This document shows positions 1 through 64,000 of a stretch of 64,000 nucleotides of DNA, in pieces; within the stretch, counting starts at the first letter, position 1, and every line of letters begins with the position of its first letter. The stretch lies in the IMG/VR virus record IMGVR_UViG_3300028275_000480, positions 1 through 64,000 of that record. One strand, given 5' to 3'. The notes below the pieces were generated by a model. The model saw nothing but the letters and a program-made list of their open reading frames with translations, was not told where the DNA came from and made no database searches. The DNA comes from a virus. Taxonomy: Duplodnaviria; Heunggongvirae; Uroviricota; Caudoviricetes. The position numbers were made by a program, and so were the translations under genes.

Positions 1-107
1 GGAAAAAATTGGCCGCGCAAAATTTTTAAGGGCAGTACTTTTCTTTTCAGGGTGGTGATTTGCTACCCCTTACTAGCTTGTTAGTACTTACTAACATATG
101 TTACCCC

Positions 108-140
108 TCACCACCGACCACCGACCACCGACCGACCATC
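108..140. repeat. short tandem repeat (ACCGACC heptamer, ~3-4 copies)
   Basis: caccaccgaccaccgaccaccgaccgacc seen directly. Confidence 0.5.
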
Positions 141-345
141 AACACCGATCGGTCATACCAGGTCTCCTCACTCGGTCACCACCACCACAGACTCTGAGGG
201 CTTCATGCTGCCAATTTGGAATCTGTTCGTGAAGGTAACGACCTTGATCCTGCCTAGGATCCCACGCAGCATCACGTGGATCCCTAAAGGCTGTGCAGGC
301 TGTTAAGCTAGCGGCTAGCAATACTATGAATAAGCGCACGAACAT
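139..345 (-). CDS. hypothetical small protein, possible lipoprotein (L-T-A-C lipobox-like)
   Basis: 68-aa ORF with hydrophobic N-terminus; overlaps 308..535 by 38 nt; no clear RBS. Confidence 0.2.
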   Translation of the reverse strand: MFVRLFIVLLAASLTACTAFRDPRDAAWDPRQDQGRYLHEQIPNWQHEALRVCGGGDRVRRPGMTDRC

Positions 346-535
346 CTTCAGTGATCTCCATATGTTGGTCCATGACTGCTGCTATCATTAGATCGTGTAT
401 GACCACAGCGTCCTTCTTATACTCTGCGGGCAGGTTATTGATCAAGCGTTGAACATCCTCTTGTGATTCACAGCTCCAGATCATGTCAGCGATCTGATAC
501 TGCTGGCGGGTCAGTCCGTGTAGTTGTATGCTCAT
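308..535 (-). CDS. hypothetical protein
   Basis: 75-aa ORF closely following the upstream gene (stop at 557). Confidence 0.45.
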   Translation of the reverse strand: MSIQLHGLTRQQYQIADMIWSCESQEDVQRLINNLPAEYKKDAVVIHDLMIAAVMDQHMEITEDVRALIHSIASR

Positions 536-556
536 TGCATCAATACCTTTATCATG

Positions 557-868
557 TTAGCCCAAGTGTTTGCAGGTACCTCTAAATGTAAATCCTGGAC
601 AGGTACAGGTTTTCTCTGCGTCGTTGACTGAGTAGACTTGGCCTTTTGAGCCTTGGACAGATCTTGTGTCATTAGTTGCCTTTACTTTGAATAAGTTGAT
701 GTTACCCTTAACGAACTGCCTACCACGCTTATCAAAGCCCTTGATACCGCTTTTGAAATAGACGGGCGTAGTTTCGTTGACCTTTACATAGGCTACTAGG
801 GTAGTACCGTCTAGTAGATATGTGTGCGCGGGGAACTGGCCCCCAGTTGTTTCAACTAGGGCTTCCAT
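557..868 (-). CDS. SWIM zinc-finger domain protein (CxCx(n)CxH)
   Basis: C-terminal CTCPGFTFRGTCKH motif; start set at MEALV (GAGGA RBS, TAATG overlap with upstream stop) rather than the track start at 904. Confidence 0.55.
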   Translation of the reverse strand: MEALVETTGGQFPAHTYLLDGTTLVAYVKVNETTPVYFKSGIKGFDKRGRQFVKGNINLFKVKATNDTRSVQGSKGQVYSVNDAEKTCTCPGFTFRGTCKHLG

Positions 869-869
869 A

Positions 870-1052
870 TTAGTCCTCGGCTTGCCTAAGCATGAGCACA
901 CCACAGCCCATACAGCCTAGGCCAGTGATGGCCACTGCTAGACCTTGTAGAAGTTCTAGGTTAGAGATGCTGGCTTCTACACCACCTGTGCCCAACATTG
1001 TGATTAGTAGTCCTACTACAAATACAAACATTGCCTGTGCTTGTGTAACCAT
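870..1052 (-). CDS. small hydrophobic membrane protein
   Basis: 60-aa ORF with two predicted TM segments; AGGAG RBS; promoter at 1085..1113. Confidence 0.5.
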   Translation of the reverse strand: MVTQAQAMFVFVVGLLITMLGTGGVEASISNLELLQGLAVAITGLGCMGCGVLMLRQAED

Positions 1053-1084
1053 TTTCTGCTCCTAGTTGTTTAGCGTATGTGTTA

Positions 1085-1113
1085 ATTGTATAGCCAAAGT
1101 GCCTGAGTGTCAA
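1085..1113 (-). promoter_or_regulatory. sigma70-like promoter (-35 TTGACA / 17 nt / -10 TACAAT)
   Basis: consensus hexamers with 17-nt spacer upstream of 870..1052. Confidence 0.55.
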
Positions 1114-1334
1114 TCAAAATAACGAAATAACCCTGCGGCACACACGGCTATTCCTGCGAAGTTAACGATCATCTGTGGCTTATTTGCCACACGATACGAC
1201 CACGCAAAATAGCATAGACCTCCCAGTAATCCTAAGAGGATATTCAGCGGATATCGCTCAGGAAAGAAGCTCATCACAATATACATAGAGATCAGAGCGG
1301 CTGTGCCCAGCCATTGTAGGCCATGATTAATCAT
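1110..1334 (-). CDS. small membrane protein
   Basis: start MINHG, with ATG overlapping the TAA of 1327..1575; hydrophobic; the track's N-terminal extension fully overlaps 1327..1575 in another frame. Confidence 0.45.
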   Translation of the reverse strand: MINHGLQWLGTAALISMYIVMSFFPERYPLNILLGLLGGLCYFAWSYRVANKPQMIVNFAGIAVCAAGLFRYFD

Positions 1335-1575
1335 AGTTCTTTTTGTCTCCATAACGCTCGTTGTAGTCGTAGCCTGCCAAGTATTCGGCCACGGATGCAG
1401 CATCGTTGACCGAGACTCGGCGGCCGGAATCGCCTCCCACTCCACCGTAGTGAGGTTGACGTGGACGGCCGTAGTAGGAATCTGCTGAGCCACGATCATA
1501 CAAGCAACCATGGGTTCCACGGATGAACTGCCAACCCTTTAGGGCATTTACAACACGTTGTTTTTCTGTTATCAT
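1327..1575 (-). CDS. hypothetical protein
   Basis: start MITEKQ with perfect AAGGAG RBS; lies downstream of promoter 1599..1627, so the track start at 1620 is upstream of the TSS. Confidence 0.5.
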   Translation of the reverse strand: MITEKQRVVNALKGWQFIRGTHGCLYDRGSADSYYGRPRQPHYGGVGGDSGRRVSVNDAASVAEYLAGYDYNERYGDKKNYD

Positions 1576-1598
1576 TTCACGCTCCTTACTATACCTAT

Positions 1599-1627
1599 AG
1601 TATAGCACCAAAAGGCCCAAAGGTCAA
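1599..1627 (-). promoter_or_regulatory. sigma70-like promoter (-35 TTGACC / 17 / -10 TATACT)
   Basis: motif ggtcaacc plus -10; upstream of 1327..1575. Confidence 0.55.
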
Positions 1628-1644
1628 CCAAAAAGAAAGACCCT

Positions 1645-1884
1645 TTAGCTCTGCGGGTTATTCTTAACAAACTGCCACATCTTAAACGCTTCCCCACGCA
1701 GACCCATTAAGATCCCTTCGTAGTCTGCATAGGAGCAGCAGGCCCAAGTGCTCTGAGGACGATAGATCCAGTCCTCATAGATTCGTTCTGTGTTGTGCTG
1801 CGTGACGATACTCTTGGCTGTACGGGCCAGCTTGTAATACTTTTGCATGTGCCCCGTACGAGCATCGTAGACTACCCATCCCAT
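1645..1884 (-). CDS. hypothetical protein
   Basis: start MGWVV at a TAATG overlap with the stop of 1884..2120. Confidence 0.45.
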   Translation of the reverse strand: MGWVVYDARTGHMQKYYKLARTAKSIVTQHNTERIYEDWIYRPQSTWACCSYADYEGILMGLRGEAFKMWQFVKNNPQS

Positions 1885-2120
1885 TAACAAACCTCTTTGA
1901 ATACTCTGTAACCTCGACCCTGAAGCACACGGATCGCAGCCTGTACTTCTTGATGGTTCTTTTCTTCCCAATCCAACATCTCTTTGGCACCTTTGATAGT
2001 GTCTTCGTCGCAGGTGTTACCTGTAGCAAAGTGAGTGTAGAAGTAGTAGCGGCCTTCGTCACCCTGTACTGCCTGGATAGAGCCAATGTTCTTGTAGATC
2101 TGTGTGTCTTTGCTTTTCAT
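1884..2120 (-). CDS. hypothetical protein
   Basis: start MKSKD 17 nt after the upstream stop; the track's longer start would overlap 2137..2319 by 47 nt. Confidence 0.4.
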   Translation of the reverse strand: MKSKDTQIYKNIGSIQAVQGDEGRYYFYTHFATGNTCDEDTIKGAKEMLDWEEKNHQEVQAAIRVLQGRGYRVFKEVC

Positions 2121-2136
2121 TTTAGGCTTTCTAGAA

Positions 2137-2319
2137 TTAGTTGATCTTTTCGTAGCTTGCTCGGAAGTAGCATTCGCTATCACCCGAGGCGTATTCTAGG
2201 CAGAACTGCTTGGCTTCTTCTTCTGTGTCAAAGAACACCACACCCATGTCCCTTTGACCATAGCCTCTTTCATACTCTGTGCATTGAACTCTGTATAGGC
2301 TTTTGACTTCTACTCTCAT
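2137..2319 (-). CDS. hypothetical protein
   Basis: start MRVEV with AAGGAG RBS; the track start at 2364 lies upstream of promoter 2344..2372. Confidence 0.5.
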   Translation of the reverse strand: MRVEVKSLYRVQCTEYERGYGQRDMGVVFFDTEEEAKQFCLEYASGDSECYFRASYEKIN

Positions 2320-2343
2320 ACACTTCTCCTTCTGTGTAAGTGT

Positions 2344-2372
2344 ATTATATGTCCAAAGTGCCAAAAGGTCAA
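2344..2372 (-). promoter_or_regulatory. sigma70-like promoter (TTGACC / 17 / TATAAT)
   Basis: consensus hexamers with 17-nt spacer. Confidence 0.6.
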
Positions 2373-2400
2373 GAAAAAGCCCTACGGAGTGTAGGGCTTT
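2371..2400 (-). terminator. rho-independent terminator (GC hairpin + T-run on minus strand)
   Basis: aaagccctacggagtgtagggcttt hairpin followed by a U-run on the minus strand; downstream of 2407..2760. Confidence 0.55.
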
Positions 2401-2406
2401 TGTTGT

Positions 2407-2760
2407 TTAAATTGCTTCAAAAGCCTTAAGGGCTTCTTGTGCGCTCTCGTCCAAATAGACAGCGTCCATAGCCCGTTGCTTCTCAGCGGCTACCAACTTG
2501 CGATATGCTTCCAGCTCTGCCTTTTTGGCTTCCATAGCAGGCCACTCCACGTCCGTAGGGTTGAGGTAAGGACCCGTATAGTCCACCTTGTCTGCTTTAA
2601 GGGTAATCTCGCCGGATTTAATGCCCTCAAACACCATGCCCCAAGTAGGCTGTTCTGGACGGCCACTTGCGCCGTAAAGTTCTACTGCTTTGGCCTGCAC
2701 TTTTTCTTGTGCTACTTCGTTAAGACGACGGACAAAATACTCACGTGCTTGTGCTTCCAT
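2407..2760 (-). CDS. hypothetical protein
   Basis: 117-aa ORF with AGGAGCG RBS and promoter 2792..2820. Confidence 0.6.
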   Translation of the reverse strand: MEAQAREYFVRRLNEVAQEKVQAKAVELYGASGRPEQPTWGMVFEGIKSGEITLKADKVDYTGPYLNPTDVEWPAMEAKKAELEAYRKLVAAEKQRAMDAVYLDESAQEALKAFEAI

Positions 2761-2791
2761 GTTTCGCTCCTAAGTTGTTTGTTGAGCTTGT

Positions 2792-2820
2792 ATTATATGC
2801 GATCTAGAGGCTGTTGTCAA
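2792..2820 (-). promoter_or_regulatory. sigma70 consensus promoter (GGTTGACAA / 17 / TATAAT)
   Basis: perfect -35 and -10 hexamers. Confidence 0.65.
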
Positions 2821-2839
2821 CCACTTTTTTGAATAACCC

Positions 2840-3391
2840 TTAGGCTGCTAGGGTTTCTTGTTGTGGAACCCAAAGCCCGTGATAGCCTTCTAAAAGCCCC
2901 GTATCTTCCCAACGGCCCGCACTTTCCTGCATGTTCAAGTAAGGATGCTTGCTCTCGACCAGCACGAAGTGATCCACGTAGCTCTTCTCAATGGTATGAT
3001 AGTCTACAGGAATGTGTACGGTTACATGTCCCAGGGGACCTGGAATGGTTGCTTCAACCAGGGGAGCAAATGTAACATAGATCTCAACCGTGTGCCCTTG
3101 ATCGATCTGCTGGCGCATGAAGTTCCATACGCAATAGGTCCTGGCGCTCATGCCCTTGGCAAAACCAGTGAAGTAGGCCCCTAAGGTTCCCTTGAGTCCG
3201 CCCTTGGCCTGTGAGCCGCCAATCTTCTTGATTTCACCGTTGACTACGATGAAGTAAACACGGCCAACTTCTTGTCGAAACAGCTCGCGAGTCATTGTGG
3301 GATCCAATTGGATGTCCAACTTGTCTGCGTGATCTGCCTTGCGGATGATCTGGCCTGCGCGGTATAGGTTCTGGAGTTCTGTAATTTTCAT
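2840..3391 (-). CDS. hypothetical protein
   Basis: 183-aa ORF; -10 (TACAAT) ends 6 nt before the ATG, so the mRNA is possibly leaderless. Confidence 0.55.
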   Translation of the reverse strand: MKITELQNLYRAGQIIRKADHADKLDIQLDPTMTRELFRQEVGRVYFIVVNGEIKKIGGSQAKGGLKGTLGAYFTGFAKGMSARTYCVWNFMRQQIDQGHTVEIYVTFAPLVEATIPGPLGHVTVHIPVDYHTIEKSYVDHFVLVESKHPYLNMQESAGRWEDTGLLEGYHGLWVPQQETLAA

Positions 3392-3397
3392 AACTCA

Positions 3398-3426
3398 ATT
3401 GTAAGCTCAAACCGCGGTCGTGTCAA
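3398..3426 (-). promoter_or_regulatory. sigma70-like promoter (TTGACA / 17 / TACAAT)
   Basis: consensus; the -10 lies immediately upstream of the ATG at 3391. Confidence 0.55.
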
Positions 3427-3793
3427 CCGTTTTGGACTCCATGTATTCACGGCCCTCAACCACGATCAACCTTACATTCTTCATACGCTGCGCCATGGCT
3501 TCGATCAGCTGCTCCTTGCTGTTGCCCTGCCCTAGGAACTGATCGTTGTCTTTACGAAACGCATAGAGTGTGTTACTATGCTTCTCAACTTTGATATCGA
3601 TCTGATCCAGCTCGGGATCATCGGATGATTCTTCTTCTGATCGGTTAAGGAGTGCGAGTAGATCCTGCTGACTCACCCCAAGATCCTTCAGGATGCTGCG
3701 TAGTAGGTGCAGATGAAAGATCTTAGATGCCCACCAGCCTGAAAGTAGGCCAAGGCCGTAAAGGATGATCATGGTTACATCAAGGTCGCTCAT
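3407..3793 (-). CDS. membrane-anchored hypothetical protein (N-terminal TM)
   Basis: 128-aa ORF; 1-nt start/stop overlap with the upstream gene. Confidence 0.5.
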   Translation of the reverse strand: MSDLDVTMIILYGLGLLSGWWASKIFHLHLLRSILKDLGVSQQDLLALLNRSEEESSDDPELDQIDIKVEKHSNTLYAFRKDNDQFLGQGNSKEQLIEAMAQRMKNVRLIVVEGREYMESKTVDTTAV

Positions 3794-4119
3794 TAGGTTC
3801 TCCTGGGATTCAACAGGGCGGCTGCTTCCTTACGAAGTTTCCCTGCTCTTCGATACATTTCGTCTGCGGTTTCGCTGAGTTCTTCGCTTTTGAGCTGTTG
3901 CAGTTTGCCGCCCCCAAACTCGCGATCAATGTAGTATTCAGTTAGGTGGTTCTTGATCATTAGTGTTAGATCTGAACCGGAATCACTGGGACAAATAAAG
4001 CGAACTGGACATCGCCCCCATCCACCGTATTCTAGGAACTCTGCGTAGTAGCGCCTATGATCTTTGTTATAAGCATCGAATGCTACCAGAGGTCTTGCAA
4101 GGTATTCTAATTTGCTCAT
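3793..4119 (-). CDS. hypothetical protein
   Basis: start MSKLEY (ATG) 14 nt after AGGAGC; the track start at 4146 is a TTG with no RBS. Confidence 0.5.
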   Translation of the reverse strand: MSKLEYLARPLVAFDAYNKDHRRYYAEFLEYGGWGRCPVRFICPSDSGSDLTLMIKNHLTEYYIDREFGGGKLQQLKSEELSETADEMYRRAGKLRKEAAALLNPRRT

Positions 4120-4158
4120 GTGTGTATTTAAGCTCCTGTGCTCCAATTCGTTAATACT

Positions 4159-4187
4159 ATTATATGATCAGTTAATCCAGTTGTCAA
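4159..4187 (-). promoter_or_regulatory. sigma70 consensus promoter (TTGACA / 17 / TATAAT)
   Basis: perfect hexamers with 17-nt spacer. Confidence 0.65.
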
Positions 4188-4194
4188 CCGAAGT

Positions 4195-4232
4195 CAAAAA
4201 AAACGCCCTAGTATACGTGTGCATACTAGGGC
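4195..4232 (-). terminator. rho-independent terminator (perfect 10-bp stem + 8 U)
   Basis: gccctagtat...atactagggc stem followed by a T-run on the minus strand. Confidence 0.65.
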
Positions 4233-4264
4233 CCAAGGTTACCGCTACCGGGAGCGAATCGGAT

Positions 4265-4567
4265 TTAAGCGGTAACAGCCTCTGCCTTCGCGGCAGTAGT
4301 CTTAACAGCTTTAGGGGCTGGATTCTTCTTCTCAGCGTAGGCGATCGCAGCTTGTACAGCAGCATTGCCTGAGCCGAAACCAACGCTCTTGAGGTGTTGT
4401 ACAGCCTCAGCCTTGGTCATCTCTGATGGCAGCTCAACGAGCTCAACATCCTTGTGACCGTTCTTTGCCAAGATCTTGATGCGCATAACATCGTTAGCGA
4501 AACGAAGCTTGGTCTTACCTTCCAGTGTCGAAACACCAGCAACCGCAAATTTCTTATCTGTAGCCAT
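4265..4567 (-). CDS. hypothetical protein
   Basis: start MATDKK with GGAG RBS; promoter 4625..4653; 3' hairpin carrying the conserved 15-mer. Confidence 0.55.
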   Translation of the reverse strand: MATDKKFAVAGVSTLEGKTKLRFANDVMRIKILAKNGHKDVELVELPSEMTKAEAVQHLKSVGFGSGNAAVQAAIAYAEKKNPAPKAVKTTAAKAEAVTA

Positions 4568-4624
4568 TTTAAAGTTCTCCAAAAAGTGTGTGTGTTAAAG
4601 ATATGCCTATTGGGCATGTTAATA

Positions 4625-4653
4625 ATGTAGCATCACTATTCAAGTTTGTCAAC
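4625..4653 (-). promoter_or_regulatory. sigma70-like promoter (TTGACA / 17 / TACATT)
   Basis: -35 consensus with a weaker -10. Confidence 0.5.
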
Positions 4654-4843
4654 CATTTGTTTGTCCAAATTGCGGAATTACTTGAATAGTAACGCTGTCC
4701 TTCTCGTCCAAGGCGGCGATGAACTCGTCGTCGTAGACCAGATCCTGCATGGCCAAATCGATCATTTCTTCGACTCGGCCCACGTCTGCCTTGCCGTCCC
4801 CGGCGCAGACCACGTGAAAACTGAAGTTAAACTCTCTAGGCAT
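4649..4843 (-). CDS. hypothetical acidic small protein
   Basis: 64-aa ORF with GGGAG RBS; its 3' end reads into promoter 4625..4653. Confidence 0.4.
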   Translation of the reverse strand: MPREFNFSFHVVCAGDGKADVGRVEEMIDLAMQDLVYDDEFIAALDEKDSVTIQVIPQFGQTNG

Positions 4844-5135
4844 TTTGCCATGACTCCCATTTCAAAACGAACATTGTGTAAGATTCGTCTTTCAAATATA
4901 TAGCACTCTTAGAATCATCCCAGGCCCATTTTGGTTGGACCCCATCGAATAACTCTGGGCGAGCTAGGTGCAATTCGGCACTCGGACCGAATTGCGTCCA
5001 CAAGTAGTTGCGAGACTTAATCCAATTCTTTTGATCTGTAAGCCTCGCACCTGCGCCATAACTGATAAACTCGACACGATGGCTAAATCTTCCATAACCA
5101 TCGTATCTCTTGTCGAGTTTAACAATGTGCATCAT
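4836..5135 (-). CDS. hypothetical protein
   Basis: 99-aa ORF with 8-nt overlap to the downstream gene. Confidence 0.5.
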   Translation of the reverse strand: MMHIVKLDKRYDGYGRFSHRVEFISYGAGARLTDQKNWIKSRNYLWTQFGPSAELHLARPELFDGVQPKWAWDDSKSAIYLKDESYTMFVLKWESWQNA

Positions 5136-5758
5136 TCTGAAACAAGTCCTAGTTTCTTGTTCTGCTCAACACCATCCTTGATCCACTCTGTGAGCTCTTC
5201 GTCCTCTTCCTGGAATTCACGGATAGCCTCGGCGATGCAGAATGCTTCGTCCAACTCTGGATAGTTCTGCTCGATCTCATCGGCACTCATGCCTTCTAGG
5301 CTAAAGTCCTCGCAGTTGCCATCTTCGTAAATACCAGCAAATGCCATACCGGATTCGTAGAACATTGCGTTCACACGGAAGCCAAGTTGTTCCAACTTCT
5401 GATAAGCATTCACGGGTGGTGACCATGCTGAATCAAAAGAAGTGAATAGACTCTTACCGTCTGGGTGGATGTCGCTTTGTCCATCACCGCCTACATCCCA
5501 TTTGGTTCCCCATTCACCCACGCAGAAGTCATACCAGTTGCTGTAGCCATATTTGGCCACATTGGCTTTCATCTGTGCTTCCAGATCCTTTTGTTTGGCA
5601 TCATCCCCGTAGGATCCTGCCATGGTCTCTGTGAGTTCTTTGGGCACAGGAATAAACTCCTGCAGGAACTCTCCACGATCAAGTGCTTCTTTAGCACGGG
5701 TAATCATTGCTGGATCATCATGCTCCAGCGTCAAGTTGTTGTTGCACCAATTAGGCAT
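5132..5758 (-). CDS. DUF1281/Api92-like ferredoxin-like domain protein (tentative)
   Basis: N-terminus MPNWCNNNL resembles a family I recall from memory; AAGGAGCG RBS; promoter 5784..5812. Confidence 0.55.
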   Translation of the reverse strand: MPNWCNNNLTLEHDDPAMITRAKEALDRGEFLQEFIPVPKELTETMAGSYGDDAKQKDLEAQMKANVAKYGYSNWYDFCVGEWGTKWDVGGDGQSDIHPDGKSLFTSFDSAWSPPVNAYQKLEQLGFRVNAMFYESGMAFAGIYEDGNCEDFSLEGMSADEIEQNYPELDEAFCIAEAIREFQEEDEELTEWIKDGVEQNKKLGLVSE

Positions 5759-5783
5759 ATTCGCTCCTTAAGTTAGTGTTAAA

Positions 5784-5812
5784 ATTATACAATCATTTTC
5801 TCAAAAGGTCAA
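5784..5812 (-). promoter_or_regulatory. sigma70-like promoter (TTGACC / 17 / TATAAT)
   Basis: consensus hexamers with 17-nt spacer. Confidence 0.6.
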
Positions 5813-5996
5813 CCAAATGTGCATTGGCCAAGTTCTGATCTACGCGGTCTTGGAACTCCCTCTCGATCACCACGGCACAGCGTCCGGCGATCTGCTCCAT
5901 CGTCCTTAAGATCTTGACACGGGCCATCGGAGTTGTCTCTGACGATCCCAATGCATCAACGGCTCGCTTCAGGTATTCAAATTCATTTTGATTCAC
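5793..5996 (-). CDS. hypothetical protein
   Basis: 67-aa ORF with GGAGCC RBS. Confidence 0.5.
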   Translation of the reverse strand: MNQNEFEYLKRAVDALGSSETTPMARVKILRTMEQIAGRCAVVIEREFQDRVDQNLANAHLVDLLRK

Positions 5997-6021
5997 AGCT
6001 GGCTCCTTTCACTATGCCTAT

Positions 6022-6050
6022 AGTTTAACACCAAAAAGCCAAGTTGTCAA
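6022..6050 (-). promoter_or_regulatory. sigma70-like promoter (TTGACA / 17 / TAAACT, weak -10)
   Basis: -35 consensus; the -10 is degenerate. Confidence 0.4.
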
Positions 6051-6065
6051 CCAAAATGATGTACG

Positions 6066-6257
6066 TTAGCTGTTGATTGTATCGAATGGGCTGTAGGTGC
6101 GATCGTGAGCAGCTAGCTCTTTGTCCAACCATTCGCCGATGTCTTCGTTGTAGACTAGGTCGCCCGGGTCTGCAACATCTTCCCAATCAGCATCCTCGTC
6201 AATGAGTACACCATCTTCATCATAAAAGGGATCTTCAACGATCATACCAAAAGTCAT
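6066..6257 (-). CDS. hypothetical acidic protein
   Basis: 63-aa ORF, Asp/Glu-rich. Confidence 0.45.
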   Translation of the reverse strand: MTFGMIVEDPFYDEDGVLIDEDADWEDVADPGDLVYNEDIGEWLDKELAAHDRTYSPFDTINS

Positions 6258-6463
6258 GTTGTTTCCTTTGATTTTAAGAATGTTACCAATTCATCTTCCA
6301 CGTCTTCCAGCTCGAAGTTGTCAGTGGCCCAATCAACCCATTCTTCGGTCATTGGGTCCACTTCTCCATTCATGAGCTTTTCACGTGCTTCCTCTTCTGA
6401 ACCTGCTTCAAGTTCGTAGACTTCGCAGATTATAGAATTGCGCCAGAACGTGTATCTAGGCAT
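6254..6463 (-). CDS. hypothetical acidic protein
   Basis: 69-aa ORF; ATGA overlap with the downstream gene. Confidence 0.5.
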   Translation of the reverse strand: MPRYTFWRNSIICEVYELEAGSEEEAREKLMNGEVDPMTEEWVDWATDNFELEDVEDELVTFLKSKETT

Positions 6464-6591
6464 TACTTCGCAGCTTCTTTAGATACTTCCTGGACTTTGG
6501 CAACCCCATTATCGAAGATCTTAGCGATGCCCGATAATCCTACGGTAGCCACTACGAGACCAAAGATTGTACCTGCGATGAATACTTTCAT
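6463..6591 (-). CDS. small single-TM protein (42 aa)
   Basis: not in the ORF track because it is under 60 aa; AGGAGC RBS and TAATG coupling to 6254..6463. Confidence 0.35.
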   Translation of the reverse strand: MKVFIAGTIFGLVVATVGLSGIAKIFDNGVAKVQEVSKEAAK

Positions 6592-6731
6592 GATTGCTCC
6601 TGTTCTGACATTTGTTTAAGGACTTTGCGATACTTCCAACGTGCCCAAAGCATCTGAGGGATGCCCAAGCGCCAGGCCCACATTAAGTCCATTACTATGA
6701 GCCCAAGGACAAATGCAATTACTAGTTCCAT
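6588..6731 (-). CDS. small TM protein (47 aa)
   Basis: not in the track; RBS AAGGGG; ATGA overlap with 6463..6591; promoter 6763..6791. Confidence 0.35.
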   Translation of the reverse strand: MELVIAFVLGLIVMDLMWAWRLGIPQMLWARWKYRKVLKQMSEQEQS

Positions 6732-6762
6732 TTACCGCCCCTTTCTGTGTCTGTGTATATGT

Positions 6763-6791
6763 ATTATAAGGCCAAATTATCTATCTGTCAA
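6763..6791 (-). promoter_or_regulatory. sigma70 consensus promoter (TTGACA / 17 / TATAAT)
   Basis: perfect hexamers. Confidence 0.6.
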
Positions 6792-6874
6792 CCATAATCT
6801 ATATACGTGCATACGTGTAGCAGCGGGGCCTTTGGTGGAAGTGTGGCTTTTTAGCCACACCCCCCGGCACTCTC

Positions 6875-8083
6875 CTAGCCCGCCTCTTTTTCGTAGATCA
6901 CCGTTTGACCAAAGGGCGCCTCTGCTTGTGTATTGCCCTTAACGATAAAGATTGTGTCGCAGTAGTCCTCAGGACCCCAACTACCACAGGGATAGCCGTC
7001 TGTGAACATAATGAACTTCTTAGGGCGAATGTCATTCTCTTCCATGTAGGTAAAGTTGACATCAAAGTCTGTGCCACCGCCACCTTGAGGTTCATACTCA
7101 AGCAAGTCATGTGAGTTGTCATGAGTGATCTCTTGTGGGTTATAGATCTCTGTGTCAAAGCACCACAGGTTGATCTTGAAGTCCTCGTATTGGTCCATGA
7201 TGCCTTTGATCTCCGAAAGGAATGTGCTGGCATCTTCTTCACCAATACTACCACTCATGTCAACAGCAATAGCCACGTCAATGGTAGTTGCTTCTTTCAT
7301 GCCTGGCAAGATTGCGCCTGAGTGCATACTCTTGCGATTAACACGCTGGAAGGAGTAGTCGTTGCGAACAATGCTTTGGATCTCTTGTTGCACCAACTGA
7401 CGCCAGTCCATCTTAGGCTCAGTCATAGACTTAATCATACGCATAATGCCTGCAGGAGTCTTGCCTGCACCAGCGGCCGCGGCACTTTGGATCATTGCTT
7501 CTTTGATCTCTTGCTTGATGCGTTCTGCTTCTTCTTTGCTAAGGCTAGGCTTGCTCTTACCGTCTTTGGTCTTGTCATCTTCTGAGCCAGCACCCTCTTG
7601 TTCCTTAATGTGCTCGTCCAACAGATCGCCCAACTCTTTCATCAGTTGATCCATAGGAATCTTCTCTGCTTTTTCATACAGAATATCGTAGATTTCTTCC
7701 CAAGCAAGTCCACGGAACTTAGGATCATAACAGATCTTAACCTCAGTGATCTTCTCACCAATACGCTCGTCTACAAGGATTTGGTTTACAGCAAAGTCCT
7801 GTGCGATGTTAGAAAGTTGACGATCACGGCTACCTACACGGCCAAAGTGATCAAACACGCAGTGAAGGATCTCGTGACCAAACAGGAACTCTAGTTTTTT
7901 CTCTGAAAGTTTTTCGATGAACTTTGTGTTGTAATAAAAGTCACGGCCATTGGTCGCCGCAGTAGGGCACCAGTCGTCAGCACAGACTAAACGCATACGA
8001 GTTGCCATGTTGCCAAAGAACGGTGCTTTGAGCAATAGACCGACCCGTGCAGTAGTTAATTTATCAACGATGTTTGTAGACAT
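6875..8083 (-). CDS. vWA (MIDAS DxSGS) domain protein with N-terminal HExxH metallopeptidase-like domain (CobT-like, DUF2201-like)
   Basis: FGHEILH and VDMSGSIGEED motifs; adjacent to the MoxR-like ATPase; AAGGAG RBS. Confidence 0.75.
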   Translation of the reverse strand: MSTNIVDKLTTARVGLLLKAPFFGNMATRMRLVCADDWCPTAATNGRDFYYNTKFIEKLSEKKLEFLFGHEILHCVFDHFGRVGSRDRQLSNIAQDFAVNQILVDERIGEKITEVKICYDPKFRGLAWEEIYDILYEKAEKIPMDQLMKELGDLLDEHIKEQEGAGSEDDKTKDGKSKPSLSKEEAERIKQEIKEAMIQSAAAAGAGKTPAGIMRMIKSMTEPKMDWRQLVQQEIQSIVRNDYSFQRVNRKSMHSGAILPGMKEATTIDVAIAVDMSGSIGEEDASTFLSEIKGIMDQYEDFKINLWCFDTEIYNPQEITHDNSHDLLEYEPQGGGGTDFDVNFTYMEENDIRPKKFIMFTDGYPCGSWGPEDYCDTIFIVKGNTQAEAPFGQTVIYEKEAG

Positions 8084-8108
8084 TAGTCGCTCTCCTTAGT
8101 ATGTGTAT

Positions 8109-8137
8109 ATTATAGCACCAGGATCCGGGTTTGTCAA
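8109..8137 (-). promoter_or_regulatory. sigma70 consensus promoter (TTGACA / 17 / TATAAT)
   Basis: perfect hexamers. Confidence 0.6.
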
Positions 8138-8240
8138 CCAAAAAGAAACCGGACGATGTTGCGTATTTACAACACCGCCCGGCACTCCAAAAGGTGGGCG
8201 GAAGCCCTGGGTGAGCCCCCGCCCGGCGATGGGCGAGGTC

Positions 8241-9326
8241 TTAATTCTCCATCGCTTTCAAAACATACTTACCAAAACGCTTGTGGAACTCGTCAAAGCT
8301 CTTCATCTTTGTAGCGTCCAACGGCAAGTCGTAGTTGGTAAGAGCAGTCTTAGCACCCATGACCACAATCTCAGTTGGGAAATTGTCCATCATGTAGCGG
8401 AAGAAGTTGTCTGCCTGAGCATCCCAATCTTTAACCTTTTTCTCTGCACGGTCTTTCAACTCGTAGCACAATGAAACGGTCAAAGAATACATCGCTGACA
8501 CTTCCTTGATCTGAAGGTCCTTGACCTTGCCAATAAGGATGTCTTCTGCCTTAGGCAATTTGCCAGCAATCTTACGGTGAGCCATAAACTTAACAGCCAA
8601 GCCGTCACCAATAGCACCACTTACCAATGTAGACAAAGTATCTTCGTCAACACCGTCATCACCTAACAGGTCGCTGACGAAACTCCAAGAACGAGGAGTA
8701 GCAAATGACTTGCTAGGGCTCTTAGGATCGAAGTCATACAAGTCTTGCTTGGCAAAACCCACATAACCTACAACCTCAGGATGCACCTTGTTAAGGGTAG
8801 CCCAATCTTGCCAGTCATCAAAGTCCACCTTCATTTCCAAGTGCAGGAAGCGGTTAGCCAACGGAGCAGGCATACGATAGGTAACACCACGGTCACCTTC
8901 ACGGTTACCAGCGGCGACTACGTCAACACCCTTAGGCAGAACATAGGTACCAACACGACGGTTCAGCACCAACTGATAGGCCGCGGCCTGAACAGCAGGA
9001 GGAGCAGAGTTCAATTCATCCAAGAAGATGATAGCAGTGGACTCTGGGTCAATGGGCAGTTCTGCGGGAGGAGCCCAAACCATCTTGCCCTGGTCTGCGT
9101 TGTAATACGGAATACCTTTGATGTCGGTGGGTTCCCAAAGTGCTAGGCGCACATCAATAACCTCACGGTTGGAATCATCACCGATCTGCTTCACGAGATC
9201 GGACTTACCAATACCTGGAGGGCCCCACAGGAATACAGGACGACGCATTTTAATTGCGTGACGGATTGCTTTTTTGGCACCCTTAGGGCCAACTTGACGG
9301 ACGGAAACGTCTTGTGCTTTTGCCAT
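8241..9326 (-). CDS. cobS: AAA+ ATPase, MoxR/CobS-like
   Basis: Walker A GPPGIGKS and Walker B IIFLDE; about 360 aa, typical CobS size; paired with the vWA protein. Confidence 0.8.
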   Translation of the reverse strand: MAKAQDVSVRQVGPKGAKKAIRHAIKMRRPVFLWGPPGIGKSDLVKQIGDDSNREVIDVRLALWEPTDIKGIPYYNADQGKMVWAPPAELPIDPESTAIIFLDELNSAPPAVQAAAYQLVLNRRVGTYVLPKGVDVVAAGNREGDRGVTYRMPAPLANRFLHLEMKVDFDDWQDWATLNKVHPEVVGYVGFAKQDLYDFDPKSPSKSFATPRSWSFVSDLLGDDGVDEDTLSTLVSGAIGDGLAVKFMAHRKIAGKLPKAEDILIGKVKDLQIKEVSAMYSLTVSLCYELKDRAEKKVKDWDAQADNFFRYMMDNFPTEIVVMGAKTALTNYDLPLDATKMKSFDEFHKRFGKYVLKAMEN

Positions 9327-9378
9327 TCTAGACCTCGCTAATAAAAAGAGTTAAAACAATTACTTTCCCAGTATCATT

Positions 9379-9407
9379 ATTGTAGCACCTCTTGGTGCAG
9401 TTGTCAA
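9379..9407 (-). promoter_or_regulatory. sigma70-like promoter (TTGACA / 17 / TACAAT)
   Basis: consensus hexamers. Confidence 0.6.
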
Positions 9408-10051
9408 CCAACTTTTTTAACATAGTTGAGCTGTGTTGTTTTATCGCCACGAACATTCTTGATCTTGCCCTTGATACGGATAGTGCCTTTGACATCATCC
9501 TTGTACCAAAAATCAATAAAGCTCTCACCCATACGAGCAGTGATGCGATACTTGTTGTATTCAGGGTTGAATCGTGTGCGGATCACTTCGATCTCCCCTA
9601 CGATCTCATCACCTACAGCGCCGGAGAGTTGCTCGCTTTGATAGATCTCTCGCTTGAGCTCTGTTTGGGCCTTATCACGACGAGCTACGCTGGGTAAACA
9701 GCTGACAACAGCAAAGTCCAACATATCACGGCCAGTGAACTCGTCTTTGGCTGCAATCTTCATAGCTGTGGTCTCAAAGTCATTGATCTTGCCAGTGAGT
9801 GCTTTGAGGGTGAATGTTTTGAAATAGTTACGATACTCTTGGCCAAGAGTGATCTCTTCTGCTGTAGGCTGAGCATTCTCTCTGAGCCAGTTCTTGACCA
9901 GAACCTTGTTGGCTTGTTTGATCACGTTATTGTAATCGATCCCGTGTGTAGCGGTAGCAGCGAATACAGGCTCTTTGCAGTAGCCGCCATTCTGTGTATC
10001 AGCCCTAACAGCTAGGCCCCAAACTTGATCTGCTGTAAATGTGCTCATCAT
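9404..10051 (-). CDS. hypothetical protein
   Basis: 215-aa ORF with AAGGAGCG RBS and promoter 10072..10100. Confidence 0.6.
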   Translation of the reverse strand: MMSTFTADQVWGLAVRADTQNGGYCKEPVFAATATHGIDYNNVIKQANKVLVKNWLRENAQPTAEEITLGQEYRNYFKTFTLKALTGKINDFETTAMKIAAKDEFTGRDMLDFAVVSCLPSVARRDKAQTELKREIYQSEQLSGAVGDEIVGEIEVIRTRFNPEYNKYRITARMGESFIDFWYKDDVKGTIRIKGKIKNVRGDKTTQLNYVKKVG

Positions 10052-10071
10052 CGCTCCTTAACAATAACTCT

Positions 10072-10100
10072 ATTATACCATCAAACAGCAGTTCTGTCAA
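10072..10100 (-). promoter_or_regulatory. sigma70 consensus promoter (TTGACA / 17 / TATAAT)
   Basis: perfect hexamers. Confidence 0.6.
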
Positions 10101-10145
10101 CCATTTTGGAGAGTGCCGGCCTGTGGCTTTTTTGCAACAAACGGC

Positions 10146-10174
10146 CAAAAAAATAGGGCCCTTAGGACCCTATT
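10146..10174 (-). terminator. rho-independent terminator (hairpin + 7 U)
   Basis: aataggg..ccctatt hairpin followed by a T-run on the minus strand. Confidence 0.55.
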
Positions 10175-10222
10175 CCAAAACCGCCCCGGGAGCGAATCGG
10201 CTTGGTTTTGTGGAGCGACCTA

Positions 10223-10498
10223 TTAAGCCAATGTCATGCCCATGTTACGAGCTAAGTAGCCTAGAGCAACGATCTCGCGTGAAGGACGGCCTAGTTCATA
10301 CTCAGTAACGGTAACACCATTACCTGCCTTGCGAGAGTTAGCATAAACAGCATAACCAGCTTGGCGGAGACGGCTTGCTTCAGCAGCCAGGTTCTTTACG
10401 CCAAAACGCTTCTCAGCTTGGCTTGCAGTTAGTTTGTCACCATTTTGTAGTGCAGTAAAAATCTTAAAAGTCTTTGAGTCTTTAGAGATACGTTTCAT
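10223..10498 (-). CDS. small helix-turn-helix DNA-binding protein (putative regulator)
   Basis: start MKRISK with AAAGGA RBS; promoter 10517..10546 contains a perfect palindrome; the track start is upstream of the promoter. Confidence 0.5.
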   Translation of the reverse strand: MKRISKDSKTFKIFTALQNGDKLTASQAEKRFGVKNLAAEASRLRQAGYAVYANSRKAGNGVTVTEYELGRPSREIVALGYLARNMGMTLA

Positions 10499-10516
10499 GT
10501 CTGTGTTTTCCTTTAT

Positions 10517-10546
10517 GTTATATGGCTGTGTTCCACAGCGTGTCAA
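10517..10546 (-). promoter_or_regulatory. sigma70-like promoter (TTGACA / 18 / TATAAC) with embedded palindrome GCTGTGnnnCACAGC
   Basis: hexamers plus a 6-3-6 perfect inverted repeat at 10525..10539 within the spacer. Confidence 0.5.
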
Positions 10547-10578
10547 TATAGTAGCATTCTTGTTGTAAAATAGCAACC

Positions 10579-10779
10579 TCAATCTTTCCGTTTAATGGAA
10601 ACATTTGCTCGAAAGAATGCGCCGAGCAAGACCACGCTTAACCATGTCCAAAACGTATACGGAATGGCCAACACGGGGAATAGTGTATTCATACTCCAAA
10701 TTACCAGGATAGGACCTACGGCAAAAAAGAATACGATTACAAGCGCCAGCAGGGCAATTGTAAAGATGTTAGTTTTCAT
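10579..10779 (-). CDS. small membrane protein
   Basis: two TM segments; GAGGAG RBS. Confidence 0.5.
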   Translation of the reverse strand: MKTNIFTIALLALVIVFFFAVGPILVIWSMNTLFPVLAIPYTFWTWLSVVLLGAFFRANVSIKRKD

Positions 10780-11011
10780 TTTCATACTCCTCAAGCTCTT
10801 GTGCTTGTTTAAGTTGTTGAATCTCTTGCTCTATGGCACGTTCACGTCGACGGCCGTTAACTGAAGTGCCTCGAGCATAGACCTTCCAGTAGTGATCAGC
10901 GCAGTAGCTAGACCCTTGAACACTAGGACACCCGCAGTAATGAATGGGCCAGTGCTTCAAAGGGTCCTGCTCGGGCCCAATCCAAGTACAGGTCTTAGAC
11001 GGGCCTTCCAT
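10769..11011 (-). CDS. GcrA C-terminal-domain-like protein (Cys/His-rich)
   Basis: CTWIGPEQDP...HYCGCP...SSYCADH resembles the conserved GcrA C-terminal motif; TAATG coupling to the upstream gene. Confidence 0.5.
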   Translation of the reverse strand: MEGPSKTCTWIGPEQDPLKHWPIHYCGCPSVQGSSYCADHYWKVYARGTSVNGRRRERAIEQEIQQLKQAQELEEYENEN

Positions 11012-12084
11012 TAGGCACCTCGCTTCATAACGGTAACTTCTGCCATGCTCTTCCAATTTGTAGGAAAGCTCTTGCGCAGGTCTGCTACCTTGAGTACCGT
11101 ACGCAGGCTCAGCTCACGCATTTGTGCTCGTTTTTCAAGAATGTAATCAATGATCTCATCCTTAACGCAGTCTTCAAACTCGTAGCTGTCCAACATGCCA
11201 TCTTGGGTGATCTGCTTAATGCGCAAGACCTTTTCGCGATCTGTGTCCATTTGAAGATCAATGTAGTGGCAACGGCTTTCAAGAGCGGCAAGGTGATCCT
11301 GCAGTTTCTTAGAACGCACATTCTCAAACTTGATGTTAGTGATAAAGATAGCGCCTGCTTTAAATTCAAAGCGATCTGGCACTCCTTCTGAACGCAGAAC
11401 ACGGCTGTCAGTGTTCCAAGAGATAGTACGCTTCTTGCTAGAGTCCAGAGCAGCCTTCAAAATATTAAGGCTAAGGTCATCCAACAGCACAGAGTCGCAG
11501 TCATCAAACACGATAACATTGCCTTTTTCGCTGTAGTGATAGAGCTTGCTGTACAGACCCACTGCTGACATTGCGCCTTTGACAATCTCATATTTGGGCT
11601 TGCGCTGACCCATCATATCAAAGAGATCGTCCTTGCTTAGTACTTCTTCTACACCAAAGCTCTTGCCCACGCCTGGAGGGCCTGTGACGATCATAGCTCG
11701 CACGGTACCTTCTTTGACTGCTTTGGTCATATCTTTGAGCACGTCAAAACGGTTACGAAGACGTTCGATGATCTGCTCGTCCGTTTCGTGTGCTACGGCA
11801 TTATCTGAAATTTTAATCTGCTCCAAACTTTTATCACCTGCGGGCATTGCTGGCACTTCACCGGCGACAATCATGTAACTTTGTGCTGAACTGCAACGAA
11901 TACGGATCTTACGATCTGGAATGCCAGGGTTAGCAGGCTGTACAGAGCCACCTTCTACGGTTACATAACCACCCTGAGCACCTTCTTTGTATTGCTCTAC
12001 TAGTTCGAAACGGTTACCGGCCATGCTCACATCTGAGCCACGGATCTTATACGAACCCTCACGAATCTCAATTACTGCTGGCAT
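11011..12084 (-). CDS. P-loop AAA-type ATPase
   Basis: Walker A GPPGVGKS and Walker B VIVFDDCD; start MPAVIEI after AGGAGCG RBS, downstream of promoter 12118..12146. Confidence 0.7.
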   Translation of the reverse strand: MPAVIEIREGSYKIRGSDVSMAGNRFELVEQYKEGAQGGYVTVEGGSVQPANPGIPDRKIRIRCSSAQSYMIVAGEVPAMPAGDKSLEQIKISDNAVAHETDEQIIERLRNRFDVLKDMTKAVKEGTVRAMIVTGPPGVGKSFGVEEVLSKDDLFDMMGQRKPKYEIVKGAMSAVGLYSKLYHYSEKGNVIVFDDCDSVLLDDLSLNILKAALDSSKKRTISWNTDSRVLRSEGVPDRFEFKAGAIFITNIKFENVRSKKLQDHLAALESRCHYIDLQMDTDREKVLRIKQITQDGMLDSYEFEDCVKDEIIDYILEKRAQMRELSLRTVLKVADLRKSFPTNWKSMAEVTVMKRGA

Positions 12085-12117
12085 TTTCGCTCCTATGCAT
12101 TTGTTGAACATACCTCT

Positions 12118-12146
12118 ATTATATTACCAAATGAGGCTGTTGTCAA
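12118..12146 (-). promoter_or_regulatory. sigma70 consensus promoter (TTGACA / 17 / TATAAT)
   Basis: perfect hexamers. Confidence 0.6.
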
Positions 12147-12165
12147 CCCCATTCAGTAATAACCC

Positions 12166-12588
12166 TTAATCCTCTAGGGTTTCTGCTTCTGCCAGCACCT
12201 GCTCAAGTGCGCGGTAGGCTCGGCTGTATTCGGAAACATACCACTGATCGTCCGAACGGAAGATATACTCGTATTCTTCGTACTGGTGGTTGGCCTTGTA
12301 GTCCTCAAAGTCCTTGAACACACGAGCTTCACAGCCCGATTCGCCACGATCGCGTCCGTAGGCGTTGCAGACACCCTCAGGGCAGTTGTCCCAATCGTGC
12401 GGTTCTCCGATGCTAGGAGCTAAGGAGCTGATATCGCCCAGATACATGAGTGCCAAAACCTTAGCGCGATCACGATAGTGCTCCTGAAGGATCTCTCCGT
12501 TGTGATCAAGGTAACCGTCCCAGTGGCAGTAGATCTGCATTACGCGACCGTCGGGTTGCTCCATTGCAATAGTGCTTCGAGTAGCCAT
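12166..12588 (-). CDS. hypothetical protein
   Basis: 140-aa ORF with AAGGAGCG RBS. Confidence 0.6.
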   Translation of the reverse strand: MATRSTIAMEQPDGRVMQIYCHWDGYLDHNGEILQEHYRDRAKVLALMYLGDISSLAPSIGEPHDWDNCPEGVCNAYGRDRGESGCEARVFKDFEDYKANHQYEEYEYIFRSDDQWYVSEYSRAYRALEQVLAEAETLED

Positions 12589-12617
12589 TTCACGCTCCTT
12601 TGTGTTAATGTGTGTCT

Positions 12618-12646
12618 ATTGTACTATAAACGGGGGCTGTTGTCAA
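12618..12646 (-). promoter_or_regulatory. sigma70-like promoter (TTGACA / 17 / TACAAT) nested in a terminator-like hairpin
   Basis: -35 sits in the loop of a 9-bp inverted repeat aaacggggg/cccccgttt (12628..12656). Confidence 0.55.
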
Positions 12647-12660
12647 CCCCCGTTTTGTGC

Positions 12661-12999
12661 TTATGCAAACAAGTTAAACTTTGCATCCCACGCAGCAATA
12701 AAGCCCTCTCCCACGTCTAAGCTAACGTAGTTGTCTCCCTGCATGCCTTGCTCGCTGTAGTCGCAGTCGTCAGTTAGTTCTTGTGCAATTAAAAAATTGC
12801 GCAGTTCTTCAATAAAGTTGCTGTCTGTGTAAATGAGACCGTCTTTGTTAACGTCCCAAAACTTAGTGTTAAAGTAAACACGCAGCTCGCCAAAATCTCT
12901 CTCGTCGTTAATGTAGGCAAGTTGCATGTCTACAATGTGTACAGGCTTTGCTACGTTGCTCCACAAGCCGTCGCCTGCTGTGCTAAAAAGTGTCTGCAT
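12661..12999 (-). CDS. hypothetical protein
   Basis: 112-aa ORF with AAGGAGCG RBS. Confidence 0.6.
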   Translation of the reverse strand: MQTLFSTAGDGLWSNVAKPVHIVDMQLAYINDERDFGELRVYFNTKFWDVNKDGLIYTDSNFIEELRNFLIAQELTDDCDYSEQGMQGDNYVSLDVGEGFIAAWDAKFNLFA

Positions 13000-13026
13000 A
13001 TCGCGCTCCTTTGTTGCTAAGTCTCT

Positions 13027-13055
13027 ATTGTATGCTCACGCAGCCAATTTGTCAA
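13027..13055 (-). promoter_or_regulatory. sigma70-like promoter (TTGACA / 17 / TACAAT)
   Basis: consensus hexamers. Confidence 0.6.
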
Positions 13056-13401
13056 CCTCTACACGCAATAACCCTTCAATAAGGCCGGGTAATTGTCGTT
13101 TGGCTTCTTCCTCTGCTTGCCAGATCATCTCGTCAGCCATACCATCACGCAGCACATCGCGAGCATCTTCGTAGAGGAACCCTCCACAGATCTCTGAGCC
13201 CAGTTCCAGATCATTGTACATGACGCGAGCTCTGAGCATAAACCAATCCAAATCGCCCCTGTTAACCTTACGTTCCAGGTCCTCTACATCACAGCAGCTT
13301 TCATCAAAGAGATCGCGAATAGAGCAGTCTTCCCAGGTCTTGTCCACGATCACGGTTAGACCATTACGCTGCTCGCGCAGCAGTTCGTCCCAGTACCTCA
13401 T
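13036..13401 (-). CDS. hypothetical protein
   Basis: 121-aa ORF with AAGGAGG RBS. Confidence 0.6.
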   Translation of the reverse strand: MRYWDELLREQRNGLTVIVDKTWEDCSIRDLFDESCCDVEDLERKVNRGDLDWFMLRARVMYNDLELGSEICGGFLYEDARDVLRDGMADEMIWQAEEEAKRQLPGLIEGLLRVEVDKLAA

Positions 13402-13574
13402 GCGGCCTCCTTGATAGCTTCATCGACTAATTTGTGGCAGGTGTTCAGGGTCAACATCATCACGTGTGCAGCCAGCGCAGCTTCCTGGCCTGTGAACTGA
13501 TTGATCATATCCTGCAGCTCGTTGAGATCTGCGGGTGTGTGCCAAATGTTGCTAGAAGGGATTGGGTTAGTCAT
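13398..13574 (-). CDS. hypothetical small protein
   Basis: start MTNPIP with AAGGAGCG RBS, downstream of promoter 13603..13631. Confidence 0.45.
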   Translation of the reverse strand: MTNPIPSSNIWHTPADLNELQDMINQFTGQEAALAAHVMMLTLNTCHKLVDEAIKEAA

Positions 13575-13602
13575 AGGTCGCTCCTTAACGTTGTAAGCCT
13601 GT

Positions 13603-13631
13603 ATTATACTGCCAAAATTCCTAGTTGTCAA
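13603..13631 (-). promoter_or_regulatory. sigma70 consensus promoter (TTGACA / 17 / TATAAT)
   Basis: perfect hexamers. Confidence 0.6.
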
Positions 13632-13634
13632 CCC

Positions 13635-13889
13635 CTACATGCTCCAGTAGGTCTCGCTGGCTGCTGAACAGCAATGTGGGGTATCGTAACGTTCCTGATA
13701 GGGCAAGCCCGTCATAAGGTTAGTCTTTGTAACCCAAGTCTCGTGAAACTCTACGATGTAGCGTGGACGACGTGGGTACATGCGCTCCATTTGGGCCCAG
13801 CTCACGTCTGTGTAGTCCTGCTTCATTACTAGTACTCGGCCCGCTTTGCAGCGACGATCTATACGATACATTTCTACGGTCAAGTCCAT
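13635..13889 (-). CDS. hypothetical protein
   Basis: 84-aa ORF with AGGAGA RBS. Confidence 0.5.
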   Translation of the reverse strand: MDLTVEMYRIDRRCKAGRVLVMKQDYTDVSWAQMERMYPRRPRYIVEFHETWVTKTNLMTGLPYQERYDTPHCCSAASETYWSM

Positions 13890-13890
13890 G

Positions 13891-14211
13891 TTAGTCTCCT
13901 CGTGTGTCTGTGTTTAGTGTAGGGCCTACCAGTCTGCGGATTTCTACTTCGCGCTTATGGGCCAGGGCTTTGCCACGAACAATCTCGTGAACAATGATTT
14001 CAATTTCTTCTTTGCTGTTGAGCTTGCGTAGAGCTGAGCAAAGCAGCCAATTCTTAGTTTCTGTTTTGGCACGATAGAAGTGCTTGGCAGCACGAGCGCG
14101 AACACTCTTATTAATAGTTGATTCAGTCTTGGCTGTGACACCAATGTAGTTCTCACCGTTAACACGTAGTTCATAGATGATGTGATTACGATCTGATCTC
14201 TTTGCTCGCAT
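13891..14211 (-). CDS. GIY-YIG nuclease domain protein (short)
   Basis: IYELRVNGENYIGVT motif; start MRAKRS with AAGGAGCG RBS, downstream of promoter 14236..14264. Confidence 0.5.
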   Translation of the reverse strand: MRAKRSDRNHIIYELRVNGENYIGVTAKTESTINKSVRARAAKHFYRAKTETKNWLLCSALRKLNSKEEIEIIVHEIVRGKALAHKREVEIRRLVGPTLNTDTRGD

Positions 14212-14235
14212 TCGCCGCTCCTTCAACATATGTAT

Positions 14236-14264
14236 ATTGTACGATCTCTGCGCCAAAATGTCAA
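14236..14264 (-). promoter_or_regulatory. sigma70-like promoter (TTGACA / 17 / TACAAT)
   Basis: consensus hexamers. Confidence 0.6.
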
Positions 14265-14297
14265 CCAATTTTGTCTAAGACCCTAGAGGGCCTAGGG

Positions 14298-14426
14298 TTA
14301 TTTGACGTGATCCTCGATTAGCTGCGCGAGTGCAGCAATTGCGTCTTGCTGTTCTTCGTCATCTAAATTTGTGTGCTGCTGTAGCGAGGCTAACGCAGCG
14401 TAGAACTTTTGCTGTAGTGCTGTCAT
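14298..14426 (-). CDS. small hypothetical protein (42 aa)
   Basis: not in the track; AAGGA RBS; promoter 14449..14477. Confidence 0.3.
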   Translation of the reverse strand: MTALQQKFYAALASLQQHTNLDDEEQQDAIAALAQLIEDHVK

Positions 14427-14448
14427 TGCTGTCCTTGTTTAAATGCAT

Positions 14449-14477
14449 ATTGTACACGATCACAGCCGTTTGGACAA
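14449..14477 (-). promoter_or_regulatory. sigma70-like promoter (TTGTCC / 17 / TACAAT)
   Basis: hexamers; overlaps the U-run of the tRNA terminator. Confidence 0.4.
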
Positions 14478-14480
14478 GAA

Positions 14481-14515
14481 AAAACCCTATAGCTGAGTTG
14501 ACTATAGGGTTTCTC
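14481..14515 (-). terminator. rho-independent terminator downstream of tRNA genes
   Basis: aaaccctatag...ctatagggttt hairpin followed by a T-run on the minus strand. Confidence 0.55.
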
Positions 14516-14518
14516 AAG

Positions 14519-14595
<77 letters not shown>

Positions 14596-14600
14596 CTAAC

Positions 14601-14677
14601 TGGCCACGCATAAGGGATTCGAACCCCTGACCCACAGCTTAGAAGGCTGTTGCTCTATCCAACTGAGCTAATGCGTG
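14601..14677 (-). tRNA. tRNA-Arg (anticodon UCU), CCA encoded
   Basis: cloverleaf: acceptor CACGCAT/ATGCGTG, anticodon loop CTTCTAA, T-loop TTCGAAT, 77 nt. Confidence 0.85.
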
Positions 14678-14683
14678 AATTAA

Positions 14684-14860
14684 TTATTGATTGGGTAAGG
14701 TGTCAGTGTCGGGGTCGCGAGCATCAGGATTCCAGCCAGGTTCCCCGTATTTAGGCACCAGCGCAGCACGTTGACGAGCCTGTGCTAGTGCTAGTTCTTC
14801 TGGAGTCATAGCCACTTCCCCGTCCGCTTCCACCGGTTGAACAATCTTTATCCTAGTCAT
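14684..14860 (-). CDS. small hypothetical protein (58 aa)
   Basis: not in the track; AGGTG RBS; ATGA overlap with 14857..15195. Confidence 0.35.
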   Translation of the reverse strand: MTRIKIVQPVEADGEVAMTPEELALAQARQRAALVPKYGEPGWNPDARDPDTDTLPNQ

Positions 14861-15195
14861 AGTTCACCTCTATTCTTAGCTTCACGTAGATCTTCTTCCA
14901 CATCCTCGGCCATACGCTGCTGCATGTCATGAGTCTTGACCATCTTGTACAAGGGATCAAGTCTACGTATAAAAACATCAGGACTAGCTGCTGCTGCACG
15001 ATCTAGATCCCAACGTGAGGGATAGTGGCGCAGCAGACTTCTTGCTGAATCTCGGATCTTTTTGGGTACTCTGGGAGTTTGTGCAGAATCTAATAGTGAT
15101 TCTAGAAAACGCTGTGTTTGCTCTACAGCGCGATAACGTTCATCAGGTAGGGTCATAGAGTCTCTGCTTTTAGATAATAGTCTTTTCTTTTGCAT
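14857..15195 (-). CDS. hypothetical protein
   Basis: 112-aa ORF starting 30 nt after the stop of the DksA/TraR-like gene. Confidence 0.5.
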   Translation of the reverse strand: MQKKRLLSKSRDSMTLPDERYRAVEQTQRFLESLLDSAQTPRVPKKIRDSARSLLRHYPSRWDLDRAAAASPDVFIRRLDPLYKMVKTHDMQQRMAEDVEEDLREAKNRGEL

Positions 15196-15225
15196 ACATG
15201 TACGTGTGTATAGCAGCGGGGCCTA

Positions 15226-15480
15226 TTAGTATCCAGCTCTACGACGCTCAAATAAGCCTTGGCAGTATACGCAGCGTGTACAACCTGGGACCATTTGCTG
15301 TCTAGCCTGTGGAATAGCTTCACCGCAGTCTTCACATTCCTCTAGACTAGGCTGTGATCTTTGACGAGCCAACTCTGCTTGTACAGAATCTATAGCGTTC
15401 TGATTAATGTGTAGACTATGAATCTGAGCCATTTCGGCTTCTTCTTCATTGTTATATTCAAATACTTCTCTTTGTGTCAT
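15226..15480 (-). CDS. DksA/TraR-family C4 zinc-finger protein
   Basis: CEDCGEAIPQARQQMVPGCTRCVYCQ (CxxC-17-CxxC); start MTQREV lies 7 nt after the -10, so possibly leaderless. Confidence 0.55.
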   Translation of the reverse strand: MTQREVFEYNNEEEAEMAQIHSLHINQNAIDSVQAELARQRSQPSLEECEDCGEAIPQARQQMVPGCTRCVYCQGLFERRRAGY

Positions 15481-15487
15481 ATGCGAT

Positions 15488-15516
15488 ATTATATAGTCAT
15501 TACGTGAGTATGTCAA
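15488..15516 (-). promoter_or_regulatory. sigma70 consensus promoter (TTGACA / 17 / TATAAT)
   Basis: perfect hexamers immediately upstream of the ATG at 15480. Confidence 0.6.
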
Positions 15517-15573
15517 CCACAATCTACAGCAGCGGGGCCACTTTGCGCCTACCGTAGACTGGTTTAAGAGCAC

Positions 15574-15976
15574 TAGTTCACGGTGGATTCACGGTGGATT
15601 CTCCCTGAGAAATGGTGGATTCTGAATCGTTTGAGCAGAGTCTAGGCTAGAATCTTTTAGTGTAGACTCTACCGTGGTGAATTGGTTATGAGGCATAGTT
15701 CAAATACCACACAATTTCACACTTTATCACACTTTTCTGCACTTTTTCCTTGCGCACACCCTACGCAGCGGGGCCTGTACGCGAGTCTAGGCTCAGTAAA
15801 TCACACTTTTTGCTACTTACTGACCCAGCTGCAAAACCCCAGTAAAATCAACGTCTACAGCTCAGTAAGAATCTTTGATTCTTATCCTTCAGTAAGAATG
15901 TATATATAGTTCCCTCGGCCTTTAGGCCTATACTACATATATGTACACGTTGATTCTACAGCGGGGCCATTATAGG
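15574..15976. repeat. repeat-rich non-coding region (direct repeats GGTGGATTC x3, CACACTT x3, GAGTCTAGGCT x2, CAGTAAGAAT x2; palindromes)
   Basis: no ORF of 60 aa or more; multiple iteron-like repeats seen directly. Confidence 0.6.
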
Positions 15977-16180
15977 TCATAGTCTATCTTGTTCTTTGAG
16001 TTTAGCAGCCACAGCCAGTCTAAAACTCGTCAAGTTCTTAGAGTCTGCCCATATTAGACTAGCTATAATTGAACTTAGAAAACCCACTGCCCAAAGATGT
16101 GCTCTAAGTTTATCTGTATAGGGATTTACTCTAGCCAGTTCTGTTCTTACCCATTTAGAAATTTCTTCTGGATTACGCAT
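15977..16180 (-). CDS. hypothetical protein with C-terminal TM
   Basis: start MRNPEE with AGGAGCG RBS. Confidence 0.45.
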   Translation of the reverse strand: MRNPEEISKWVRTELARVNPYTDKLRAHLWAVGFLSSIIASLIWADSKNLTSFRLAVAAKLKEQDRL

Positions 16181-16296
16181 ATACACGCTCCTGCGTAGTT
16201 GTTTGTTGTTATACAAGTATTTAATGTGTTATGATCCAAAACAGCCAGTAGACCAAGACTAAGACTATACTTGCTAGTAATGCTTGTAGTTTCGTA

Positions 16297-16554
16297 TCAT
16301 TCTTCTGCATATAAATCCTCAATGTCCACGGTGTCTTCTACTATACACCAAGTTGCTTCTAAGATAAGACCCGCTTTATTTTTGCACCTTTCCACTTCCC
16401 AGTTATCCCATATCTCTACACGCTCTACACGCTCAATAAAGCCCAGTCTATGATTACGTGCTCTTTGTGCTATACGAGCACCCGCAAGAGACCTGTAGTA
16501 CTTTAAGCGTCTTTGGGTGTCTTTATGCACCAGATACCAAACCTGTTGTTTCAT
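16297..16554 (-). CDS. hypothetical protein
   Basis: start MKQQVW with AAGGA RBS. Confidence 0.45.
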   Translation of the reverse strand: MKQQVWYLVHKDTQRRLKYYRSLAGARIAQRARNHRLGFIERVERVEIWDNWEVERCKNKAGLILEATWCIVEDTVDIEDLYAEE

Positions 16555-16606
16555 ACCTGTATCCTTATCTGCACACACACTCTATGTGGATCTTCTGTAA
16601 GGCCCT

Positions 16607-16957
16607 GTGGGCAAAGCTGTGAGCATGCCTCTAGGCCTAGAGTTAAAATTAACAGCAATTTCCTCATTTGATATTTATGGCGCTACCGCTGCCGCTTCGC
16701 GGCTTATAGAATTATGCTCGGCCATTTTGGATAAGTACAGGATGGCGATTCAGATCACAGATCATTGTTATAGATATCATCACTTTCGACATGGGTTAGA
16801 TCCTGAACAGATTTGGCGTGATGTACAAGCGTGGGGTGGCTTTCTCAGTATACAACCTGGGGGCGACATAGACTTTTTTGTGCCTGATCGTAATCGTGTG
16901 TTCTTTGAAATCAAATACCCAGAATTATCTAGAAGTCATAGTCGCAGCTGGGTTTAA
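16607..16957 (+). CDS. hypothetical protein
   Basis: 116-aa ORF; first plus-strand gene after the strand switch. Confidence 0.4.
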   Translation: MGKAVSMPLGLELKLTAISSFDIYGATAAASRLIELCSAILDKYRMAIQITDHCYRYHHFRHGLDPEQIWRDVQAWGGFLSIQPGGDIDFFVPDRNRVFFEIKYPELSRSHSRSWV

Positions 16958-16969
16958 TTAAATACTAGT

Positions 16970-17812
16970 ATGGCTCTTACCAAAAATCAACATCGTGTGC
17001 TCACAGACTCCTTGATACGCTCAGGAGTTACACCCACTAGGGCCAATGCTAGAGCCATTCGAGAAGTTGCGCTTAAATTTACCAGTAAGGAAATACGCAC
17101 AGCTAACCCGCCTAGCTCGGATCTGCTAGGACAGACCATTGTCAGCATCACCATAGACCGTGAAGAGTATAAGAATAGAATTGATTGGTCACGTGCTTGG
17201 TTTGATCATTATCAACAGAACATTCGCAAGGGCAGATCAGTTCTGGGCACTCAGTTTCCCCTTGAACTATTAACCACAGACAACATTGTCACAGCTGAAA
17301 ATCTTAGCCTAACCTGGGCTTTGACTACCTCAGGCTTGGTCAGCGATGAAACTGCTCAAACGCCTAGGGCACAGCTGATCACTACAGAAGTGGTACAAAC
17401 TTCGGCCGCAGCTCAGCAAATAGAAAGTCTTAGAGTAGACACAGCCACGGGCAATCTCATATATCGCTGGTCGGATGGGCGTGAACAGGTAGCTGGCTAT
17501 GTCGCAGGCCCTGCACCTGAGATCAGCATAGGCTCTGTTACAACTAGACCCTCGGGCTCGGGCAGCTCAGTGACCATTGAAGGCACTGGCCCTGACTATG
17601 TCTTAAACTTTGAGCTTGAAACAGGGCCCTATCAAGAGGGTGCTGTTTTAGAAACTCAAGAATACACAGACCCCCAATGGCTACACATAACTACCCTGGG
17701 TACCCTTAGCCTAACAGAAGCAGTAACAGAACCCCTTCAGGCCACTACCAAGGCCTATGTGGATAACCTGGCCCTTAGACAAACAGCATTCACAATCGTA
17801 TTTGGCAGCTAG
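16970..17812 (+). CDS. hypothetical protein (Thr/Ser-rich, possibly structural)
   Basis: 280-aa ORF. Confidence 0.55.
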   Translation: MALTKNQHRVLTDSLIRSGVTPTRANARAIREVALKFTSKEIRTANPPSSDLLGQTIVSITIDREEYKNRIDWSRAWFDHYQQNIRKGRSVLGTQFPLELLTTDNIVTAENLSLTWALTTSGLVSDETAQTPRAQLITTEVVQTSAAAQQIESLRVDTATGNLIYRWSDGREQVAGYVAGPAPEISIGSVTTRPSGSGSSVTIEGTGPDYVLNFELETGPYQEGAVLETQEYTDPQWLHITTLGTLSLTEAVTEPLQATTKAYVDNLALRQTAFTIVFGS

Positions 17813-17832
17813 GCCCCAGCAGTAAATACTGC

Positions 17833-18444
17833 ATGGAAATAGTCTACGACAAAAACTACATACGGGTCATTGACGCTGCCCTTGACCCAGAATTCTGCGA
17901 TGAAATGGTCAAGGCCTTTGAACTCTGCGCTCGATTCCATAAGGAACGTCCGGGCGAGTGGGCCAAATTAATTGAATTAGATCTACACTCTACACGCCAC
18001 CCTCAGGCTCGTAATCCCTGGGATCTTTATAAGAAAAGCAGCCACTGGGCCTATGATTGGACTGAGACCTGCGATCAACTCTCAGCTAGGGTCATACCCT
18101 TGGTCAGTGACTATAAGCGTGATTGGGACACTCTAAACATCTTGCCCTATGACTTTGCCCTAGAGGGTTTTAGAATCAAATGCTATAGACCCAATGGTCG
18201 TCATGAGTTTAAACTACACGCTGATAATACTACCCTAGAAACTTCATCTAGATTTTTGGCCTGTTTGTTTTATCTCAACGATTCGGACGCTGGCACAGAG
18301 TTTCCTTTGGAAAACATGACCGTGGCTGCTCGTCGAGGTCGGCTCTGTATATTCACACCCACTTGGCATTTTCCTCATGCAGGGCTTATGCCCCAAGACG
18401 GACAAACCAAATACATTCTTTCAACTTACTTGGTATTCAAATGA
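17833..18444 (+). CDS. 2OG-Fe(II) oxygenase-like protein (TIGR02466-like paralog 1)
   Basis: KLHADN...SRFLACLFYL...H matches the H-x-H...SGxxY pattern. Confidence 0.55.
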   Translation: MEIVYDKNYIRVIDAALDPEFCDEMVKAFELCARFHKERPGEWAKLIELDLHSTRHPQARNPWDLYKKSSHWAYDWTETCDQLSARVIPLVSDYKRDWDTLNILPYDFALEGFRIKCYRPNGRHEFKLHADNTTLETSSRFLACLFYLNDSDAGTEFPLENMTVAARRGRLCIFTPTWHFPHAGLMPQDGQTKYILSTYLVFK

Positions 18445-19022
18445 AATCACAAAAACTACACTTATTTTATGCTCCTGTTTATGTACGTGAACTAGAGGGC
18501 GAAGAACTAGATCGAGTACAGGCACAGATCAAACAAGCATTAGACCAGTTGGAAGTCAAGGATAATCCCTGGGACGACGAAGTTAGTTCCAGCTTTAAAT
18601 TTGACGGCTCCAACGATATTGTGGACCTGGGCATGAACCACCTAACTGACTCTATATTTGAAAGTCTACGTGATTGGTGTAATTTTATCAAATATCCAGT
18701 TAGACCCTTTAGGCTCACAGACAGCTGGGTCAATATCTACGAGCCCAAAAACTTCATGTACGATCATGTACATCCGGAACGAGCTATTTCGGGCTGCTAC
18801 TATTATCAAGCAGATGGTGATGAGGGTAATTTAACCTTTAAAAGCCCTAACCCTGTAGATCATCTTAGACTATGGCCCGCAGATCTACTGCCACAACGTC
18901 AGAGCCATCATATACAGCCAAAAACAGGAACTTTGATCATGTTTCCTAGTTGGTTAACACACAAGGTAGGAGTTAACCGCACAGATAAACAGCGAGTCAG
19001 CATAGCATTTAATCTAGCCTAA
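18441..19022 (+). CDS. 2OG-Fe(II) oxygenase-like protein (TIGR02466-like paralog 2)
   Basis: HVHPERAISGCYYY...H motif; ATGA overlap with the upstream gene. Confidence 0.6.
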   Translation: MKSQKLHLFYAPVYVRELEGEELDRVQAQIKQALDQLEVKDNPWDDEVSSSFKFDGSNDIVDLGMNHLTDSIFESLRDWCNFIKYPVRPFRLTDSWVNIYEPKNFMYDHVHPERAISGCYYYQADGDEGNLTFKSPNPVDHLRLWPADLLPQRQSHHIQPKTGTLIMFPSWLTHKVGVNRTDKQRVSIAFNLA

Positions 19023-19037
19023 GAACTAAATATTTTT

Positions 19038-19427
19038 ATGAATAGACTAATTGCTCTAGTATGTGTTTTCATGCTTTCTGGCTGCTCAAGCCTAGTAGGC
19101 ATGATTCCTAGTTTTTCGGATCCTAATCAAAGTTCTAGAATAATCGATGTTCGTGCAGACATTGATCGTTTGGACTGCTCTCAAGAGCAGTTACCACAGG
19201 TACTAAAGATACAACAGGATCTACGTTGGTTTGAATTATACAGCCAATCCGCTGGTCGTAGACATCAGGATGTTATTAACATTATCAAACCCTTACAGGA
19301 AACCGTAGGAGACATGGTTACTCGAGCACAGACACAACAGGGTTCTAAGGTCTATTGTGAAATTAAAAAGAAACTAATGGCAGCACAAGCAGAGCGTGCC
19401 GCAGCTAGTATCCTTGGGAGATTCTAA
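19038..19427 (+). CDS. lipoprotein
   Basis: signal peptide with lipobox LSGC. Confidence 0.6.
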   Translation: MNRLIALVCVFMLSGCSSLVGMIPSFSDPNQSSRIIDVRADIDRLDCSQEQLPQVLKIQQDLRWFELYSQSAGRRHQDVINIIKPLQETVGDMVTRAQTQQGSKVYCEIKKKLMAAQAERAAASILGRF

Positions 19428-19660
19428 TGTTTGAACACCTACAACATCTAGCAGCCAATGGCCCAAGTTGGGCAGCACAAAGAGCTCAAATGGCCTTGGA
19501 AATTGCTGGCCAATATCAACAGGGTGGTATATCAGCGGATGAATATCGAGAACTAATGTTAGACCTAGTTCGAGCAGATAGACTTGATGCAGAAGCCACT
19601 GACCTAGATACTAAAACACTTTTAGTCAACGCGATCTACGCAGTTGCTCAGGTAGCTTAA
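19427..19660 (+). CDS. hypothetical protein
   Basis: 77-aa ORF, translationally coupled to the upstream gene. Confidence 0.5.
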   Translation: MFEHLQHLAANGPSWAAQRAQMALEIAGQYQQGGISADEYRELMLDLVRADRLDAEATDLDTKTLLVNAIYAVAQVA

Positions 19661-19661
19661 T

Positions 19662-20150
19662 ATGAAAATAAAAGATATTATTACAGAAAATATATTCACC
19701 ACAGATTATCATAAGGTCATGCAGGCCGTGGCTGAACTTTACAAAGAACACTATGATATTAATATTTGGGAAAATGGCGATGCTCACGATGAAGCTGCCA
19801 AAGTTCTTTTGAAAGTACATCCAACAGAAGAAGAGCTTGAAATGATTATCAGCACAGCTCAATTACCTGAGCGTTTTATGGATTTAGATTTTCCAATCAA
19901 CGATGATGTTATGTTTGGAGGTGGCACAGACGATGAAGCAGTTGCAGAAGAACCTGCATCGCGTGCCTTATGTACATCGGGAAAGCCCGATAGTGCCCTT
20001 GGAGCCAGCCAGCTTGCTTCATGCAAGAGTCAAGGGTACAGATCAAGAGAAGGCGGCAAATCACACAAGGTAGGCAGCGAACGTGTTAAAGTTAGAGGCA
20101 AAAAGATCAAAGGCAAAAAATACGGAGGCCCTTTACCTGATTGGAGTTAA
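19662..20150 (+). CDS. hypothetical protein with basic C-terminus
   Basis: 162-aa ORF. Confidence 0.5.
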   Translation: MKIKDIITENIFTTDYHKVMQAVAELYKEHYDINIWENGDAHDEAAKVLLKVHPTEEELEMIISTAQLPERFMDLDFPINDDVMFGGGTDDEAVAEEPASRALCTSGKPDSALGASQLASCKSQGYRSREGGKSHKVGSERVKVRGKKIKGKKYGGPLPDWS

Positions 20151-20153
20151 ACA

Positions 20154-20711
20154 ATGACTCAATACCGCCCTGGAGATTTATTGATATCTCCGCCAGCAAT
20201 GGCAGACCCAAGATTTAAACAAACCGTAATATTATTGACCCAGGATACAAATCAGGGTAGTCAGGGCTTGTGCATTAACAGACCGTCCGGTCATACCGTT
20301 AATGAAATAATAAAACCAATTGAAATATCTCTGGAACAAGACATTCCTTTATATTGGGGTGGGCCAGTTGGAGTTAACACGGTATGGATGTTGCATGACC
20401 CAAGCTGGACAGCAGACAATACCTTAAGAATTGGAACACATTGGTCAATGACCAGTTCAATGAATATGTTTCACAAGATCATCGATGGCGATAGACCAAA
20501 ATGGTTTAGAGTTATGATTGGTCTAAGCAGTTGGGCACCAGGACAACTTGAAATGGAAATGGACGGTGAAGGTCCGTGGACCATTGATTCTAGCTGGATA
20601 GTTGCCCGTGCTCCAGGCCCAGAAGATCTATTTACAATACCACCAAGAGACCTATGGAGTCACTGCTGTGAACTTGCAGGAACACAGGCAGTGAATACTT
20701 GGTTAGTCTAA
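20154..20711 (+). CDS. YqgE/AlgH-family (DUF179) protein
   Basis: GDLLISPPAMADPRFKQTVILL...GLCINRP matches the family's N-terminal signature as I recall it. Confidence 0.6.
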   Translation: MTQYRPGDLLISPPAMADPRFKQTVILLTQDTNQGSQGLCINRPSGHTVNEIIKPIEISLEQDIPLYWGGPVGVNTVWMLHDPSWTADNTLRIGTHWSMTSSMNMFHKIIDGDRPKWFRVMIGLSSWAPGQLEMEMDGEGPWTIDSSWIVARAPGPEDLFTIPPRDLWSHCCELAGTQAVNTWLV

Positions 20712-21245
20712 TCTAAGATTCTTAATAGAAGCATTAAGATCGATTGCAGCCTTTAATGCTTGTTCTACAAGTTGATTAAAAGTAATATCGCGTTCGTGAG
20801 CAATCTTCATGTAATTTAAAAGTTCTTCGTCTGAGAACTCTACTTGAACCTGTACACGAGTATCATATTCTTGATCGTTGCAGATAGCATAGGCCTTTTC
20901 AAGAAAGTCTTCATCTACATCAATGTCAACATACTTAACGGGTGTACCGTCATCTTTTTCCCAAGCCATATCAAGGATTTCTCGATCCTCAACTTCTGCA
21001 TCAAAGGCAGGTTTGAACGCAAGATTGATCATACGATAAGCACGTTCACGTTTATAGTCAAATGCTTCTACTTCATAGACAACCTGTGTTTTGGTATCAA
21101 ACACAATGGTAATTGTGTGTCCTTCAATATCGCCATTCCAAGAATCTAAGCGATAAGCATCACGCCCAAAACATTGCCAACCGTATTCACTACCTTCAGT
21201 AATACGATAGTTACAAGTTTCCATAAATTGCTTTAGAGTAATCAT
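20703..21245 (-). CDS. hypothetical protein
   Basis: 180-aa ORF whose 3' end overlaps the convergent gene by 9 nt. Confidence 0.5.
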   Translation of the reverse strand: MITLKQFMETCNYRITEGSEYGWQCFGRDAYRLDSWNGDIEGHTITIVFDTKTQVVYEVEAFDYKRERAYRMINLAFKPAFDAEVEDREILDMAWEKDDGTPVKYVDIDVDEDFLEKAYAICNDQEYDTRVQVQVEFSDEELLNYMKIAHERDITFNQLVEQALKAAIDLNASIKNLRLD

Positions 21246-21481
21246 TTATTCACCTTAATGTCGTTTGTGTCATTTAATGTTGGTGCAATTTTCTCTACTT
21301 CTTCTTGAGTCATAAATCTTTGAGGCTCGCCTGCCCACCACGGCATCCAATGCCAACCCCAAGACTTCCAGTACTTGGCTATAAGGTTATTAGCAATTAA
21401 GATTGCTCCTAGTATAACTAAAAATCCTATAGCCGTCAAAATTGATCCAGCCAAAAAAACTGCTGCTTGATCCATGTCCAT
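21242..21481 (-). CDS. small membrane protein
   Basis: N-terminal TM; promoter 21503..21531. Confidence 0.5.
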   Translation of the reverse strand: MDMDQAAVFLAGSILTAIGFLVILGAILIANNLIAKYWKSWGWHWMPWWAGEPQRFMTQEEVEKIAPTLNDTNDIKVNK

Positions 21482-21502
21482 CTTTGTGTCCTTTCTAACT
21501 AC

Positions 21503-21531
21503 ATTATACGTGAATTATTATTAGTTGTCAA
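21503..21531 (-). promoter_or_regulatory. sigma70 consensus promoter (TTGACA / 17 / TATAAT)
   Basis: perfect hexamers. Confidence 0.55.
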
Positions 21532-22171
21532 TCTTTCCTTGTACAATTAACACTTCCAAAGGGAATGAAAATGATTGTACAGATAGGCCTGTCAGCCCAT
21601 TTAGTTTTAATTGTTCTTCTAATTCGGTTTTGGTAAAAGCGGCTCTTAAAGAGTTTCTAAAATCTTCTTTAAATTTCTCGCCATCTAAAAAAGAAAATGT
21701 GTTTATGTAATACTCAATTGTATCTTCGCTGTCGGGTCGAGCTAGATCCAATACAAAAACATTCGATCCTGGTTTCGAAATGTTTTTTACAACGTTCCAA
21801 AAATCATTTGGGTTGTGAAAATGATGTAGAGTATTTGTAGATATAATCCAGTCATACTTTTTATCAATATCGCTAAACATTTTGTTGTATAATGTAATTT
21901 GTCTATTATCTGCAACAACAAATTCTCTAGCAAGATCTATCATAGCAGGGGAACCGTCATAACAATCAATATGAATGTTTCTAAATTCTCTAGATAATGC
22001 AAAAGAATAGTCTGCAGGACCACATCCTAAATCAGCAACATCACCTTGTACTTTGTGAGTGGCTATCTGACTAATGAAAAACTCTCTTAACCCTTCTCTA
22101 TGTGCAGAATAAAATTCCATACACTGATCAGGATCGAGCATTAATATATCCGGTTCAATAGTTCTTATCAT
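21521..22171 (-). CDS. class I SAM-dependent methyltransferase
   Basis: motif I VADLGCGPADYS. Confidence 0.7.
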   Translation of the reverse strand: MIRTIEPDILMLDPDQCMEFYSAHREGLREFFISQIATHKVQGDVADLGCGPADYSFALSREFRNIHIDCYDGSPAMIDLAREFVVADNRQITLYNKMFSDIDKKYDWIISTNTLHHFHNPNDFWNVVKNISKPGSNVFVLDLARPDSEDTIEYYINTFSFLDGEKFKEDFRNSLRAAFTKTELEEQLKLNGLTGLSVQSFSFPLEVLIVQGKIDN

Positions 22172-22791
22172 ACAGCGAATATGTTTGTACCAATAATAAT
22201 TCTATCTTCTGTAGATTGATTGGGCATAGTCTTGTGTCTTAGATATGAAGGAAAGATAACAAGGTCTCCTTCTTCAACAGGCACTTCGTAATCAAACAAC
22301 TGGTGATATGAACTTCTATTGTTAAATGAATATGGTTGATGTTTAAGTATTACTTCATTTGGGTGTTCAAAAACAAGATTGCCCGAATCTTTATTTTTCT
22401 TAAGATAAAAACTTGATGTTAACGGAACTGGACTATGATTGTGCGTATCGATAAATGACCCTGGAGCATATCGATTGGCCCACATCTCAACAATAGCAGG
22501 TTTTCCTGAATAATTTAAATGTTGCCAATATGCATTAACATGTTCTGTTAAAAATTCTAATAACCCTTGTAGTTCGGGCATTGATTGTAAATTGCGTACA
22601 ACATTATAAGAGCATAATCCACCGTTCCTCATTGAACCTTGATTGTCTTTAATTGTTTCAGCAAAGACAGGCTCAAGAAGGGGGATAACATTGTTTTGTA
22701 ATTCAACAATGTTATCTTTATATTTTGTTCTATATATTGAAATAGCAAATATATCTTCAATCATTATCTGTTCGAGCCCTACTATAATCAA
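22168..22791 (-). CDS. 2OG-Fe(II) oxygenase-like protein (TIGR02466-like paralog 3)
   Basis: IDTHNHSPVPLTSSFYL...H motif; ATGA coupling to the methyltransferase. Confidence 0.55.
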   Translation of the reverse strand: MIIVGLEQIMIEDIFAISIYRTKYKDNIVELQNNVIPLLEPVFAETIKDNQGSMRNGGLCSYNVVRNLQSMPELQGLLEFLTEHVNAYWQHLNYSGKPAIVEMWANRYAPGSFIDTHNHSPVPLTSSFYLKKNKDSGNLVFEHPNEVILKHQPYSFNNRSSYHQLFDYEVPVEEGDLVIFPSYLRHKTMPNQSTEDRIIIGTNIFAV

Positions 22792-23152
22792 ACCATCCTA
22801 ATACTTCTGCAATAGGACGTTTTTGTTCAGCAATGGTCTTTTTAATATGTTCAGCCATTAAACGTTTTACATATGGATATATTGGGCTTTCTGAAACTTT
22901 AAAATCCCAAGCACGAGTATCGAAACCTCCTGCATAATAGATTCTTCGATAGTCCTGTTCCATAGATGTTTTCATTTCTGGAGTAGCAAAGATACCAAAC
23001 GGTTCTAAAGCCATATTCATAGCCATAGTATGTGTCATAGCAATGCCGTTCCAATAACATATATATTCGTCAGAATTTCTAATATACAATAGAACCGGTT
23101 TTGGATCTAGTACACTCCAACTTAGTTCAGAACGCATTTTCGTAATCTCCAT
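22757..23152 (-). CDS. hypothetical protein
   Basis: 131-aa ORF. Confidence 0.45.
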   Translation of the reverse strand: MEITKMRSELSWSVLDPKPVLLYIRNSDEYICYWNGIAMTHTMAMNMALEPFGIFATPEMKTSMEQDYRRIYYAGGFDTRAWDFKVSESPIYPYVKRLMAEHIKKTIAEQKRPIAEVLGWFDYSRARTDND

Positions 23153-23846
23153 CTACTTGGAATTCTTGTTTTGCTACAGGATTATTTCGAACAGAATCAA
23201 GCAAACCGTCTACAGGACGATAACCATAAGTCCAATATTTTGCAAGACGTTTAGCAGCATCTGGTTGCAATGGCATGTTCATTCTTAGATTTTTCTCACG
23301 AATATCTCGAGCAGTAGTTTTACCCATTAACCACTCTTGACCTCCTGTGCCAATTTGACAAACACTAATATCAAAATTATCAATAACTTCTTGTAAGTTT
23401 TTAAAATACCTACGCTTAATGATCTGTAAAGTCCAATACTTACTATCTTTACTATGATAGCTTAACGTGGTGGCATTTTCACTTTCAAATTTTGTAGAAT
23501 AACGACCGTAGCTTTTAATCTCATCGATAATTTGTTGTGCCTGTTCAGGAGATGAACAGAACACATCAATATCAGCATCTCCTACAGGAAGACCTTGATA
23601 CCAGCGTAGACATGCACCACCGGCGATCCATGGCCCGTTTTTCATGTCTGGACAAATGATAGACACAGGTTCTTGATCGTCATTGTGACAACACGGAACC
23701 CTAATAATCTTTACAGGCTGATTGTAGTTTTTATGTTGCGGCTTGTAATAAGACGCATCGTTTCTCCAATCATCAAAAATATCACTTAGAATCGATCCCA
23801 TTGTCTTCTTTCTTTTTTTCGATAGGTGGAGGAAAGTAAGGTTCAA
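23127..23846 (-). CDS. putative Pol-beta-superfamily nucleotidyltransferase
   Basis: GGACLRWYQGLPVGDADID fits the GG...DxD nucleotidyltransferase motif; the call is tentative. Confidence 0.4.
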   Translation of the reverse strand: MNLTFLHLSKKRKKTMGSILSDIFDDWRNDASYYKPQHKNYNQPVKIIRVPCCHNDDQEPVSIICPDMKNGPWIAGGACLRWYQGLPVGDADIDVFCSSPEQAQQIIDEIKSYGRYSTKFESENATTLSYHSKDSKYWTLQIIKRRYFKNLQEVIDNFDISVCQIGTGGQEWLMGKTTARDIREKNLRMNMPLQPDAAKRLAKYWTYGYRPVDGLLDSVRNNPVAKQEFQVDGDYENAF

Positions 23847-23915
23847 TTACATAATGGTTGGCTCCCCACCAGCCAAAAGCTGATAGGAATCCCCACATCA
23901 CGATTTCAATAACCA

Positions 23916-24434
23916 TCACGCAGCCTTTTGTTCTGGAACTGGAACTGGTTCACCGCCGTCTGGATCGGGCGGGGTTGTGTCGTTGTCGTCGTAGAGTTGA
24001 CCTTTAAAGAATTCAAGTTGATCAATCATTTGTTGACAACCTGCCTTATTCATGGTAATCTCGCTGTAGCCCATTTGGAAACTAACACGGTTGTTGTCAG
24101 TTAGGCCCAGGCGATAAAAAATCTTAGCAGGTTCTTCTTTTTTGGGTTCTGGTTTAGGTTCTGTAGGCTCTACCAGTTTAGGAAAGTCTACAACATTGCC
24201 TTTATCTTTTTTGCCAAACAAATTGAACATTTTCTTATCCCAATTTATATCTAAATTAAACCAACGCCCCCAGGGTGGAAACACAAAGGGAGCAACTAGA
24301 ACAGATAACCATGCTATCTGTATTTGCGGTGATAGGTCTGCTTCGATAAAAAATATATCTAGCATACCTATCACTAGGTAGAGGGCACTACACCAAAATA
24401 AGTAGTAGCCCCCTGAGCGTCCGAAGATCTTCAT
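23916..24434 (-). CDS. membrane protein (possible NfeD-like partner of the SPFH protein)
   Basis: 2-3 N-terminal TM segments plus a Pro/Glu-rich tail; immediately downstream of the SPFH gene. Confidence 0.45.
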   Translation of the reverse strand: MKIFGRSGGYYLFWCSALYLVIGMLDIFFIEADLSPQIQIAWLSVLVAPFVFPPWGRWFNLDINWDKKMFNLFGKKDKGNVVDFPKLVEPTEPKPEPKKEEPAKIFYRLGLTDNNRVSFQMGYSEITMNKAGCQQMIDQLEFFKGQLYDDNDTTPPDPDGGEPVPVPEQKAA

Positions 24435-25228
24435 TACTTGTTAATCATCAAACCAGTCATGTTGCTAGGAACAACAATTGTCTGTACCTTACCGTTCTTA
24501 ATACCTTCTGAGATATTAAGTGCGGCCTGTGCGTTCATGTAAGCAATTGATTGGGCGCCTTGATTGCTCAGAGCTTGCATACGCTCTGCTTCTTTCTTAG
24601 CAGTAGCCACTTCAACTTCTTTTTGTTTGAACTCATTCTTTGCACGAACAAGAGCATTGGCTGATTCTACAACGGAGTCTGCTGGCACAACATTACGAAC
24701 AAGAACTTGTGTAATAGTAATTGAACCATCCAATTTTTCTTCTACAAGAGTTTTTTGGATTTGTTCTTTAATAGCAGTTTCCATTTGCTGACGATTGTCC
24801 GCCATGTCCAATGCTTCATACTTACGTGCTTCTTTGTAGATAGCATTACGAGCAGCATTGTAAATGTAATTAAACATTAGATAAGTATCACCGTCATGTT
24901 TAACGTGAAATGCTTTGCTTTTTGTATTGTAAAGTTCTGCTACCTGTGCTTGGTTCAAACTATAGATAACAATAGCATCAAAGTCTTTCATTGTGCTGTT
25001 ATCTTTGGCAATAGGAGTCATGTCATCCAGTTTGACGTTAACATCCTTAACCGGGAATGTAAGAACATCTCCAATAATGGTTTGATTAAAACTGCCAGGC
25101 AAGAGCTCATCATTCTTAACTTGTTTGTCAAAGCCGACCCGCAGACCAACTTCACCAGTTTCAATACGAGTACAGCCAGTGGCCAAAATAGCCGCGGCAA
25201 GGATAGAAAGAGTTGCAATACGCTTCAT
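24434..25228 (-). CDS. SPFH/Band-7 domain lipoprotein
   Basis: lipobox ATGC; TGEVGLRVGFDK... prohibitin-like core and coiled-coil C-terminus. Confidence 0.55.
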   Translation of the reverse strand: MKRIATLSILAAAILATGCTRIETGEVGLRVGFDKQVKNDELLPGSFNQTIIGDVLTFPVKDVNVKLDDMTPIAKDNSTMKDFDAIVIYSLNQAQVAELYNTKSKAFHVKHDGDTYLMFNYIYNAARNAIYKEARKYEALDMADNRQQMETAIKEQIQKTLVEEKLDGSITITQVLVRNVVPADSVVESANALVRAKNEFKQKEVEVATAKKEAERMQALSNQGAQSIAYMNAQAALNISEGIKNGKVQTIVVPSNMTGLMINK

Positions 25229-25239
25229 TGTGTGTGTCC

Positions 25240-25416
25240 TTAAAATAAAACTACGATAAACATCATTACCACTATTGCTAGCAGTGAAACAATTATACTA
25301 TAACCTAGAGTTTTTGTCAACGACCAACGTTCCTTTCCGGTCATGTTTCTCCAAGTTGTAATGGTAAAATGGATGACTGCTGCCAAAAAAGCAAATACCA
25401 ATACTAGTCTAATCAT
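25240..25416 (-). CDS. small 2-TM protein (58 aa)
   Basis: not in the track; ATGA overlap with 25413..25592. Confidence 0.3.
   Translation of the reverse strand: MIRLVLVFAFLAAVIHFTITTWRNMTGKERWSLTKTLGYSIIVSLLAIVVMMFIVVLF
25292..25320 (-). promoter_or_regulatory. sigma70 consensus promoter (TTGACA / 17 / TATAAT)
   Basis: perfect hexamers upstream of the SPFH gene. Confidence 0.55.
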
Positions 25417-25592
25417 TCTTCAACTCCGAAAATATAAGCAGCCATTTTCTTTTGAGTTGTTTCTTCGTCTTTCATAGCACACTCAAAACAAATTTGCTCA
25501 TCGTTTGGACCATAGGGACGACATTCGTCTATCTTTCCGCACATTTCACAAACGGTTGGCAGTTCTTCTGCAATAAATCCACGTCCACTCAT
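25413..25592 (-). CDS. small zinc-ribbon protein (59 aa, 4 Cys)
   Basis: not in the track; GGAGATGAT RBS; CEMCGK...CFEC. Confidence 0.35.
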   Translation of the reverse strand: MSGRGFIAEELPTVCEMCGKIDECRPYGPNDEQICFECAMKDEETTQKKMAAYIFGVEE

Positions 25593-25593
25593 A

Positions 25594-25824
25594 TCATCTC
25601 CTATTAAGTTCTGACCACATTAAAAATGCCTTGAATGCATTGTACACGGTTTCTGCTTCTTTATCATCCTGTGGCACTTTTACTCCACGAACATAAAATC
25701 CATCTTTAGCAACACGAAGCATTTCAGCACCGCCAGCATAGCATTGAATGGTATTATATGCGTTCTCGTTTACACTGATAGTAGTGTTTTCTATAGTGTA
25801 ATTTGGAATGTAGCTAATTGTCAT
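25594..25824 (-). CDS. hypothetical protein
   Basis: 76-aa ORF. Confidence 0.45.
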   Translation of the reverse strand: MTISYIPNYTIENTTISVNENAYNTIQCYAGGAEMLRVAKDGFYVRGVKVPQDDKEAETVYNAFKAFLMWSELNRR

Positions 25825-26492
25825 TTGTAATGTTTCTTACGATGAAAAATACTTCTATAAGTATTTGAAAAAGAAAATTCTAAGAAACTTTTTTGAGGTT
25901 GTTTAAGCTCAACACTCATATTCCAATCTTCTCTTTTAAAAGGAATAACCTGCATTAACGGAGTACCTGATTTGATAGTATAGCACTCATGTTTACCTGT
26001 TAGATATCCCGGAAATTGAACTGGAATATCAAATGTATCTGTATCAACAATAGCAGGCAACAATTTGAAGTTTTCTTCAAAATGGTAAAATGGTTGTATA
26101 AACAAACAGCTATAGCCCGGAGGCGTCCGAACAAGCCATTCGTTTACAATTTTAATATAGTTTTTCTTTTTCCCGTCAATGTGAACAGGACATTGTTTGT
26201 GCGGATGACTGCTTACGTGTTCTCTAGATGGTGTTCGAACTTTGTAATCTTCAATCCCTTCGATCATATTAGGATATAATTCTATATCAAAACTATTGAA
26301 TAAAATATACCCAGAGGTAATCATATCCTGCAAAGGAACACATTGTTTTGCACTAGGCACATCAAGTTTCCCCCAACGATCTAAAATGTCAACAGGCAGG
26401 TCTTTATACCATTGTGGTATAACTTTATTTGCCGGCTGCGGAGAAAAATGTTCTACAACGGCAGGATCGGTGCAGTAAAATTTTATGTCCAT
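25821..26492 (-). CDS. hypothetical protein (His-rich, possibly cupin/oxygenase-like)
   Basis: 223-aa ORF. Confidence 0.5.
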   Translation of the reverse strand: MDIKFYCTDPAVVEHFSPQPANKVIPQWYKDLPVDILDRWGKLDVPSAKQCVPLQDMITSGYILFNSFDIELYPNMIEGIEDYKVRTPSREHVSSHPHKQCPVHIDGKKKNYIKIVNEWLVRTPPGYSCLFIQPFYHFEENFKLLPAIVDTDTFDIPVQFPGYLTGKHECYTIKSGTPLMQVIPFKREDWNMSVELKQPQKSFLEFSFSNTYRSIFHRKKHYK

Positions 26493-26731
26493 TAATCTTT
26501 CTTTTTAAGTTGATCTAATACTTGTTGTTTGGCTCTACGTTCTAGATCTGCTTCGTTGGCTTCTTTGATCTTCCACGACATCAAGTCCATAAACTCAACG
26601 ACTGCCACTTTACCGTCCTCGGTTAAATGGCTGTAGGCAGCACCCACACTGGAGTGATAGTAGTAGTTTCTGTTGTTTAAGATCTCTTCCAAACCACCAT
26701 AGATTAGATCTTTAATAGCACCTTTTTGCAT
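26492..26731 (-). CDS. hypothetical protein
   Basis: start MQKGAIK 1 nt after the ligase stop, with AAGGTGA RBS; the longer track ORF overlaps the ligase. Confidence 0.45.
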   Translation of the reverse strand: MQKGAIKDLIYGGLEEILNNRNYYYHSSVGAAYSHLTEDGKVAVVEFMDLMSWKIKEANEADLERRAKQQVLDQLKKKD

Positions 26732-26732
26732 C

Positions 26733-28055
26733 TTAGAGTTTTTCACCTTTTGTAAATCCACGGAACCGGAGGAATCGTGGAAAACGTAGCGACCACGTAT
26801 CTTCGCTATCCTGGCTCCGAGTCGCTGCATCTGCACGGACTTCCACGACCTGCCCAATGAGCGTATCCTTAGCTTCCCAGAATTCTGCTCTTTGTTCGTC
26901 TGTAAAACCCGAACCACAATTGACCACAATCCTTTTACCATCATCTACACCTTCACAAACAATAGCACCTAACTTGCCTACATTACGTCCTGTTCCTTCT
27001 TCTACTGACGTAACTGATAGACTAACTTCAATAAACGGTTTCATCTTAAGCCAAGAGGTACTACGTTTACATTCATATTTGGCATCAGGATCTTTGATCA
27101 TTACGCCTTCATAGCCTGCCTCGACCATTTCTTTCATGTAGTCTTTGAAATCAATTTCGTCTGTGAACACATCAAGATTGAATTCTCGTTGAGGCACAAT
27201 GGTTATAAAACCCGAATCATTAAAGATGTTTTCCCAATTTTTTAGGAAAGCACTACGACGACGTTGACCTAATGTACTCTTGCCTTGTTTGAATTCCACT
27301 AATGGTACAATATCAAACAAATTGAGAACAGCATCAGACGCATTTACATTGTCTTTACGATGAACTTGTTTCATTAAATCTTGAAACGAATTGCTCATAA
27401 TTTCGCCGTCTAATACATATGAACGACCAAACTCGTCAATATAATTTTGCAGATAATCGGTAATGTGTTTAAAGTTTTCAAGGACTTTACCATTACGTGT
27501 ATATTGTGTCACGGTGCGTTGTTCATAATCAATTACCGTTAAACAACGAACACCATCTAACTTACGCTCTACAATTTTCTTACCTGTAAGTTTGCTTTCG
27601 TGATTAGCACTATCGTGGCTAAGCTGGCATTCAAATACTGGCACAGCATATTCTAATTTCTTTTGTTTCTTTGCTACAGAGTTAACGGTCTTTTCGCTAA
27701 CACCACAGCGCAGATCTTTAATAAGAATACGACGATAAAAATCATTCCATTGATCTTTGGTTGCCACATCCATAGCCAATTGGATAGCATCACGTGCGGC
27801 ATGACCGGTGAGCTCACGACGATATAAACTCTCTGCCAGTTGTTTAAAGTTATCCCAACTTAGTCCCTGTCCATCTTTGTCTGATGTAGGGACCTGTTTA
27901 ACACCAAATGTATAAAGATTGTCTAACGCCATTTTTACGCCTTCGAAGAACTCATCTAAGCCTTCGGTCATAGCATCAGCAATAACAGCTTCTTTAGCTA
28001 GACGGCTATTGTCTGCTTCAAGACGCTGAATAATAACTTGTGGTTGTGTTCGCAT
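26733..28055 (-). CDS. ATP-dependent DNA ligase
   Basis: motif I KLDGVRC; C-terminal LRFPRF; 440 aa. Confidence 0.85.
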   Translation of the reverse strand: MRTQPQVIIQRLEADNSRLAKEAVIADAMTEGLDEFFEGVKMALDNLYTFGVKQVPTSDKDGQGLSWDNFKQLAESLYRRELTGHAARDAIQLAMDVATKDQWNDFYRRILIKDLRCGVSEKTVNSVAKKQKKLEYAVPVFECQLSHDSANHESKLTGKKIVERKLDGVRCLTVIDYEQRTVTQYTRNGKVLENFKHITDYLQNYIDEFGRSYVLDGEIMSNSFQDLMKQVHRKDNVNASDAVLNLFDIVPLVEFKQGKSTLGQRRRSAFLKNWENIFNDSGFITIVPQREFNLDVFTDEIDFKDYMKEMVEAGYEGVMIKDPDAKYECKRSTSWLKMKPFIEVSLSVTSVEEGTGRNVGKLGAIVCEGVDDGKRIVVNCGSGFTDEQRAEFWEAKDTLIGQVVEVRADAATRSQDSEDTWSLRFPRFLRFRGFTKGEKL

Positions 28056-28063
28056 ATAAGTCC

Positions 28064-28417
28064 TTAAACAATTACAGGTTTGTGGTTGGGGTGATAGTCC
28101 GAGTAGATTTTGGCATAGTGATTAACACGAATCCAATTAACTAAACTTTGTGGATCAGCAATCATCCAATCTTCTACATCTTTAAATTCTATATCATCTT
28201 CTGTGGTGAACACATAGATTTCATAACAACGTTGCGAATTGAAACGAGCACGAAGAGTCATGTGTCCGATTTGTTGTGCCAACGGATTTGTTCGGAGTTC
28301 GTTGCCTTTGAGCACTTCGATGATTTGGTTTTTTTCCCAAATGTCCGGATGCTTAGAAGTAATGTCTTCTAAACATTCGAATCCTTCGCGATCCCAAGAT
28401 GCTAATATATAACGCAT
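28064..28417 (-). CDS. hypothetical protein
   Basis: start MRYIL 1 nt after the stop of the small upstream ORF. Confidence 0.45.
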   Translation of the reverse strand: MRYILASWDREGFECLEDITSKHPDIWEKNQIIEVLKGNELRTNPLAQQIGHMTLRARFNSQRCYEIYVFTTEDDIEFKDVEDWMIADPQSLVNWIRVNHYAKIYSDYHPNHKPVIV

Positions 28418-28418
28418 T

Positions 28419-28595
28419 TTAAACTTTCTTGTTGATCCAGTTTGGGTCCCACATATCTTCATTTGTGAGGTCTGGGTAATACAATTCAGGCGATACAGGT
28501 AACTTTGTTATTATAACTTCGGGCGGAGGTTCTGTCAACTCATTATAAGCATTGTTGCCCCAAGCCAAAACCCATAACATTAAAAGTGTATCCAT
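28419..28595 (-). CDS. small secreted protein (58 aa, signal peptide)
   Basis: not in the track; GGAGATAT RBS; promoter 28628..28656. Confidence 0.35.
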   Translation of the reverse strand: MDTLLMLWVLAWGNNAYNELTEPPPEVIITKLPVSPELYYPDLTNEDMWDPNWINKKV

Positions 28596-28627
28596 ATATC
28601 TCCCTATACGAAGTTTACTATGTTACT

Positions 28628-28656
28628 AGTATAACACAGGAAAATACAGATGTCAA
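28628..28656 (-). promoter_or_regulatory. sigma70-like promoter (TTGACA / 17 / TATACT)
   Basis: consensus hexamers. Confidence 0.55.
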
Positions 28657-28657
28657 C

Positions 28658-29248
28658 CTAAAATGTTCTATGGAATGTGTGAGGATTTGGGCTAATGTTT
28701 ATACTCATAACGATCCGATCATCGTTTGAGTTGTTTTTTTGAGTTTTATGTAGCATCCAACCTGGGAACATTAATACATCTCCCGTTTGGACTTCAACTT
28801 CTTTCCAAGGAAGCTCAACTCTAAGACTTCCGCTCCAAATATGAAACATTGGATCAAAAATTTCTAAGTTTCCACCGTTGGCAGGTTGTTCAACATATAA
28901 AACGCAGACCAACGGAACACTACCGTGAGTGTGTTCGTCAGTCCATCCGTTAAAAGGATGAAGGTTAACCCAACTAGAGCTTATTGATAAGTCACATTTT
29001 GGAAGTTGCCATTCAGCCCAAACTTTTTCTATCATTGGTCCCGCCCAAACAAGAAAATCGTTTGATTCTTCCCAGTAGTGAGGCGCATCGGGATCGGAGG
29101 AAGAACTTATCCCTCCGTCCCGTTCTACTCTGTTATTAAGTTGTGATCCAGTTTTGAGTTTATGAGAAGCTCGTTTAACCAACTCACTTAGGTCACCAGA
29201 ATAATGGCCTTTCCATACAACCGCTGGAGATAGACTGATCGGAGTCAT
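28658..29248 (-). CDS. 2OG-Fe(II) oxygenase-like protein (TIGR02466-like paralog 4)
   Basis: TDEHTHGSVPLVCVLYV...H motif. Confidence 0.55.
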   Translation of the reverse strand: MTPISLSPAVVWKGHYSGDLSELVKRASHKLKTGSQLNNRVERDGGISSSSDPDAPHYWEESNDFLVWAGPMIEKVWAEWQLPKCDLSISSSWVNLHPFNGWTDEHTHGSVPLVCVLYVEQPANGGNLEIFDPMFHIWSGSLRVELPWKEVEVQTGDVLMFPGWMLHKTQKNNSNDDRIVMSINISPNPHTFHRTF

Positions 29249-29784
29249 TCAACACCCAAATAAGATGCCCAGCTTGGATGATGTAAGTGAAAACCTTTTA
29301 GTTTTCTCTTTTCAACTAGATCCCAAAAGTGGGGTTTGTATGGAGACAATTTTGGTTTCATCTTACCTACATGAGCAGCCTTTTTATAGTTGCAAGGCTT
29401 ACATGCAGTTGTAGAGTTTTCCCAAGTGGTCTTACCTCCTTTTGACACAGGATGTACATGGTCCAAAGTAGCAGTTTGATCTGTTACTTCTGTACCGCAG
29501 TATTGGCAAGTATATTGGTCTCGCAAGAATACATTACGCTTAGATAAGCGCATTGTGTTCTTAGGCTTTTGATATTCCTTGAGCATTAGTACAGCAGGAA
29601 CTTTAGTTTCCCAACGAGCTGAATGAACAATCCAGTCGTCATACCACTCAAGGACTTCGGCCTTGTCCAAAACCATATAGCGAATGGCTTCCTGCCAATC
29701 TACACAAGATAGCGGAAGTAGGCTAATTGGTTGCATGTCTGCATTTAATAGTAGGGTACTCATTTTTTTACTTTTGGTTAACAA
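29245..29784 (-). CDS. HNH endonuclease
   Basis: CQYCG...LDHVHPVSKGG...WEN...CKPCN HNH motif. Confidence 0.75.
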   Translation of the reverse strand: MLTKSKKMSTLLLNADMQPISLLPLSCVDWQEAIRYMVLDKAEVLEWYDDWIVHSARWETKVPAVLMLKEYQKPKNTMRLSKRNVFLRDQYTCQYCGTEVTDQTATLDHVHPVSKGGKTTWENSTTACKPCNYKKAAHVGKMKPKLSPYKPHFWDLVEKRKLKGFHLHHPSWASYLGVE

Positions 29785-29859
29785 AGTGTATTTAACGCCG
29801 AGAATGTATTATATGCTCAGATTACTAAAAAATCAAGTCATTGACAAATAAATTAATAT

Positions 29860-30795
29860 ATGAGCAAATTAATGATCACTGGAGCAAATGGGTTTCTTGG
29901 ACGCAATGCTACCCCATTCTTAAAACAAATGTTTGACGAAACGGTATTGATTGATAAACCTCCGTTCTTATGGGACCAAAGTGTTCGAGAAGGGTGGTCG
30001 CACAATAATCAAATACATTATTGCGATATAACAGAAGATATTCCAGTTTTAAAAGAACATCTTAAAGAAGTTGATGTTGTTGTTCATATGGCCAATCGAT
30101 CTAGGATTGATCCTAGTTGGAATGAGTACGCTGAATACTATAATGTAAACATAACAGCAACACATAAATTTTTTAGTTTATGCCAAACTATGGGTGTAAG
30201 GAAATTTGTTTATATAAGTTCTAGCTCAGTGTATGGAAACAACGGTACAATCAAACAACGAGAAGATAGCCAATTGATGCCAACCAATCCTTATGCTGTG
30301 AGCAAGATGTCTGCAGAATGGGCACTTCACGTGCAGAGTCTTGTTGGGGATACAGAATTAATAATAATAAGACCTTTTACCATGTACGGAGACTTTATGG
30401 ACTTTGGCAAAAACGCATTAGTGATTCCAAAGTTTATTTCTGCCTGGGAAACCAATCAACCGTTGTTGTTACACGGCGGTGGTGATCAACGCAGAGACTT
30501 TGTTCATGTTAGTGATGTTATCAAAGGTCTTATGATTGTTCTAGAGTACGGTGAACACGGAGACGTATTCAATTTAGGATCAGGCCAATCTGTAAGTATC
30601 AAACAATTGGCAGACATTATTAGTCATAGACAAATAGTTGTTCCGCCACGTGTTGGAGCAGTAGCAAATACAGAAGCAGATATTACAAGATTAGCCGAAC
30701 TGGGTTATAAACCAAATGTAAAGGTATTACGATGGTTGACGGACCTAATGGAAGAGCTTAAACTAAAAAATATTTCTAACATTAAGGAAGCATAA
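29860..30795 (+). CDS. NAD-dependent sugar-nucleotide epimerase/dehydratase
   Basis: Rossmann motif ITGANGFLG; YxxxK; 311 aa. Confidence 0.8.
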   Translation: MSKLMITGANGFLGRNATPFLKQMFDETVLIDKPPFLWDQSVREGWSHNNQIHYCDITEDIPVLKEHLKEVDVVVHMANRSRIDPSWNEYAEYYNVNITATHKFFSLCQTMGVRKFVYISSSSVYGNNGTIKQREDSQLMPTNPYAVSKMSAEWALHVQSLVGDTELIIIRPFTMYGDFMDFGKNALVIPKFISAWETNQPLLLHGGGDQRRDFVHVSDVIKGLMIVLEYGEHGDVFNLGSGQSVSIKQLADIISHRQIVVPPRVGAVANTEADITRLAELGYKPNVKVLRWLTDLMEELKLKNISNIKEA

Positions 30796-31383
30796 ATGAG
30801 TTTAGTACCAATGGTAGTTGAGTCTACATCAAAAGGCGAACGTGCATACGATATCTATAGCAGATTACTTAAAGAGCGTATTGTCATGTTAACAGGTGAA
30901 GTTGAAGACCACATGGCAAATATTGTAGTTGCACAACTATTATTTTTAGAAAGCGAAAATCCAGATAAAGAAATTAGTCTGTTTATTAATAGCCCAGGTG
31001 GTGTTGTTACAGCAGGCATGAGCATTTATGACACAATGCAGTTTATTAAATGCCCTGTGGCTACCTACGTTATGGGACAGGCTTGTTCAATGGGAAGTTT
31101 GTTAGCACAAGCAGGAGCAGAAGGTAAACGTTATATGTTGCCAAACGCTCGTCACATGATTCATCAACCCAGCGGCGGCGCCCGTGGTCAAGCTACAGAT
31201 ATTCAAATTCAAGCAGAAGAGATTTTAAAAATGAAAAAGAATCTTACTGAGATTTATGTTAAGCATAATTCAAAAGGTAAGACCTACGAAGAGTTTGCTC
31301 GCGACATGGAACGTGATAAGTTTATGTCAGCGCAAGAAGCTCTTGAATATGGACTCGTTGACAAAATCATCGAGAAACGATAA
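30796..31383 (+). CDS. clpP: ATP-dependent Clp protease proteolytic subunit
   Basis: full-length similarity, catalytic Ser in GQACSMGS and His in HQP. Confidence 0.85.
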
Positions 31384-31784
31384 TGACAAGACAAGAAGGT
31401 AAAGTAGATAAAGGATGGGGTTGCGAAATTATTTGGGCAACCAACGACAAGTACTGCGGTAAGATTATGGTCTTTGAAAAAGCAGGTGCTAAGTTTAGTA
31501 TGCACTTTCATAAAGAAAAAGACGAAACATGGTTTGTAAACGCAGGAAAATTTAAATTGGTTTGGTGCGACACAAAAACAGCAACCTATCACGAAAAATT
31601 CTTAAATGAAGGTGATACTTGGCATAACCCTCCTATGATGCCTCATCAACTTATTGCTCTTGTACCAAACTCAATGATATTTGAAGTTAGTACAGCAGAT
31701 AGTGTAGAGGATAACTATCGAATCATTCCCGGAGACAGCCAAAGTGCAACAACAGAACAACCAGCCACAGAACAACCAGCCTAA
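31383..31784 (+). CDS. cupin-domain protein (possible sugar isomerase/epimerase)
   Basis: conserved His/Glu cupin motifs; C-terminal TEQPA repeat. Confidence 0.5.
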   Translation: MTRQEGKVDKGWGCEIIWATNDKYCGKIMVFEKAGAKFSMHFHKEKDETWFVNAGKFKLVWCDTKTATYHEKFLNEGDTWHNPPMMPHQLIALVPNSMIFEVSTADSVEDNYRIIPGDSQSATTEQPATEQPA

Positions 31785-32367
31785 GATTACCTGGACTGGT
31801 GGCGAGTTTAGAACAAAGTGTGTAATAGGCTTAGATCGTGACGGAGTTATTAATCGCGATCTAGGTACCTATTGTTATCGTGTTGAAGATTTTGATCCAA
31901 TTCCTGGCAGCGTTGATGCAGTTGCTGAACTTAGACGTAAAGGTTATAAGATTGTAATCATTACAGATCAAGGGGGAATTGAAAAGGGTATCTATACACA
32001 AGAACAAGTAGATACATTGCACACACATATGCTAGATTTGTTTGGCAAGGCAGGATGTTCTAGTATCGATGCAATATATTATTCTGCTAGCTCACGTAAA
32101 GATGATCCGTTTGCAAAACCAAATACTGGAATGTTTAAGAGATGTGAAAAAGAAATTCCAGATATTAAATTTAATCAAGGTTATTATGTAGGCGATAAGA
32201 TTAAAGATCTTAAAGCAGCAGTTAAGATGGGTTCAAAACCTGTGTTAGTTAGAACAGGTTATGGCCTTGAAACAGAAAAAGAATTAAACAAATTCACTTA
32301 CAGAGAATTAAAGCGTCGAACTATTATATTTGACGATCTTGCAAGTTTTGTTAACTCGTTACCATGA
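31744..32367 (+). CDS. gmhB: HAD-IIIA phosphatase, D,D-heptose 1,7-bisphosphate phosphatase-like
   Basis: GLDRDGVIN DxD motif; GTG start is uncertain and overlaps the cupin gene's 3' end. Confidence 0.65.
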   Translation: MQQQNNQPQNNQPKITWTGGEFRTKCVIGLDRDGVINRDLGTYCYRVEDFDPIPGSVDAVAELRRKGYKIVIITDQGGIEKGIYTQEQVDTLHTHMLDLFGKAGCSSIDAIYYSASSRKDDPFAKPNTGMFKRCEKEIPDIKFNQGYYVGDKIKDLKAAVKMGSKPVLVRTGYGLETEKELNKFTYRELKRRTIIFDDLASFVNSLP

Positions 32368-32762
32368 AACAAATAATAGTCAATGGAACTTTTGATATAT
32401 TGCATAGAGGACACATAGAATTATTAAACTATGCAAAGTCTGTTGGCGATCGTTTGCTAGTTTGTATTGACAGCGATGCTCGTGTAAATTTTCTTAAAGG
32501 GCCGGGCCGCCCTATTAACGATCAATGGGATCGTATGCTTATGTTACAGAATTTAAAATCTGTAGATGATGTTAAGATTTTCAATACTGAAGAAGAACTT
32601 ATCTCAATAATTAAAAGCATTAGGCCTGTAACTATGGTAAAAGGCAGTGACTACCGCAATAGATCGATTGTGGGAGAAGAATACTGCAATGAAATATTAT
32701 TTTATGAACGAACAAATCACTCAACTTCCAAAACAATACAGGATATTATTGATAGGGGATAA
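32364..32762 (+). CDS. cytidylyltransferase-fold nucleotidyltransferase (RfaE/HldE domain II-like)
   Basis: GTFDILHRGH HxGH motif. Confidence 0.7.
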   Translation: MKQIIVNGTFDILHRGHIELLNYAKSVGDRLLVCIDSDARVNFLKGPGRPINDQWDRMLMLQNLKSVDDVKIFNTEEELISIIKSIRPVTMVKGSDYRNRSIVGEEYCNEILFYERTNHSTSKTIQDIIDRG

Positions 32763-33465
32763 AGGTACAGACATTTACACATACGGAAGTGTGAATAGGA
32801 TTAGTCCTGAAGCTCCAATACCTGTGTTCAATCCACATGGACATACTTACAAAGCGGGTATGGCCGACAACGTTAGAGAAAATTTAGAAGCACTTGGGTG
32901 CAATGTAAATTTCCTCTACGGGGAAACTAGCGAAAAAGAAAGACTTATCGATCGACGCAGTAAACAACAGATAGTTCGAATTGATAGAGATAAGAAAAGT
33001 GATCCTATTAGGTTTGATACTCCTATTCCTAATTTTTATGATGCAATAGTAATCAGCGATTATAACAAAGGAACCATTACCTACGAACTTGTTGAAGAAA
33101 TTAGAAAAGAATACAAAGGACCTATTTTCATTGACACTAAAAAAACAGACCTTGTTAGGTTCGAAGGCTGTTATGTAAAAATAAATGAATTAGAAAAAAG
33201 CAAGGCTATTACATTACCAAACAGCAAATGGTTAATTGTTACTCTTGGCGAAGATGGGGTTCAATATTTGGATAATAAACTAACCCCTAAAAAAGTTCCA
33301 TTGGTTGATGTAACAGGAGCAGGCGATACTTTCTTAGCTGCATTGACCTACAAATTTTTAGAAACAGAAAATATGATGCAAGCATTAGAGTTTGCCAACA
33401 ATGCATCATCAATTACGGTACAGCACGTTGGATGTTATGCACCAACATTAGAGGAAATACTATGA
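32689..33465 (+). CDS. PfkB-family sugar kinase (RfaE/HldE domain I-like heptose kinase)
   Basis: ILLIGDKGTD...SPEAPIPV; GAGDTF motif; start uncertain (32647 to 32704). Confidence 0.7.
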   Translation: MKYYFMNEQITQLPKQYRILLIGDKGTDIYTYGSVNRISPEAPIPVFNPHGHTYKAGMADNVRENLEALGCNVNFLYGETSEKERLIDRRSKQQIVRIDRDKKSDPIRFDTPIPNFYDAIVISDYNKGTITYELVEEIRKEYKGPIFIDTKKTDLVRFEGCYVKINELEKSKAITLPNSKWLIVTLGEDGVQYLDNKLTPKKVPLVDVTGAGDTFLAALTYKFLETENMMQALEFANNASSITVQHVGCYAPTLEEIL

Positions 33466-34331
33466 TTATACTCACAGGAGCAGCAGGCTTTATTGGAAGT
33501 TATATTTTAGGTTATCTTAATAAACAAGGAATCGAAGATGTTTACCTCTTTGATGATATGCCTTATGGAGATCAATATAAAAATTTAATTGGCAAAAAAT
33601 ATAAAGGACTATACTCTACTAAAGAAATTATAGACAATCTATCTGCGTTCGATTGTGTTATCCATTGCGGAGCAAATGCAAGTACACTAGAAAGAGATTG
33701 GTCTAGCATCTACGAATCCAATATTGTTAGTACAAGAAGATGGCACGACCTTTGTAAGCATTACGGAAAAAAGTTTATATTCATGTCAAGCGCAGCAGTA
33801 TACGGCAACGGAAACGGTCCTGTTAACCACTATGCTTTTAGTAAACTTACCTGCGAACAAGAAATAACTAATGGTGTAATACTTCGATTATTCAACGTCT
33901 ACGGACCAAATGAATATCACAAAGGTCGTATGGCTAGTACGCCCTTTCATTGGTACCGTCAATTAGAAAACAATTTAATTTTAAAAATATTCAACAACTC
34001 AGAAAATTATCTAAGAGATTTTATATATGTCGAAGATGTGGCTAAAACCGTACATCATTTTATTAACAATTATAAAGAAGGTCTCTACGACCTTGGTACT
34101 GGTAATGCTGTAAGTTTTGATCGAGTTGCAGATCTTTGCTTACAAGAGATTGGATATGGCACAAAAATATCTATTGACATGCCAAATGATCTTAAAGAAC
34201 AATATCAAGAATACACCTGTGCATCAGTCCAGTTTTTAGAGGATGCTGGTGTTGATGTTAAAGGATTCTTTAATATAGATCAAGGTATTAAAGAATATTT
34301 TAATTACTTAAAGACTAATCAAATTTATTAA
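33462..34331 (+). CDS. hldD: ADP-L-glycero-D-manno-heptose-6-epimerase-like NAD-dependent epimerase
   Basis: [13 protein letters not shown] and YAFSK motifs; ATGA overlap with the kinase. Confidence 0.7.
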
Positions 34332-35517
34332 ACACCGCAGTAAGAGCAATGACTAAATCTTCAATCATTCCGTCGTCGTGATATGGAGTGGGTGCAAATC
34401 GTAATCTTTCAGTACCTACATCAACCGTAGGATAGTTAATTGGTTGAACATAGATGTTGTGATCATTTAACAGCATATCGCTCATTGCTTTACACTTCTT
34501 AGCATCTCCAACAAGCACAGGAATAATATGAGTGGTGGAACATTCCATAACAGGAATTCCTGCTTTCTTTAATCTATGTCTTAATTTACGAGCACGTTCT
34601 TGATGTTTCTCTCGAACTTCGTTATGCTCTTTTAAGTATTTGATTGCAGCCAACGCACCGGCACAGGTAACAGGGCTCATAGACGTAGTAAAAATGAACC
34701 CTGCAGCCACTGATCGGATAGCATCAATTACATCTGCATCGGCAGCAATATATCCACCTTGGACACCATACGCTTTACCAAGCGTTCCGTTAACTATGTC
34801 AACTCGGTCCTGGAACCCTAACTCTTCTAATTTACCAGCGCCGCGCTCACCGTATAGCCCTACCGCATGTACTTCGTCAATGTAAGTGATAGCATTGTAT
34901 TTGTCTGCTAGATTACAAATTCCTCTTATGTCTCCAACATCACCATCCATAGAATATACACTTTCAAAAACAATACAAGGAGTATGGCCAGCAAGTGTAG
35001 CAGCAACTAATTTGCTTTCTAAATCTTCTAGGTTATTGTGTTCAAATATTTGTTTAGGAGCTCGACTATGACTCATTCCTATAATTAAACTATTGTGATT
35101 TTTACTATCGCTGATAAAATGAATATTAGGCACAATCTTGCTTAGAGCAATAAGAGTCCATTCGTTGGCCACATATGCAGAGCTGAATAATAAACTGCTC
35201 TGTTTATTATGCAGAGTGGCAAGCTCGTGTTCTAAGGCTTTATGATAGTGACTAGACCCGCCAATATTGCGAGTGCCTCCTGAACCAGATCCTGTGTGAT
35301 CTAGAGCGGTGTGCATAGCATCTAGCACAACTTTATGCTGGCCCATGCCCAAATAATCGTTTGAACACCAGTTTACTATGTTCTTAATGTTATAAGGCCC
35401 GTACCAAATAGCTGTAGGAAATTTTCCAGCTTCTCTAACAATATCATTAAAAACACGATATTTTCCTGATGCTTTAAGATCCTGCAATAGTTTTTTAAAA
35501 GGTTCTTTGTTTATCAT
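34315..35517 (-). CDS. 5-aminolevulinate synthase-like class-II aminotransferase (ALAS/AONS family)
   Basis: [11 protein letters not shown] and [10 protein letters not shown] motifs typical of ALAS; 400 aa; 17-nt convergent overlap with hldD. Confidence 0.75.
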
Positions 35518-35559
35518 AGTATGCTATTTAACACTAAATATTAGATCGGAGATTATAAA

Positions 35560-35793
35560 ATGGATATAGTGCAATTAGATGTGCCGTTGTTTATACGTTT
35601 GCTAGAGCTTGCTCGGGAAGAAGTTAAGCAAGATGCAGATCTACATGATATAGCAGAAGCAGTTATTAAATTATCACAAGACGGTCCAGTTACAATGGCA
35701 GACTATGACAAAATTGTAGCTTTTATGAACAAACAGGGCGATCCTGCTAAAGAAGAAATTAATCGCATTAGGCAATTGGGCGGTGTACAATGA
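35560..35793 (+). CDS. hypothetical protein
   Basis: 77-aa ORF. Confidence 0.5.
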   Translation: MDIVQLDVPLFIRLLELAREEVKQDADLHDIAEAVIKLSQDGPVTMADYDKIVAFMNKQGDPAKEEINRIRQLGGVQ

Positions 35794-36092
35794 AAATTAC
35801 AGAATTAATAAGAGGCATGCTAGATATCATAGATGGTGTTGATCAACAACAAAACGACCCAGATCCTTCTGGATACAAAGATACAGATATAAAAAGATTT
35901 AAACAAATTGTAGACCTAGCAGATCAAGGTCAGCCAACCGAATATTCAAATACTCCGAAAGAAGAATATGCCAGCATTGACTCTGTGACCGTAGATGCTG
36001 GTGCTGATAGTTTAAACGGAACTAAACATCCTGCAGATATTAGAAGTGATAGTGTTGCAATGTATCCAGGAACGGTCTATGGAGCAAAATAA
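35790..36092 (+). CDS. hypothetical protein (paralog of 37727..37972 at the N-terminus)
   Basis: shared ELIRGMLDIIDGVD / EFMRALADIIDKLD motif. Confidence 0.5.
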   Translation: MKITELIRGMLDIIDGVDQQQNDPDPSGYKDTDIKRFKQIVDLADQGQPTEYSNTPKEEYASIDSVTVDAGADSLNGTKHPADIRSDSVAMYPGTVYGAK

Positions 36093-36364
36093 TGTCAGCC
36101 AACGGTATTTCAGATAGATTATTACATACTAAAGAACAATCACAGCTTCTTAAATTACAAATTGCTGAAGCAAAACGTCAAGGCAAAGTAGTTGCGACTG
36201 ATGGAACAATAACTGGTTCTCTTGATAGTTCTAAACCATATTATAGACCAAACAATGTTTTAGACACAACATTATTGCCAGACACATATAACGGCAATGT
36301 TCCGGGCGCAGACGATAATCCTAACACTGGCGGCTTAGTTGCCGGTCGTCCGTGGAAAACCTAA
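36092..36364 (+). CDS. hypothetical protein
   Basis: 90-aa ORF. Confidence 0.5.
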   Translation: MSANGISDRLLHTKEQSQLLKLQIAEAKRQGKVVATDGTITGSLDSSKPYYRPNNVLDTTLLPDTYNGNVPGADDNPNTGGLVAGRPWKT

Positions 36365-36373
36365 AGATTTAAT

Positions 36374-37717
36374 ATGGCTCTTTTCCCTTCAGAACAACCT
36401 GAAAATACTTCGGCGTATATTCATCCAAGAGATCCTCATCTTCATAGAATTGAAAACTCTATGGAGTACAATGCCTTAGGACAACCTGTGCTTCGTACTA
36501 CTCTTAAAGTAGGACAGACAGATGCTTTTGGACGCATACGTATGAGTACACCTTTTACTCTAGGTGACTACAAACACTTATACGGATTAGATCCTAACTT
36601 TATCGACTATACATTAAATGGTGGCACCGTAGATTTTCAATCAAATAAAGCCTGTGCTAGATTGACCACAAGTAATAACTCTAGTAGTCGTGTTGTTCAT
36701 CAGACTAAGTTCTATCATCACTATATGCCAGGCAAGAGCCAGCAGATACTTTCAAGTTTTAACTTCTATGCTGCCACAGCCAATGTTACAAAGCGCACAG
36801 GATACTTTGATGATAACAATGGTATATTTTTTGAACAAGCAGGTGATGGTACTCTGAGTTGGGTTATAAGAACTTATACATCTGGTGCTCCTGTAGAGAA
36901 TCGTGTCACACAGGCCGACTGGAACATTGACAAATGTGATGGCACAGGCGGAAGTACATTTGATATAGATGTTACCAAAACACAACTATCCTTTATAGAG
37001 TTTCAATGGTTAGGTGTGGGTGCTGTCACCGTAGGTTTTGTACACAACGGTGCTTACATACCCTGCCACATATTCTACCACTCAAACAACTTGACCACGG
37101 TCTACATAAGCACACCAAACTTGCCTGTACGCTGTGAGATTGTAAACACAGGCACTACTACAGGTGCTTACTTTGATCAGATCTGCTCTACCGTAGTGTC
37201 AGAAGGCGGCTACGTAGAAGCAGGACAGGATTGGTCAGTGATTAGCCCTAGCCTAAGAACCATAGCCTCTGGTGCAACATTGACCATAATGGCCATAAGA
37301 TTAAAAACAACATTCAAAACCTATGCCAACCGTATGATAGTTCGTTCTGGAAACCTAAATGTATTCAGCGATGGCGATAGTATCAAATGGCGTTTGATCA
37401 AACTGCCTAATCAGGCCGCATTGACTGGATCTACCTGGGTAGATGTTGACACTGATAGTGGTGTACAATATAACGCTACCTGCACAGCATTCACAGGTGG
37501 CGATGAAATGGACAACGGCTTTGTTGGTGCTAGTACACAAGGTAGTCAAAAAGCCGGCGGTGCCCCAGCAAGTAACCTTCCCAGCGAAGCCAAAAAGAAT
37601 TATATTGTACAAAACTATGACAGCACTGACAGCGAGATCTACGTTGTAGTAGCAACTAACATAGGCTCACAGAGCACAAACGTCGGCGTTGGCTGGCAGT
37701 GGCGCGAAATATACTAA
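36374..37717 (+). CDS. putative virion structural protein
   Basis: 447-aa ORF, beta-rich composition, located in the structural block. Confidence 0.55.
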   Translation: MALFPSEQPENTSAYIHPRDPHLHRIENSMEYNALGQPVLRTTLKVGQTDAFGRIRMSTPFTLGDYKHLYGLDPNFIDYTLNGGTVDFQSNKACARLTTSNNSSSRVVHQTKFYHHYMPGKSQQILSSFNFYAATANVTKRTGYFDDNNGIFFEQAGDGTLSWVIRTYTSGAPVENRVTQADWNIDKCDGTGGSTFDIDVTKTQLSFIEFQWLGVGAVTVGFVHNGAYIPCHIFYHSNNLTTVYISTPNLPVRCEIVNTGTTTGAYFDQICSTVVSEGGYVEAGQDWSVISPSLRTIASGATLTIMAIRLKTTFKTYANRMIVRSGNLNVFSDGDSIKWRLIKLPNQAALTGSTWVDVDTDSGVQYNATCTAFTGGDEMDNGFVGASTQGSQKAGGAPASNLPSEAKKNYIVQNYDSTDSEIYVVVATNIGSQSTNVGVGWQWREIY

Positions 37718-37726
37718 ATATACACT

Positions 37727-37972
37727 ATGAGAGCAGCAGAATTTATGAGGGCGTTAGCCGATATTATTGACAAATTAGACGGCGAGTCCGAGAACAATCT
37801 GCCAGCTAAAGATCCAAGTAAAGCAGATCCAAATCCAATAATGGTTCCTCCGTTACAACAGCATCTAGAACTAGACAAAGCAGAAGCCGGAAAAGATAGT
37901 CCAATTATCAAAAAGCTCACGCAAGATGAAGTCGAGCATAATCCGCAAAATCCCATTTTTCGTAGAAATTAA
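37727..37972 (+). CDS. hypothetical protein
   Basis: 81-aa ORF; paralogous N-terminus to 35790..36092. Confidence 0.45.
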   Translation: MRAAEFMRALADIIDKLDGESENNLPAKDPSKADPNPIMVPPLQQHLELDKAEAGKDSPIIKKLTQDEVEHNPQNPIFRRN

Positions 37973-37999
37973 TAAAAAAACATACCGATAAATATTGGT

Positions 38000-40900
38000 A
38001 TGACTATTCAAAAGATTAAATCTGGGCGTATACCTGGCCAAGACGTAGAATTTTACGTTGGTGCTCACGGACAACTATTTTACGACGAAGATACGGGTAT
38101 TTTACGTATTTCCGATGGAGTAACACCAGGGGGAACCGTTGTCAGCGGAGGAACAGGCGGGGGAACTTATACATTACCCACAGCAACAACTACCGTAAAA
38201 GGTGGTGTTAAAATTGACGGCACCACTATTAACATTGCTAATCAAGTTATCAGTGTGGGTACCGTTCCATATGCTAGTATTTCAAATGCACCCACAGCAG
38301 TCTCAGCATTTACTAACGATAGCGGATACATTACTTCAAGCGCCTTATCTAGTTATGCTACACAAACTTATGTAACTACTCGTGGATACATTACATCGGC
38401 AGGCATTCCTAGCGTAGTTAGTTCCTTTACTAACGATAGCGGATATGTAACTTCTAGTAGCTTTGATCTAGATACCATTGACTTTGATACTAACAATAAA
38501 CTGCATGCCACAGGAGTATTACCAGGTGATGCTGAAGGTTTCACTGCTATATTTGCAGGCCGCGCCGCAGGTGTAGCTGCACTACCTAACACCGTTATCC
38601 AAAGTCAAGCGCAGGTTAACGACTACGCACAGAACAACTTTCAAAATACTAACGATGGCAATCACGCAAGTACAGAATGGGTAGCAACAAGTCCAAACGG
38701 TAGCGACACAGACTACTATATTGATTTAGGTATTAACGGAGCAAGTTGGGACGGCACAGCAGAGAATAGTTTATATGATAATGTAGGACAGCGTGATGGA
38801 TGGTTGTATGTGCAAGGAGGTAATGCTGGCGGTGGTAACTTAGTACTTGGCACAAGTATTGCCAATACCTATACTAAGATTATTGCAGGTGATGCATCAG
38901 CAGGCAATAAGGAAGTTGTTCGCTTTAGTGAAACAGAAGTTAAACTATCTAAACAACTAACATTCAGTGACAACACAACACAGACTACAGCTTGGACTGG
39001 GTCTGTTAGTTGGAGCGATGTTACCAGCAAGCCTACAATATTAACAACTTTAAATAGTTTAGATGATGTGACTACCGTGGGAGCCACAGACGGTCAAGTC
39101 TTAAAATATAATGCCAGCCTTAGCATATGGCAACCAGCAGCTGACCTAGTAGGCAGTGGTGGTAGTGGTATTGGACTCACTGACTTATCAGCATCGAATG
39201 CTTCAGCCAGCGGTGGAGGAAGTTTAAGTTACAACAATACTTCGGGGGTGTTTACATTTACACCGCCTAACCTAACATCTTATGTAACTAATAGCTCGCT
39301 GTCGTCTACGCTATTGACCTATGCTACACAGACTTATGTTACTAGCCAAGGATATATTACTAGCTCGGGTAATGCCGCAACAGCAACTAAATTAGGAACT
39401 GCTCGTGCTATCAACGGAATAAATTTTGATGGTTCTGCTGCTATTACTATCACCGCAGTAAATCCTAATGCACTAACTATTGGCACAGGACTCAGCGGAA
39501 CAAGTTATGATGGTAGCACAGCAGTTACCGTAGCAGTTGATAATACTATAGCACGTAGAGCAGATACTACCTATGTTGGTACAACCAGTATTGCCCTAAA
39601 CAGATCAAGTGCTAGCCAAACACTAACAGGTGTAAGTATTGACGGCAATGCCGATACGGTGACCAACGGTGTTTATACCACAGGCACATACGCAAATCCA
39701 GCGTGGATAACAAGTCTAGCCTACAGCAAGTTAACTGGGACCCCTACAATCTTTAGTGGTAGTTATACAGACTTAACTAATAAGCCAACTATACCTACAA
39801 ATGTAAGCCAATTAGCCAACGACAGCGGATACATTACCGCCGCAGCAATACCGGCACAATTTACATTTAATGTAGCAGCCGATGATAGTTCATTAAAAAC
39901 TATTAGTAGTCAAGAAACAATTAAGTTTATAGGAGCTAATAATATTACAACATCCAGTGATGCTGAAGGCAATATCACCATCACTGGCCCAACACTAACA
40001 GGTTATGCAACTAAGACAGGTGCTGAAACTTTAACTAGTAAAAACATTAGTGGCTCAAGTAATACTATTACCAACATTGCCAACTCGAGTTTGTCTAATA
40101 GCTCTGTTACCATTGGTACTACATCAATATCATTAGGCAGTTCGTCAACTACACTTGGCGGAATGGCATGGATTACATTTGCTGGTAGCACTAGCGGCAC
40201 AACACAATTAAGGCCTAGTGCAATAGCTGGTACAACAACCGTTACAATGCCAGGAACAACTGGCACACTGATTACTACAGGCGATACCGGCACGGTTACA
40301 AATGCTATGTTAGCAGGCAGTATTGCCACAAGCAAGATTACTGGGTTAGCTACGAGTGCTACCACAGATACAACAAATGCTTCTAATATTACCAGCGGAA
40401 CATTACCTAATGCACGACTAAGTTCCGTTCCAAATAGCGCATTAGCAAACAGCAGTATCTCTGTCAATGGCACAAGCATTTCTTTAGGTGGAAGCGGCAC
40501 TATTACCGTTAATAGTATTTCAGCAAGTGGTTTTACTGGCGTATTAGGATTTGATGCTTCCGGCAGTTTAATACTAAGCAATACAAATAAGTTTAGAAGT
40601 CCGTCTGGATTGATCATTGAAACCGGAACATCCCCATTAAAAGATTGGACATTTGGAACTACTGGTAGTTTAACATTTCCAGATAATACCACACAGAGCA
40701 CCGCTTATACCGGCAATGCCGATACCGTAACCAATGGTGTTTATACCACCGACACCGGCACGGTCACAAACACAATGCTGGCAGGATCTATTGCCAATTC
40801 TAAGTTGGCAAATAGTTCAGTAACGATTAATGGCACAAGTATCGCACTAGGTGCAAGTGCTACTATTACAGCGGCCGCGGGCACACTAACCGGCACAACA

Positions 40901-42154
40901 TTAAATTCAACCGTAGTAACTTCAAGTTTAACCAGTGTTGGCACACTAACAAGTTTAACAACTAGTGGAACTATTACTAGTAGTAAAACGGGAACCGCAA
41001 CACACGGAACAGGTGCACAACTTTATATTAACGGTTCTACTTATAGTAGAATAGACTTTAACAATGTCTATGGGGCTCCTACCGTAACTGATAGATCTAC
41101 AGGAACCAGAATATTATTCAATCCAGATATAGCAGTGAATAAAATGGATTGTGCTATCGGTATGTCAACTGATACCTTATGGTCCTCTGTTCAAGGCCCT
41201 AACTTCAACTTTGGTTGGTATGCTGGCGACGGATTAGGCTTTGCTGGTTCCAACGCCCCAGTTACACTTCTTACCTTATCGGGTGCTGGTGTCTTAACGA
41301 TTCCAGGAACAACAAGTGTAACTAATAACTCTGCTACTAATAAGACTCTCAATATTGGCACACACGGACAACTTTTTGACGACGGCAACCTTCATATTCA
41401 TACCAGCAGTGGAACATTATGGATCAATAGTTTAGATAGTAGTGATATTAGTATTGGAACTCAATATAACAGCGGATCTGGATCAAGTGTAAACATCGGT
41501 AAGAATCTAGTGGCCAACAGCGGTAGTGTAACAGCTAATGCTACCACAGCGTTCATTGCTGGAGATAATGCTGTCAGTGGCGTTGCACTACAAATGCCTA
41601 ACGAAGGCGCTCTTCGTAACTTGAAGAATGGTAGTACCAATATGTACTTTGACGTTAGCATTGGTGGATCAACTCAAGGATCATTCCAGTTCCGTTCGAG
41701 CAGTTCGTATACCAATGTGCTGACAATGAGCAGCACGGGTGTTACATTTAACACTGACGCAACCTTTACATCGAGAACACCGTCAGTATCAAGAACGGCA
41801 TACAACGCAGCCATAGATACTGAGATTACCTTGGATAATATGCGTTTCCGCATCAGCAATCAAGGGGGTATATTCCCACAGGTTATTGGCAACGGTTCGT
41901 CAAGAAATCTTGCTTGGACTGGTGTGGGTGCTATCAATGGTGCAGCCGTTGCTCAAGCAGGTAGCACTGGCACAATCGTATCTACTTCTGCCTGGACTAC
42001 ATTGTATAATCTACACGGTATGGATGCCGCTGGTGATACCGTTACCGTTACACTACAGGATAAGGCGGCAGGTCGTATCTATCGCATTACATTCATGCGT
42101 AGTGACAACGGTAGCACAACAGGCTACAACATCATTGGCGAGAGAATATTATAA
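38000..42154 (+). CDS. tail fibre protein (large, repeat-containing)
   Basis: 1384 aa, Thr/Ser/Gly-rich with repeated TNDSGYITS and NADTVTNGVYTT segments. Confidence 0.8.
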   Translation: MTIQKIKSGRIPGQDVEFYVGAHGQLFYDEDTGILRISDGVTPGGTVVSGGTGGGTYTLPTATTTVKGGVKIDGTTINIANQVISVGTVPYASISNAPTAVSAFTNDSGYITSSALSSYATQTYVTTRGYITSAGIPSVVSSFTNDSGYVTSSSFDLDTIDFDTNNKLHATGVLPGDAEGFTAIFAGRAAGVAALPNTVIQSQAQVNDYAQNNFQNTNDGNHASTEWVATSPNGSDTDYYIDLGINGASWDGTAENSLYDNVGQRDGWLYVQGGNAGGGNLVLGTSIANTYTKIIAGDASAGNKEVVRFSETEVKLSKQLTFSDNTTQTTAWTGSVSWSDVTSKPTILTTLNSLDDVTTVGATDGQVLKYNASLSIWQPAADLVGSGGSGIGLTDLSASNASASGGGSLSYNNTSGVFTFTPPNLTSYVTNSSLSSTLLTYATQTYVTSQGYITSSGNAATATKLGTARAINGINFDGSAAITITAVNPNALTIGTGLSGTSYDGSTAVTVAVDNTIARRADTTYVGTTSIALNRSSASQTLTGVSIDGNADTVTNGVYTTGTYANPAWITSLAYSKLTGTPTIFSGSYTDLTNKPTIPTNVSQLANDSGYITAAAIPAQFTFNVAADDSSLKTISSQETIKFIGANNITTSSDAEGNITITGPTLTGYATKTGAETLTSKNISGSSNTITNIANSSLSNSSVTIGTTSISLGSSSTTLGGMAWITFAGSTSGTTQLRPSAIAGTTTVTMPGTTGTLITTGDTGTVTNAMLAGSIATSKITGLATSATTDTTNASNITSGTLPNARLSSVPNSALANSSISVNGTSISLGGSGTITVNSISASGFTGVLGFDASGSLILSNTNKFRSPSGLIIETGTSPLKDWTFGTTGSLTFPDNTTQSTAYTGNADTVTNGVYTTDTGTVTNTMLAGSIANSKLANSSVTINGTSIALGASATITAAAGTLTGTTLNSTVVTSSLTSVGTLTSLTTSGTITSSKTGTATHGTGAQLYINGSTYSRIDFNNVYGAPTVTDRSTGTRILFNPDIAVNKMDCAIGMSTDTLWSSVQGPNFNFGWYAGDGLGFAGSNAPVTLLTLSGAGVLTIPGTTSVTNNSATNKTLNIGTHGQLFDDGNLHIHTSSGTLWINSLDSSDISIGTQYNSGSGSSVNIGKNLVANSGSVTANATTAFIAGDNAVSGVALQMPNEGALRNLKNGSTNMYFDVSIGGSTQGSFQFRSSSSYTNVLTMSSTGVTFNTDATFTSRTPSVSRTAYNAAIDTEITLDNMRFRISNQGGIFPQVIGNGSSRNLAWTGVGAINGAAVAQAGSTGTIVSTSAWTTLYNLHGMDAAGDTVTVTLQDKAAGRIYRITFMRSDNGSTTGYNIIGERIL

Positions 42155-42164
42155 GGAGTGAAAA

Positions 42165-42320
42165 ATGGAAGACTATAAAAAATTAACTTGTAATCATTGT
42201 AAACACGCCGCACATTGCGGACATAGTTGTTTAGAAGAAACCTGCGATCATTGCTCCGAATGTGCTTGCGATCGTTGCAGATCAGAAGAAGAAAATTATT
42301 TAGATCGCGGTTATAATTAA
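42165..42320 (+). CDS. small Cys/His-rich metal-binding protein (51 aa)
   Basis: not in the track; strong AAGGAG RBS; 10 Cys and 4 His. Confidence 0.45.
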   Translation: MEDYKKLTCNHCKHAAHCGHSCLEETCDHCSECACDRCRSEEENYLDRGYN

Positions 42321-42321
42321 A

Positions 42322-42945
42322 ATGCTTCGCAGACGACAAATAACATTGTTGTCAAATCCATCTTGCAATAGAGCGGTTGAAAATATCAATGCAGATGATT
42401 TTAGGTTCTATGATAAAGACGGATTTGAACTAAATGTAGCAGAAAGAAAATTCTACGATGAAATGGAATATCCTATTCATTATCATATATTAAATCATCA
42501 TTGCTGGCAAGAACCTTGGTTTGAATTAGAAAAAGATGATTTAGGATTAATACTTGATCATTCAATGTTTCTTTGTCGATGTTCCTATGATGGTGCTGCT
42601 TTAGAACAACTTAAAAAAATAAAATCAACATATCCCTTAGCTGATTATCTAATTAGAAGTAGACGTAAATGGGGATTTGATTTTGCCTTAGATGCTGTAT
42701 CTCCCTCTGGAATTGTATACGAAGTTCTACACATAGAATATGACAACTATGATTACGAACATTTTAAAAATAGAATTATAAATTTTGAATATCTTGCTCG
42801 ACACACAGATTGGATAGATGCTGCAAAACGTATTTGGGAAACAAGAGACAAGTGGGAAAATCTTCAAGGATTTGAACAGAACCATTGGAAAGCCAGTTAT
42901 TTAATAGGCTGGGATAAAGCAGAGTATACAGAAAAAGCAGTATAA
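42322..42945 (+). CDS. hypothetical protein
   Basis: 207-aa ORF. Confidence 0.55.
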   Translation: MLRRRQITLLSNPSCNRAVENINADDFRFYDKDGFELNVAERKFYDEMEYPIHYHILNHHCWQEPWFELEKDDLGLILDHSMFLCRCSYDGAALEQLKKIKSTYPLADYLIRSRRKWGFDFALDAVSPSGIVYEVLHIEYDNYDYEHFKNRIINFEYLARHTDWIDAAKRIWETRDKWENLQGFEQNHWKASYLIGWDKAEYTEKAV

Positions 42946-42977
42946 ATATCTGATACTATTATTATAAGGTTCTAGAT

Positions 42978-43787
42978 ATGAAAAAACTGCTACTATTATT
43001 ATCGCTGTTTGTTTCTACAGCATTTGCCTGGGAACAAAGAGCGCCATTGCCAGTTCAGGCGTGTCAAGTACACAGCCCTTATGGATTTGCACAAACACAA
43101 CGTCAAGTACAACCAATTTGCCGCGAAGCATATCTTGTAGCATATGATGCTCCTGTTAAAATTCCTGCTTACGTGGCCTACACACTACTACCACAAAATG
43201 CTTTAGGATGCTTTCCACGTACGAACGCATTCGTTGCGGACCAGAGTATTCCAAATGGGCCTACTCCGAGCGACTACGCAGGCACAGGCTACGACAAAGG
43301 ACATGCTGCTCCCGACGGTGACCTAAGTTGGTCCCAAATCGTGGAGTATGAGAGTTTTCTCATGACCAACATGTATCCACAGCATGGAAGTTTAAACCGT
43401 GGAATATGGAAACTACTGGAAACTTCAGTACGTGGGTGGGCGGTACAGCAGAATCGCGCATTTACGATCTACGTGGGGGCATTATATGGCGCTGGTGATG
43501 GGTACATTGGTAACGGTGTTATTGTTCCAAACGCATATTATAAGATTGTAATTGATCAGCAAACCGGAGCAGTTGCTGGCTGGATGTTCCCTCATAAAAA
43601 GCCCTATGTTAATTTAGGCAATGATTTAACTAAATTCCGTACCCCAATTAACGGCATTGAACAGGCTGCAGGAGTAAAGTTTGCATTTCCAGCTAACGCT
43701 CGAGAGCTACAACCAGGACAAGAATGGCCTGTGGATTATGGTGCATTAACAAACGCCAAAAGAGCCAAGTGCGGAAAAGCCGATTAA
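42978..43787 (+). CDS. secreted DNA/RNA non-specific endonuclease (NUC/Serratia-nuclease family)
   Basis: signal peptide; GYDKGHAAP active-site-like motif. Confidence 0.7.
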   Translation: MKKLLLLLSLFVSTAFAWEQRAPLPVQACQVHSPYGFAQTQRQVQPICREAYLVAYDAPVKIPAYVAYTLLPQNALGCFPRTNAFVADQSIPNGPTPSDYAGTGYDKGHAAPDGDLSWSQIVEYESFLMTNMYPQHGSLNRGIWKLLETSVRGWAVQQNRAFTIYVGALYGAGDGYIGNGVIVPNAYYKIVIDQQTGAVAGWMFPHKKPYVNLGNDLTKFRTPINGIEQAAGVKFAFPANARELQPGQEWPVDYGALTNAKRAKCGKAD

Positions 43788-43799
43788 AATAAATATAGT

Positions 43800-44669
43800 A
43801 TGAATCCAAAATCTTATCAAATATTTGCTCAATTACTAGAAGGCCACGTAGTCGAAGCAAGCACATCTATGAGTCTTATTGCTGGTCAAACTGGCGGTAA
43901 AGAAGTGGTCCAAGCCCTGCATAAGGATTTAAAACTAGCACACGACATTGGTTATCGTCCAGTGGATAAAATATCCTGGAGCGATTTAAAAAATGCCTAC
44001 GAGGGTGCATGGGTTATTATTCAAGGTGCTAAAGGCACTGGTGCTATTAAAGCCGGAAGAAACGGCACTTATGATGCAGTGGCCAGCAGCGGAGGCCCGA
44101 TCCGAACAACATCAGATGGACGCGGCGGAAATATTCTAGATTTTCTTAAAGGTGAGATTGGAAAACTACAAAAATTTTATGTAGGTAAAAATACTCGAGC
44201 AGTTAGTGATAAACAGAAAAAACGTGCAGATGCTAAAAAAGGAACTTCTAACGAAGTAACTCAAGAAACTTTAATTAAAAAATTTAGACCATTGTGGATT
44301 CGTGCTATTACAGCAGCCATGGCCGATGTTAAAGGACATGTTTCTAATATGATTAAAAATGATGCGTTTGAAAAAGCACAGCGAAAATTAAATCATGTTA
44401 GTAAATTACAAAGTGGGTTAGAAGCATTAGAAGCCGGTGAAGATGTTACTCCGGAATTTATCTCTAATGCTATCAATGTTTCTGTACTAATGGCATCTAG
44501 TCATTTTTATCCAGAACAAACAGGCGCTATAACAAAAAGTTATGGTAGTAGATTTAGTGCAGAAAGAAGTGAAGGCACACAACAATTATTAAAAGACATT
44601 GCCGGTGGTGATCAAAAGAAACTAGGCGCTGTTCTATCTTTCTTTAAAAGGGCATTGATATCAGGATGA
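43800..44669 (+). CDS. hypothetical protein
   Basis: 289-aa ORF. Confidence 0.55.
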   Translation: MNPKSYQIFAQLLEGHVVEASTSMSLIAGQTGGKEVVQALHKDLKLAHDIGYRPVDKISWSDLKNAYEGAWVIIQGAKGTGAIKAGRNGTYDAVASSGGPIRTTSDGRGGNILDFLKGEIGKLQKFYVGKNTRAVSDKQKKRADAKKGTSNEVTQETLIKKFRPLWIRAITAAMADVKGHVSNMIKNDAFEKAQRKLNHVSKLQSGLEALEAGEDVTPEFISNAINVSVLMASSHFYPEQTGAITKSYGSRFSAERSEGTQQLLKDIAGGDQKKLGAVLSFFKRALISG

Positions 44670-45793
44670 AACTAGAACAAGTAATATCAGAAGCCAACAT
44701 AGCGGCTAAAATTAAAGATCCTAAAACAATCAAAATGATTGGGATTGCAATGCGTCACGACAGCACATTGCCAAAAGACAAAGTGGCAAAATTAGGCCCT
44801 AAGCCGACCGATGAGCAAATTCTAAACTTGTGGAGTGAATTATTAGATGCTTCTTTAAGATCAACTGACTATGGCGATCTTTCACAAGATGGTAAATTTG
44901 ATGATTGGTTAACTCGTTTATATACTAATGGTGTAGTTGACTACGAAGATATTAACGGCGAAGGTGGCGATGCTCTAGGTGCTTGGAAAGCTCTAAGTAT
45001 TCGTGGCAAGTTAAAAGAAAAAGATCAAGATTTTAATCGTTTTAAAAATTTACGCCAGATTCAGGCAATTGTACAAACTAGAGAATACCGCGACGAACTA
45101 CGTCGTATTAAAGACTCTGAAACGATTGAAAGACATAAACGTGAAAAGAAAGAAACAACGTTGATTGATAATGAACGTTTCTTAATTACATTACCTTACA
45201 ACTATGGTGCTTGTTATACATTTAATAACTCTGCAGGTTTCAATGCTTCATTCTGTACAGGGTCAAGCAGCGGTCTAACATGGTTTAATCGATATGCCAA
45301 GGACGGTCCTATTATCAGTATCCTTGACAAAGAAAACATTGATGATGTGAACGGCAAATGGCAGATGCATGGTCCTACAGGACAAATGAATAACGGCAAT
45401 CAAAGTTTATCTTATAGAAGTGGTGATGCTAAGTTTGCTGAGTTGTTTCCTGGACTAATGAAAGATATTATTGCTGCTATGAAATCTAAAGCAGAAGAAA
45501 TCAAACAAAACTCTACTGAACTTATGCAAGGCGGTTACGATATTAATCAAGCCATTGCTGATATAAAAGATCGTTTGCCTCATTCATATGCTTCGGAAAA
45601 ACCTAAGGAAAAAGATGAGCCAGAACAGACCGATGAAGGTCCAGGAACATTCTTAGTTACATTGTTATCAAACAATCGACAAGCAAGAGTTGAGGGTGAA
45701 AATGAAGAAGATGTAATTAATAAAGTAATTACAAGACATCCAAATTTAACCAGAGACGACATAAGTGTTGAAAGGATTCGCGAAGGCGAGTAA
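44666..45793 (+). CDS. hypothetical protein
   Basis: 375-aa ORF; ATGA overlap with the upstream gene. Confidence 0.55.
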   Translation: MKLEQVISEANIAAKIKDPKTIKMIGIAMRHDSTLPKDKVAKLGPKPTDEQILNLWSELLDASLRSTDYGDLSQDGKFDDWLTRLYTNGVVDYEDINGEGGDALGAWKALSIRGKLKEKDQDFNRFKNLRQIQAIVQTREYRDELRRIKDSETIERHKREKKETTLIDNERFLITLPYNYGACYTFNNSAGFNASFCTGSSSGLTWFNRYAKDGPIISILDKENIDDVNGKWQMHGPTGQMNNGNQSLSYRSGDAKFAELFPGLMKDIIAAMKSKAEEIKQNSTELMQGGYDINQAIADIKDRLPHSYASEKPKEKDEPEQTDEGPGTFLVTLLSNNRQARVEGENEEDVINKVITRHPNLTRDDISVERIREGE

Positions 45794-45886
45794 AAACACC
45801 CTACCTTAGGACGTTATCGTTACTATAGGGTTGCCCGGCTGCTGGGCAGGGGATTATGGGAGTCGTGCCCCGGAATGGTCCCCTAA

Positions 45887-46549
45887 GTGAGCTTTTATAA
45901 AGACCGTGGCATGAAGATAGCGTTATTTGTGCATCAACCTAAATGTTCAATAGAGTCTGGGAACGGTATTCTCGAAGCACTTCAACCATATCATAAATTT
46001 AAATTATTCACTAAATGGGATCTTGACGATAACTTTTTTGATGATGTTGATATGATTGCTATTCCAGGAGGTTTTGGAGATAGCGAAAGTTGGCATTATC
46101 TAATGCGTAATCATACGACCCGTATAAAAAAGTTTATTCAAGACGGTGGAAAATATCTAGGAATATGTATGGGAGCATATTGGGCAGGCAAACACTATTT
46201 TGATATTTTAGATAATGTTGACGCTGTTCAATATATCACTCGTCCAAACACCGACACCCGTAGACCACATGCAAAAGCAATTAATATTAATTGGTTAGGA
46301 CAACAAGAACGCATGTATTTCTATGATGGATGCGCATTGATCGGTGATAATAAAAAATTTCAAACAATAGCAACATACGCCAATGGAGATCCTATGGCTA
46401 TTATTCAAAATAATATAGGATTAATAGGTTGCCACCCTGAAAGTCAACTTAATTGGTATACAGAACATTATAGTTGGATGAAACCGCATTATCATCAAGG
46501 AAAACACTATAAATTGCTGTTAGATTTTGTTGATCAGTTAGATACCTAA
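45887..46549 (+). CDS. class-I glutamine amidotransferase-like domain protein
   Basis: GICMG nucleophile-elbow motif. Confidence 0.5.
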   Translation: MSFYKDRGMKIALFVHQPKCSIESGNGILEALQPYHKFKLFTKWDLDDNFFDDVDMIAIPGGFGDSESWHYLMRNHTTRIKKFIQDGGKYLGICMGAYWAGKHYFDILDNVDAVQYITRPNTDTRRPHAKAININWLGQQERMYFYDGCALIGDNKKFQTIATYANGDPMAIIQNNIGLIGCHPESQLNWYTEHYSWMKPHYHQGKHYKLLLDFVDQLDT

Positions 46550-46596
46550 AAGGTCTTAATGGGCCATAAATACTGGATCACAGAAGGAGGATCCAA

Positions 46597-47871
46597 ATGG
46601 ACCAACGTACACAGAGACAGCAAGAACTACAACAAGATTGGGCCACAAACCCAAGATGGAACGGTATTAAACGACCTTACACAGCAGAGGATGTAGTACG
46701 CCTACAAGGCAGCAAAATACATCCGAGCCAGTTCGCTGTTGAACAAGCAAACAAATTATTTAAACTTCTTCACACAGAAGATTATATTAATACACTTGGT
46801 GCCTTAACAGGTATGCAAGCATTACAACAAGTTAAAGCAGGATTAAAAGCAATTTATCTATCAGGATGGCAGGTAGCAGGCGATGCTAATTTAGCAGGAG
46901 AAATGTACCCTGATCAAAGTTTGTATCCAGCTAACTCGGTCCCGTCAGTAGTTCGTAAGATTAATAATACATTTCGAAGAGCAGACCAGATTGCTTGGAG
47001 CGAAGGCAAAGAACAAGATTTTTATGCTCCAATAATTGCCGATGCCGAAGCTGGGTTTGGCGGAGTGTTAAATGCATTTGAATTAATGAAAGCTATGATC
47101 GAAGCCGGTGCAGCCGGTGTACATTTTGAAGATCAGTTAGCCTCAGTAAAAAAATGCGGACATATGGGAGGAAAAGTACTTGTACCAACAAGAGAAGCTA
47201 TTAACAAATTGGTTGCTGCTCGTCTTGCTGCTGATGTCATGGGCGTGCCTACTTTGGTTATTGCCCGTACTGATGCCGAAGCAGGCGATCTTATCACTAG
47301 TGATGTTGATGATAATGATCGTCCTTTCCTTACTGGCGAAAGAACCGTTGAAGGATTTTATCGTACAAAGAACGGATTTGAACAAGCAGTCTCAAGAGCC
47401 GTTGCCTACGCACCCTACGCCGATCTTGTATGGTGTGAAACAGGGAAACCTGATCTTGATTTCGCAAGAAGATTTGCAGAAGAAGTACACAAACACCATC
47501 CAGGTAAAATGTTAGCCTACAACTGCTCGCCATCATTTAACTGGAAGAAGAACCTAGACGATGCAACCATTGCAAAGTTTCAACGCGAATTAGGTGCGAT
47601 GGGTTATAAGTTTCAATTTATTACTCTTGCCGGATTCCATAATTTAAACAACGGTATGTTTGAATTAGCACATGGATATGCCCGAGAAGGAATGACCGCT
47701 TTTGTAAAAATGCAAGAGCAAGAATTTGCAAATCAGGCATTAGGGTTTGAGGCAGTAAAACATCAAAGAGAAGTAGGAACAGGATATTTTGATCGTGTTA
47801 CTACAACCATCGAAGCAGATGCTTCTACTCAAGCACTAGTTGGTAGCACAGAGGAAGAACAATTTCATTAA
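46597..47871 (+). CDS. aceA: isocitrate lyase
   Basis: KKCGHMGGK signature; close full-length similarity to E. coli AceA from memory. Confidence 0.9.
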
Positions 47872-47874
47872 TGT

Positions 47875-48459
47875 ATGATAGTATATATTCATGGTGCAAG
47901 TGCAACTGCCGCAAGTTTTACGCACATTAGACAATATGTTAGAGACACATTTGAAGAACCCGACATCATGCTTGAATATAAGAGTGATGACGGGTTTATG
48001 CACAACCTTAATCAAATGAAAGGTCAACTCGACGATGCTGACCGATTGTTCTTTATTAGCCATAGTCTAGGTGGTATCTATTCTTTGTATTTGGCTAATC
48101 ATTATAAAGAAACTACACACGGCGGTGTAAGTTTAAGCACACCCTACGGTGGAAGTAAAGAAGCAGATTTTGCTCGTTACTTCCTGCCTTTTAATAGGCT
48201 AATGAAAGATGTAGGCACCATGAGTAAACCAATGATAGTGGCTAGAGATTTACCTGCCCCACCAAATTGGACTCAGGTTGTTACCACGGTTGGTCAGAGT
48301 CCTTGGATACATGAGCCCAATGACGGGGTAGTTACTCTAGAGAGTATGCGTTACAGACAAGACTTTGAACAAATTGAAGTCCCTTTAAATCATTATGAAG
48401 TTGTTATTAGTGATCAAGTAGTTAACATTATCCTAGACAGGATAGGGAAATTTTTATGA
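47875..48459 (+). CDS. alpha/beta hydrolase (lipase/esterase-like)
   Basis: GxSxG motif HSLGG. Confidence 0.6.
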   Translation: MIVYIHGASATAASFTHIRQYVRDTFEEPDIMLEYKSDDGFMHNLNQMKGQLDDADRLFFISHSLGGIYSLYLANHYKETTHGGVSLSTPYGGSKEADFARYFLPFNRLMKDVGTMSKPMIVARDLPAPPNWTQVVTTVGQSPWIHEPNDGVVTLESMRYRQDFEQIEVPLNHYEVVISDQVVNIILDRIGKFL

Positions 48460-49160
48460 TAGAATTTATATATACTCTGGTAATGGTACAAATTACCATT
48501 GCCTGTGTTACTCTATATTTGCATAGAGGTCAAACACATCGAGCAGTACAATTTCATCCTTGGGTTGAACACTTTATGCGTTTTTGGTTATGGTTAACTA
48601 CAGGAATGATCACAAAAGAATGGGTAGCAATACATAGAAAACATCATCAATATGCAGATAAAGAAGGTGATCCTCATAGCCCTTTAATTTTTGGAATTAA
48701 AAATATAGTGTTCAACGGAGTACGGTATTACGGAATAGCCAGTAAAGACAGAGATATGATCGATAAACTTGGCATTGGTACTCCAGATGATTGGATTGAA
48801 CGCAATGTTTATACTCCCCACCCCCTAGCAGGAATTCTTTTAATGTTGGTCATAGACCTTGTTCTTTTTGGTCTTGTTGGGGTAGTAGTGTGGGGAGTTC
48901 AAATGATATGGATTCCTTTCTTTGCAGCAGGAGTTGTGAACGGAATAGGACATTGGTGGGGGTATCGTAATTATGATGTCAAGGACAATAGCAGAAATAT
49001 TTTTCCTATTGGATTTTTAATTGGCGGTGAAGAATTACATAACAACCACCACGGAGATGGCGCTAACCCTAAACTGAGTCGCAAGTGGTTTGAGTTTGAT
49101 ATAGGTTGGTTGTATATTAAAATTCTTGAAAAATTAAACTTAGCAAAAATTAGATCATAA
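48456..49160 (+). CDS. membrane fatty-acid desaturase (stearoyl-CoA/delta-9 type)
   Basis: three His boxes HRGQTH, HRKHH and HNNHH. Confidence 0.8.
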   Translation: MIEFIYTLVMVQITIACVTLYLHRGQTHRAVQFHPWVEHFMRFWLWLTTGMITKEWVAIHRKHHQYADKEGDPHSPLIFGIKNIVFNGVRYYGIASKDRDMIDKLGIGTPDDWIERNVYTPHPLAGILLMLVIDLVLFGLVGVVVWGVQMIWIPFFAAGVVNGIGHWWGYRNYDVKDNSRNIFPIGFLIGGEELHNNHHGDGANPKLSRKWFEFDIGWLYIKILEKLNLAKIRS

Positions 49161-49163
49161 TGA

Positions 49164-49190
49164 AAGGGCCCCGAAGGGCCCTTTCTTTCT
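49164..49190 (+). terminator. rho-independent terminator (bidirectional hairpin)
   Basis: aaagggccccgaagggcccttt followed by a T-rich run. Confidence 0.6.
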
Positions 49191-49229
49191 AGTACATAAT
49201 TATATAATACCGCTATGCGGTGGACTATA

Positions 49230-49505
49230 TTATTTCTTCGCGCCTGTATTTACAAAAGAATACATCTTTTCAGCAGCTTCTAGAACTTTTTCAATTCCAG
49301 GAAACTCAGGCATATTAACTTTAGTAATAACTTTACCTTCTTTATCACGTTCAACGGTAGCTTCCCAACCCAAATATTTATAGTGGAAGTCTTGACCAAC
49401 CAAGTCCTTAGCCATAGCTAAAACTTCTGTTCTAATCTCGTAACCGTTTTTATTAAATTTAACTTCTGGTGCTTTAACCATTTCATTTAATCCGTTATTT
49501 GTCAT
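49230..49505 (-). CDS. hypothetical protein
   Basis: 91-aa ORF with AGAGGA RBS. Confidence 0.5.
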   Translation of the reverse strand: MTNNGLNEMVKAPEVKFNKNGYEIRTEVLAMAKDLVGQDFHYKYLGWEATVERDKEGKVITKVNMPEFPGIEKVLEAAEKMYSFVNTGAKK

Positions 49506-49534
49506 TTTATTTTTCCTCTGTGTGTGTTAAAAAA

Positions 49535-49753
49535 TTACTTGCTTTTTTTTGCGTAAACTGCATCAGATGCGTTTTTAACAAATGCTTCTGCAATTGAAAG
49601 AGTAGTTTTAACCTGACCCTTAGCAAATTCAGTTTGTGCATCTACTAATTTGATAAGTTCTGCTTTGAAAGATTCATTGTTAACGACAAAAGTGTTAACA
49701 AATTGCTTTTTAGCGTTTTGAACGCTGTCGATGATAAAGTCTGCTGTAAACAT
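49535..49753 (-). CDS. hypothetical protein (helical)
   Basis: 72-aa ORF with AAGGAG RBS. Confidence 0.5.
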   Translation of the reverse strand: MFTADFIIDSVQNAKKQFVNTFVVNNESFKAELIKLVDAQTEFAKGQVKTTLSIAEAFVKNASDAVYAKKSK

Positions 49754-49981
49754 AATTTTTCTCCTTGTGTGTGTATGTTTTACGATTACTCAGCAACCTG
49801 CTTTGTAATCTTTATTATATATCTCTTTTACTAAAAATTCAACGGAAATACGAACATTCGAGTAAATTTCCTTTGTTTAGTTTTTAATAATATCCGCCGT
49901 TTCTATAGCCTTTACGATTTCGATATTCGTGCAATGATTCTGCACAAGCTATTAAAAAATTCCAAGTTGATTTGATCAATT

Positions 49982-50239
49982 TCATAGATATTGCTCCTTG
50001 CTGTTATAGCTGAATTCACGTATGTAGTTTTCTAACTGAGCGGCATCGGTAATGCCTTTGGTACTTAGATATTGATCTAAGCGGCTTTGATAAGAGCTAT
50101 CTGGGAACATCTCTGCTAGTCGCTCTAAAATGGCTAGCATCTTTCTTGATAAGATTTTCATCTGTCTATCCTCTGTAAGTGTGTGTAGCAACTCATGGTT
50201 TCTACTAATATATTTAGCAATTATATGCTGCACCCGCAC
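49982..50239 (-). CDS. hypothetical protein
   Basis: 85-aa ORF. Confidence 0.45.
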   Translation of the reverse strand: MRVQHIIAKYISRNHELLHTLTEDRQMKILSRKMLAILERLAEMFPDSSYQSRLDQYLSTKGITDAAQLENYIREFSYNSKEQYL

Positions 50240-50323
50240 ATTTTTTCAACACTTGATTTTATCAACAATTTTGTTTAATATAGATTAATCTGAGTTAAAT
50301 ACATAATACGAATTGGAATTGCG

Positions 50324-50605
50324 ATGAAACTAAGAACTCGTTCAATTTTGCAGGAACTAAATGAAGTTGCGTCTCGACGCAATACTGATGCTCTCATCGA
50401 AAGCAGAGCCACCAATATTATTAATTCTGCAATCAATTTACTTGAAAGTATTCATAAGCACTACGACCCTGAACAAGCAGATGAATTAGAGCGTAGGCTT
50501 ATTAATGCTATTAAAGGGCAAGACCCCGCCAAATTTGTGCGAGGTGTTAGAAAAATTTCAGAATCAAAAAAACATAAGAATAAGTTAAATGAATCCGAAG
50601 AATAA
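50324..50605 (+). CDS. hypothetical protein
   Basis: 93-aa ORF. Confidence 0.45.
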   Translation: MKLRTRSILQELNEVASRRNTDALIESRATNIINSAINLLESIHKHYDPEQADELERRLINAIKGQDPAKFVRGVRKISESKKHKNKLNESEE

Positions 50606-50915
50606 AGAATTACTTTTATCGTCTATTGCTGAAGCTAAAGGACTAGCTTATAGTTCTGAGCTAGGTCTTGTTGAAAATGATATCAACATTACTGACGAAA
50701 ATCAAATTGCCAAACGTTTGCTAGGACAAATGACCACAGACAAAGATTTAGCCACCGTTGAATCTATTGTTAATGTTATTATTAAACTTCCCAATTACGA
50801 AAAGCTAATTGAAGCAGCTCGCAAAGAAATAGAATTGCCCAAGCAAAACACTATTGAAAGTTTCCAAATAGGAACCGTAGCATGGTTTCGTAGAATGATG
50901 GAAGCAATTAGTTAA
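50589..50915 (+). CDS. hypothetical protein
   Basis: 108-aa ORF. Confidence 0.45.
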   Translation: MNPKNKELLLSSIAEAKGLAYSSELGLVENDINITDENQIAKRLLGQMTTDKDLATVESIVNVIIKLPNYEKLIEAARKEIELPKQNTIESFQIGTVAWFRRMMEAIS

Positions 50916-51004
50916 AAAGACGCAGTAAACTCCTAGTTTTATCCAAAACGGCTAAATATTATGCCGGCCTCTGAGCGAGGTCATTGATTTAAGGAGAAAA
51001 TATC

Positions 51005-51355
51005 ATGGCAGACGTAACATCATTAGCAGTAGGCAGCACAACATTTGGTGCGAACTACGAGCAATTAGTAAACACACAAGGTCTTAGCGGTAATCTTATC
51101 GTTGCTTCTATCAGCAAAGGTACAGGTTCAGCTACTGAAGCAGAACTAGTAGCAGTTCTAAAGAAAATTTGCAACGGTACAGACGTTGGCGCAACAAATG
51201 ACGCTTTCAACGTTGTTGGTTTCAACGCAGCTACTTTAGGTACAGACCCAGCATACGTTCTATTGAACGGTACAGGTACACTAGGTACTACAAGCGGCGA
51301 CTACGGTTCAGATATCACCGTATCTATTGTTGCTACATTCAGCCTAGCTGTTTAA
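51005..51355 (+). CDS. Gly/Thr-rich small protein (probably abundant or structural)
   Basis: strong TAAGGAG RBS and a strong terminator directly downstream. Confidence 0.6.
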   Translation: MADVTSLAVGSTTFGANYEQLVNTQGLSGNLIVASISKGTGSATEAELVAVLKKICNGTDVGATNDAFNVVGFNAATLGTDPAYVLLNGTGTLGTTSGDYGSDITVSIVATFSLAV

Positions 51356-51376
51356 TATTTCCTAGGGATGGGAAGT

Positions 51377-51406
51377 GGGGGCGGATTTTTTCCGCCCTTT
51401 TTCTTT
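51377..51406 (+). terminator. rho-independent terminator
   Basis: gggcgga-tttttt-tccgccc hairpin followed by a T-run. Confidence 0.7.
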
Positions 51407-51427
51407 GGCCATAAATAGTAGCACATT

Positions 51428-51820
51428 ATGGCACGATATAGAATTACCACCTTAGTCGATATAACAAGATCTAATCCTCCAAGGACTGAAACGGATAAAA
51501 TTAAAATTGGACAACAATCTAATTTCAATTCGTTGATCCAGGCTATAGGATTAAGAGCCAATATTTCTTGGGTAAAAGATCCTGTGGTTAACAATGGAAC
51601 GTTACCCGACCCTTGGAAAGGCAAGGCAACTTATTGGATATGGGAATTTGATACTGAAAGAGTTGACGAGTTTCTTAAAGGAAATAATCCTGTAGGTCTA
51701 CTACTTGACGATCTACATGGTGTGCCTGTGATAGAAAATTTAACAAACACCGCAGATATAGATCCGCCTGCATTTCAAAGTAAAGGCGACAAGTCAAACA
51801 TTTTTGTTGAAATTATCTAG
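51428..51820 (+). CDS. hypothetical protein
   Basis: 130-aa ORF. Confidence 0.5.
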   Translation: MARYRITTLVDITRSNPPRTETDKIKIGQQSNFNSLIQAIGLRANISWVKDPVVNNGTLPDPWKGKATYWIWEFDTERVDEFLKGNNPVGLLLDDLHGVPVIENLTNTADIDPPAFQSKGDKSNIFVEII

Positions 51821-51881
51821 GAGTTAAATTTCCTAGTATTCCATTTTAAATACTATAGCTCACTTAAGGGCTATTTTTATC

Positions 51882-52208
51882 ATGGAAAACTTCAACAATT
51901 TTAAAAACAAAACAATTTCTCAAATCAGGCTTTGGGCTTGGGCAGCGGCTGTCCTTCCTCTAACGGCACTAGCAGGCATATTTTTTATATGGAAATTCTT
52001 TGACCATTCAACACTAGGTTATGTTATGATATCGGGCGAAACTATTATGTTTGGCGTTGCTGTATCGTGGTGGTGGTGGGCTATGTATGTTCTTCGAAAT
52101 CTGGTTAAACACTGGGATGATACTAGAGATAAAGTACACGATGTTCTTATTGATGTTAAACACATGAAGAACATTGTTATAGAAGTCTTAAAGAAAGAAG
52201 ATAAATAA
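51882..52208 (+). CDS. membrane protein (2 TM)
   Basis: 108-aa ORF. Confidence 0.5.
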   Translation: MENFNNFKNKTISQIRLWAWAAAVLPLTALAGIFFIWKFFDHSTLGYVMISGETIMFGVAVSWWWWAMYVLRNLVKHWDDTRDKVHDVLIDVKHMKNIVIEVLKKEDK

Positions 52209-52281
52209 AATATAAATTTATTAAGGCTCTACAGGCATAGTTTTAAGGCATCCAGTTTTTATATATTGGAGATATATCATT

Positions 52282-52524
52282 ATGTCTGAATTAGCACAGA
52301 CTACTAAATTAGAAAAAGAAAGTCTTGAAGCTCACGTGGACCTGTGCGCTATGCGCTACCTCCAACTTGACACAAGATTGACAAACCTTGAAAACAAAGT
52401 TGATTCTATTCACAATGACATTGTTGAAGGTCAGAAGTCGATGACCAAAGTCATTGTTGGTACCGCTGGTACCGTAATTGCAGGTGTATTAAGTATTATC
52501 ATTACCATGCTTATGCGAGGTTGA
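52282..52524 (+). CDS. C-terminally membrane-anchored small protein
   Basis: 80-aa ORF with coiled-coil plus TM. Confidence 0.5.
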   Translation: MSELAQTTKLEKESLEAHVDLCAMRYLQLDTRLTNLENKVDSIHNDIVEGQKSMTKVIVGTAGTVIAGVLSIIITMLMRG

Positions 52525-52556
52525 TAATTTTTAGTATATTATATACGCAGTTAAAT

Positions 52557-52579
52557 AAAGGACCATAGGTCCTTTTTTT
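52557..52579 (+). terminator. rho-independent terminator
   Basis: aaaggaccataggtccttt hairpin followed by a T-run. Confidence 0.65.
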
Positions 52580-53020
52580 ATGACTGAGATTTCCAAAAAG
52601 TTAGCCAGCGTTATTAACGCAGCTCAAAAGAAATTAATAAATGAAAACCAAATCATGCCTGTTAAGGTTGAGGGCGGAATTTTGGTTGGAAATGTGGTTA
52701 TTGTTAATGAGGGCACCGTAAAGCATTTGTTTAAACATGAAGAGCTTATATATAAAGATGTTTATCTAAACAAGGTCGCTATTAGATTAGCTAACCTATT
52801 AGCCAGAAATATACGAAATGTTACCATGGACAAACTTTACAGCGAAGATCAGGACTATGGAAAATGGTATTTGGACAGCCAAATGTTGGTTGCGCAATAT
52901 CACAAAGCACTACATACTAAAGATCACGACAAGGCCGATGTATTATGGGCTAAGTACTTAGAGAGCAAAGGAAAAGCACTACAGGCCAAATCTCGAGCAG
53001 AGTCTTTGGCTTCAATTTGA
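52580..53020 (+). CDS. hypothetical protein
   Basis: 146-aa ORF. Confidence 0.5.
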   Translation: MTEISKKLASVINAAQKKLINENQIMPVKVEGGILVGNVVIVNEGTVKHLFKHEELIYKDVYLNKVAIRLANLLARNIRNVTMDKLYSEDQDYGKWYLDSQMLVAQYHKALHTKDHDKADVLWAKYLESKGKALQAKSRAESLASI

Positions 53021-53055
53021 ATAAATATTAAACTACCCCTAGGTGCTATGAACAT

Positions 53056-54177
53056 ATGAAAACATCTGATATTTTTAAAAGATCTTCCGCAAAGATCAAC
53101 GAAAGCATTGAGCAAATATTTGGTAAAAAGATCAATCTTGAATCTTTTACCCTAGATCAATTGCAGGATGCTAGAAACAAACTACGTACCCAAATAAGTC
53201 AAGTACGTAGCGAATCTGCGTTTAACGAAACATTAGAAAACGAAGCATTTACACAAGCTCAGTGGATGCTTGATGCCATTAATGCAGAAATTGCAGAACG
53301 CGAAGAATTTATTGTAGATCCAATAGAGGAATATCAAGCAGAAGGAGCTGATCAAGAAACTAAAGCAGCCCACGATGCTGGTTATAAAGATGCTTCTCAA
53401 GGAAAGAAAAAGAACCCATATAATCCAGGGTCACCATCAGCAAAGAATTATGACGATGGACAAGATTCTTATAAAAGACATTTTGGAGAAGAAGCTGTAT
53501 CGGAAAAAGCACCTCCTACAGCCAAAGGGGAAAGAATGGTAAAGCATATCAAAAAAGGGTATGCAAAAGATGGTAAACTAACAGATAAAGAAAAGTCGAT
53601 AGCCTACGCAACAGCGTGGAAGCATCACAACAAAAACGAATCAGTCAATACAGGAGATAATATGACTAAGCTAAAAGAAGGCGAGATCCAGCAGGCCAGT
53701 GCGATCGTTAACGCTAAGACAATGGTAGACAGAGTTGGCCGTTGGATTGAAGAACTATCTGGTATGGAGAACGATACACTTCTACAACTTGGTGATTCTA
53801 TCCGTGATGAAATGGGTTCAGAACAAGCCAAGAGCTTTATCAGCGCAGTTGCTCCTGCAATTCAACAGGCATTAGAAAATCTTAAAGCAACACGCGAAAC
53901 TCTAGCAACAGGTGTTCGCCAGTTAACAGGCGAAGAACAAGGCGCAGAAATGTTAGGTGCTGAGCCAGGTGCAGAAGGCGGCGACGAATTTGGCGGAGCA
54001 GCCGAACCAGATATGATGAATGCAGGTGGAGACGAAGGTGGAGATATTGCTCCAGCTGAACCAACTGATGACTTTGGCGCAAGTGATGCAGCAGCAGGCG
54101 GATTAGAAGCAGCTGGTCGTGAAAAGCGTGAAAGCATTGAGCGTGGCAATAGCTTACTAAGAGTATTGGCAGGCTAA
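53056..54177 (+). CDS. acidic low-complexity protein (scaffold or internal-protein-like)
   Basis: 373-aa ORF with a Gly/Ala/Glu-rich C-terminus. Confidence 0.5.
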   Translation: MKTSDIFKRSSAKINESIEQIFGKKINLESFTLDQLQDARNKLRTQISQVRSESAFNETLENEAFTQAQWMLDAINAEIAEREEFIVDPIEEYQAEGADQETKAAHDAGYKDASQGKKKNPYNPGSPSAKNYDDGQDSYKRHFGEEAVSEKAPPTAKGERMVKHIKKGYAKDGKLTDKEKSIAYATAWKHHNKNESVNTGDNMTKLKEGEIQQASAIVNAKTMVDRVGRWIEELSGMENDTLLQLGDSIRDEMGSEQAKSFISAVAPAIQQALENLKATRETLATGVRQLTGEEQGAEMLGAEPGAEGGDEFGGAAEPDMMNAGGDEGGDIAPAEPTDDFGASDAAAGGLEAAGREKRESIERGNSLLRVLAG

Positions 54178-54452
54178 TGAGATTCCAAGACGTTGCTTAT
54201 GAGGGCGACTTTCTAAAAATTAGAGAGCTTGCCCCAACCTTAGGTGCTCCTGCTCCTGGCGCTGCTCCTGGCGCTGGTGCTACTACTATGGCACCTGGTC
54301 AACAAGTATCTCAAGACCCACAGGCTCAACAAAAAATGATGGCTCAACAAGCATTAGATAGAGCTAATCAGAAAAAAGAAATACAAGAGTTAATTAAACA
54401 AAAGCAGGCAGAACTAGCCGATTTACAAAAACAACTGGCAGCAATTAAATGA
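54177..54452 (+). CDS. hypothetical protein (Ala/Pro/Gln-rich)
   Basis: 91-aa ORF. Confidence 0.45.
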   Translation: MRFQDVAYEGDFLKIRELAPTLGAPAPGAAPGAGATTMAPGQQVSQDPQAQQKMMAQQALDRANQKKEIQELIKQKQAELADLQKQLAAIK

Positions 54453-54835
54453 GATTTTTTGAATTTGAAGGTGATGGCGTTGATAAACTTATTATGGTTC
54501 TTAGAAACTATATAGGTCGCGCTTCATCAAAAAAAGCGCCTGCCAAATTGAATTGGGCCGGAATTAATAAAGTTATTCAAACCAGTGGTTTTGAATTAGG
54601 CACTGACTACGAAACATTCAAAGCAATGTATGATGCTAGTCCTGCTATTCAACAAATGGTTAAAAATTTTAATGCCAGCGGAATCGAACTAAACGTCCCG
54701 GGAGCACCTGATGCAGAAAAACCACAACAAGATGGTGAAACTAGTCAGGAAAAACTAGATAAAGCCGCAGCAAGTGCGGCTCCTGCACAAATGGCGCAGG
54801 CCAACCAAACTGCCCCTGCTCAGGACTTGACCTAA
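54449..54835 (+). CDS. hypothetical protein
   Basis: 128-aa ORF. Confidence 0.5.
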   Translation: MRFFEFEGDGVDKLIMVLRNYIGRASSKKAPAKLNWAGINKVIQTSGFELGTDYETFKAMYDASPAIQQMVKNFNASGIELNVPGAPDAEKPQQDGETSQEKLDKAAASAAPAQMAQANQTAPAQDLT

Positions 54836-54862
54836 TTAAAACATTCTGTTAATATATACAGA

Positions 54863-64000: not shown

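Follow-up and report, generated by a model that had tools for sequence, protein, structure and literature searches.

A predicted NDP-heptose operon of an uncultured phage, with a cupin as the probable replacement for the isomerase GmhA

Can a phage gene cassette make a nucleotide-activated heptose from sedoheptulose-7-phosphate (S7P) when the usual isomerase gene, gmhA, is missing from it? This question is raised by seven genes at positions 29860-34331 of the 64-kb stretch of DNA analyzed here (the window), which represents about one third of the ~200 kb genome of an uncultured phage. A sequence-only reading had placed seven plus-strand genes in a row, and ORF coordinates and strand agree; all seven are intact and closely spaced:

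29860..30795, plus strand: SDR1, an accessory NAD-dependent sugar-nucleotide epimerase (Pfam Epimerase, PDB matches)
30796..31383, plus strand: ClpP proteolytic subunit, cellular-type (NCBIfam PRK00277)
31383..31784, plus strand: metal-type cupin, predicted S7P isomerase (motif, profile, fusions, neighborhoods)
31744..32367, plus strand: GmhB-like HAD-IIIA phosphatase (PRK08942, PDB matches)
32364..32762, plus strand: HldC-like heptose-1-phosphate nucleotidyltransferase, a stand-alone RfaE domain II (TIGR02199, 5x9q)
32704..33465, plus strand: HldA-like heptose-7-phosphate kinase of the PfkB family, a stand-alone, shortened RfaE domain I (TIGR02198, 4e84)
33462..34331, plus strand: HldD-like ADP-glycero-manno-heptose 6-epimerase (TIGR02197, 1eq2)

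Neighboring genes either abut or share 1 to 59 nt, so the seven genes form one unit, and we consider it reasonably probable that they are a single co-transcribed phage operon, a judgment that covers our best explanation as a whole. The mechanical ORF list starts the kinase at 32647 and the HldD-like gene at 33432; the alternatives ATG 32704 (253 aa) and ATG 33462 (289 aa) are better placed because they yield the protein lengths annotated for the relatives' genes (253 and 288 aa). Ortholog lengths are kept in divergent relatives, with dN of 0.11-0.46, saturated dS, and dN/dS of 0.05-0.21 where computable. Based on these comparisons, the cassette genes are under purifying selection and are not the inactive pseudogenes that the sequence-only reading had allowed for. 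Its structural proteins mark the phage as T4-like, and several 2OG-Fe(II) oxygenases lie near the cassette.

Profile searches against Pfam and NCBIfam, together with PDB relatives (4e84, 5x9q, 4pnh/2gmw, and 1eq2), upheld the gene identities first proposed. In gene order, the Pfam matches are Epimerase (5.7e-47), CLP_protease (1.6e-83), Cupin_1/2 (about 1e-6), HAD families (1e-8 to 1e-10), CTP_transf_like (7e-15), PfkB (3e-19), and Epimerase for the HldD-like protein (2e-32). For the phosphatase, transferase, kinase, and 6-epimerase, a heptose enzyme is the best match in both NCBIfam and PDB, and their catalytic motifs are intact. All four scores fall below the NCBIfam curated cut-offs and so do not establish substrate specificity; we putatively assign the four steps at the family level.

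The GmhB-like phosphatase scores 137.5 bits on PRK08942 (E 3.4e-40; cutoff 178), and its four top PDB matches are GmhB-type HAD proteins (4pnh, 2gmw, 3l8e, and 3l8h), the first three of which bear the name D,D-heptose 1,7-bisphosphate phosphatase. Its motifs DRDGVIN, T-(D/N)Q-GI, KP, and GDK align to these structures, and the gene would supply the heptose 1,7-bisphosphate 7-phosphatase step. As read from the sequence, it lacks cysteines at the positions through which E. coli GmhB binds zinc. The HldC-like transferase reaches 114.8 bits on TIGR02199 (rfaE_dom_II; E 2.8e-33; cutoff 181.5) and only 52.9 bits on the glycerol-3-phosphate cytidylyltransferase model (g3p_cytidyltrns); its top PDB match is HldC (5x9q, 4.7e-19), it has an HRGH motif, and it is 52% identical to S-CAM1 SXBG_00220. 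The residue before its S-T-S motif is His rather than Arg, which rules out an STTR5-type enzyme, whose motif places an arginine beside S-T-S (PMC11573728).

The HldA-like kinase scores 141 bits on TIGR02198 (rfaE_dom_I; E 4.1e-41; cutoff 345), compared with 59 bits for ribokinase, and its top PDB match is the D-beta-D-heptose 7-phosphate kinase HldA (4e84). The HldA-specific N-terminal motif GD..D.Y..G...RISPEAP.PV and the GAGD motif align to that structure, and the protein is 41-43% identical over its full length to cyanophage kinases and, relative to RfaE domain I, shortened by about 60 aa. The HldD-like protein (TIGR02197, heptose_epim; 233 bits, E 4.3e-69, cutoff 274.6) aligns end to end with E. 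coli AGME (1eq2, 3.8e-42), conserves YxxSK and HKGxMAS, and is 30-32% identical to cyanophage epimerases. The split of HldE into separate transferase and kinase genes, in that order, was remarked on in the sequence-only reading but is not unusual: stand-alone kinase and transferase chains are present in the PDB, the transferase gene also precedes the kinase gene in the cyanophages P-SSM2 and S-CAM1, and gene order varies freely among relatives of the cassette, fused forms included.

The two remaining genes besides the cupin are SDR1 and ClpP. The top PDB matches of SDR1 (MoeE5 6kv9, 2.7e-34; 6dnt; 6zl6) are UDP-glucuronate/UDP-hexose 4-epimerases, and its SSSSVYG and YxxxK motifs align to MoeE5. 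A 4,6-dehydratase is ruled out, as SSSSVYG replaces the T-D/S-E motif and the closest structures are 4-epimerases. SDR1 is present in L050-L052, where the L050 ortholog is only 51% identical in amino acids, and absent in L004-L007 and L048, which suggests a variable, accessory 4-epimerase-like enzyme at the operon head. The deoxy-heptose once proposed from this gene is unsupported, given the missing dehydratase motif and the absence of SDR1 from several close relatives. ClpP exceeds the PRK00277 cutoff (326.6 bits, E 6e-98; cutoff 249) and scores 304 bits on TIGR00493 (308.6). Its catalytic triad lies in the contexts GQACSMG, MIHQP, and ERDKF, and it is 77% identical to ClpP of Agrobacterium phage Atu_ph07 and Sinorhizobium phage Phosso. 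No cognate ClpX/ClpA occurs in the window, as the sequence-only reading had stated, the AAA proteins there being MoxR-type only. In every relative examined, ClpP lies immediately before the cupin. We regard it as a conserved auxiliary gene, co-expressed with the operon, for which no link to sugar chemistry can be demonstrated.

In the canonical heptose route, HldA, GmhB, HldC, and HldD are homologous to the window kinase, phosphatase, transferase, and 6-epimerase, and the reaction order is presumed to be the same. Unlike that route, the operon is phage-borne, and it has a phosphomannose isomerase (PMI)-like cupin instead of the SIS-fold GmhA. In the 64-kb window, searches with E. coli GmhA as query (phmmer --max, tblastn) gave no SIS/GmhA homolog (best E=0.14), in agreement with the sequence-only reading; none was detected either in the few additional kb of this genome or in the related loci scanned. 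GmhA could be encoded elsewhere in the ~200 kb genome or come from the host.

The cupin is a single domain of about 120 aa with a low-complexity tail and the motif G-x5-HxH-x4-E-x6-G ... PH, and its HxH..E..H metal ligands are conserved in the family. The GmhA reaction has its C6 analogue in the manno-type aldose/ketose conversion. Known cupin-type isomerases (PF01050 ManC/CpsB C-terminus, 7zvy, and PF07385 7nzp/2y0o) share the single barrel and HxH..E..H with the window cupin, whose substrate would differ in being a C7 sugar phosphate. The family aligns by hhalign with the PMI-type cupin domain of E. coli CpsB/ManC (probability 80.7%, E 1.3e-5) across the PWG/GWG and HxH..E.W.V motifs, the second His, and the EV strand, compared with a probability of 0.4% for RmlC. 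PF01050 matches 23 of 53 family members and PF07385 matches 25 of 53; the window cupin itself is under the Pfam thresholds for both (16.7 bits on PF01050, gathering threshold 23.6). Among the Foldseek matches of its AF2 model (pLDDT 96) are D-lyxose isomerase 7nzp, the Thermococcus kodakarensis PMI 7zvy (110 aa), and, more generally, D-lyxose/mannose isomerases. The fold does not discriminate function: quercetinases, oxalate decarboxylase, KdgF, and the C3-epimerase domain of CapF reach scores as high as those of the isomerases.

The cupin has the lowest dN in the operon (0.125, versus L050) and accompanies the kinase in each of the 30 phage records listed for that enzyme. In other lineages it is fused to an HldC-like transferase in P0183 and to an HAD phosphatase in P0141, P0149, P0182, P0201, and P0248, and a 357 kb MAG contig (L031) carries an HldE-HldD-cupin-GmhB cluster. 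Heptose genes occur at 12 of 25 cupin loci in the genome collection (8 kb per locus) and GmhA at none; in the subclade of the window cupin, the link to heptose genes holds for 12 of 15 sequences. Some family members occur away from heptose genes: they lie next to WecB-like genes in Acidobacteria (WecB read by eye), a Pelagibacter MAG has one in a different sugar cluster, and one stands alone in Marinoscillum. Based on the co-occurrence with the kinase, the fusions, the L031 cluster, and a profile that is PMI-like and not RmlC-like, the cupin is probably a replacement S7P isomerase in GmhA's stead, and the earlier guess to this effect thereby gains comparative support. In the literature collection searched, we found no paper linking a cupin to S7P isomerization.

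The cassette type is not new. Many metagenome contigs repeat the block HNH / (SDR1) ClpP-cupin-GmhB-NT-kinase-HldD / ALAS, and heptose or "LPS" modules are already annotated in marine T4-like cyanomyophages (PMC7378029), including P-SSM2 (PSSM2_309-313), S-CAM1 (SXBG_00216-220), S-CAM3, S-SSM7, S-SM2, and SynMITS9220M01. Their transferases (39-52% identity), kinases (41-43%), cupins (40%, annotated "cysteine dioxygenase"), and epimerases (30-32%) are homologous to those of the window, the genes overlap in P-SSM2 and S-CAM1 as they do here, and the module likewise adjoins tail-fiber and virion structural genes. GmhA is absent from the window and the cyanophage records alike, and no cyanophage is among the 13 phage-collection records matching E. 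coli GmhA. The cyanophage HAD, in contrast, is a small EcbF-type protein (TIGR01689) annotated "phosphoheptose isomerase," whereas that of the window is a canonical GmhB-type HAD-IIIA; the cyanophages also have a carbamoyltransferase and a marginal GT9-like gene without homologs in the window, and on the window side ClpP, SDR1, and the convergent ALAS gene are lineage-specific.

It is conceivable, though rather unlikely, that the operon makes NDP-heptose with a host GmhA while the cupin acts otherwise on the sugar, by metal-dependent epimerization of the HldD-like SDR's keto-intermediate, as in the CapF cupin, or in an unrelated oxygenase reaction. CapF (cupin C3-epimerase plus SDR) is among the best Foldseek matches (TMq 0.73-0.77), a weak WbuC-family match points to O-antigen clusters, family members also sit beside WecB-like and other SDR genes where heptose genes are lacking, the cupin gene adjoins the epimerase gene in P-SSM2, S-CAM1, and L031, and the sequence seen covers neither the host nor two thirds of the phage genome. 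Yet the fusions join the cupin to the phosphatase and transferase and none to an SDR, the isomerase is the sole unfilled step of the canonical route, and the profile match is to PMI-type cupins. Moreover, marine Synechococcus hosts of cupin-bearing cyanophages have LPS without heptose (PMC4515613), so that these phages could not obviously draw on a heptose pathway of the host, and no cyanophage record contains GmhA. A ribokinase-like kinase and a glycerol-3-phosphate cytidylyltransferase from another pathway (teichoic-type polymers), or decaying passengers, are very improbable and already disfavored: generic PfkB and cytidylyltransferase families do match and all family scores are under the curated cut-offs, but heptose models score about two-fold higher (141 versus 59 and 114.8 versus 52.9 bits), the kinase has the HldA-specific N-terminal motif, GmhB-like and HldD-like genes share the operon, relatives with fused HldE reach 290-321 bits on the HldE model, and selection is purifying, with gene lengths kept over saturated dS.

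The fate of the sugar is a separate matter. Neither the heptose acceptor nor the transferase using the heptose is encoded in the window, where a scan of roughly 45 ORFs turned up no heptosyltransferase and no glycosyltransferase of another kind; the LPS remodeling, receptor masking, and virion glycosylation suggested by the sequence-only reading are pure speculation. Phages RB69, DLP3, and HY126 use an NDP-arabinose pathway for DNA (cytosine) arabinosylation, which similarly employs a phage isomerase, kinase, HAD phosphatase, and nucleotidyltransferase on a pentose-phosphate-pathway ketose phosphate (PMC13326640). That the cassette feeds DNA hypermodification in this way, instead of envelope or virion glycans, appears improbable. 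The four-step logic, including a phosphatase GmhB-like in fold (PMC13326640), the T4-like structural proteins, the nearby oxygenases, and the absence of envelope-type glycosyltransferases from the ORFs scanned are consistent with it, but the sugar differs, the window families are HldA/HldC/HldD-type, unlike those of the arabinose route, and HldD acts on C6'' of heptose. The arabinose route also feeds a DNA glycosyltransferase, and the window ORFs scanned contain none, nor a dCMP/dUMP hydroxylase or thymidylate-synthase-like gene. This alternative bears on the fate of the sugar and not on the nature of the pathway.

On balance, we favor an operon that makes NDP-heptose from S7P, with the cupin performing the isomerase step, SDR1 as an accessory, and ClpP as an auxiliary gene. 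The cupin would isomerize S7P to D-glycero-D-manno-heptose-7-phosphate by a metal-dependent aldose-ketose mechanism, as in cupin phosphomannose and lyxose isomerases, a step predicted from the pathway gap, gene fusions, neighborhoods, and fold/profile similarity. The later steps follow from family-level homology: the HldA-like kinase would add the anomeric phosphate, the GmhB-like phosphatase would remove the 7-phosphate, the HldC-like transferase would form NDP-D,D-heptose, and the HldD-like SDR would epimerize C6''. As summarized in two commentaries on Tang et al. (Science 2024; PMC11461863, PMC11573728), viral heptose nucleotidyltransferases, kinases, and isomerases make ADP-heptose in vitro, and the phosphatase is stated there to be absent from viruses. 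Relative to that account, the isomerase of the window would be a cupin, its transferase lacks the STTR5 arginine, and its phage lineage has a GmhB-like gene that may supply the phosphatase.

The seven cassette ORFs lie in a row on the plus strand at the coordinates proposed by the sequence-only reading, and Pfam and NCBIfam searches agreed with each of its domain calls. In the ORF list, neighboring genes abut or overlap (1 to 59 nt) and therefore form a single, tightly packed unit, set between an HNH endonuclease gene and a convergent gene for 5-aminolevulinate synthase (ALAS):

Upstream of the operon, minus strand: HNH endonuclease gene
29860-30795, plus strand: SDR1, the extra epimerase at the operon head
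30796-31383, plus strand: ClpP
31383-31784, plus strand: cupin
31744-32367, plus strand: GmhB-like phosphatase
32364-32762, plus strand: HldC-like nucleotidyltransferase
32704-33465, plus strand: HldA-like kinase
33462-34331, plus strand: HldD-like epimerase
34315-35517, minus strand, convergent with the operon: ALAS (TIGR01821, 572 bits, above the cut-off)

Comparison with orthologs placed the kinase start at the ATG at 32704 (253 aa) and the HldD start at the ATG at 33462 (289 aa). The possibility that the genes are inactive pseudogenes can be set aside, given that gene lengths are unchanged in the orthologous operons of divergent relatives and that dN/dS is 0.05 to 0.21 where computable (dN, 0.11 to 0.46, with saturated synonymous sites). 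The cupin had the lowest dN of the operon (0.125) in the comparison with L050, a related locus, and 81% protein identity in both comparisons. The block of HNH gene, ClpP, cupin, GmhB, transferase, kinase, HldD, and ALAS was found again in many metagenome contigs, with SDR1 present in loci L050 to L052 and absent from L004 to L007 and L048.

A megablast search of 50,697 phage records with the region found no match, and a kinase-alone search of viral contigs gave 28 pattern matches, none of which was confirmed. Despite the lack of a close DNA match among deposited phages, the window is clearly phage DNA: it encodes ribonucleotide reductase, DNA ligase, tail-spike-like proteins, a 1384-aa fibre-like protein, and a virion structural protein that shares 53% identity with its counterpart in cyanophage S-RIM32. 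ENA assemblies include contigs that match the window at 99.9% identity or more and extend to 202,669 nt, so the window represents about one third of a genome of ∼200 kb. G+C content is 45 to 49% across positions 1 to 18000, which hold mostly small minus-strand ORFs along with MoxR-type AAA and DUF2201 genes, and 35 to 43% from 18000 to 64000. This junction is unchanged in independent contigs of 100 to 200 kb, indicating that the window is not an assembly chimera. Scans for sigma-70 promoters and terminators gave counts no higher than in shuffled sequence (28 versus 26.2 and 4 versus 4.0, respectively), and the T4-type late promoter TATAAATA matched twice, versus 4.8 expected.

For all four heptose-type enzymes, the top NCBIfam match is a heptose model and the catalytic motifs align with those of the best PDB chain. 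All four also score below the curated equivalog cut-offs and are therefore divergent relatives rather than certified equivalogs. The kinase matched RfaE domain I best (TIGR02198, 141 bits, E = 4e-41, cut-off 345), retains the RISPEAPxPV and GAGD motifs, and has as its closest PDB match a heptose 7-phosphate kinase (4e84), which we take to be Burkholderia HldA. The transferase matched RfaE domain II (TIGR02199, 114.8 bits, E = 3e-33, cut-off 181.5), carries the HxGH motif, and is closest to a stand-alone transferase (5x9q), presumably HldC. The suggestion that these two genes might instead be a ribokinase and a glycerol-3-P cytidylyltransferase lost ground, as those models scored about half as high (59 and 53 bits, respectively). 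The phosphatase matched GmhB (PRK08942, 137.5 bits, E = 3e-40, cut-off 178) and has HAD motifs I to IV; all four of its top PDB matches are HAD phosphatases of the GmhB type, and 4pnh, 2gmw, and 3l8e among them bear the name D,D-heptose 1,7-bisphosphate phosphatase. The HldD-like protein matched the heptose epimerase model TIGR02197 (233 bits, E = 4e-69, cut-off 274.6) and aligned over its full length with E. coli AGME/HldD (1eq2), with the catalytic Tyr/Lys context kept. The presence of an HldD-type epimerase argues that the operon sugar is a heptose, and the predicted product is ADP-L,D-heptose.

A commentary on heptose enzymes describes promiscuous nucleotidyltransferases of the STTR5 type as having Arg at position 5 of (F/L)XXGRSTT (PMC11573728). 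In the window transferase, the sequence ERTNHSTS puts a His there (Tyr or His in relatives), and we rejected it as an STTR5-type enzyme; the published criterion thus gives no reason to predict promiscuity toward CTP or UTP.

The additional epimerase had been read as a sign of a deoxy-heptose, an interpretation that we do not retain. In NDP-sugar 4,6-dehydratases such as RmlB and GMD, the catalytic Ser/Thr is immediately followed by an acid/base pair (Asp-Glu or Ser-Glu). SDR1 has SSSSVYG in place of this motif, and its active-site strand, ISSSSVYG, aligns with the same motif of the 4-epimerase MoeE5. Its best structural relatives are UDP-glucuronate and UDP-hexose 4-epimerases (MoeE5, 6dnt, and 6zl6). 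This 4-epimerase-like motif, along with the variable presence of SDR1 among relatives, leaves the deoxy-heptose inference unsupported.

ClpP scored above the cut-off of its family model (PRK00277, 326.6 bits versus 249), has the Ser-His-Asp triad contexts, and is a cellular-type subunit that presumably begins at the mature N terminus of E. coli ClpP. It lies immediately 5′ of the cupin gene, with a start/stop overlap, and is co-operonic with it in all relatives, yet nothing ties it mechanistically to the sugar pathway. As the sequence-only reading had stated, the window encodes no ClpX or ClpA; its AAA+ genes are MoxR type. ALAS is typical of alphaproteobacteria, and its position, convergent with the heptose operon, is kept in all related contigs. 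The window ClpP shares 77% identity with its counterparts in two Rhizobiaceae jumbo phages; taken together, the two genes hint that the host, or the source of the genes, is alphaproteobacterial.

Heptose nucleotides are precursors of the LPS core and agonists of innate immunity. GmhA, the SIS-fold isomerase that acts on sedoheptulose-7-phosphate (S7P), is considered a drug target and, to our knowledge, is regarded as the universal entry enzyme of heptose-nucleotide synthesis. Its reported absence from the cassette held for the whole window: E. coli GmhA searched against all six-frame ORFs (phmmer --max and tblastn) gave a best E value of 0.14, and there was no match at E ≤ 1 in the related loci or in a few extra kilobases of flanking sequence from the same genome. 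In the whole phage collection, GmhA matched only 13 records, namely Caulobacter phage Cr30, enteric and faecal contigs, and a 636-kb uncultured phage, and no cyanophages.

The kinase, by tblastn, matched 37 records of the phage collection, nearly all of them T4-like cyanophages. Heptose-related LPS genes are listed explicitly in a cyanophage genome announcement (PMC7378029), rfaE is mentioned in a survey of pelagimyophages (PMC7029224), and commentaries on Tang et al. (Science 2024) describe virus-encoded heptose enzymes that are functional (PMC11461863 and PMC11573728). In P-SSM2 and S-CAM1, the module adjoins tail-fibre genes and is annotated, in order, as carbamoyltransferase, nucleotidyltransferase, kinase, “phosphoheptose isomerase,” and “cysteine dioxygenase,” with a nucleotide-sugar epimerase on the opposite strand. 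Co-located in it are homologs of the window transferase (39 to 52% identity), kinase (41 to 43%), cupin (40%), and epimerase (30 to 32%; blastp E values of 1e-21 to 1e-62). The window phosphatase is a GmhB-type HAD, whereas the cyanophages have a small EcbF-type HAD, and nothing in the window resembles PSSM2_307, PSSM2_308, or PSSM2_311 (the set of carbamoyltransferase, small EcbF-type HAD, and GT9-like neighbor). The sequence-only reading had singled out the split HldE with its reversed gene order. There are indeed two genes, transferase then kinase, but this order is common to P-SSM2 and S-CAM1 and is therefore not peculiar to the window; relatives show every arrangement of the two, including fused HldE. 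We conclude that the operon is a new, lineage-specific form of the phage heptose module already annotated in cyanophages. The original observation is confirmed, and its interpretation was partly right.

The cyanophage “phosphoheptose isomerase” carries a DxDGT motif and scores best against TIGR01689, the HAD “capsule biosynthesis phosphatase” family (E = 1e-8). By motif and profile, it is a small HAD phosphatase and not an isomerase. Two RefSeq annotations, those of the HAD phosphatase and the cupin, thus look wrong in these phages, judging from the proteins encoded at these positions:

P-SSM2 locus (L001), 8716-9060: PSSM2_311, “phosphoheptose isomerase,” a TIGR01689-like HAD phosphatase with DxDGT
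P-SSM2 locus (L001), 9041-9397: PSSM2_312, “cysteine dioxygenase,” a PMI-like cupin of the window's family
Second related locus (L002), 6746-7069 and 7053-7406: matching misannotated pair of HAD phosphatase and PMI-like cupin

With this correction and no GmhA match, complete cyanophage genomes have a kinase, HAD phosphatase, transferase, epimerase, and cupin but lack GmhA.

The cupins form a large family, with 4575 clusters at the 90% identity level and 2479 representatives at the 50% level. Its consensus, KGWGxE...YCGK...SMHFHxxKxETWxV...PHQL...EVST..D.YR..GDSQ, includes the classical metal-binding cupin motifs. The window protein has H41, H43, E48, and H88 (HxH..E..H), all of which are kept in 29 aligned sequences; in a 53-member alignment, H43 is at least 90% conserved and H41 or E48 is lost in a few members. 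The AlphaFold model is a confident one, with a pLDDT of 96. Foldseek searches with this model gave top matches that mix dioxygenases, decarboxylases, and isomerases, and generic metallocupins rank first in PDB sequence/profile searches. Across both kinds of search, matches include quercetinase, oxalate decarboxylase, KdgF, CapF, D-lyxose/mannose isomerases, and a 110-aa Thermococcus phosphomannose isomerase (PMI; 7zvy), so the fold alone assigns no function. The D-lyxose isomerase family was matched by 25 of the 53 members and the PMI C-terminal family PF01050 by 23; P0141 matched PF01050 above the gathering threshold, and the window cupin scored 16.7 bits, below the threshold of 23.6. In hhalign, 91 columns of the family aligned with the C-terminal PMI-type domain of E. 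coli CpsB/ManC (probability, 80.7%; E = 1.3e-5). An RmlC-like 3,5-epimerase was also considered and rejected (hhalign probability against E. coli RfbC, 0.4%).

The GmhA reaction, from S7P to D-glycero-D-manno-heptose-7-P, is the seven-carbon analog of the conversion of fructose-6-P to mannose-6-P, which is catalyzed by cupin PMIs. Based on comparative sequence evidence, we predict, with about equal confidence for and against, that the cupin is an S7P isomerase that replaces GmhA. The idea that the cupin substitutes for GmhA was raised from the sequence, and it gained comparative support from co-occurrence, fusions, gene neighborhoods, and the PMI profile match. The cupin is present in all 30 kinase-bearing phage records among the matches listed and is naturally fused to an HldC-like transferase (P0183) or to a HAD phosphatase (P0141, P0149, P0182, P0201, and P0248). 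Among 185,579 species genomes, scanning with a degenerate motif gave 39 matches, 25 of them true family members; within the 8 kb examined per locus, heptose genes were near the cupin in 12 of these 25 loci and GmhA in none. One of these loci, on a 357-kb MAG contig, has the order HldE-HldD-cupin-GmhB (L031), and several cupin-bearing MAG contigs are evidently binned phage DNA. In a neighbor-joining tree the family splits in two, with 12 of 15 members of the window's subclade linked to heptose genes.

The main rival holds that the cupin has a different sugar-modifying role, such as CapF-like epimerization, and that GmhA comes from the host. The data cover about one third of the phage genome and nothing of the host, and features of the family itself detract from the isomerase prediction: its fold is not diagnostic, and some members occur in settings other than heptose modules. 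The second subclade combines cyanophage proteins with members in quite different surroundings. On four Acidobacteria MAG contigs (L008, L009, L020, and L037) and in a Pelagibacter MAG (L014), the cupin lies directly 3′ of a gene judged by eye to be WecB-like (UDP-GlcNAc 2-epimerase) or is flanked by SDR and DegT-like genes, with no heptose genes in the 8 kb examined. The Acidobacteria cupins are those that adjoin the WecB-like genes (by eye), and the Pelagibacter cupin sits in another sugar-nucleotide cluster; a Marinoscillum lineage has no sugar genes nearby. The family may thus have no single function, and these neighborhoods suggest more than one sugar substrate. The proposed replacement of GmhA by the cupin, the most speculative point of the sequence-only reading, is its best-supported element and the only potentially new one, and our literature search found no paper connecting a cupin with S7P isomerization.

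Marine Synechococcus LPS is without heptose (PMC4515613), making simple refilling of the host LPS core unlikely, at least for cyanophages. DNA arabinosylation in phages is supplied by a published pathway built on the same four steps of logic (PMC13326640), so DNA or virion glycosylation is, by analogy, a live alternative to LPS remodeling. Pfam or PHROGs scans of ∼45 window ORFs found no glycosyltransferase, heptosyltransferases included. In S-CAM1, a marginal GT9-like gene (22.0 bits, at threshold) adjoins the heptose module; neither it nor its positional counterpart in P-SSM2, PSSM2_307, has a homolog in the window. The 1384-aa fibre-like protein (38000-42154, plus strand), which is repetitive and rich in Ser, Thr, Gly, and Asn, is a plausible glycosylation target; its gene follows one for a phrog_1645 virion structural protein and lies 3.7 kb downstream of the cassette.

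At least five genes for PF13759-type 2OG-Fe(II) oxygenases surround the cassette, including those at 18363-19022 (plus strand), 22168-22791 (minus strand), and 28658-29248 (minus strand) and at 10408-11663 of related loci L053/L054. The same type occurs inside or beside the heptose modules of P-SSM2 (PSSM2_314) and another related locus (L046), and a link between this hydroxylation and glycosylation is conceivable. The window also has a dense set of auxiliary metabolic genes (46597-47871, 48456-49160, 45887-46549, 59937-60494, and 60469-61153), encoding isocitrate lyase (PF00463, 6e-106), a fatty-acid desaturase, a GATase/BPL_N-like protein, Fe/Mn superoxide dismutase, and NifU/IscA-like Fe-S assembly proteins. 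The superoxide dismutase gene is missing from L053, which is otherwise 97 to 99% identical to the window. A 375-aa ORF (44666-45793, plus strand) matches no Pfam or PHROG family and is among the most conserved proteins of the lineage (1150 homologs; mean column identity, 77%). Considered as a possible transferase, it showed no domain, and its sequence looks unlike that of a GT.

Should the cupin prove not to be the isomerase, the region would simply add a new, ordinary member to a class of phage auxiliary gene clusters that is already annotated. The alternative, to which we give an even chance, is that this ∼120-aa cupin founds an unrecognized family of GmhA-independent S7P isomerases, found widely among aquatic phages (2479 cluster representatives) and also in some bacteria, as a nonorthologous replacement of the first committed heptose step. 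If so, this would be a new enzyme family for the GmhA step, and a systematic misannotation in cyanophages, of the cupin as “cysteine dioxygenase” and of the HAD phosphatase as “phosphoheptose isomerase,” would be corrected. Phages could then make NDP-L,D-heptose from S7P in five steps entirely with their own enzymes, even where the host LPS is free of heptose, as in marine Synechococcus, in which case the sugar must end on a phage-specified glycoconjugate. Abundant aquatic phages would then carry a host-independent route from the pentose phosphate pathway to activated heptose, which would sharpen the question of what these phages glycosylate.

Follow-up and report, generated by a model that had tools for sequence, protein, structure and literature searches.

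An intact 5-aminolevulinate synthase gene of the published viral valaS lineage in a T4-like freshwater phage, with a conserved twin TAAATA palindrome upstream

The 64-kb stretch of viral DNA analysed here (64,000 nt, referred to as the window) very probably encodes an intact, PLP-dependent 5-aminolevulinate synthase (ALAS) of the viral valaS lineage. We expect it to be a working enzyme that raises tetrapyrrole supply, encoded by an old phage gene that is probably expressed late from a nearly leaderless mRNA. In the infected cell the enzyme would condense glycine with succinyl-CoA into 5-aminolevulinate, the committed precursor for tetrapyrroles, haem included. Since the His and Cys residues of haem feedback are missing, it may keep the tetrapyrrole pathway supplied whatever control the host exerts. 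Transcription would start from a late-type TAAATA promoter, alongside the virion genes, and would yield a nearly leaderless mRNA.

The gene class, the clade and the activity of a homologue have already been published; the present finding, though correct, is therefore not a novel one. Chen et al. 2020 had listed ALAS for large phages of fresh water, and Wegner et al. 2024 (PMC11480375) described valaS as an auxiliary gene on phage contigs of marine and freshwater origin. In the latter study complementation and a lysate assay, with K250A as control, proved the vAlaS of phage CB_2 to be active, many vAlaS sequences were found to be without the haem-feedback residues His342 and Cys400, and the vAlaS sequences formed clusters separate from bacterial ALAS. 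The preliminary description of this locus had called the gene unusual phage cargo. With ALAS listed in 2020, valaS characterised in 2024 and close copies on at least 98 IMG/VR contigs, this was overstated. The value of the present copy is mainly confirmatory, as one more intact member with a fixed position and under strong purifying selection. It confirms that the one enzyme committing carbon to the precursors of haem, chlorophyll and B12 can be encoded by a phage, and shows that a widespread lineage of large freshwater phages has valaS as a stable component under selection. Two modest leads were added. The new detail is a conserved twin TAAATA palindrome upstream of valaS, which suggests late, near-leaderless expression; the other lead is a recurrent linkage to an isocitrate lyase gene, by which substrate supply may be pushed.

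The coordinates of the features are given in Table 1. The 400-aa minus-strand ORF on which the preliminary description was based was present in the ORF list, and the motifs it had named were located in the protein: CSNDYLGM near the N-terminus at residues 51–58, the glycine-rich loop of 10 residues at 78–87, and the PLP-lysine region as GTLGKAYG at 244–251. The start codon is supported by the N-terminus MINKEPF, which is conserved in dozens of relatives. The position of the TAA stop codon of the neighbouring gene shows that the two genes converge tail to tail and overlap, as had been described. The name hldD given to this neighbour went too far. Its top NCBIfam match, TIGR02197 (ADP-glyceromanno-heptose 6-epimerase), scored 233 bits against a cut-off of 274.6, and the gene is therefore called HldD-like, not proven HldD.

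Table 1. Positions of valaS, its neighbours and the upstream motifs in the window
Feature	Position	Strand	Details
HldD-like gene	33432–34331	plus	TAA stop at 34329–34331
Tail-to-tail overlap of valaS and the HldD-like gene	34315–34331		17 nt; ORF ends
valaS, phage 5-aminolevulinate synthase	34315–35517	minus	400 aa; ATG start; PLP lysine K248
TAAATA box of valaS	35525–35530	minus	Starts 13 nt and ends 7 nt before ATG; no Shine-Dalgarno after it
Palindrome TATTTA-N4-TAAATA	35525–35540	both	In the 42-nt valaS-orf77 gap; sole match in the window
orf77-side TAAATA box	35535–35540	plus	Followed by GGAGA and the orf77 ATG at 35560
Isocitrate lyase	46597–47871		PF00463, E = 6e-106; KKCGH signature at residues 185–189

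Comparison with the NCBIfam models assigned the valaS protein to the ALAS family. It scored 571.6 bits against TIGR01821 (5-aminolevulinate synthase; cut-off 338.55, E = 8e-172), whereas the KBL and BioF models reached 314 and 304 bits, under their cut-offs of 460 and 426. For serine palmitoyltransferase (SPT) the best score was 230 bits against a cut-off of 640, and all three SPT types stayed at or below 230 bits with cut-offs of at least 500. The PDB ranking gave the same order: the top five entries were ALAS (356–437 bits), with KBL at 217 bits or less and AONS/SPT at 184 bits or less. The best solved matches were PDB entries 7x98 and 2bwn (E about 1e-130); with E = 6e-130 to a solved ALAS, chance similarity is out of the question. 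For phylogenetic placement, Kimura distances between 50 sequences (393 columns) were used in a neighbour-joining tree, with 200 bootstraps evaluated by bipartition counting. In this tree the valaS protein was placed with ALAS, and the bipartition between ALAS and the KBL/BioF-like sequences was present in 100% of the 200 bootstraps. SPT sequences were absent from the tree; SPT was ruled out by the NCBIfam cut-offs and the PDB ranking. Judged by its sequence, the valaS product is a true 5-aminolevulinate synthase and not a KBL, AONS or SPT. The main reading of the preliminary description, an ALAS gene in a phage, is thus supported by the TIGR01821 score, the tree, the active-site residues and the phage context, while the SPT/AONS-family enzyme that it had offered as an alternative is rejected, with the SPT and BioF models under their own cut-offs.

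Active-site residues were read off the alignment in Rhodobacter capsulatus (Rc) numbering, using a list of functional residues of R. capsulatus ALAS which we take to be that of the 2BWN structure paper. R21, N54, T83, N85, H142, K156, S189, D214, H217, T245, K248, T278, T365 and R374 are all kept. In the numbering of the valaS protein itself, the Schiff-base Lys and the PLP contacts are K248, H141, S189, D214, H217, T245 and T278, the glycine-binding residues are N53 and R373 (Rc N54 and R374), and the succinyl-CoA-binding residues are R21, T82, N84 and K155 (Rc R21, T83, N85 and K156). Both the residues specific for succinyl-CoA and the catalytic Lys are therefore intact, and the full set of residues checked is almost invariant among 27 sequences of the freshwater clade, with the Schiff-base Lys and the PLP contacts invariant. 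KBL, BioF and SPT have the alpha-oxoamine synthase fold and the PLP lysine in common with the valaS protein, and a KBL-like outgroup also keeps N54, H142, D214, H217 and R374. The differences lie at Rc positions 83, 85 and 365, where this outgroup has V, F and V; the KBL/BioF-like sequences compared differ at these three positions and are without the R21 segment.

The ALAS (HemA) of R. capsulatus (PDB 2BWN) is 54% identical to the valaS protein (E = 1e-128), and all PLP, glycine and succinyl-CoA contacts that were checked are common to both. The two differ in the haem-feedback residues: the cellular enzyme has His342, whereas the valaS protein has Lys at the corresponding position (K341), and there is no Cys in its last 16 residues, where the counterpart of Rc C400 would lie. 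A haem-regulated ALAS of the Caulobacter type is 56% identical and shares the catalytic core. Wegner et al. 2024 (PMC11480375) cite His340/Cys398 as its feedback site; in the valaS protein the His position is again occupied by Lys and the C-terminal Cys is missing. Judging from these two positions, the haem-feedback mechanism is probably absent in the valaS enzyme.

For comparison with other viral enzymes, several vAlaS sequences were rebuilt from Supplementary Data 5 of Wegner et al. 2024 (PMC11480375). Over the full length, the valaS protein is 81% identical to the vAlaS of GROS21-1 UViG_0060, 81% to that of _0011 and 77% to that of _0116; identity is 68% to UViG_0130 and about 60% to marine vAlaS. 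The first three, from phages of the lake Grosse Fuchskuhle, share the MINKEPF N-terminus, and Lys or Arg replaces the feedback His in them, as Lys does in the window copy. In the tree the viral ALAS sequences formed a clade apart from bacterial ALAS (99.5% bootstrap), and a freshwater sub-clade of it (90% bootstrap) united the window sequence with the three from GROS21 and those from IMG/VR. By its place in the tree, its identity to the GROS21 proteins and its missing haem-feedback residues, the window valaS is assigned to the viral clade already published, as a further member. The nearest homologue that has been assayed is the CB_2 vAlaS from Crystal Bog (Chen et al. 2020), which is 56% identical, belongs to the same clade and has identical catalytic residues, but differs from the window protein by a Cys at the position of K156. 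The CB_2 phage has a genome of 527 kb and Methylocystis as its predicted host. From this homologue, the window copy is predicted to be active as well.

The benefit to the phage would depend on the host, whose own ALAS the enzyme might supplement. If the host is not alphaproteobacterial, the phage enzyme could replace the two-step C5 route and so free glutamyl-tRNA for translation. This was proposed by Wegner et al. 2024 (PMC11480375), who also predicted that one of the valaS phages infects a gammaproteobacterial methanotroph. The early promoters of the window, being of a generic type, point to no host group. Against it, the closest cellular ALAS sequences found were alphaproteobacterial, although this concerns the origin of the gene and not the present host. 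We regard such a bypass as possible but doubtful, and prefer the reading of valaS as a means to raise tetrapyrrole supply as such.

A working ALAS could also feed a haem-to-bilin branch of the phage itself, with hemO and pcyA or pcyX located elsewhere in the genome, and not the respiration of the host. Marine phages have valaS in a three-gene cassette, and hemO, pcyA or pcyX often, though not necessarily, accompany the gene (Wegner et al. 2024, PMC11480375). For the GROS21 genomes with the 77–81% identical vAlaS (320–375 kb, about 40% G + C), hemO and a bilin reductase were reported at sites away from valaS, not adjacent to it. In contrast, Pfam identified neither a haem oxygenase nor a bilin reductase (hemO, pcyA) among the ORFs of 180–290 aa in the window. 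Moreover, valaS occurs without bilin genes on many published contigs, and the bilin genes themselves have no settled role (Wegner et al. 2024, PMC11480375). We consider a bilin branch unlikely as the purpose of valaS. By the Pfam search valaS stands alone within the 64-kb window; the whole genome is probably far larger, as close relatives measure 320–375 kb.

The products of isocitrate lyase, succinate and glyoxylate, are one step from succinyl-CoA and glycine, and a link in substrate supply between isocitrate lyase and ALAS is therefore conceivable. The window encodes an isocitrate lyase 11 kb from valaS, with a TAAATA box and a Shine-Dalgarno (SD) sequence of its own. Relatives of this gene were found on at least 113 IMG/VR contigs, in several of which it lies about 4–10 kb from valaS or on the same contig. 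The phage enzyme might split isocitrate into succinate and glyoxylate, which host enzymes would convert to succinyl-CoA and glycine for ALAS. The two genes would then be a late-expressed substrate-supply pair, with a leaderless mRNA for valaS, that redirects the TCA cycle into tetrapyrroles. In this full form the proposal is speculative and we think it improbable. Isocitrate lyase has been reported earlier from 98 huge phages; Wegner et al. 2024 (PMC11480375) make no mention of its linkage to valaS.

The phage context of the gene is confirmed. A virion structural protein in the window (phrog_1645, E = 2e-111) is 53% identical to a protein of cyanophage S-RIM32 and matches 176 records, mostly from T4-like cyanophages. 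The window also encodes a tail-spike-like protein, a class Ia RNR pair, an ATP-dependent DNA ligase and two tRNAs. By its gene content, the window is assigned to a T4-like freshwater phage. From the IMG/VR contigs with a copy of valaS (98 at least), 80 were kept, with proteins 76–88% identical to that of the window. The exact protein was present on 38 contigs, one of them at least 130 kb long, and the six places shown, in freshwater JGI and ENA samples, share identical neighbours. In a large protein collection the best 120 matches were all at least 82% identical and came from contigs of up to 375 kb. On a contig of 375 kb, a close homologue is likewise surrounded by a phage lysozyme gene, HNH genes and small ORFs of unknown function.

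More than 30 long IMG/VR loci have valaS at one conserved place, in every case antisense to the genes beside it. One flank is a structural block of orf77, orf100, orf90 and a gene for a 447-aa virion protein; the other flank, of variable content, has ClpP and cupin genes and, in some loci only, the four heptose-pathway genes, before an HNH gene and then the ligase gene. Pairwise dN/dS values of valaS were 0.04–0.10, with synonymous sites near saturation, and its G + C content (39.2%) is close to that of the surrounding phage DNA (38.6%). The best cellular ALAS sequences found among the GTDB species genomes (Thalassospiraceae, Asticcacaulis, Blastomonas and Pelagibacteraceae) were 52–56% identical, a top value that is a lower bound, as the scan used exact peptide patterns and cellular ALAS at 60–75% identity could escape it. 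The conserved position, the low dN/dS and the matching G + C content argue that valaS is an old, selected and vertically inherited phage gene and not a recent capture.

The antisense orientation to both neighbours and a step in G + C content within the window, from 47% (bases 1–18000) to 38.6% (bases 20001–64000), might be taken as signs of bacterial DNA misassembled or mis-binned into a phage sequence, or of a very recent capture from a host. However, the junction is the same on the independently assembled viral contigs described above, and the neighbours of the exact protein do not vary in the places shown. The gene has the G + C content of the phage, the viral ALAS sequences are a clade of their own, and the cellular matches found with the exact peptide patterns were distant. 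In addition, the MoxR-like ATPase gene of the high-G + C block occurs together with valaS on three independent IMG/VR contigs (3300014720_000065, 3300032226_000446 and 3300032312_000844), two of which also carry the isocitrate lyase gene; the block is thus contiguous with the ALAS region. The window is not a chimera, and an artefact or recent capture is very improbable.

A megablast search of GenBank phages with positions 28000–42000 of the window gave no match, and tblastn with the ALAS protein found only KBL/BioF-like genes in GenBank phages, with at most 35% identity and some of them in mislabelled bacterial records, so that isolated phages were of no help. That the phage genes matching the valaS protein in GenBank are KBL/BioF-like (27–35% identity), that fold and PLP-lysine region are common to all these families and that Pfam returned only the generic class I/II aminotransferase domain Aminotran_1_2 lend hardly any credibility to valaS being another alpha-oxoamine synthase resembling ALAS (KBL, AONS/BioF or serine palmitoyltransferase), as only the ALAS model was exceeded, and by far, the ALAS-specific R21, T83, N85 and T365 are present and the split from the KBL/BioF-like sequences is complete.

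The native promoter and the expression of valaS were not addressed in Wegner et al. 2024 (PMC11480375). In the window, the ATG of valaS (35517) and that of the divergent orf77 (35560) are 42 nt apart, and the gap contains the palindrome (Table 1). Among 59 distinct upstream sequences of related loci, 55 have TAAATA starting 10–14 nt before the ALAS ATG, and both halves of the palindrome are kept in 53, with a gap of 1–6 nt. The flanks are variable, and an SD-like 4-mer was present in a single one of the 59 sequences. With 36 copies, TAAATA is less frequent in the window than any other of the 15 A4T2 hexamers. Within 60 nt upstream of genes it is found in the sense orientation at 18 of the 77 genes and in the antisense orientation at only 4.

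The boxes fall into two classes. Those of the first class lie 10–13 nt from the ATG with no SD and precede valaS, the gene for a 1384-aa fiber and the six genes that start at 37727, 43800, 16970, 17833, 19038 and 29245. Those of the second class lie 25–37 nt upstream, at orf77, isocitrate lyase, RNR, the tail-spike-like gene and others, and in several an SD follows (GGAGA at orf77, GGAGG at isocitrate lyase). In T4 the late promoter reads TATAAATA, and transcription begins some 6 nt downstream. This likeness suggests that the palindrome consists of two back-to-back promoter boxes of the T4 late type, one for each gene. The enrichment of the motif and its conservation likewise suggest that valaS is a late gene. 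If the box is its promoter, then with 7 nt between box and ATG the valaS mRNA would be almost leaderless.

Other explanations of the motif were considered. TAAATA as a stop codon with an AT-rich spacer, or as a translation signal, is disfavoured against a promoter, because there is a class at 25–37 nt with an SD after it and because the hexamer is avoided at other places. The iron-control element of alphaproteobacterial Irr is TTTAGAA-N3-TTCTAAA. An Irr element or a Fur box was rejected by eye, as the half-sites of the palindrome mismatch both motifs. A sigma-70-type promoter for valaS was dropped after a consensus scan of the minus strand upstream of the gene found none. Among the genes identified in the 64-kb window none encodes the late sigma factor gp55, and terminator-like sites occurred at chance level only. 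A minus-strand block at 2.4–13 kb has textbook TTGACA-N17-TATAAT promoters, which would be compatible with early genes.

The window, which derives from a T4-like freshwater phage, also encodes an isocitrate lyase (Table). Upstream of its gene lie a separate TAAATA box and a Shine-Dalgarno (SD) sequence, GGAGG. Succinate and glyoxylate, the products of isocitrate lyase, are precursors of both substrates of 5-aminolevulinate synthase (ALAS), the product of the phage gene valaS, and on several IMG/VR contigs the two genes are separated by about 4–10 kb. Relatives of the isocitrate lyase were found on at least 113 IMG/VR contigs. The enzyme is already known from huge phages in the literature; the paper describing viral alaS (Wegner et al. 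2024, PMC11480375) does not discuss a link between it and valaS.

Features of the window outside valaS
Feature	Position	Strand	Remarks
Near-consensus promoters TTGACA-N17-TATAAT	2400-13100	-	upstream of at least 8 genes
Gene starts with such a promoter upstream	2760, 4146, 5758, 8083, 10051, 12111, 12588, 12999	-
MoxR-like AAA ATPase and adjoining DUF2201 metallopeptidase/VWA-like protein	6875-8083 and 8241-9326	-
tRNA-Met(CAT) and tRNA-Arg(TCT)	14519-14677	-	adjacent pair
2OG-Fe(II) oxygenase family, two separate genes	17833-18444, 18363-19022	+
SAM methyltransferase	21521-22171
2OG-Fe(II) oxygenase family, two further separate genes	22168-22791, 28658-29248	-
ClpP, full-length	30796-31383	+	NF001368, 326.6 bits (cut-off 249)
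ADP-heptose-pathway-like gene run	31383-34331	+	best matches only, each below curated cut-off
Fibre-like protein, Ser/Thr/Gly-rich	38000-42154	+	1384 aa
Class I glutamine amidotransferase-like protein	45887-46549	+	host-like metabolic gene
Isocitrate lyase	46597-47871	+	PF00463, E = 6e-106; KKCGH at residues 185-189
Fatty-acid desaturase family protein	48456-49160	+	host-like metabolic gene
Fe/Mn superoxide dismutase	59937-60494	+	host-like metabolic gene
TAAATA, examples	37989-37994, 43790-43795, 46567-46572, 57567-57572

The genes beside valaS were compared with 80 related IMG/VR loci, whose ALAS copies are 76–88% identical to the window protein. ClpP, which resembles the cellular type and not a prohead protease, is kept next to valaS in 46 of these. 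The ADP-heptose-pathway-like run comprises a WbuC-like cupin, a GmhB-like phosphatase, an HldE-like adenylyltransferase and an HldE-like kinase (encoded separately) and an HldD-like epimerase; GmhA was not seen with it. The four heptose genes are variable among the relatives, and where they are absent the cupin and ClpP directly adjoin valaS.

The large fibre-like protein had no match in the PHROG search, and a counterpart covering half its length was found in none of the 80 loci. It is present on the near-identical contigs, which carry the exact ALAS protein and the same neighbours. Its probable role is that of a fast-evolving receptor-binding protein.

With 36 copies in the whole window, TAAATA is the rarest of the A4T2 hexamers. 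It was found in sense orientation upstream of 18 of the 77 genes, at one of two distances from the ATG: 10–13 nt, with no SD sequence, or 25–37 nt, where an SD sequence comes after several of the copies. The hexamer resembles a late promoter of the T4 type, and the pattern would imply that a group of late mRNAs is leaderless. The block with TTGACA-N17-TATAAT promoters is probably an early region. Its G + C content is 46–49%, versus 38.6% over bases 20001-64000. The valaS region is contiguous with this block on three independent IMG/VR contigs, showing that the block is not an assembly chimera.

In the tree, the ALAS of 'Rhodobacteraceae_Water-Bin34', taken from the alignment of the valaS paper, was placed inside the viral clade, adjoining freshwater phage sequences; it shares 65% identity with the window protein. 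Probably a phage contig was included in a bacterial bin here; the valaS paper says the same of its 'Marinovum' record (Wegner et al. 2024, PMC11480375).

The PHROGs label 'HNH endonuclease' for the DUF2201 metallopeptidase/VWA-like protein is at odds with its Pfam domains. The adjoining MoxR-like ATPase had more than 598 IMG/VR matches and weakly matched a PHROG annotated 'porphyrin biosynthesis' (CobS-like).

Follow-up and report, generated by a model that had tools for sequence, protein, structure and literature searches.

Do the metabolic genes that lie side by side in this viral DNA make up one pathway, and what would an isocitrate lyase do there during infection? The window, by which we mean the whole analysed stretch of 64,000 nucleotides, carries four consecutive plus-strand genes at 45887-49160, which the earlier note had read as a single block leading from fatty acids through acetyl-CoA to the glyoxylate shunt. 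The features concerned are as follows.

45911..46549, plus strand: GATase-fold protein, 212 aa, stand-alone class I glutamine-amidotransferase fold
46597..47871, plus strand: isocitrate lyase (ICL), 424 aa, gene 1 of the cassette
47875..48459, plus strand: alpha/beta-fold serine hydrolase (ABH), 194 aa, compact and cap-less, in the variable middle slot
48456..49160, plus strand: DesA-type membrane Δ9 fatty-acid desaturase (DES; Δ9 predicted), 234 aa, short form with the catalytic core only
49162..49185, plus strand: hairpin resembling an intrinsic terminator, 10-bp stem with 7 GC pairs, GAAA-type loop, T-run
34315..35517, minus strand: viral 5-aminolevulinate synthase (vAlaS), a known auxiliary metabolic gene (AMG), given as context outside the cassette

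The positions of the four genes were borne out except for the start of the first, for which 45911 is probably a better choice than the GTG at 45887 taken earlier. In the remainder of the block, one feature is the tight packing of the genes: ICL and ABH are 3 nt apart, and the stop codon of ABH and the start codon of DES share an ATGA overlap. Another is the Shine-Dalgarno sequence AGGAGG ahead of the ICL start (46597). The last is the hairpin at 49162-49185, which has a folding energy of -19.9 kcal/mol (z = -4.37; 0 of 200 shuffles folded equally well) and is placed between convergent genes, at the end of the plus-strand unit. On this layout, the ICL-ABH-DES unit of the window is predicted to be 46597-49160, closed by a strong terminator at 49162-49185. 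An Rfam scan for riboswitches and other regulatory RNAs returned two tRNAs only, and a scan for sigma-70 promoters was uninformative, the sites being fewer than in the shuffled controls. The window's ORFs of at least 500 aa encode only NrdA, a tail-spike-like protein, and an unannotated protein of 1384 aa that had no match in Pfam, NCBIfam, or PHROG. The GC content of the window moves from ~47% to ~38% near 20 kb, a transition spanned by independent assemblies.

If host metabolic genes had been mis-joined to phage sequence, by assembly or by bacterial contamination, this GC shift and the 75-80% identity of the ICL to Burkholderiales enzymes would be accounted for. However, the exact ICL protein is indexed in 69 blocks, its 20-kb context is identical in independent ENA and JGI assemblies, and the GC transition is likewise crossed by independent assemblies. 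Phage hallmark genes flank the metabolic genes on both sides, the comparison with every relative shows saturated synonymous sites, and the ICL clade described below contains phage sequences only. We regard such a chimera as next to impossible: the locus has been assembled identically and independently in many samples, and its source is a large freshwater T4-like phage. It was thus found that a host-type metabolic gene resides within a bona fide phage genome and is kept there by selection, as is expected of a phage AMG. Against 50,697 phage records, megablast of the 43-52 kb region gave no match, and tblastn of DES gave none at E ≤ 1e-5. The "phage" ICL matches among those records were mostly bacterial contigs or short fragments; the sole genuine-looking one was in Phage C48C1 (58% identity, annotated as hypothetical).

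The identities given to the genes in the earlier note (an ICL, a Δ9-type desaturase, a GATase-fold protein, and a serine hydrolase with a lipase-like elbow) were supported by profiles and motifs. The ICL scored 778.5 bits against NCBIfam NF011645 (equivalog cut-off 562) and 355.5 bits against Pfam PF00463 (cut-off 26), and its best PDB match was 3i4e, a Burkholderiales ICL (732 bits), with which the catalytic regions are identical in the alignment. The KKCGHMGGK loop (aa 185-193; nt 47149-47175) is intact, including the active-site cysteine, whose loss by substitution had been named as a sign of an inactive enzyme. The conserved metal- and substrate-binding segments, whose roles we take to be those known from the M. 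tuberculosis ICL structures, are all present and are also identical to those of 3i4e. By profile score and catalytic motifs, the window ICL is therefore predicted to be a bona fide isocitrate lyase (EC 4.1.3.1).

As to the donor lineage, the window ICL falls in a phage-only clade of 46 sequences, sister to Burkholderiales, with a bootstrap value of 70/100 in a tree built by neighbor joining only, in which the bacterial side was represented by the best 80 among the pattern-search matches listed. Among those matches, the genomic ICLs of Burkholderiales share 75-80% identity and the length class with the window ICL, whereas the window-type ICLs form their own clade and occur next to a desaturase in phage genomes, an arrangement found in none of 80 bacterial ICL loci. 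The dN of the ICL against its viral homologs is ~0.09, with dS saturated, and the cassette genes as a whole have dN values of 0.09-0.22 with saturated synonymous sites (ungapped hits); all the genes are under strong purifying selection. In addition, a second phage ICL lineage, which has 60-62% identity to the window ICL and keeps KKCGH, occupies the same slot and adjoins an ABH that is 83-84% identical to that of the window. These sequences indicate that phages acquired an ICL on several occasions and that, at the ICL slot of this cassette, one lineage has taken the place of another.

DES passed the profile of the DesA family (NF049918) marginally, at 404.2 bits against a cut-off of 400, covering positions 11-240 of 385, and it scored 51.1 bits against PF00487 (cut-off 29.7). 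All the di-iron ligand motifs of the SCD type are present, namely HRGQTH, HRKHH, NGIGH (NxxxH), and HNNHH, and DES aligns to SCD1 (4ymk) over all of the histidine boxes and NxxxH. The ligands H23/H28, H60/H63/H64, N162/H166, and H195/H198/H199 are invariant among 83 viral homologs. Candidate membrane-spanning hydrophobic segments were located at aa 1-23 and 118-161 by Kyte-Doolittle windows of at least 1.6. We assign DES to the DesA-type membrane Δ9 fatty-acid desaturases on these sequence grounds, its Δ9 regiospecificity being a prediction. DesA of Pseudomonas aeruginosa is a phospholipid Δ9 desaturase that acts on phospholipid acyl chains (PMC10634369). The two proteins have in common the family-level score, all of the histidine boxes, and the N-terminal start on the profile, whereas the phage enzyme stops short of the last ~150 residues of its bacterial counterparts and so does not match the full-length bacterial DesA architecture (234 vs ~385 aa). 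Its closest homologs (n = 120) are all 224-239 aa long, and the nearest non-self relatives are forms of 360-413 aa with 55-59% identity. The region that the short form is missing contains no desaturase domain; since the C-terminal extension of the long bacterial DesA proteins matched nothing but an ISL3-transposase-like sequence, weakly and in 2 of 5 cases, it offers no functional clue. Cyanophage lipid desaturases, which have been proposed to adjust host membrane lipids, are likewise phage-borne membrane fatty-acid desaturase AMGs (PMC5776448). DES differs from them in belonging to the proteobacterial DesA family and in its short length, and desaturases of its type are found on freshwater phages together with an ICL of betaproteobacterial type.

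For the middle gene, the alpha/beta-hydrolase fold was found, and the residues of a Ser-Asp-His triad, in HSLGG (S64), NDGVV (D150), and NHYE (H173), are shared without exception by 38 homologs; this triad was read from the sequence, D150 lying in a low-confidence loop of the structure model. ABH stayed below the curated cut-offs of Abhydrolase_6 (18.6 vs 26.3) and Hydrolase_4 (16.9 vs 27) and matched nothing in NCBIfam or PHROG. It resembles family I lipases weakly in sequence, and its fold neighbors are lipases, esterases, thioesterases, and perhydrolases. ABH is thus predicted to be a compact alpha/beta-fold serine hydrolase of lipase/esterase-like character, the substrate class being putative. 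In other viruses the slot is often held by a divergent class II aldolase-like partner (Ald), for which no NCBIfam equivalog was found (the best was MtnB, 49 vs 137 bits) and whose conserved Glu and His residues may form a metal site.

How often do these genes occur together? On viral contigs, 32 non-redundant loci with both ICL and DES were found: ICL-Ald-DES in 19, ICL and DES abutting in 6, ICL-ABH-DES in 3, ICL-ABH-Ald-DES in 1, and a reversed order in 2. Phage contigs that carry the cassette include ones of 153, 327, and 365 kb. From this comparison, the conserved core appears to be ICL–X–DES, in which X is variable. The proposal that the four genes form one block did not survive it: the middle gene is aldolase-like in 19/32 loci and a hydrolase in 3/32, and ICL occurred in 0/79 loci found with the GATase-like gene as an independent seed, among which DES occurred in 18/79. 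This first protein scored above the Pfam cut-offs of BPL_N (42.2; cut-off 24.2) and GATase (31.9; cut-off 22.8) and below that of GATase_3 (25.3; cut-off 27), and a PDB sequence search with it gave nothing meaningful. Its motifs are GICMG (aa 84-88) and CHPE (aa 174-177), of which the His and Glu are at least 97% conserved and the Cys 70-95% among 18 viral homologs; the structure model was not usable (pLDDT 41.8). The GATase-like gene is an accessory-island neighbor of the cassette, not an ICL partner or a core member.

The same loci bear on the simplest alternative, in which the GATase-like gene and the three genes that follow it are AMGs that act independently of one another and have merely accumulated in a single hyperplastic accessory island of these phages. 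Viral contigs with DES outnumber those with ICL about fivefold (at least 569 vs 113), and ICL is present in only 6/79 of the DES-seeded loci; the desaturase therefore plainly functions without ICL. The neighborhood also gathers unrelated genes, such as those for an SNase, an LpxH-like phosphoesterase, and a GIY-YIG-like protein, and a middle gene that varies (aldolase-like, hydrolase, or none) suits a loose island no less than a pathway. However, start/stop overlaps and gaps of 0-5 nt recur in many of the loci, the adjacency of ICL and DES has been re-created with each of two ICL lineages and with either gene first, and DES lies no more than 8 kb away in 40% of the ICL-seeded loci, in most of these within 1.5 kb. 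The frequencies conditional on ICL, DES, or AlaS seeds are biased by the seeding and were re-tested with the independent GATase seed above and with ABH, for which DES was found in 9/18 loci and ICL in 4/18. We consider independent accumulation a possible explanation, though a less than likely one. At the other extreme, ICL–X–DES may be a true functional module that couples isocitrate diversion with O2-dependent desaturation, X processing an ICL product (e.g., glyoxylate) or a lipid intermediate, under selection strong enough for an unrelated ICL to refill the slot; we hold this only tentatively and think it rather unlikely. The reading that we prefer, with some confidence, is that 46597-49185 is a co-transcribed and translationally coupled three-gene auxiliary metabolic cassette, a variant of the recurrent ICL–X–DES, which would work as described further below.

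In the original proposal, a phage lipase would free host fatty acids, host β-oxidation would degrade these to acetyl-CoA, which the phage ICL would pass into the glyoxylate shunt. Classically, ICL indeed serves cells that grow on fatty acids or acetate. ABH has the lipase-like elbow, the weak similarity to family I lipases, and lipases and esterases among its fold neighbors, and it directly follows ICL in the window, as it does in at least 7 loci elsewhere. Nevertheless, neither a malate synthase (AceB/GlcB) to accompany the ICL nor fad genes of β-oxidation were found in the 64,000-nt window, and none occurred within the inspected ±10 kb flanks of relatives, the Malate_synthase Pfam being absent from those of four related contigs. 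Most cassettes are without ABH, which in the ABH-seeded loci tracks DES over ICL, and its fold matches esterases, thioesterases, and perhydrolases equally well. The desaturase, moreover, is anabolic for membrane lipids: it makes unsaturated lipids instead of degrading them. The fatty-acid route to the shunt is, on this balance, improbable. The ICL itself had been called notable as a phage-borne shunt enzyme, but such genes are already published: as AMGs in marine viromes (PMC4053976), in an aceBA operon of a T4-like Tara genome (PMC5332604), and as 98 ICL genes in 98 huge phages, those of freshwater being without malate synthase, as in the window (bioRxiv 10.1101/2025.02.27.640493). The published ICLs, like that of the window, are full-length, catalytically intact, and carried by large aquatic phage genomes; they are paired with malate synthase or treated alone, whereas the window ICL is the first gene of a tightly packed cassette whose other members are a desaturase and a middle gene that varies.

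The earlier note had passed over the ICL–X–DES core, the repeated entry of ICL with replacement at its slot, and the vAlaS gene 11 kb upstream. 5-Aminolevulinate synthase uses glycine and succinyl-CoA. ICL could thus supply this phage Shemin enzyme for haem if host enzymes converted glyoxylate to glycine and succinate to succinyl-CoA. The vAlaS of the window is a strong match (571.6 bits against TIGR01821; cut-off 338.55), 98 viral contigs carry its relatives, and 12/80 of the AlaS-seeded viral loci, on a syntenic backbone, have ICL within 10 kb. A vAlaS was shown to be functional in a freshwater phage by a study that first came upon the gene on a scaffold recruited with viral desaturase sequences as bait (PMC11480375), and for Polynucleobacter an amination of glyoxylate that yields glycine has been put forward (PMC7522526). 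The phage backbone of the window likewise carries vAlaS, although ICL goes unmentioned in that vAlaS study and the window gene lies outside the cassette (PMC11480375). Against the haem route, ICL bypasses succinyl-CoA, and repression of aceA in AlaS-expressing E. coli raised 5-ALA by 10.5-15% (PMC9951541). In the window, 11 kb with structural genes separate ICL from vAlaS, which is encoded on the other strand; 68/80 AlaS loci have no ICL within 10 kb, and AlaS lies within 8 kb in 3/80 ICL loci. Weakened by the E. coli engineering data and by this weak co-localisation, the idea that ICL feeds vAlaS appears improbable.

Returning to the cassette of 46597-49185, we infer its physiological rationale as follows. 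During infection, the phage ICL would split isocitrate into succinate and glyoxylate, bypassing the two TCA steps that release CO2 and NADH; carbon would therefore stay in the form of C4 acids for biosynthesis (aspartate, nucleotides). The glyoxylate would be disposed of by host enzymes, malate synthase or others; it has fates besides the malate synthase reaction, which is why an ICL can be of use even where that enzyme is missing (PMC6779741). In parallel, DES would use O2 and its di-iron centre to introduce Δ9 double bonds into the acyl chains of existing membrane phospholipids, in the manner of DesA, which would maintain membrane fluidity without new fatty-acid synthesis. The most likely substrate of ABH, working next to the desaturase, would be an acyl ester.

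Neither an ICL nor a desaturase is a new kind of AMG for phages; the novelty lies in a tightly packed cassette of the two that recurs in many large freshwater phages, on contigs of ~150-365 kb. In the literature searched, we found neither a recurring pairing of ICL with a desaturase nor a mention of ICL-lineage replacement at one slot. The phage-specific ICL clade and the lineage replacement point to sustained selection for combining a bypass of TCA steps with the remodelling of membrane lipids, for which we propose the infection of oligotrophic freshwater bacteria as the context. The cassette also offers clonable targets: a minimal DesA-type desaturase of 234 aa, a minimal hydrolase of 194 aa, and the aldolase-like partner. 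Finally, the retention of ICL in phages without malate synthase raises the question of the fate of glyoxylate in infected cells.

Four consecutive plus-strand ORFs were read in the window where the earlier note had placed them. These genes, together with a viral 5-aminolevulinate synthase gene, are listed below.

45887/45911-46549 (+): GATase-like protein (GAT); BPL_N 42.2 bits and class I GATase 31.9 bits, above the Pfam cut-offs
46597-47871 (+): isocitrate lyase (ICL); NCBIfam equivalog 778.5 bits against a cut-off of 562
47875-48459 (+): small alpha/beta-hydrolase (ABH); sub-threshold Pfam matches only
48456-49160 (+): short DesA-type desaturase (DES); NCBIfam DesA-family 404.2 against a cut-off of 400, which is barely reached
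34315-35517 (-): 5-aminolevulinate synthase (AlaS); TIGR01821 571.6 against 338.55 bits

The identification of the second gene as an isocitrate lyase was borne out by every sequence criterion: besides the equivalog score, PDB 3i4e matches it with 732 bits and identical catalytic regions, and the catalytic loop KKCGHMGGK is intact (residues 185-193). The HSLGG elbow claimed for ABH is present, yet all Pfam scores of this protein fall below threshold. In DES, the three expected histidine boxes (HRGQTH, HRKHH and HNNHH) were all found together with an NGIGH motif; the alignment of mammalian SCD1 covers all four, and each metal ligand is invariant among viral homologs. The DES match spans positions 11-240 of the 385-position DesA-family profile. 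Its 120 closest homologs are all 224-239 aa long, the nearest non-self representatives are proteins of 360-413 aa (55-59% identity), and the extra C-terminal region of the latter contains no desaturase-related domain. Judging from these lengths and this domain content, the phage DES is a minimal catalytic core. As for GAT, the ATG at 45911 is its start in the gene calls on identical contigs, and homologs do not conserve the first eight residues of the GTG-started form; thus, 45911 is most likely the start. GAT homologs share an invariant His and Glu, and most of them keep the Cys; a single-sequence structure model was unusable.

The ICL stop codon (TAA) is followed after 3 nt by the ATG of ABH, the ABH stop and the DES start overlap (ATGA), and the DES stop is followed by a GC-rich hairpin of 10 bp and a T-run (-19.9 kcal/mol, z -4.4). 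This compact layout ending at a putative terminator is consistent with co-transcription.

In the IMG/VR scan, ICL relatives turned up on 113 viral contigs and relatives of the short DES on at least 569. DES was found at most 8 kb away in 32 of 80 viral loci seeded with ICL (i.e., collected by its relatives), and in none of the 80 best bacterial ICL loci. After redundancy was removed, 32 viral loci carried both genes: ICL–class II aldolase-like–DES accounts for 19 loci, abutting ICL and DES for 6, ICL–ABH–DES (the form in the window) for 3, the order DES–ICL for 2, and ICL–ABH–aldolase-like–DES and a distant placement for 1 each. The aldolase-like form also occurs on phage-like contigs of 153, 327 and 365 kb, with intergenic distances of 0-95 nt. 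The conserved unit is ICL–X–DES, where the middle gene X varies or is missing. The association is asymmetric, since ICL occurs in only 6 of 79 DES-seeded loci; by this count, DES is the commoner gene and would clearly function without ICL.

The middle gene of the 19 loci, which is absent from the window, encodes a divergent protein of the class II aldolase/adducin fold (~212 aa; PF00596, 96 bits); examples are L326 11275-11928, L324 11320-11952 and L325 11370-12017. Its E86, H109/H111 and H181 do not vary and resemble the catalytic Glu and the Zn ligands of FucA. No NCBIfam equivalog was reached (best MtnB, 49 vs 137 bits).

Since seeding with ICL, DES or AlaS biases the neighbour frequencies, independent ABH and GAT seeds were used. 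DES was found in 9 of 18 ABH-seeded loci, directly abutting ABH in 8 of the 9, and ICL–ABH–DES was found in 4 of the 18; GAT-seeded loci contained DES in 18 of 79 cases and ICL in none of the 79. These counts make ABH a recurrent partner of DES, while GAT shares the accessory island and is not an ICL partner. The view of the four genes as one block was thus not upheld.

The best cellular ICLs among the matches listed belong to Burkholderiales and other Betaproteobacteria, with at most 79.7% identity to the window ICL, and many viral ICLs are 80-92% identical to it. In the phylogeny that the earlier note had called for (neighbor joining, 150 distinct sequences, 100 bootstraps), the window ICL falls inside a clade of 46 sequences, all of them viral (bootstrap 70/100), whose sister is the Burkholderiales group; at least three further viral clades stand apart from it. 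Six related loci (L329, L331, L333, L334, L248 and L249) carry an ABH 81-84% identical to that of the window downstream of a same-slot ICL of only 60-62% identity, whereas in the window's own clade ABH of 84-85% pairs with ICL of 88-89%. The second ICL lineage (402 aa) keeps KKCGH and is not especially close to the Burkholderia enzyme; in its loci, e.g., L331 4793-7292, start/stop overlaps occur between all three genes. From these identities, it looks as if the ICL at this slot was replaced by, or captured from, a different lineage (xenologous replacement), and such exchange at one position points to selection for the presence of an ICL at this place. In addition, dN against viral homologs is 0.09-0.22 for all four genes and AlaS, with saturated synonymous sites (pS 0.65-0.8), which indicates long-term purifying selection within phages.

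A phage-borne ICL had been considered notable in itself, but such genes are already published: Pacific viromes contain them (PMC4053976), a 179-kb T4-like Tara genome has an aceBA operon (PMC5332604), and 98 were counted in 98 huge phages, with malate synthase beside ICL restricted to samples from marine, soil and plant-related sources (bioRxiv 10.1101/2025.02.27.640493). Cyanophage desaturases are also known (PMC5776448). Full-text searches for ICL with desaturase and phage, and for ICL with aminolevulinate synthase, found no account of the ICL–X–DES arrangement. New here are the recurrence of the ICL–X–desaturase cassette, an ICL clade confined to phages, the apparent exchange of ICL at one slot and the minimal form of DesA. 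Phage C48C1 (L001, OQ984149.1, 44175-45416; Kyanoviridae) encodes a homolog of ICL, with 58% identity across 94% of the query, that was deposited as a hypothetical protein only.

Virion structural proteins of the window have T4-like cyanomyovirus relatives; a tail-spike-like protein, class I RNR, an ATP-dependent ligase and two tRNAs are encoded as well. The index of the assembly collection lists the exact ICL protein in 69 blocks, and independent ENA and JGI contigs share an identical context of 15-20 kb. The GC content drops near 20 kb, from ~47% (1-20000) to ~38% (20000-64000); independent JGI and ENA assemblies bridge this transition and agree in gene order, which marks it as native to the phage and not a mis-join. 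An assembly chimera, raised earlier as a concern, is excluded by both observations. Other features of the window are as follows.

17833-19022, 22168-22791 and 28658-29248: 2OG-Fe(II) oxygenase-family genes (Pfam annotations on identical contigs)
24434-25228: Band_7/SPFH gene (Pfam annotation on identical contigs)
29860-34331 (+): cell-envelope sugar cluster of NAD-dependent epimerase/dehydratase, ClpP (30796-31383), GmhB-like heptose bisphosphate phosphatase, HldE-kinase-like protein and HldD-like ADP-heptose epimerase; all score under equivalog cut-offs, and together they would form a coherent LPS-heptose pathway set
38000-42154 (+): 1384-aa ORF adjoining a virion structural gene; no Pfam, NCBIfam or PHROG match, 100% conserved on independent contigs, not found in the fetched related viral loci
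45794-45910: 117-nt intergenic region upstream of GAT, locally GC-rich, with the near-palindrome GCCCGGCTGCTGGGC; no Rfam match
59937-60494 (+): Fe/Mn superoxide dismutase-like gene directly 3′ of nrdA (Sod_Fe_C 81.4 and Sod_Fe_N 36.1 bits, both over Pfam cut-offs), a further putative oxidative-stress-type AMG

The oxygenases, the di-iron desaturase and the dismutase would together give an unusual density of iron-/O2-dependent enzymes.

The cassette encodes an intact ICL, a serine hydrolase and a DesA-type desaturase core. The proposed fatty-acid-to-glyoxylate route lacks its key enzymes, both in the window and in the ±10 kb inspected in relatives. A minor alternative is that ICL products supply substrates of the phage AlaS, encoded 11 kb upstream of ICL; this is vAlaS, the viral AMG of the Shemin pathway, which works in a freshwater phage (PMC11480375). 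The products are one step from these substrates, and ICL lies within 10 kb in 12 of 80 AlaS-seeded loci on a syntenic backbone whose gene order, ClpP – heptose genes – AlaS – virion protein, recurs across many IMG/VR contigs; the alternative ranks as minor because ICL bypasses succinyl-CoA and because aceA repression raises the 5-ALA yield of AlaS-expressing E. coli (PMC9951541). In the preferred reading, the phage ICL would split isocitrate into succinate and glyoxylate, which would spare carbon and lower NADH output, and host enzymes would remove the glyoxylate; bacterial ICL can suffice without malate synthase (PMC6779741). DES may act on existing phospholipids as DesA does (PMC10634369), and membrane fluidity would thereby be kept without new fatty-acid synthesis; ABH may work with DES on an acyl ester. 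In Polynucleobacter, a freshwater betaproteobacterium, UV stress induces ICL and cold induces a desaturase (PMC7522526), and by this analogy a stress and maintenance role would fit the cassette.
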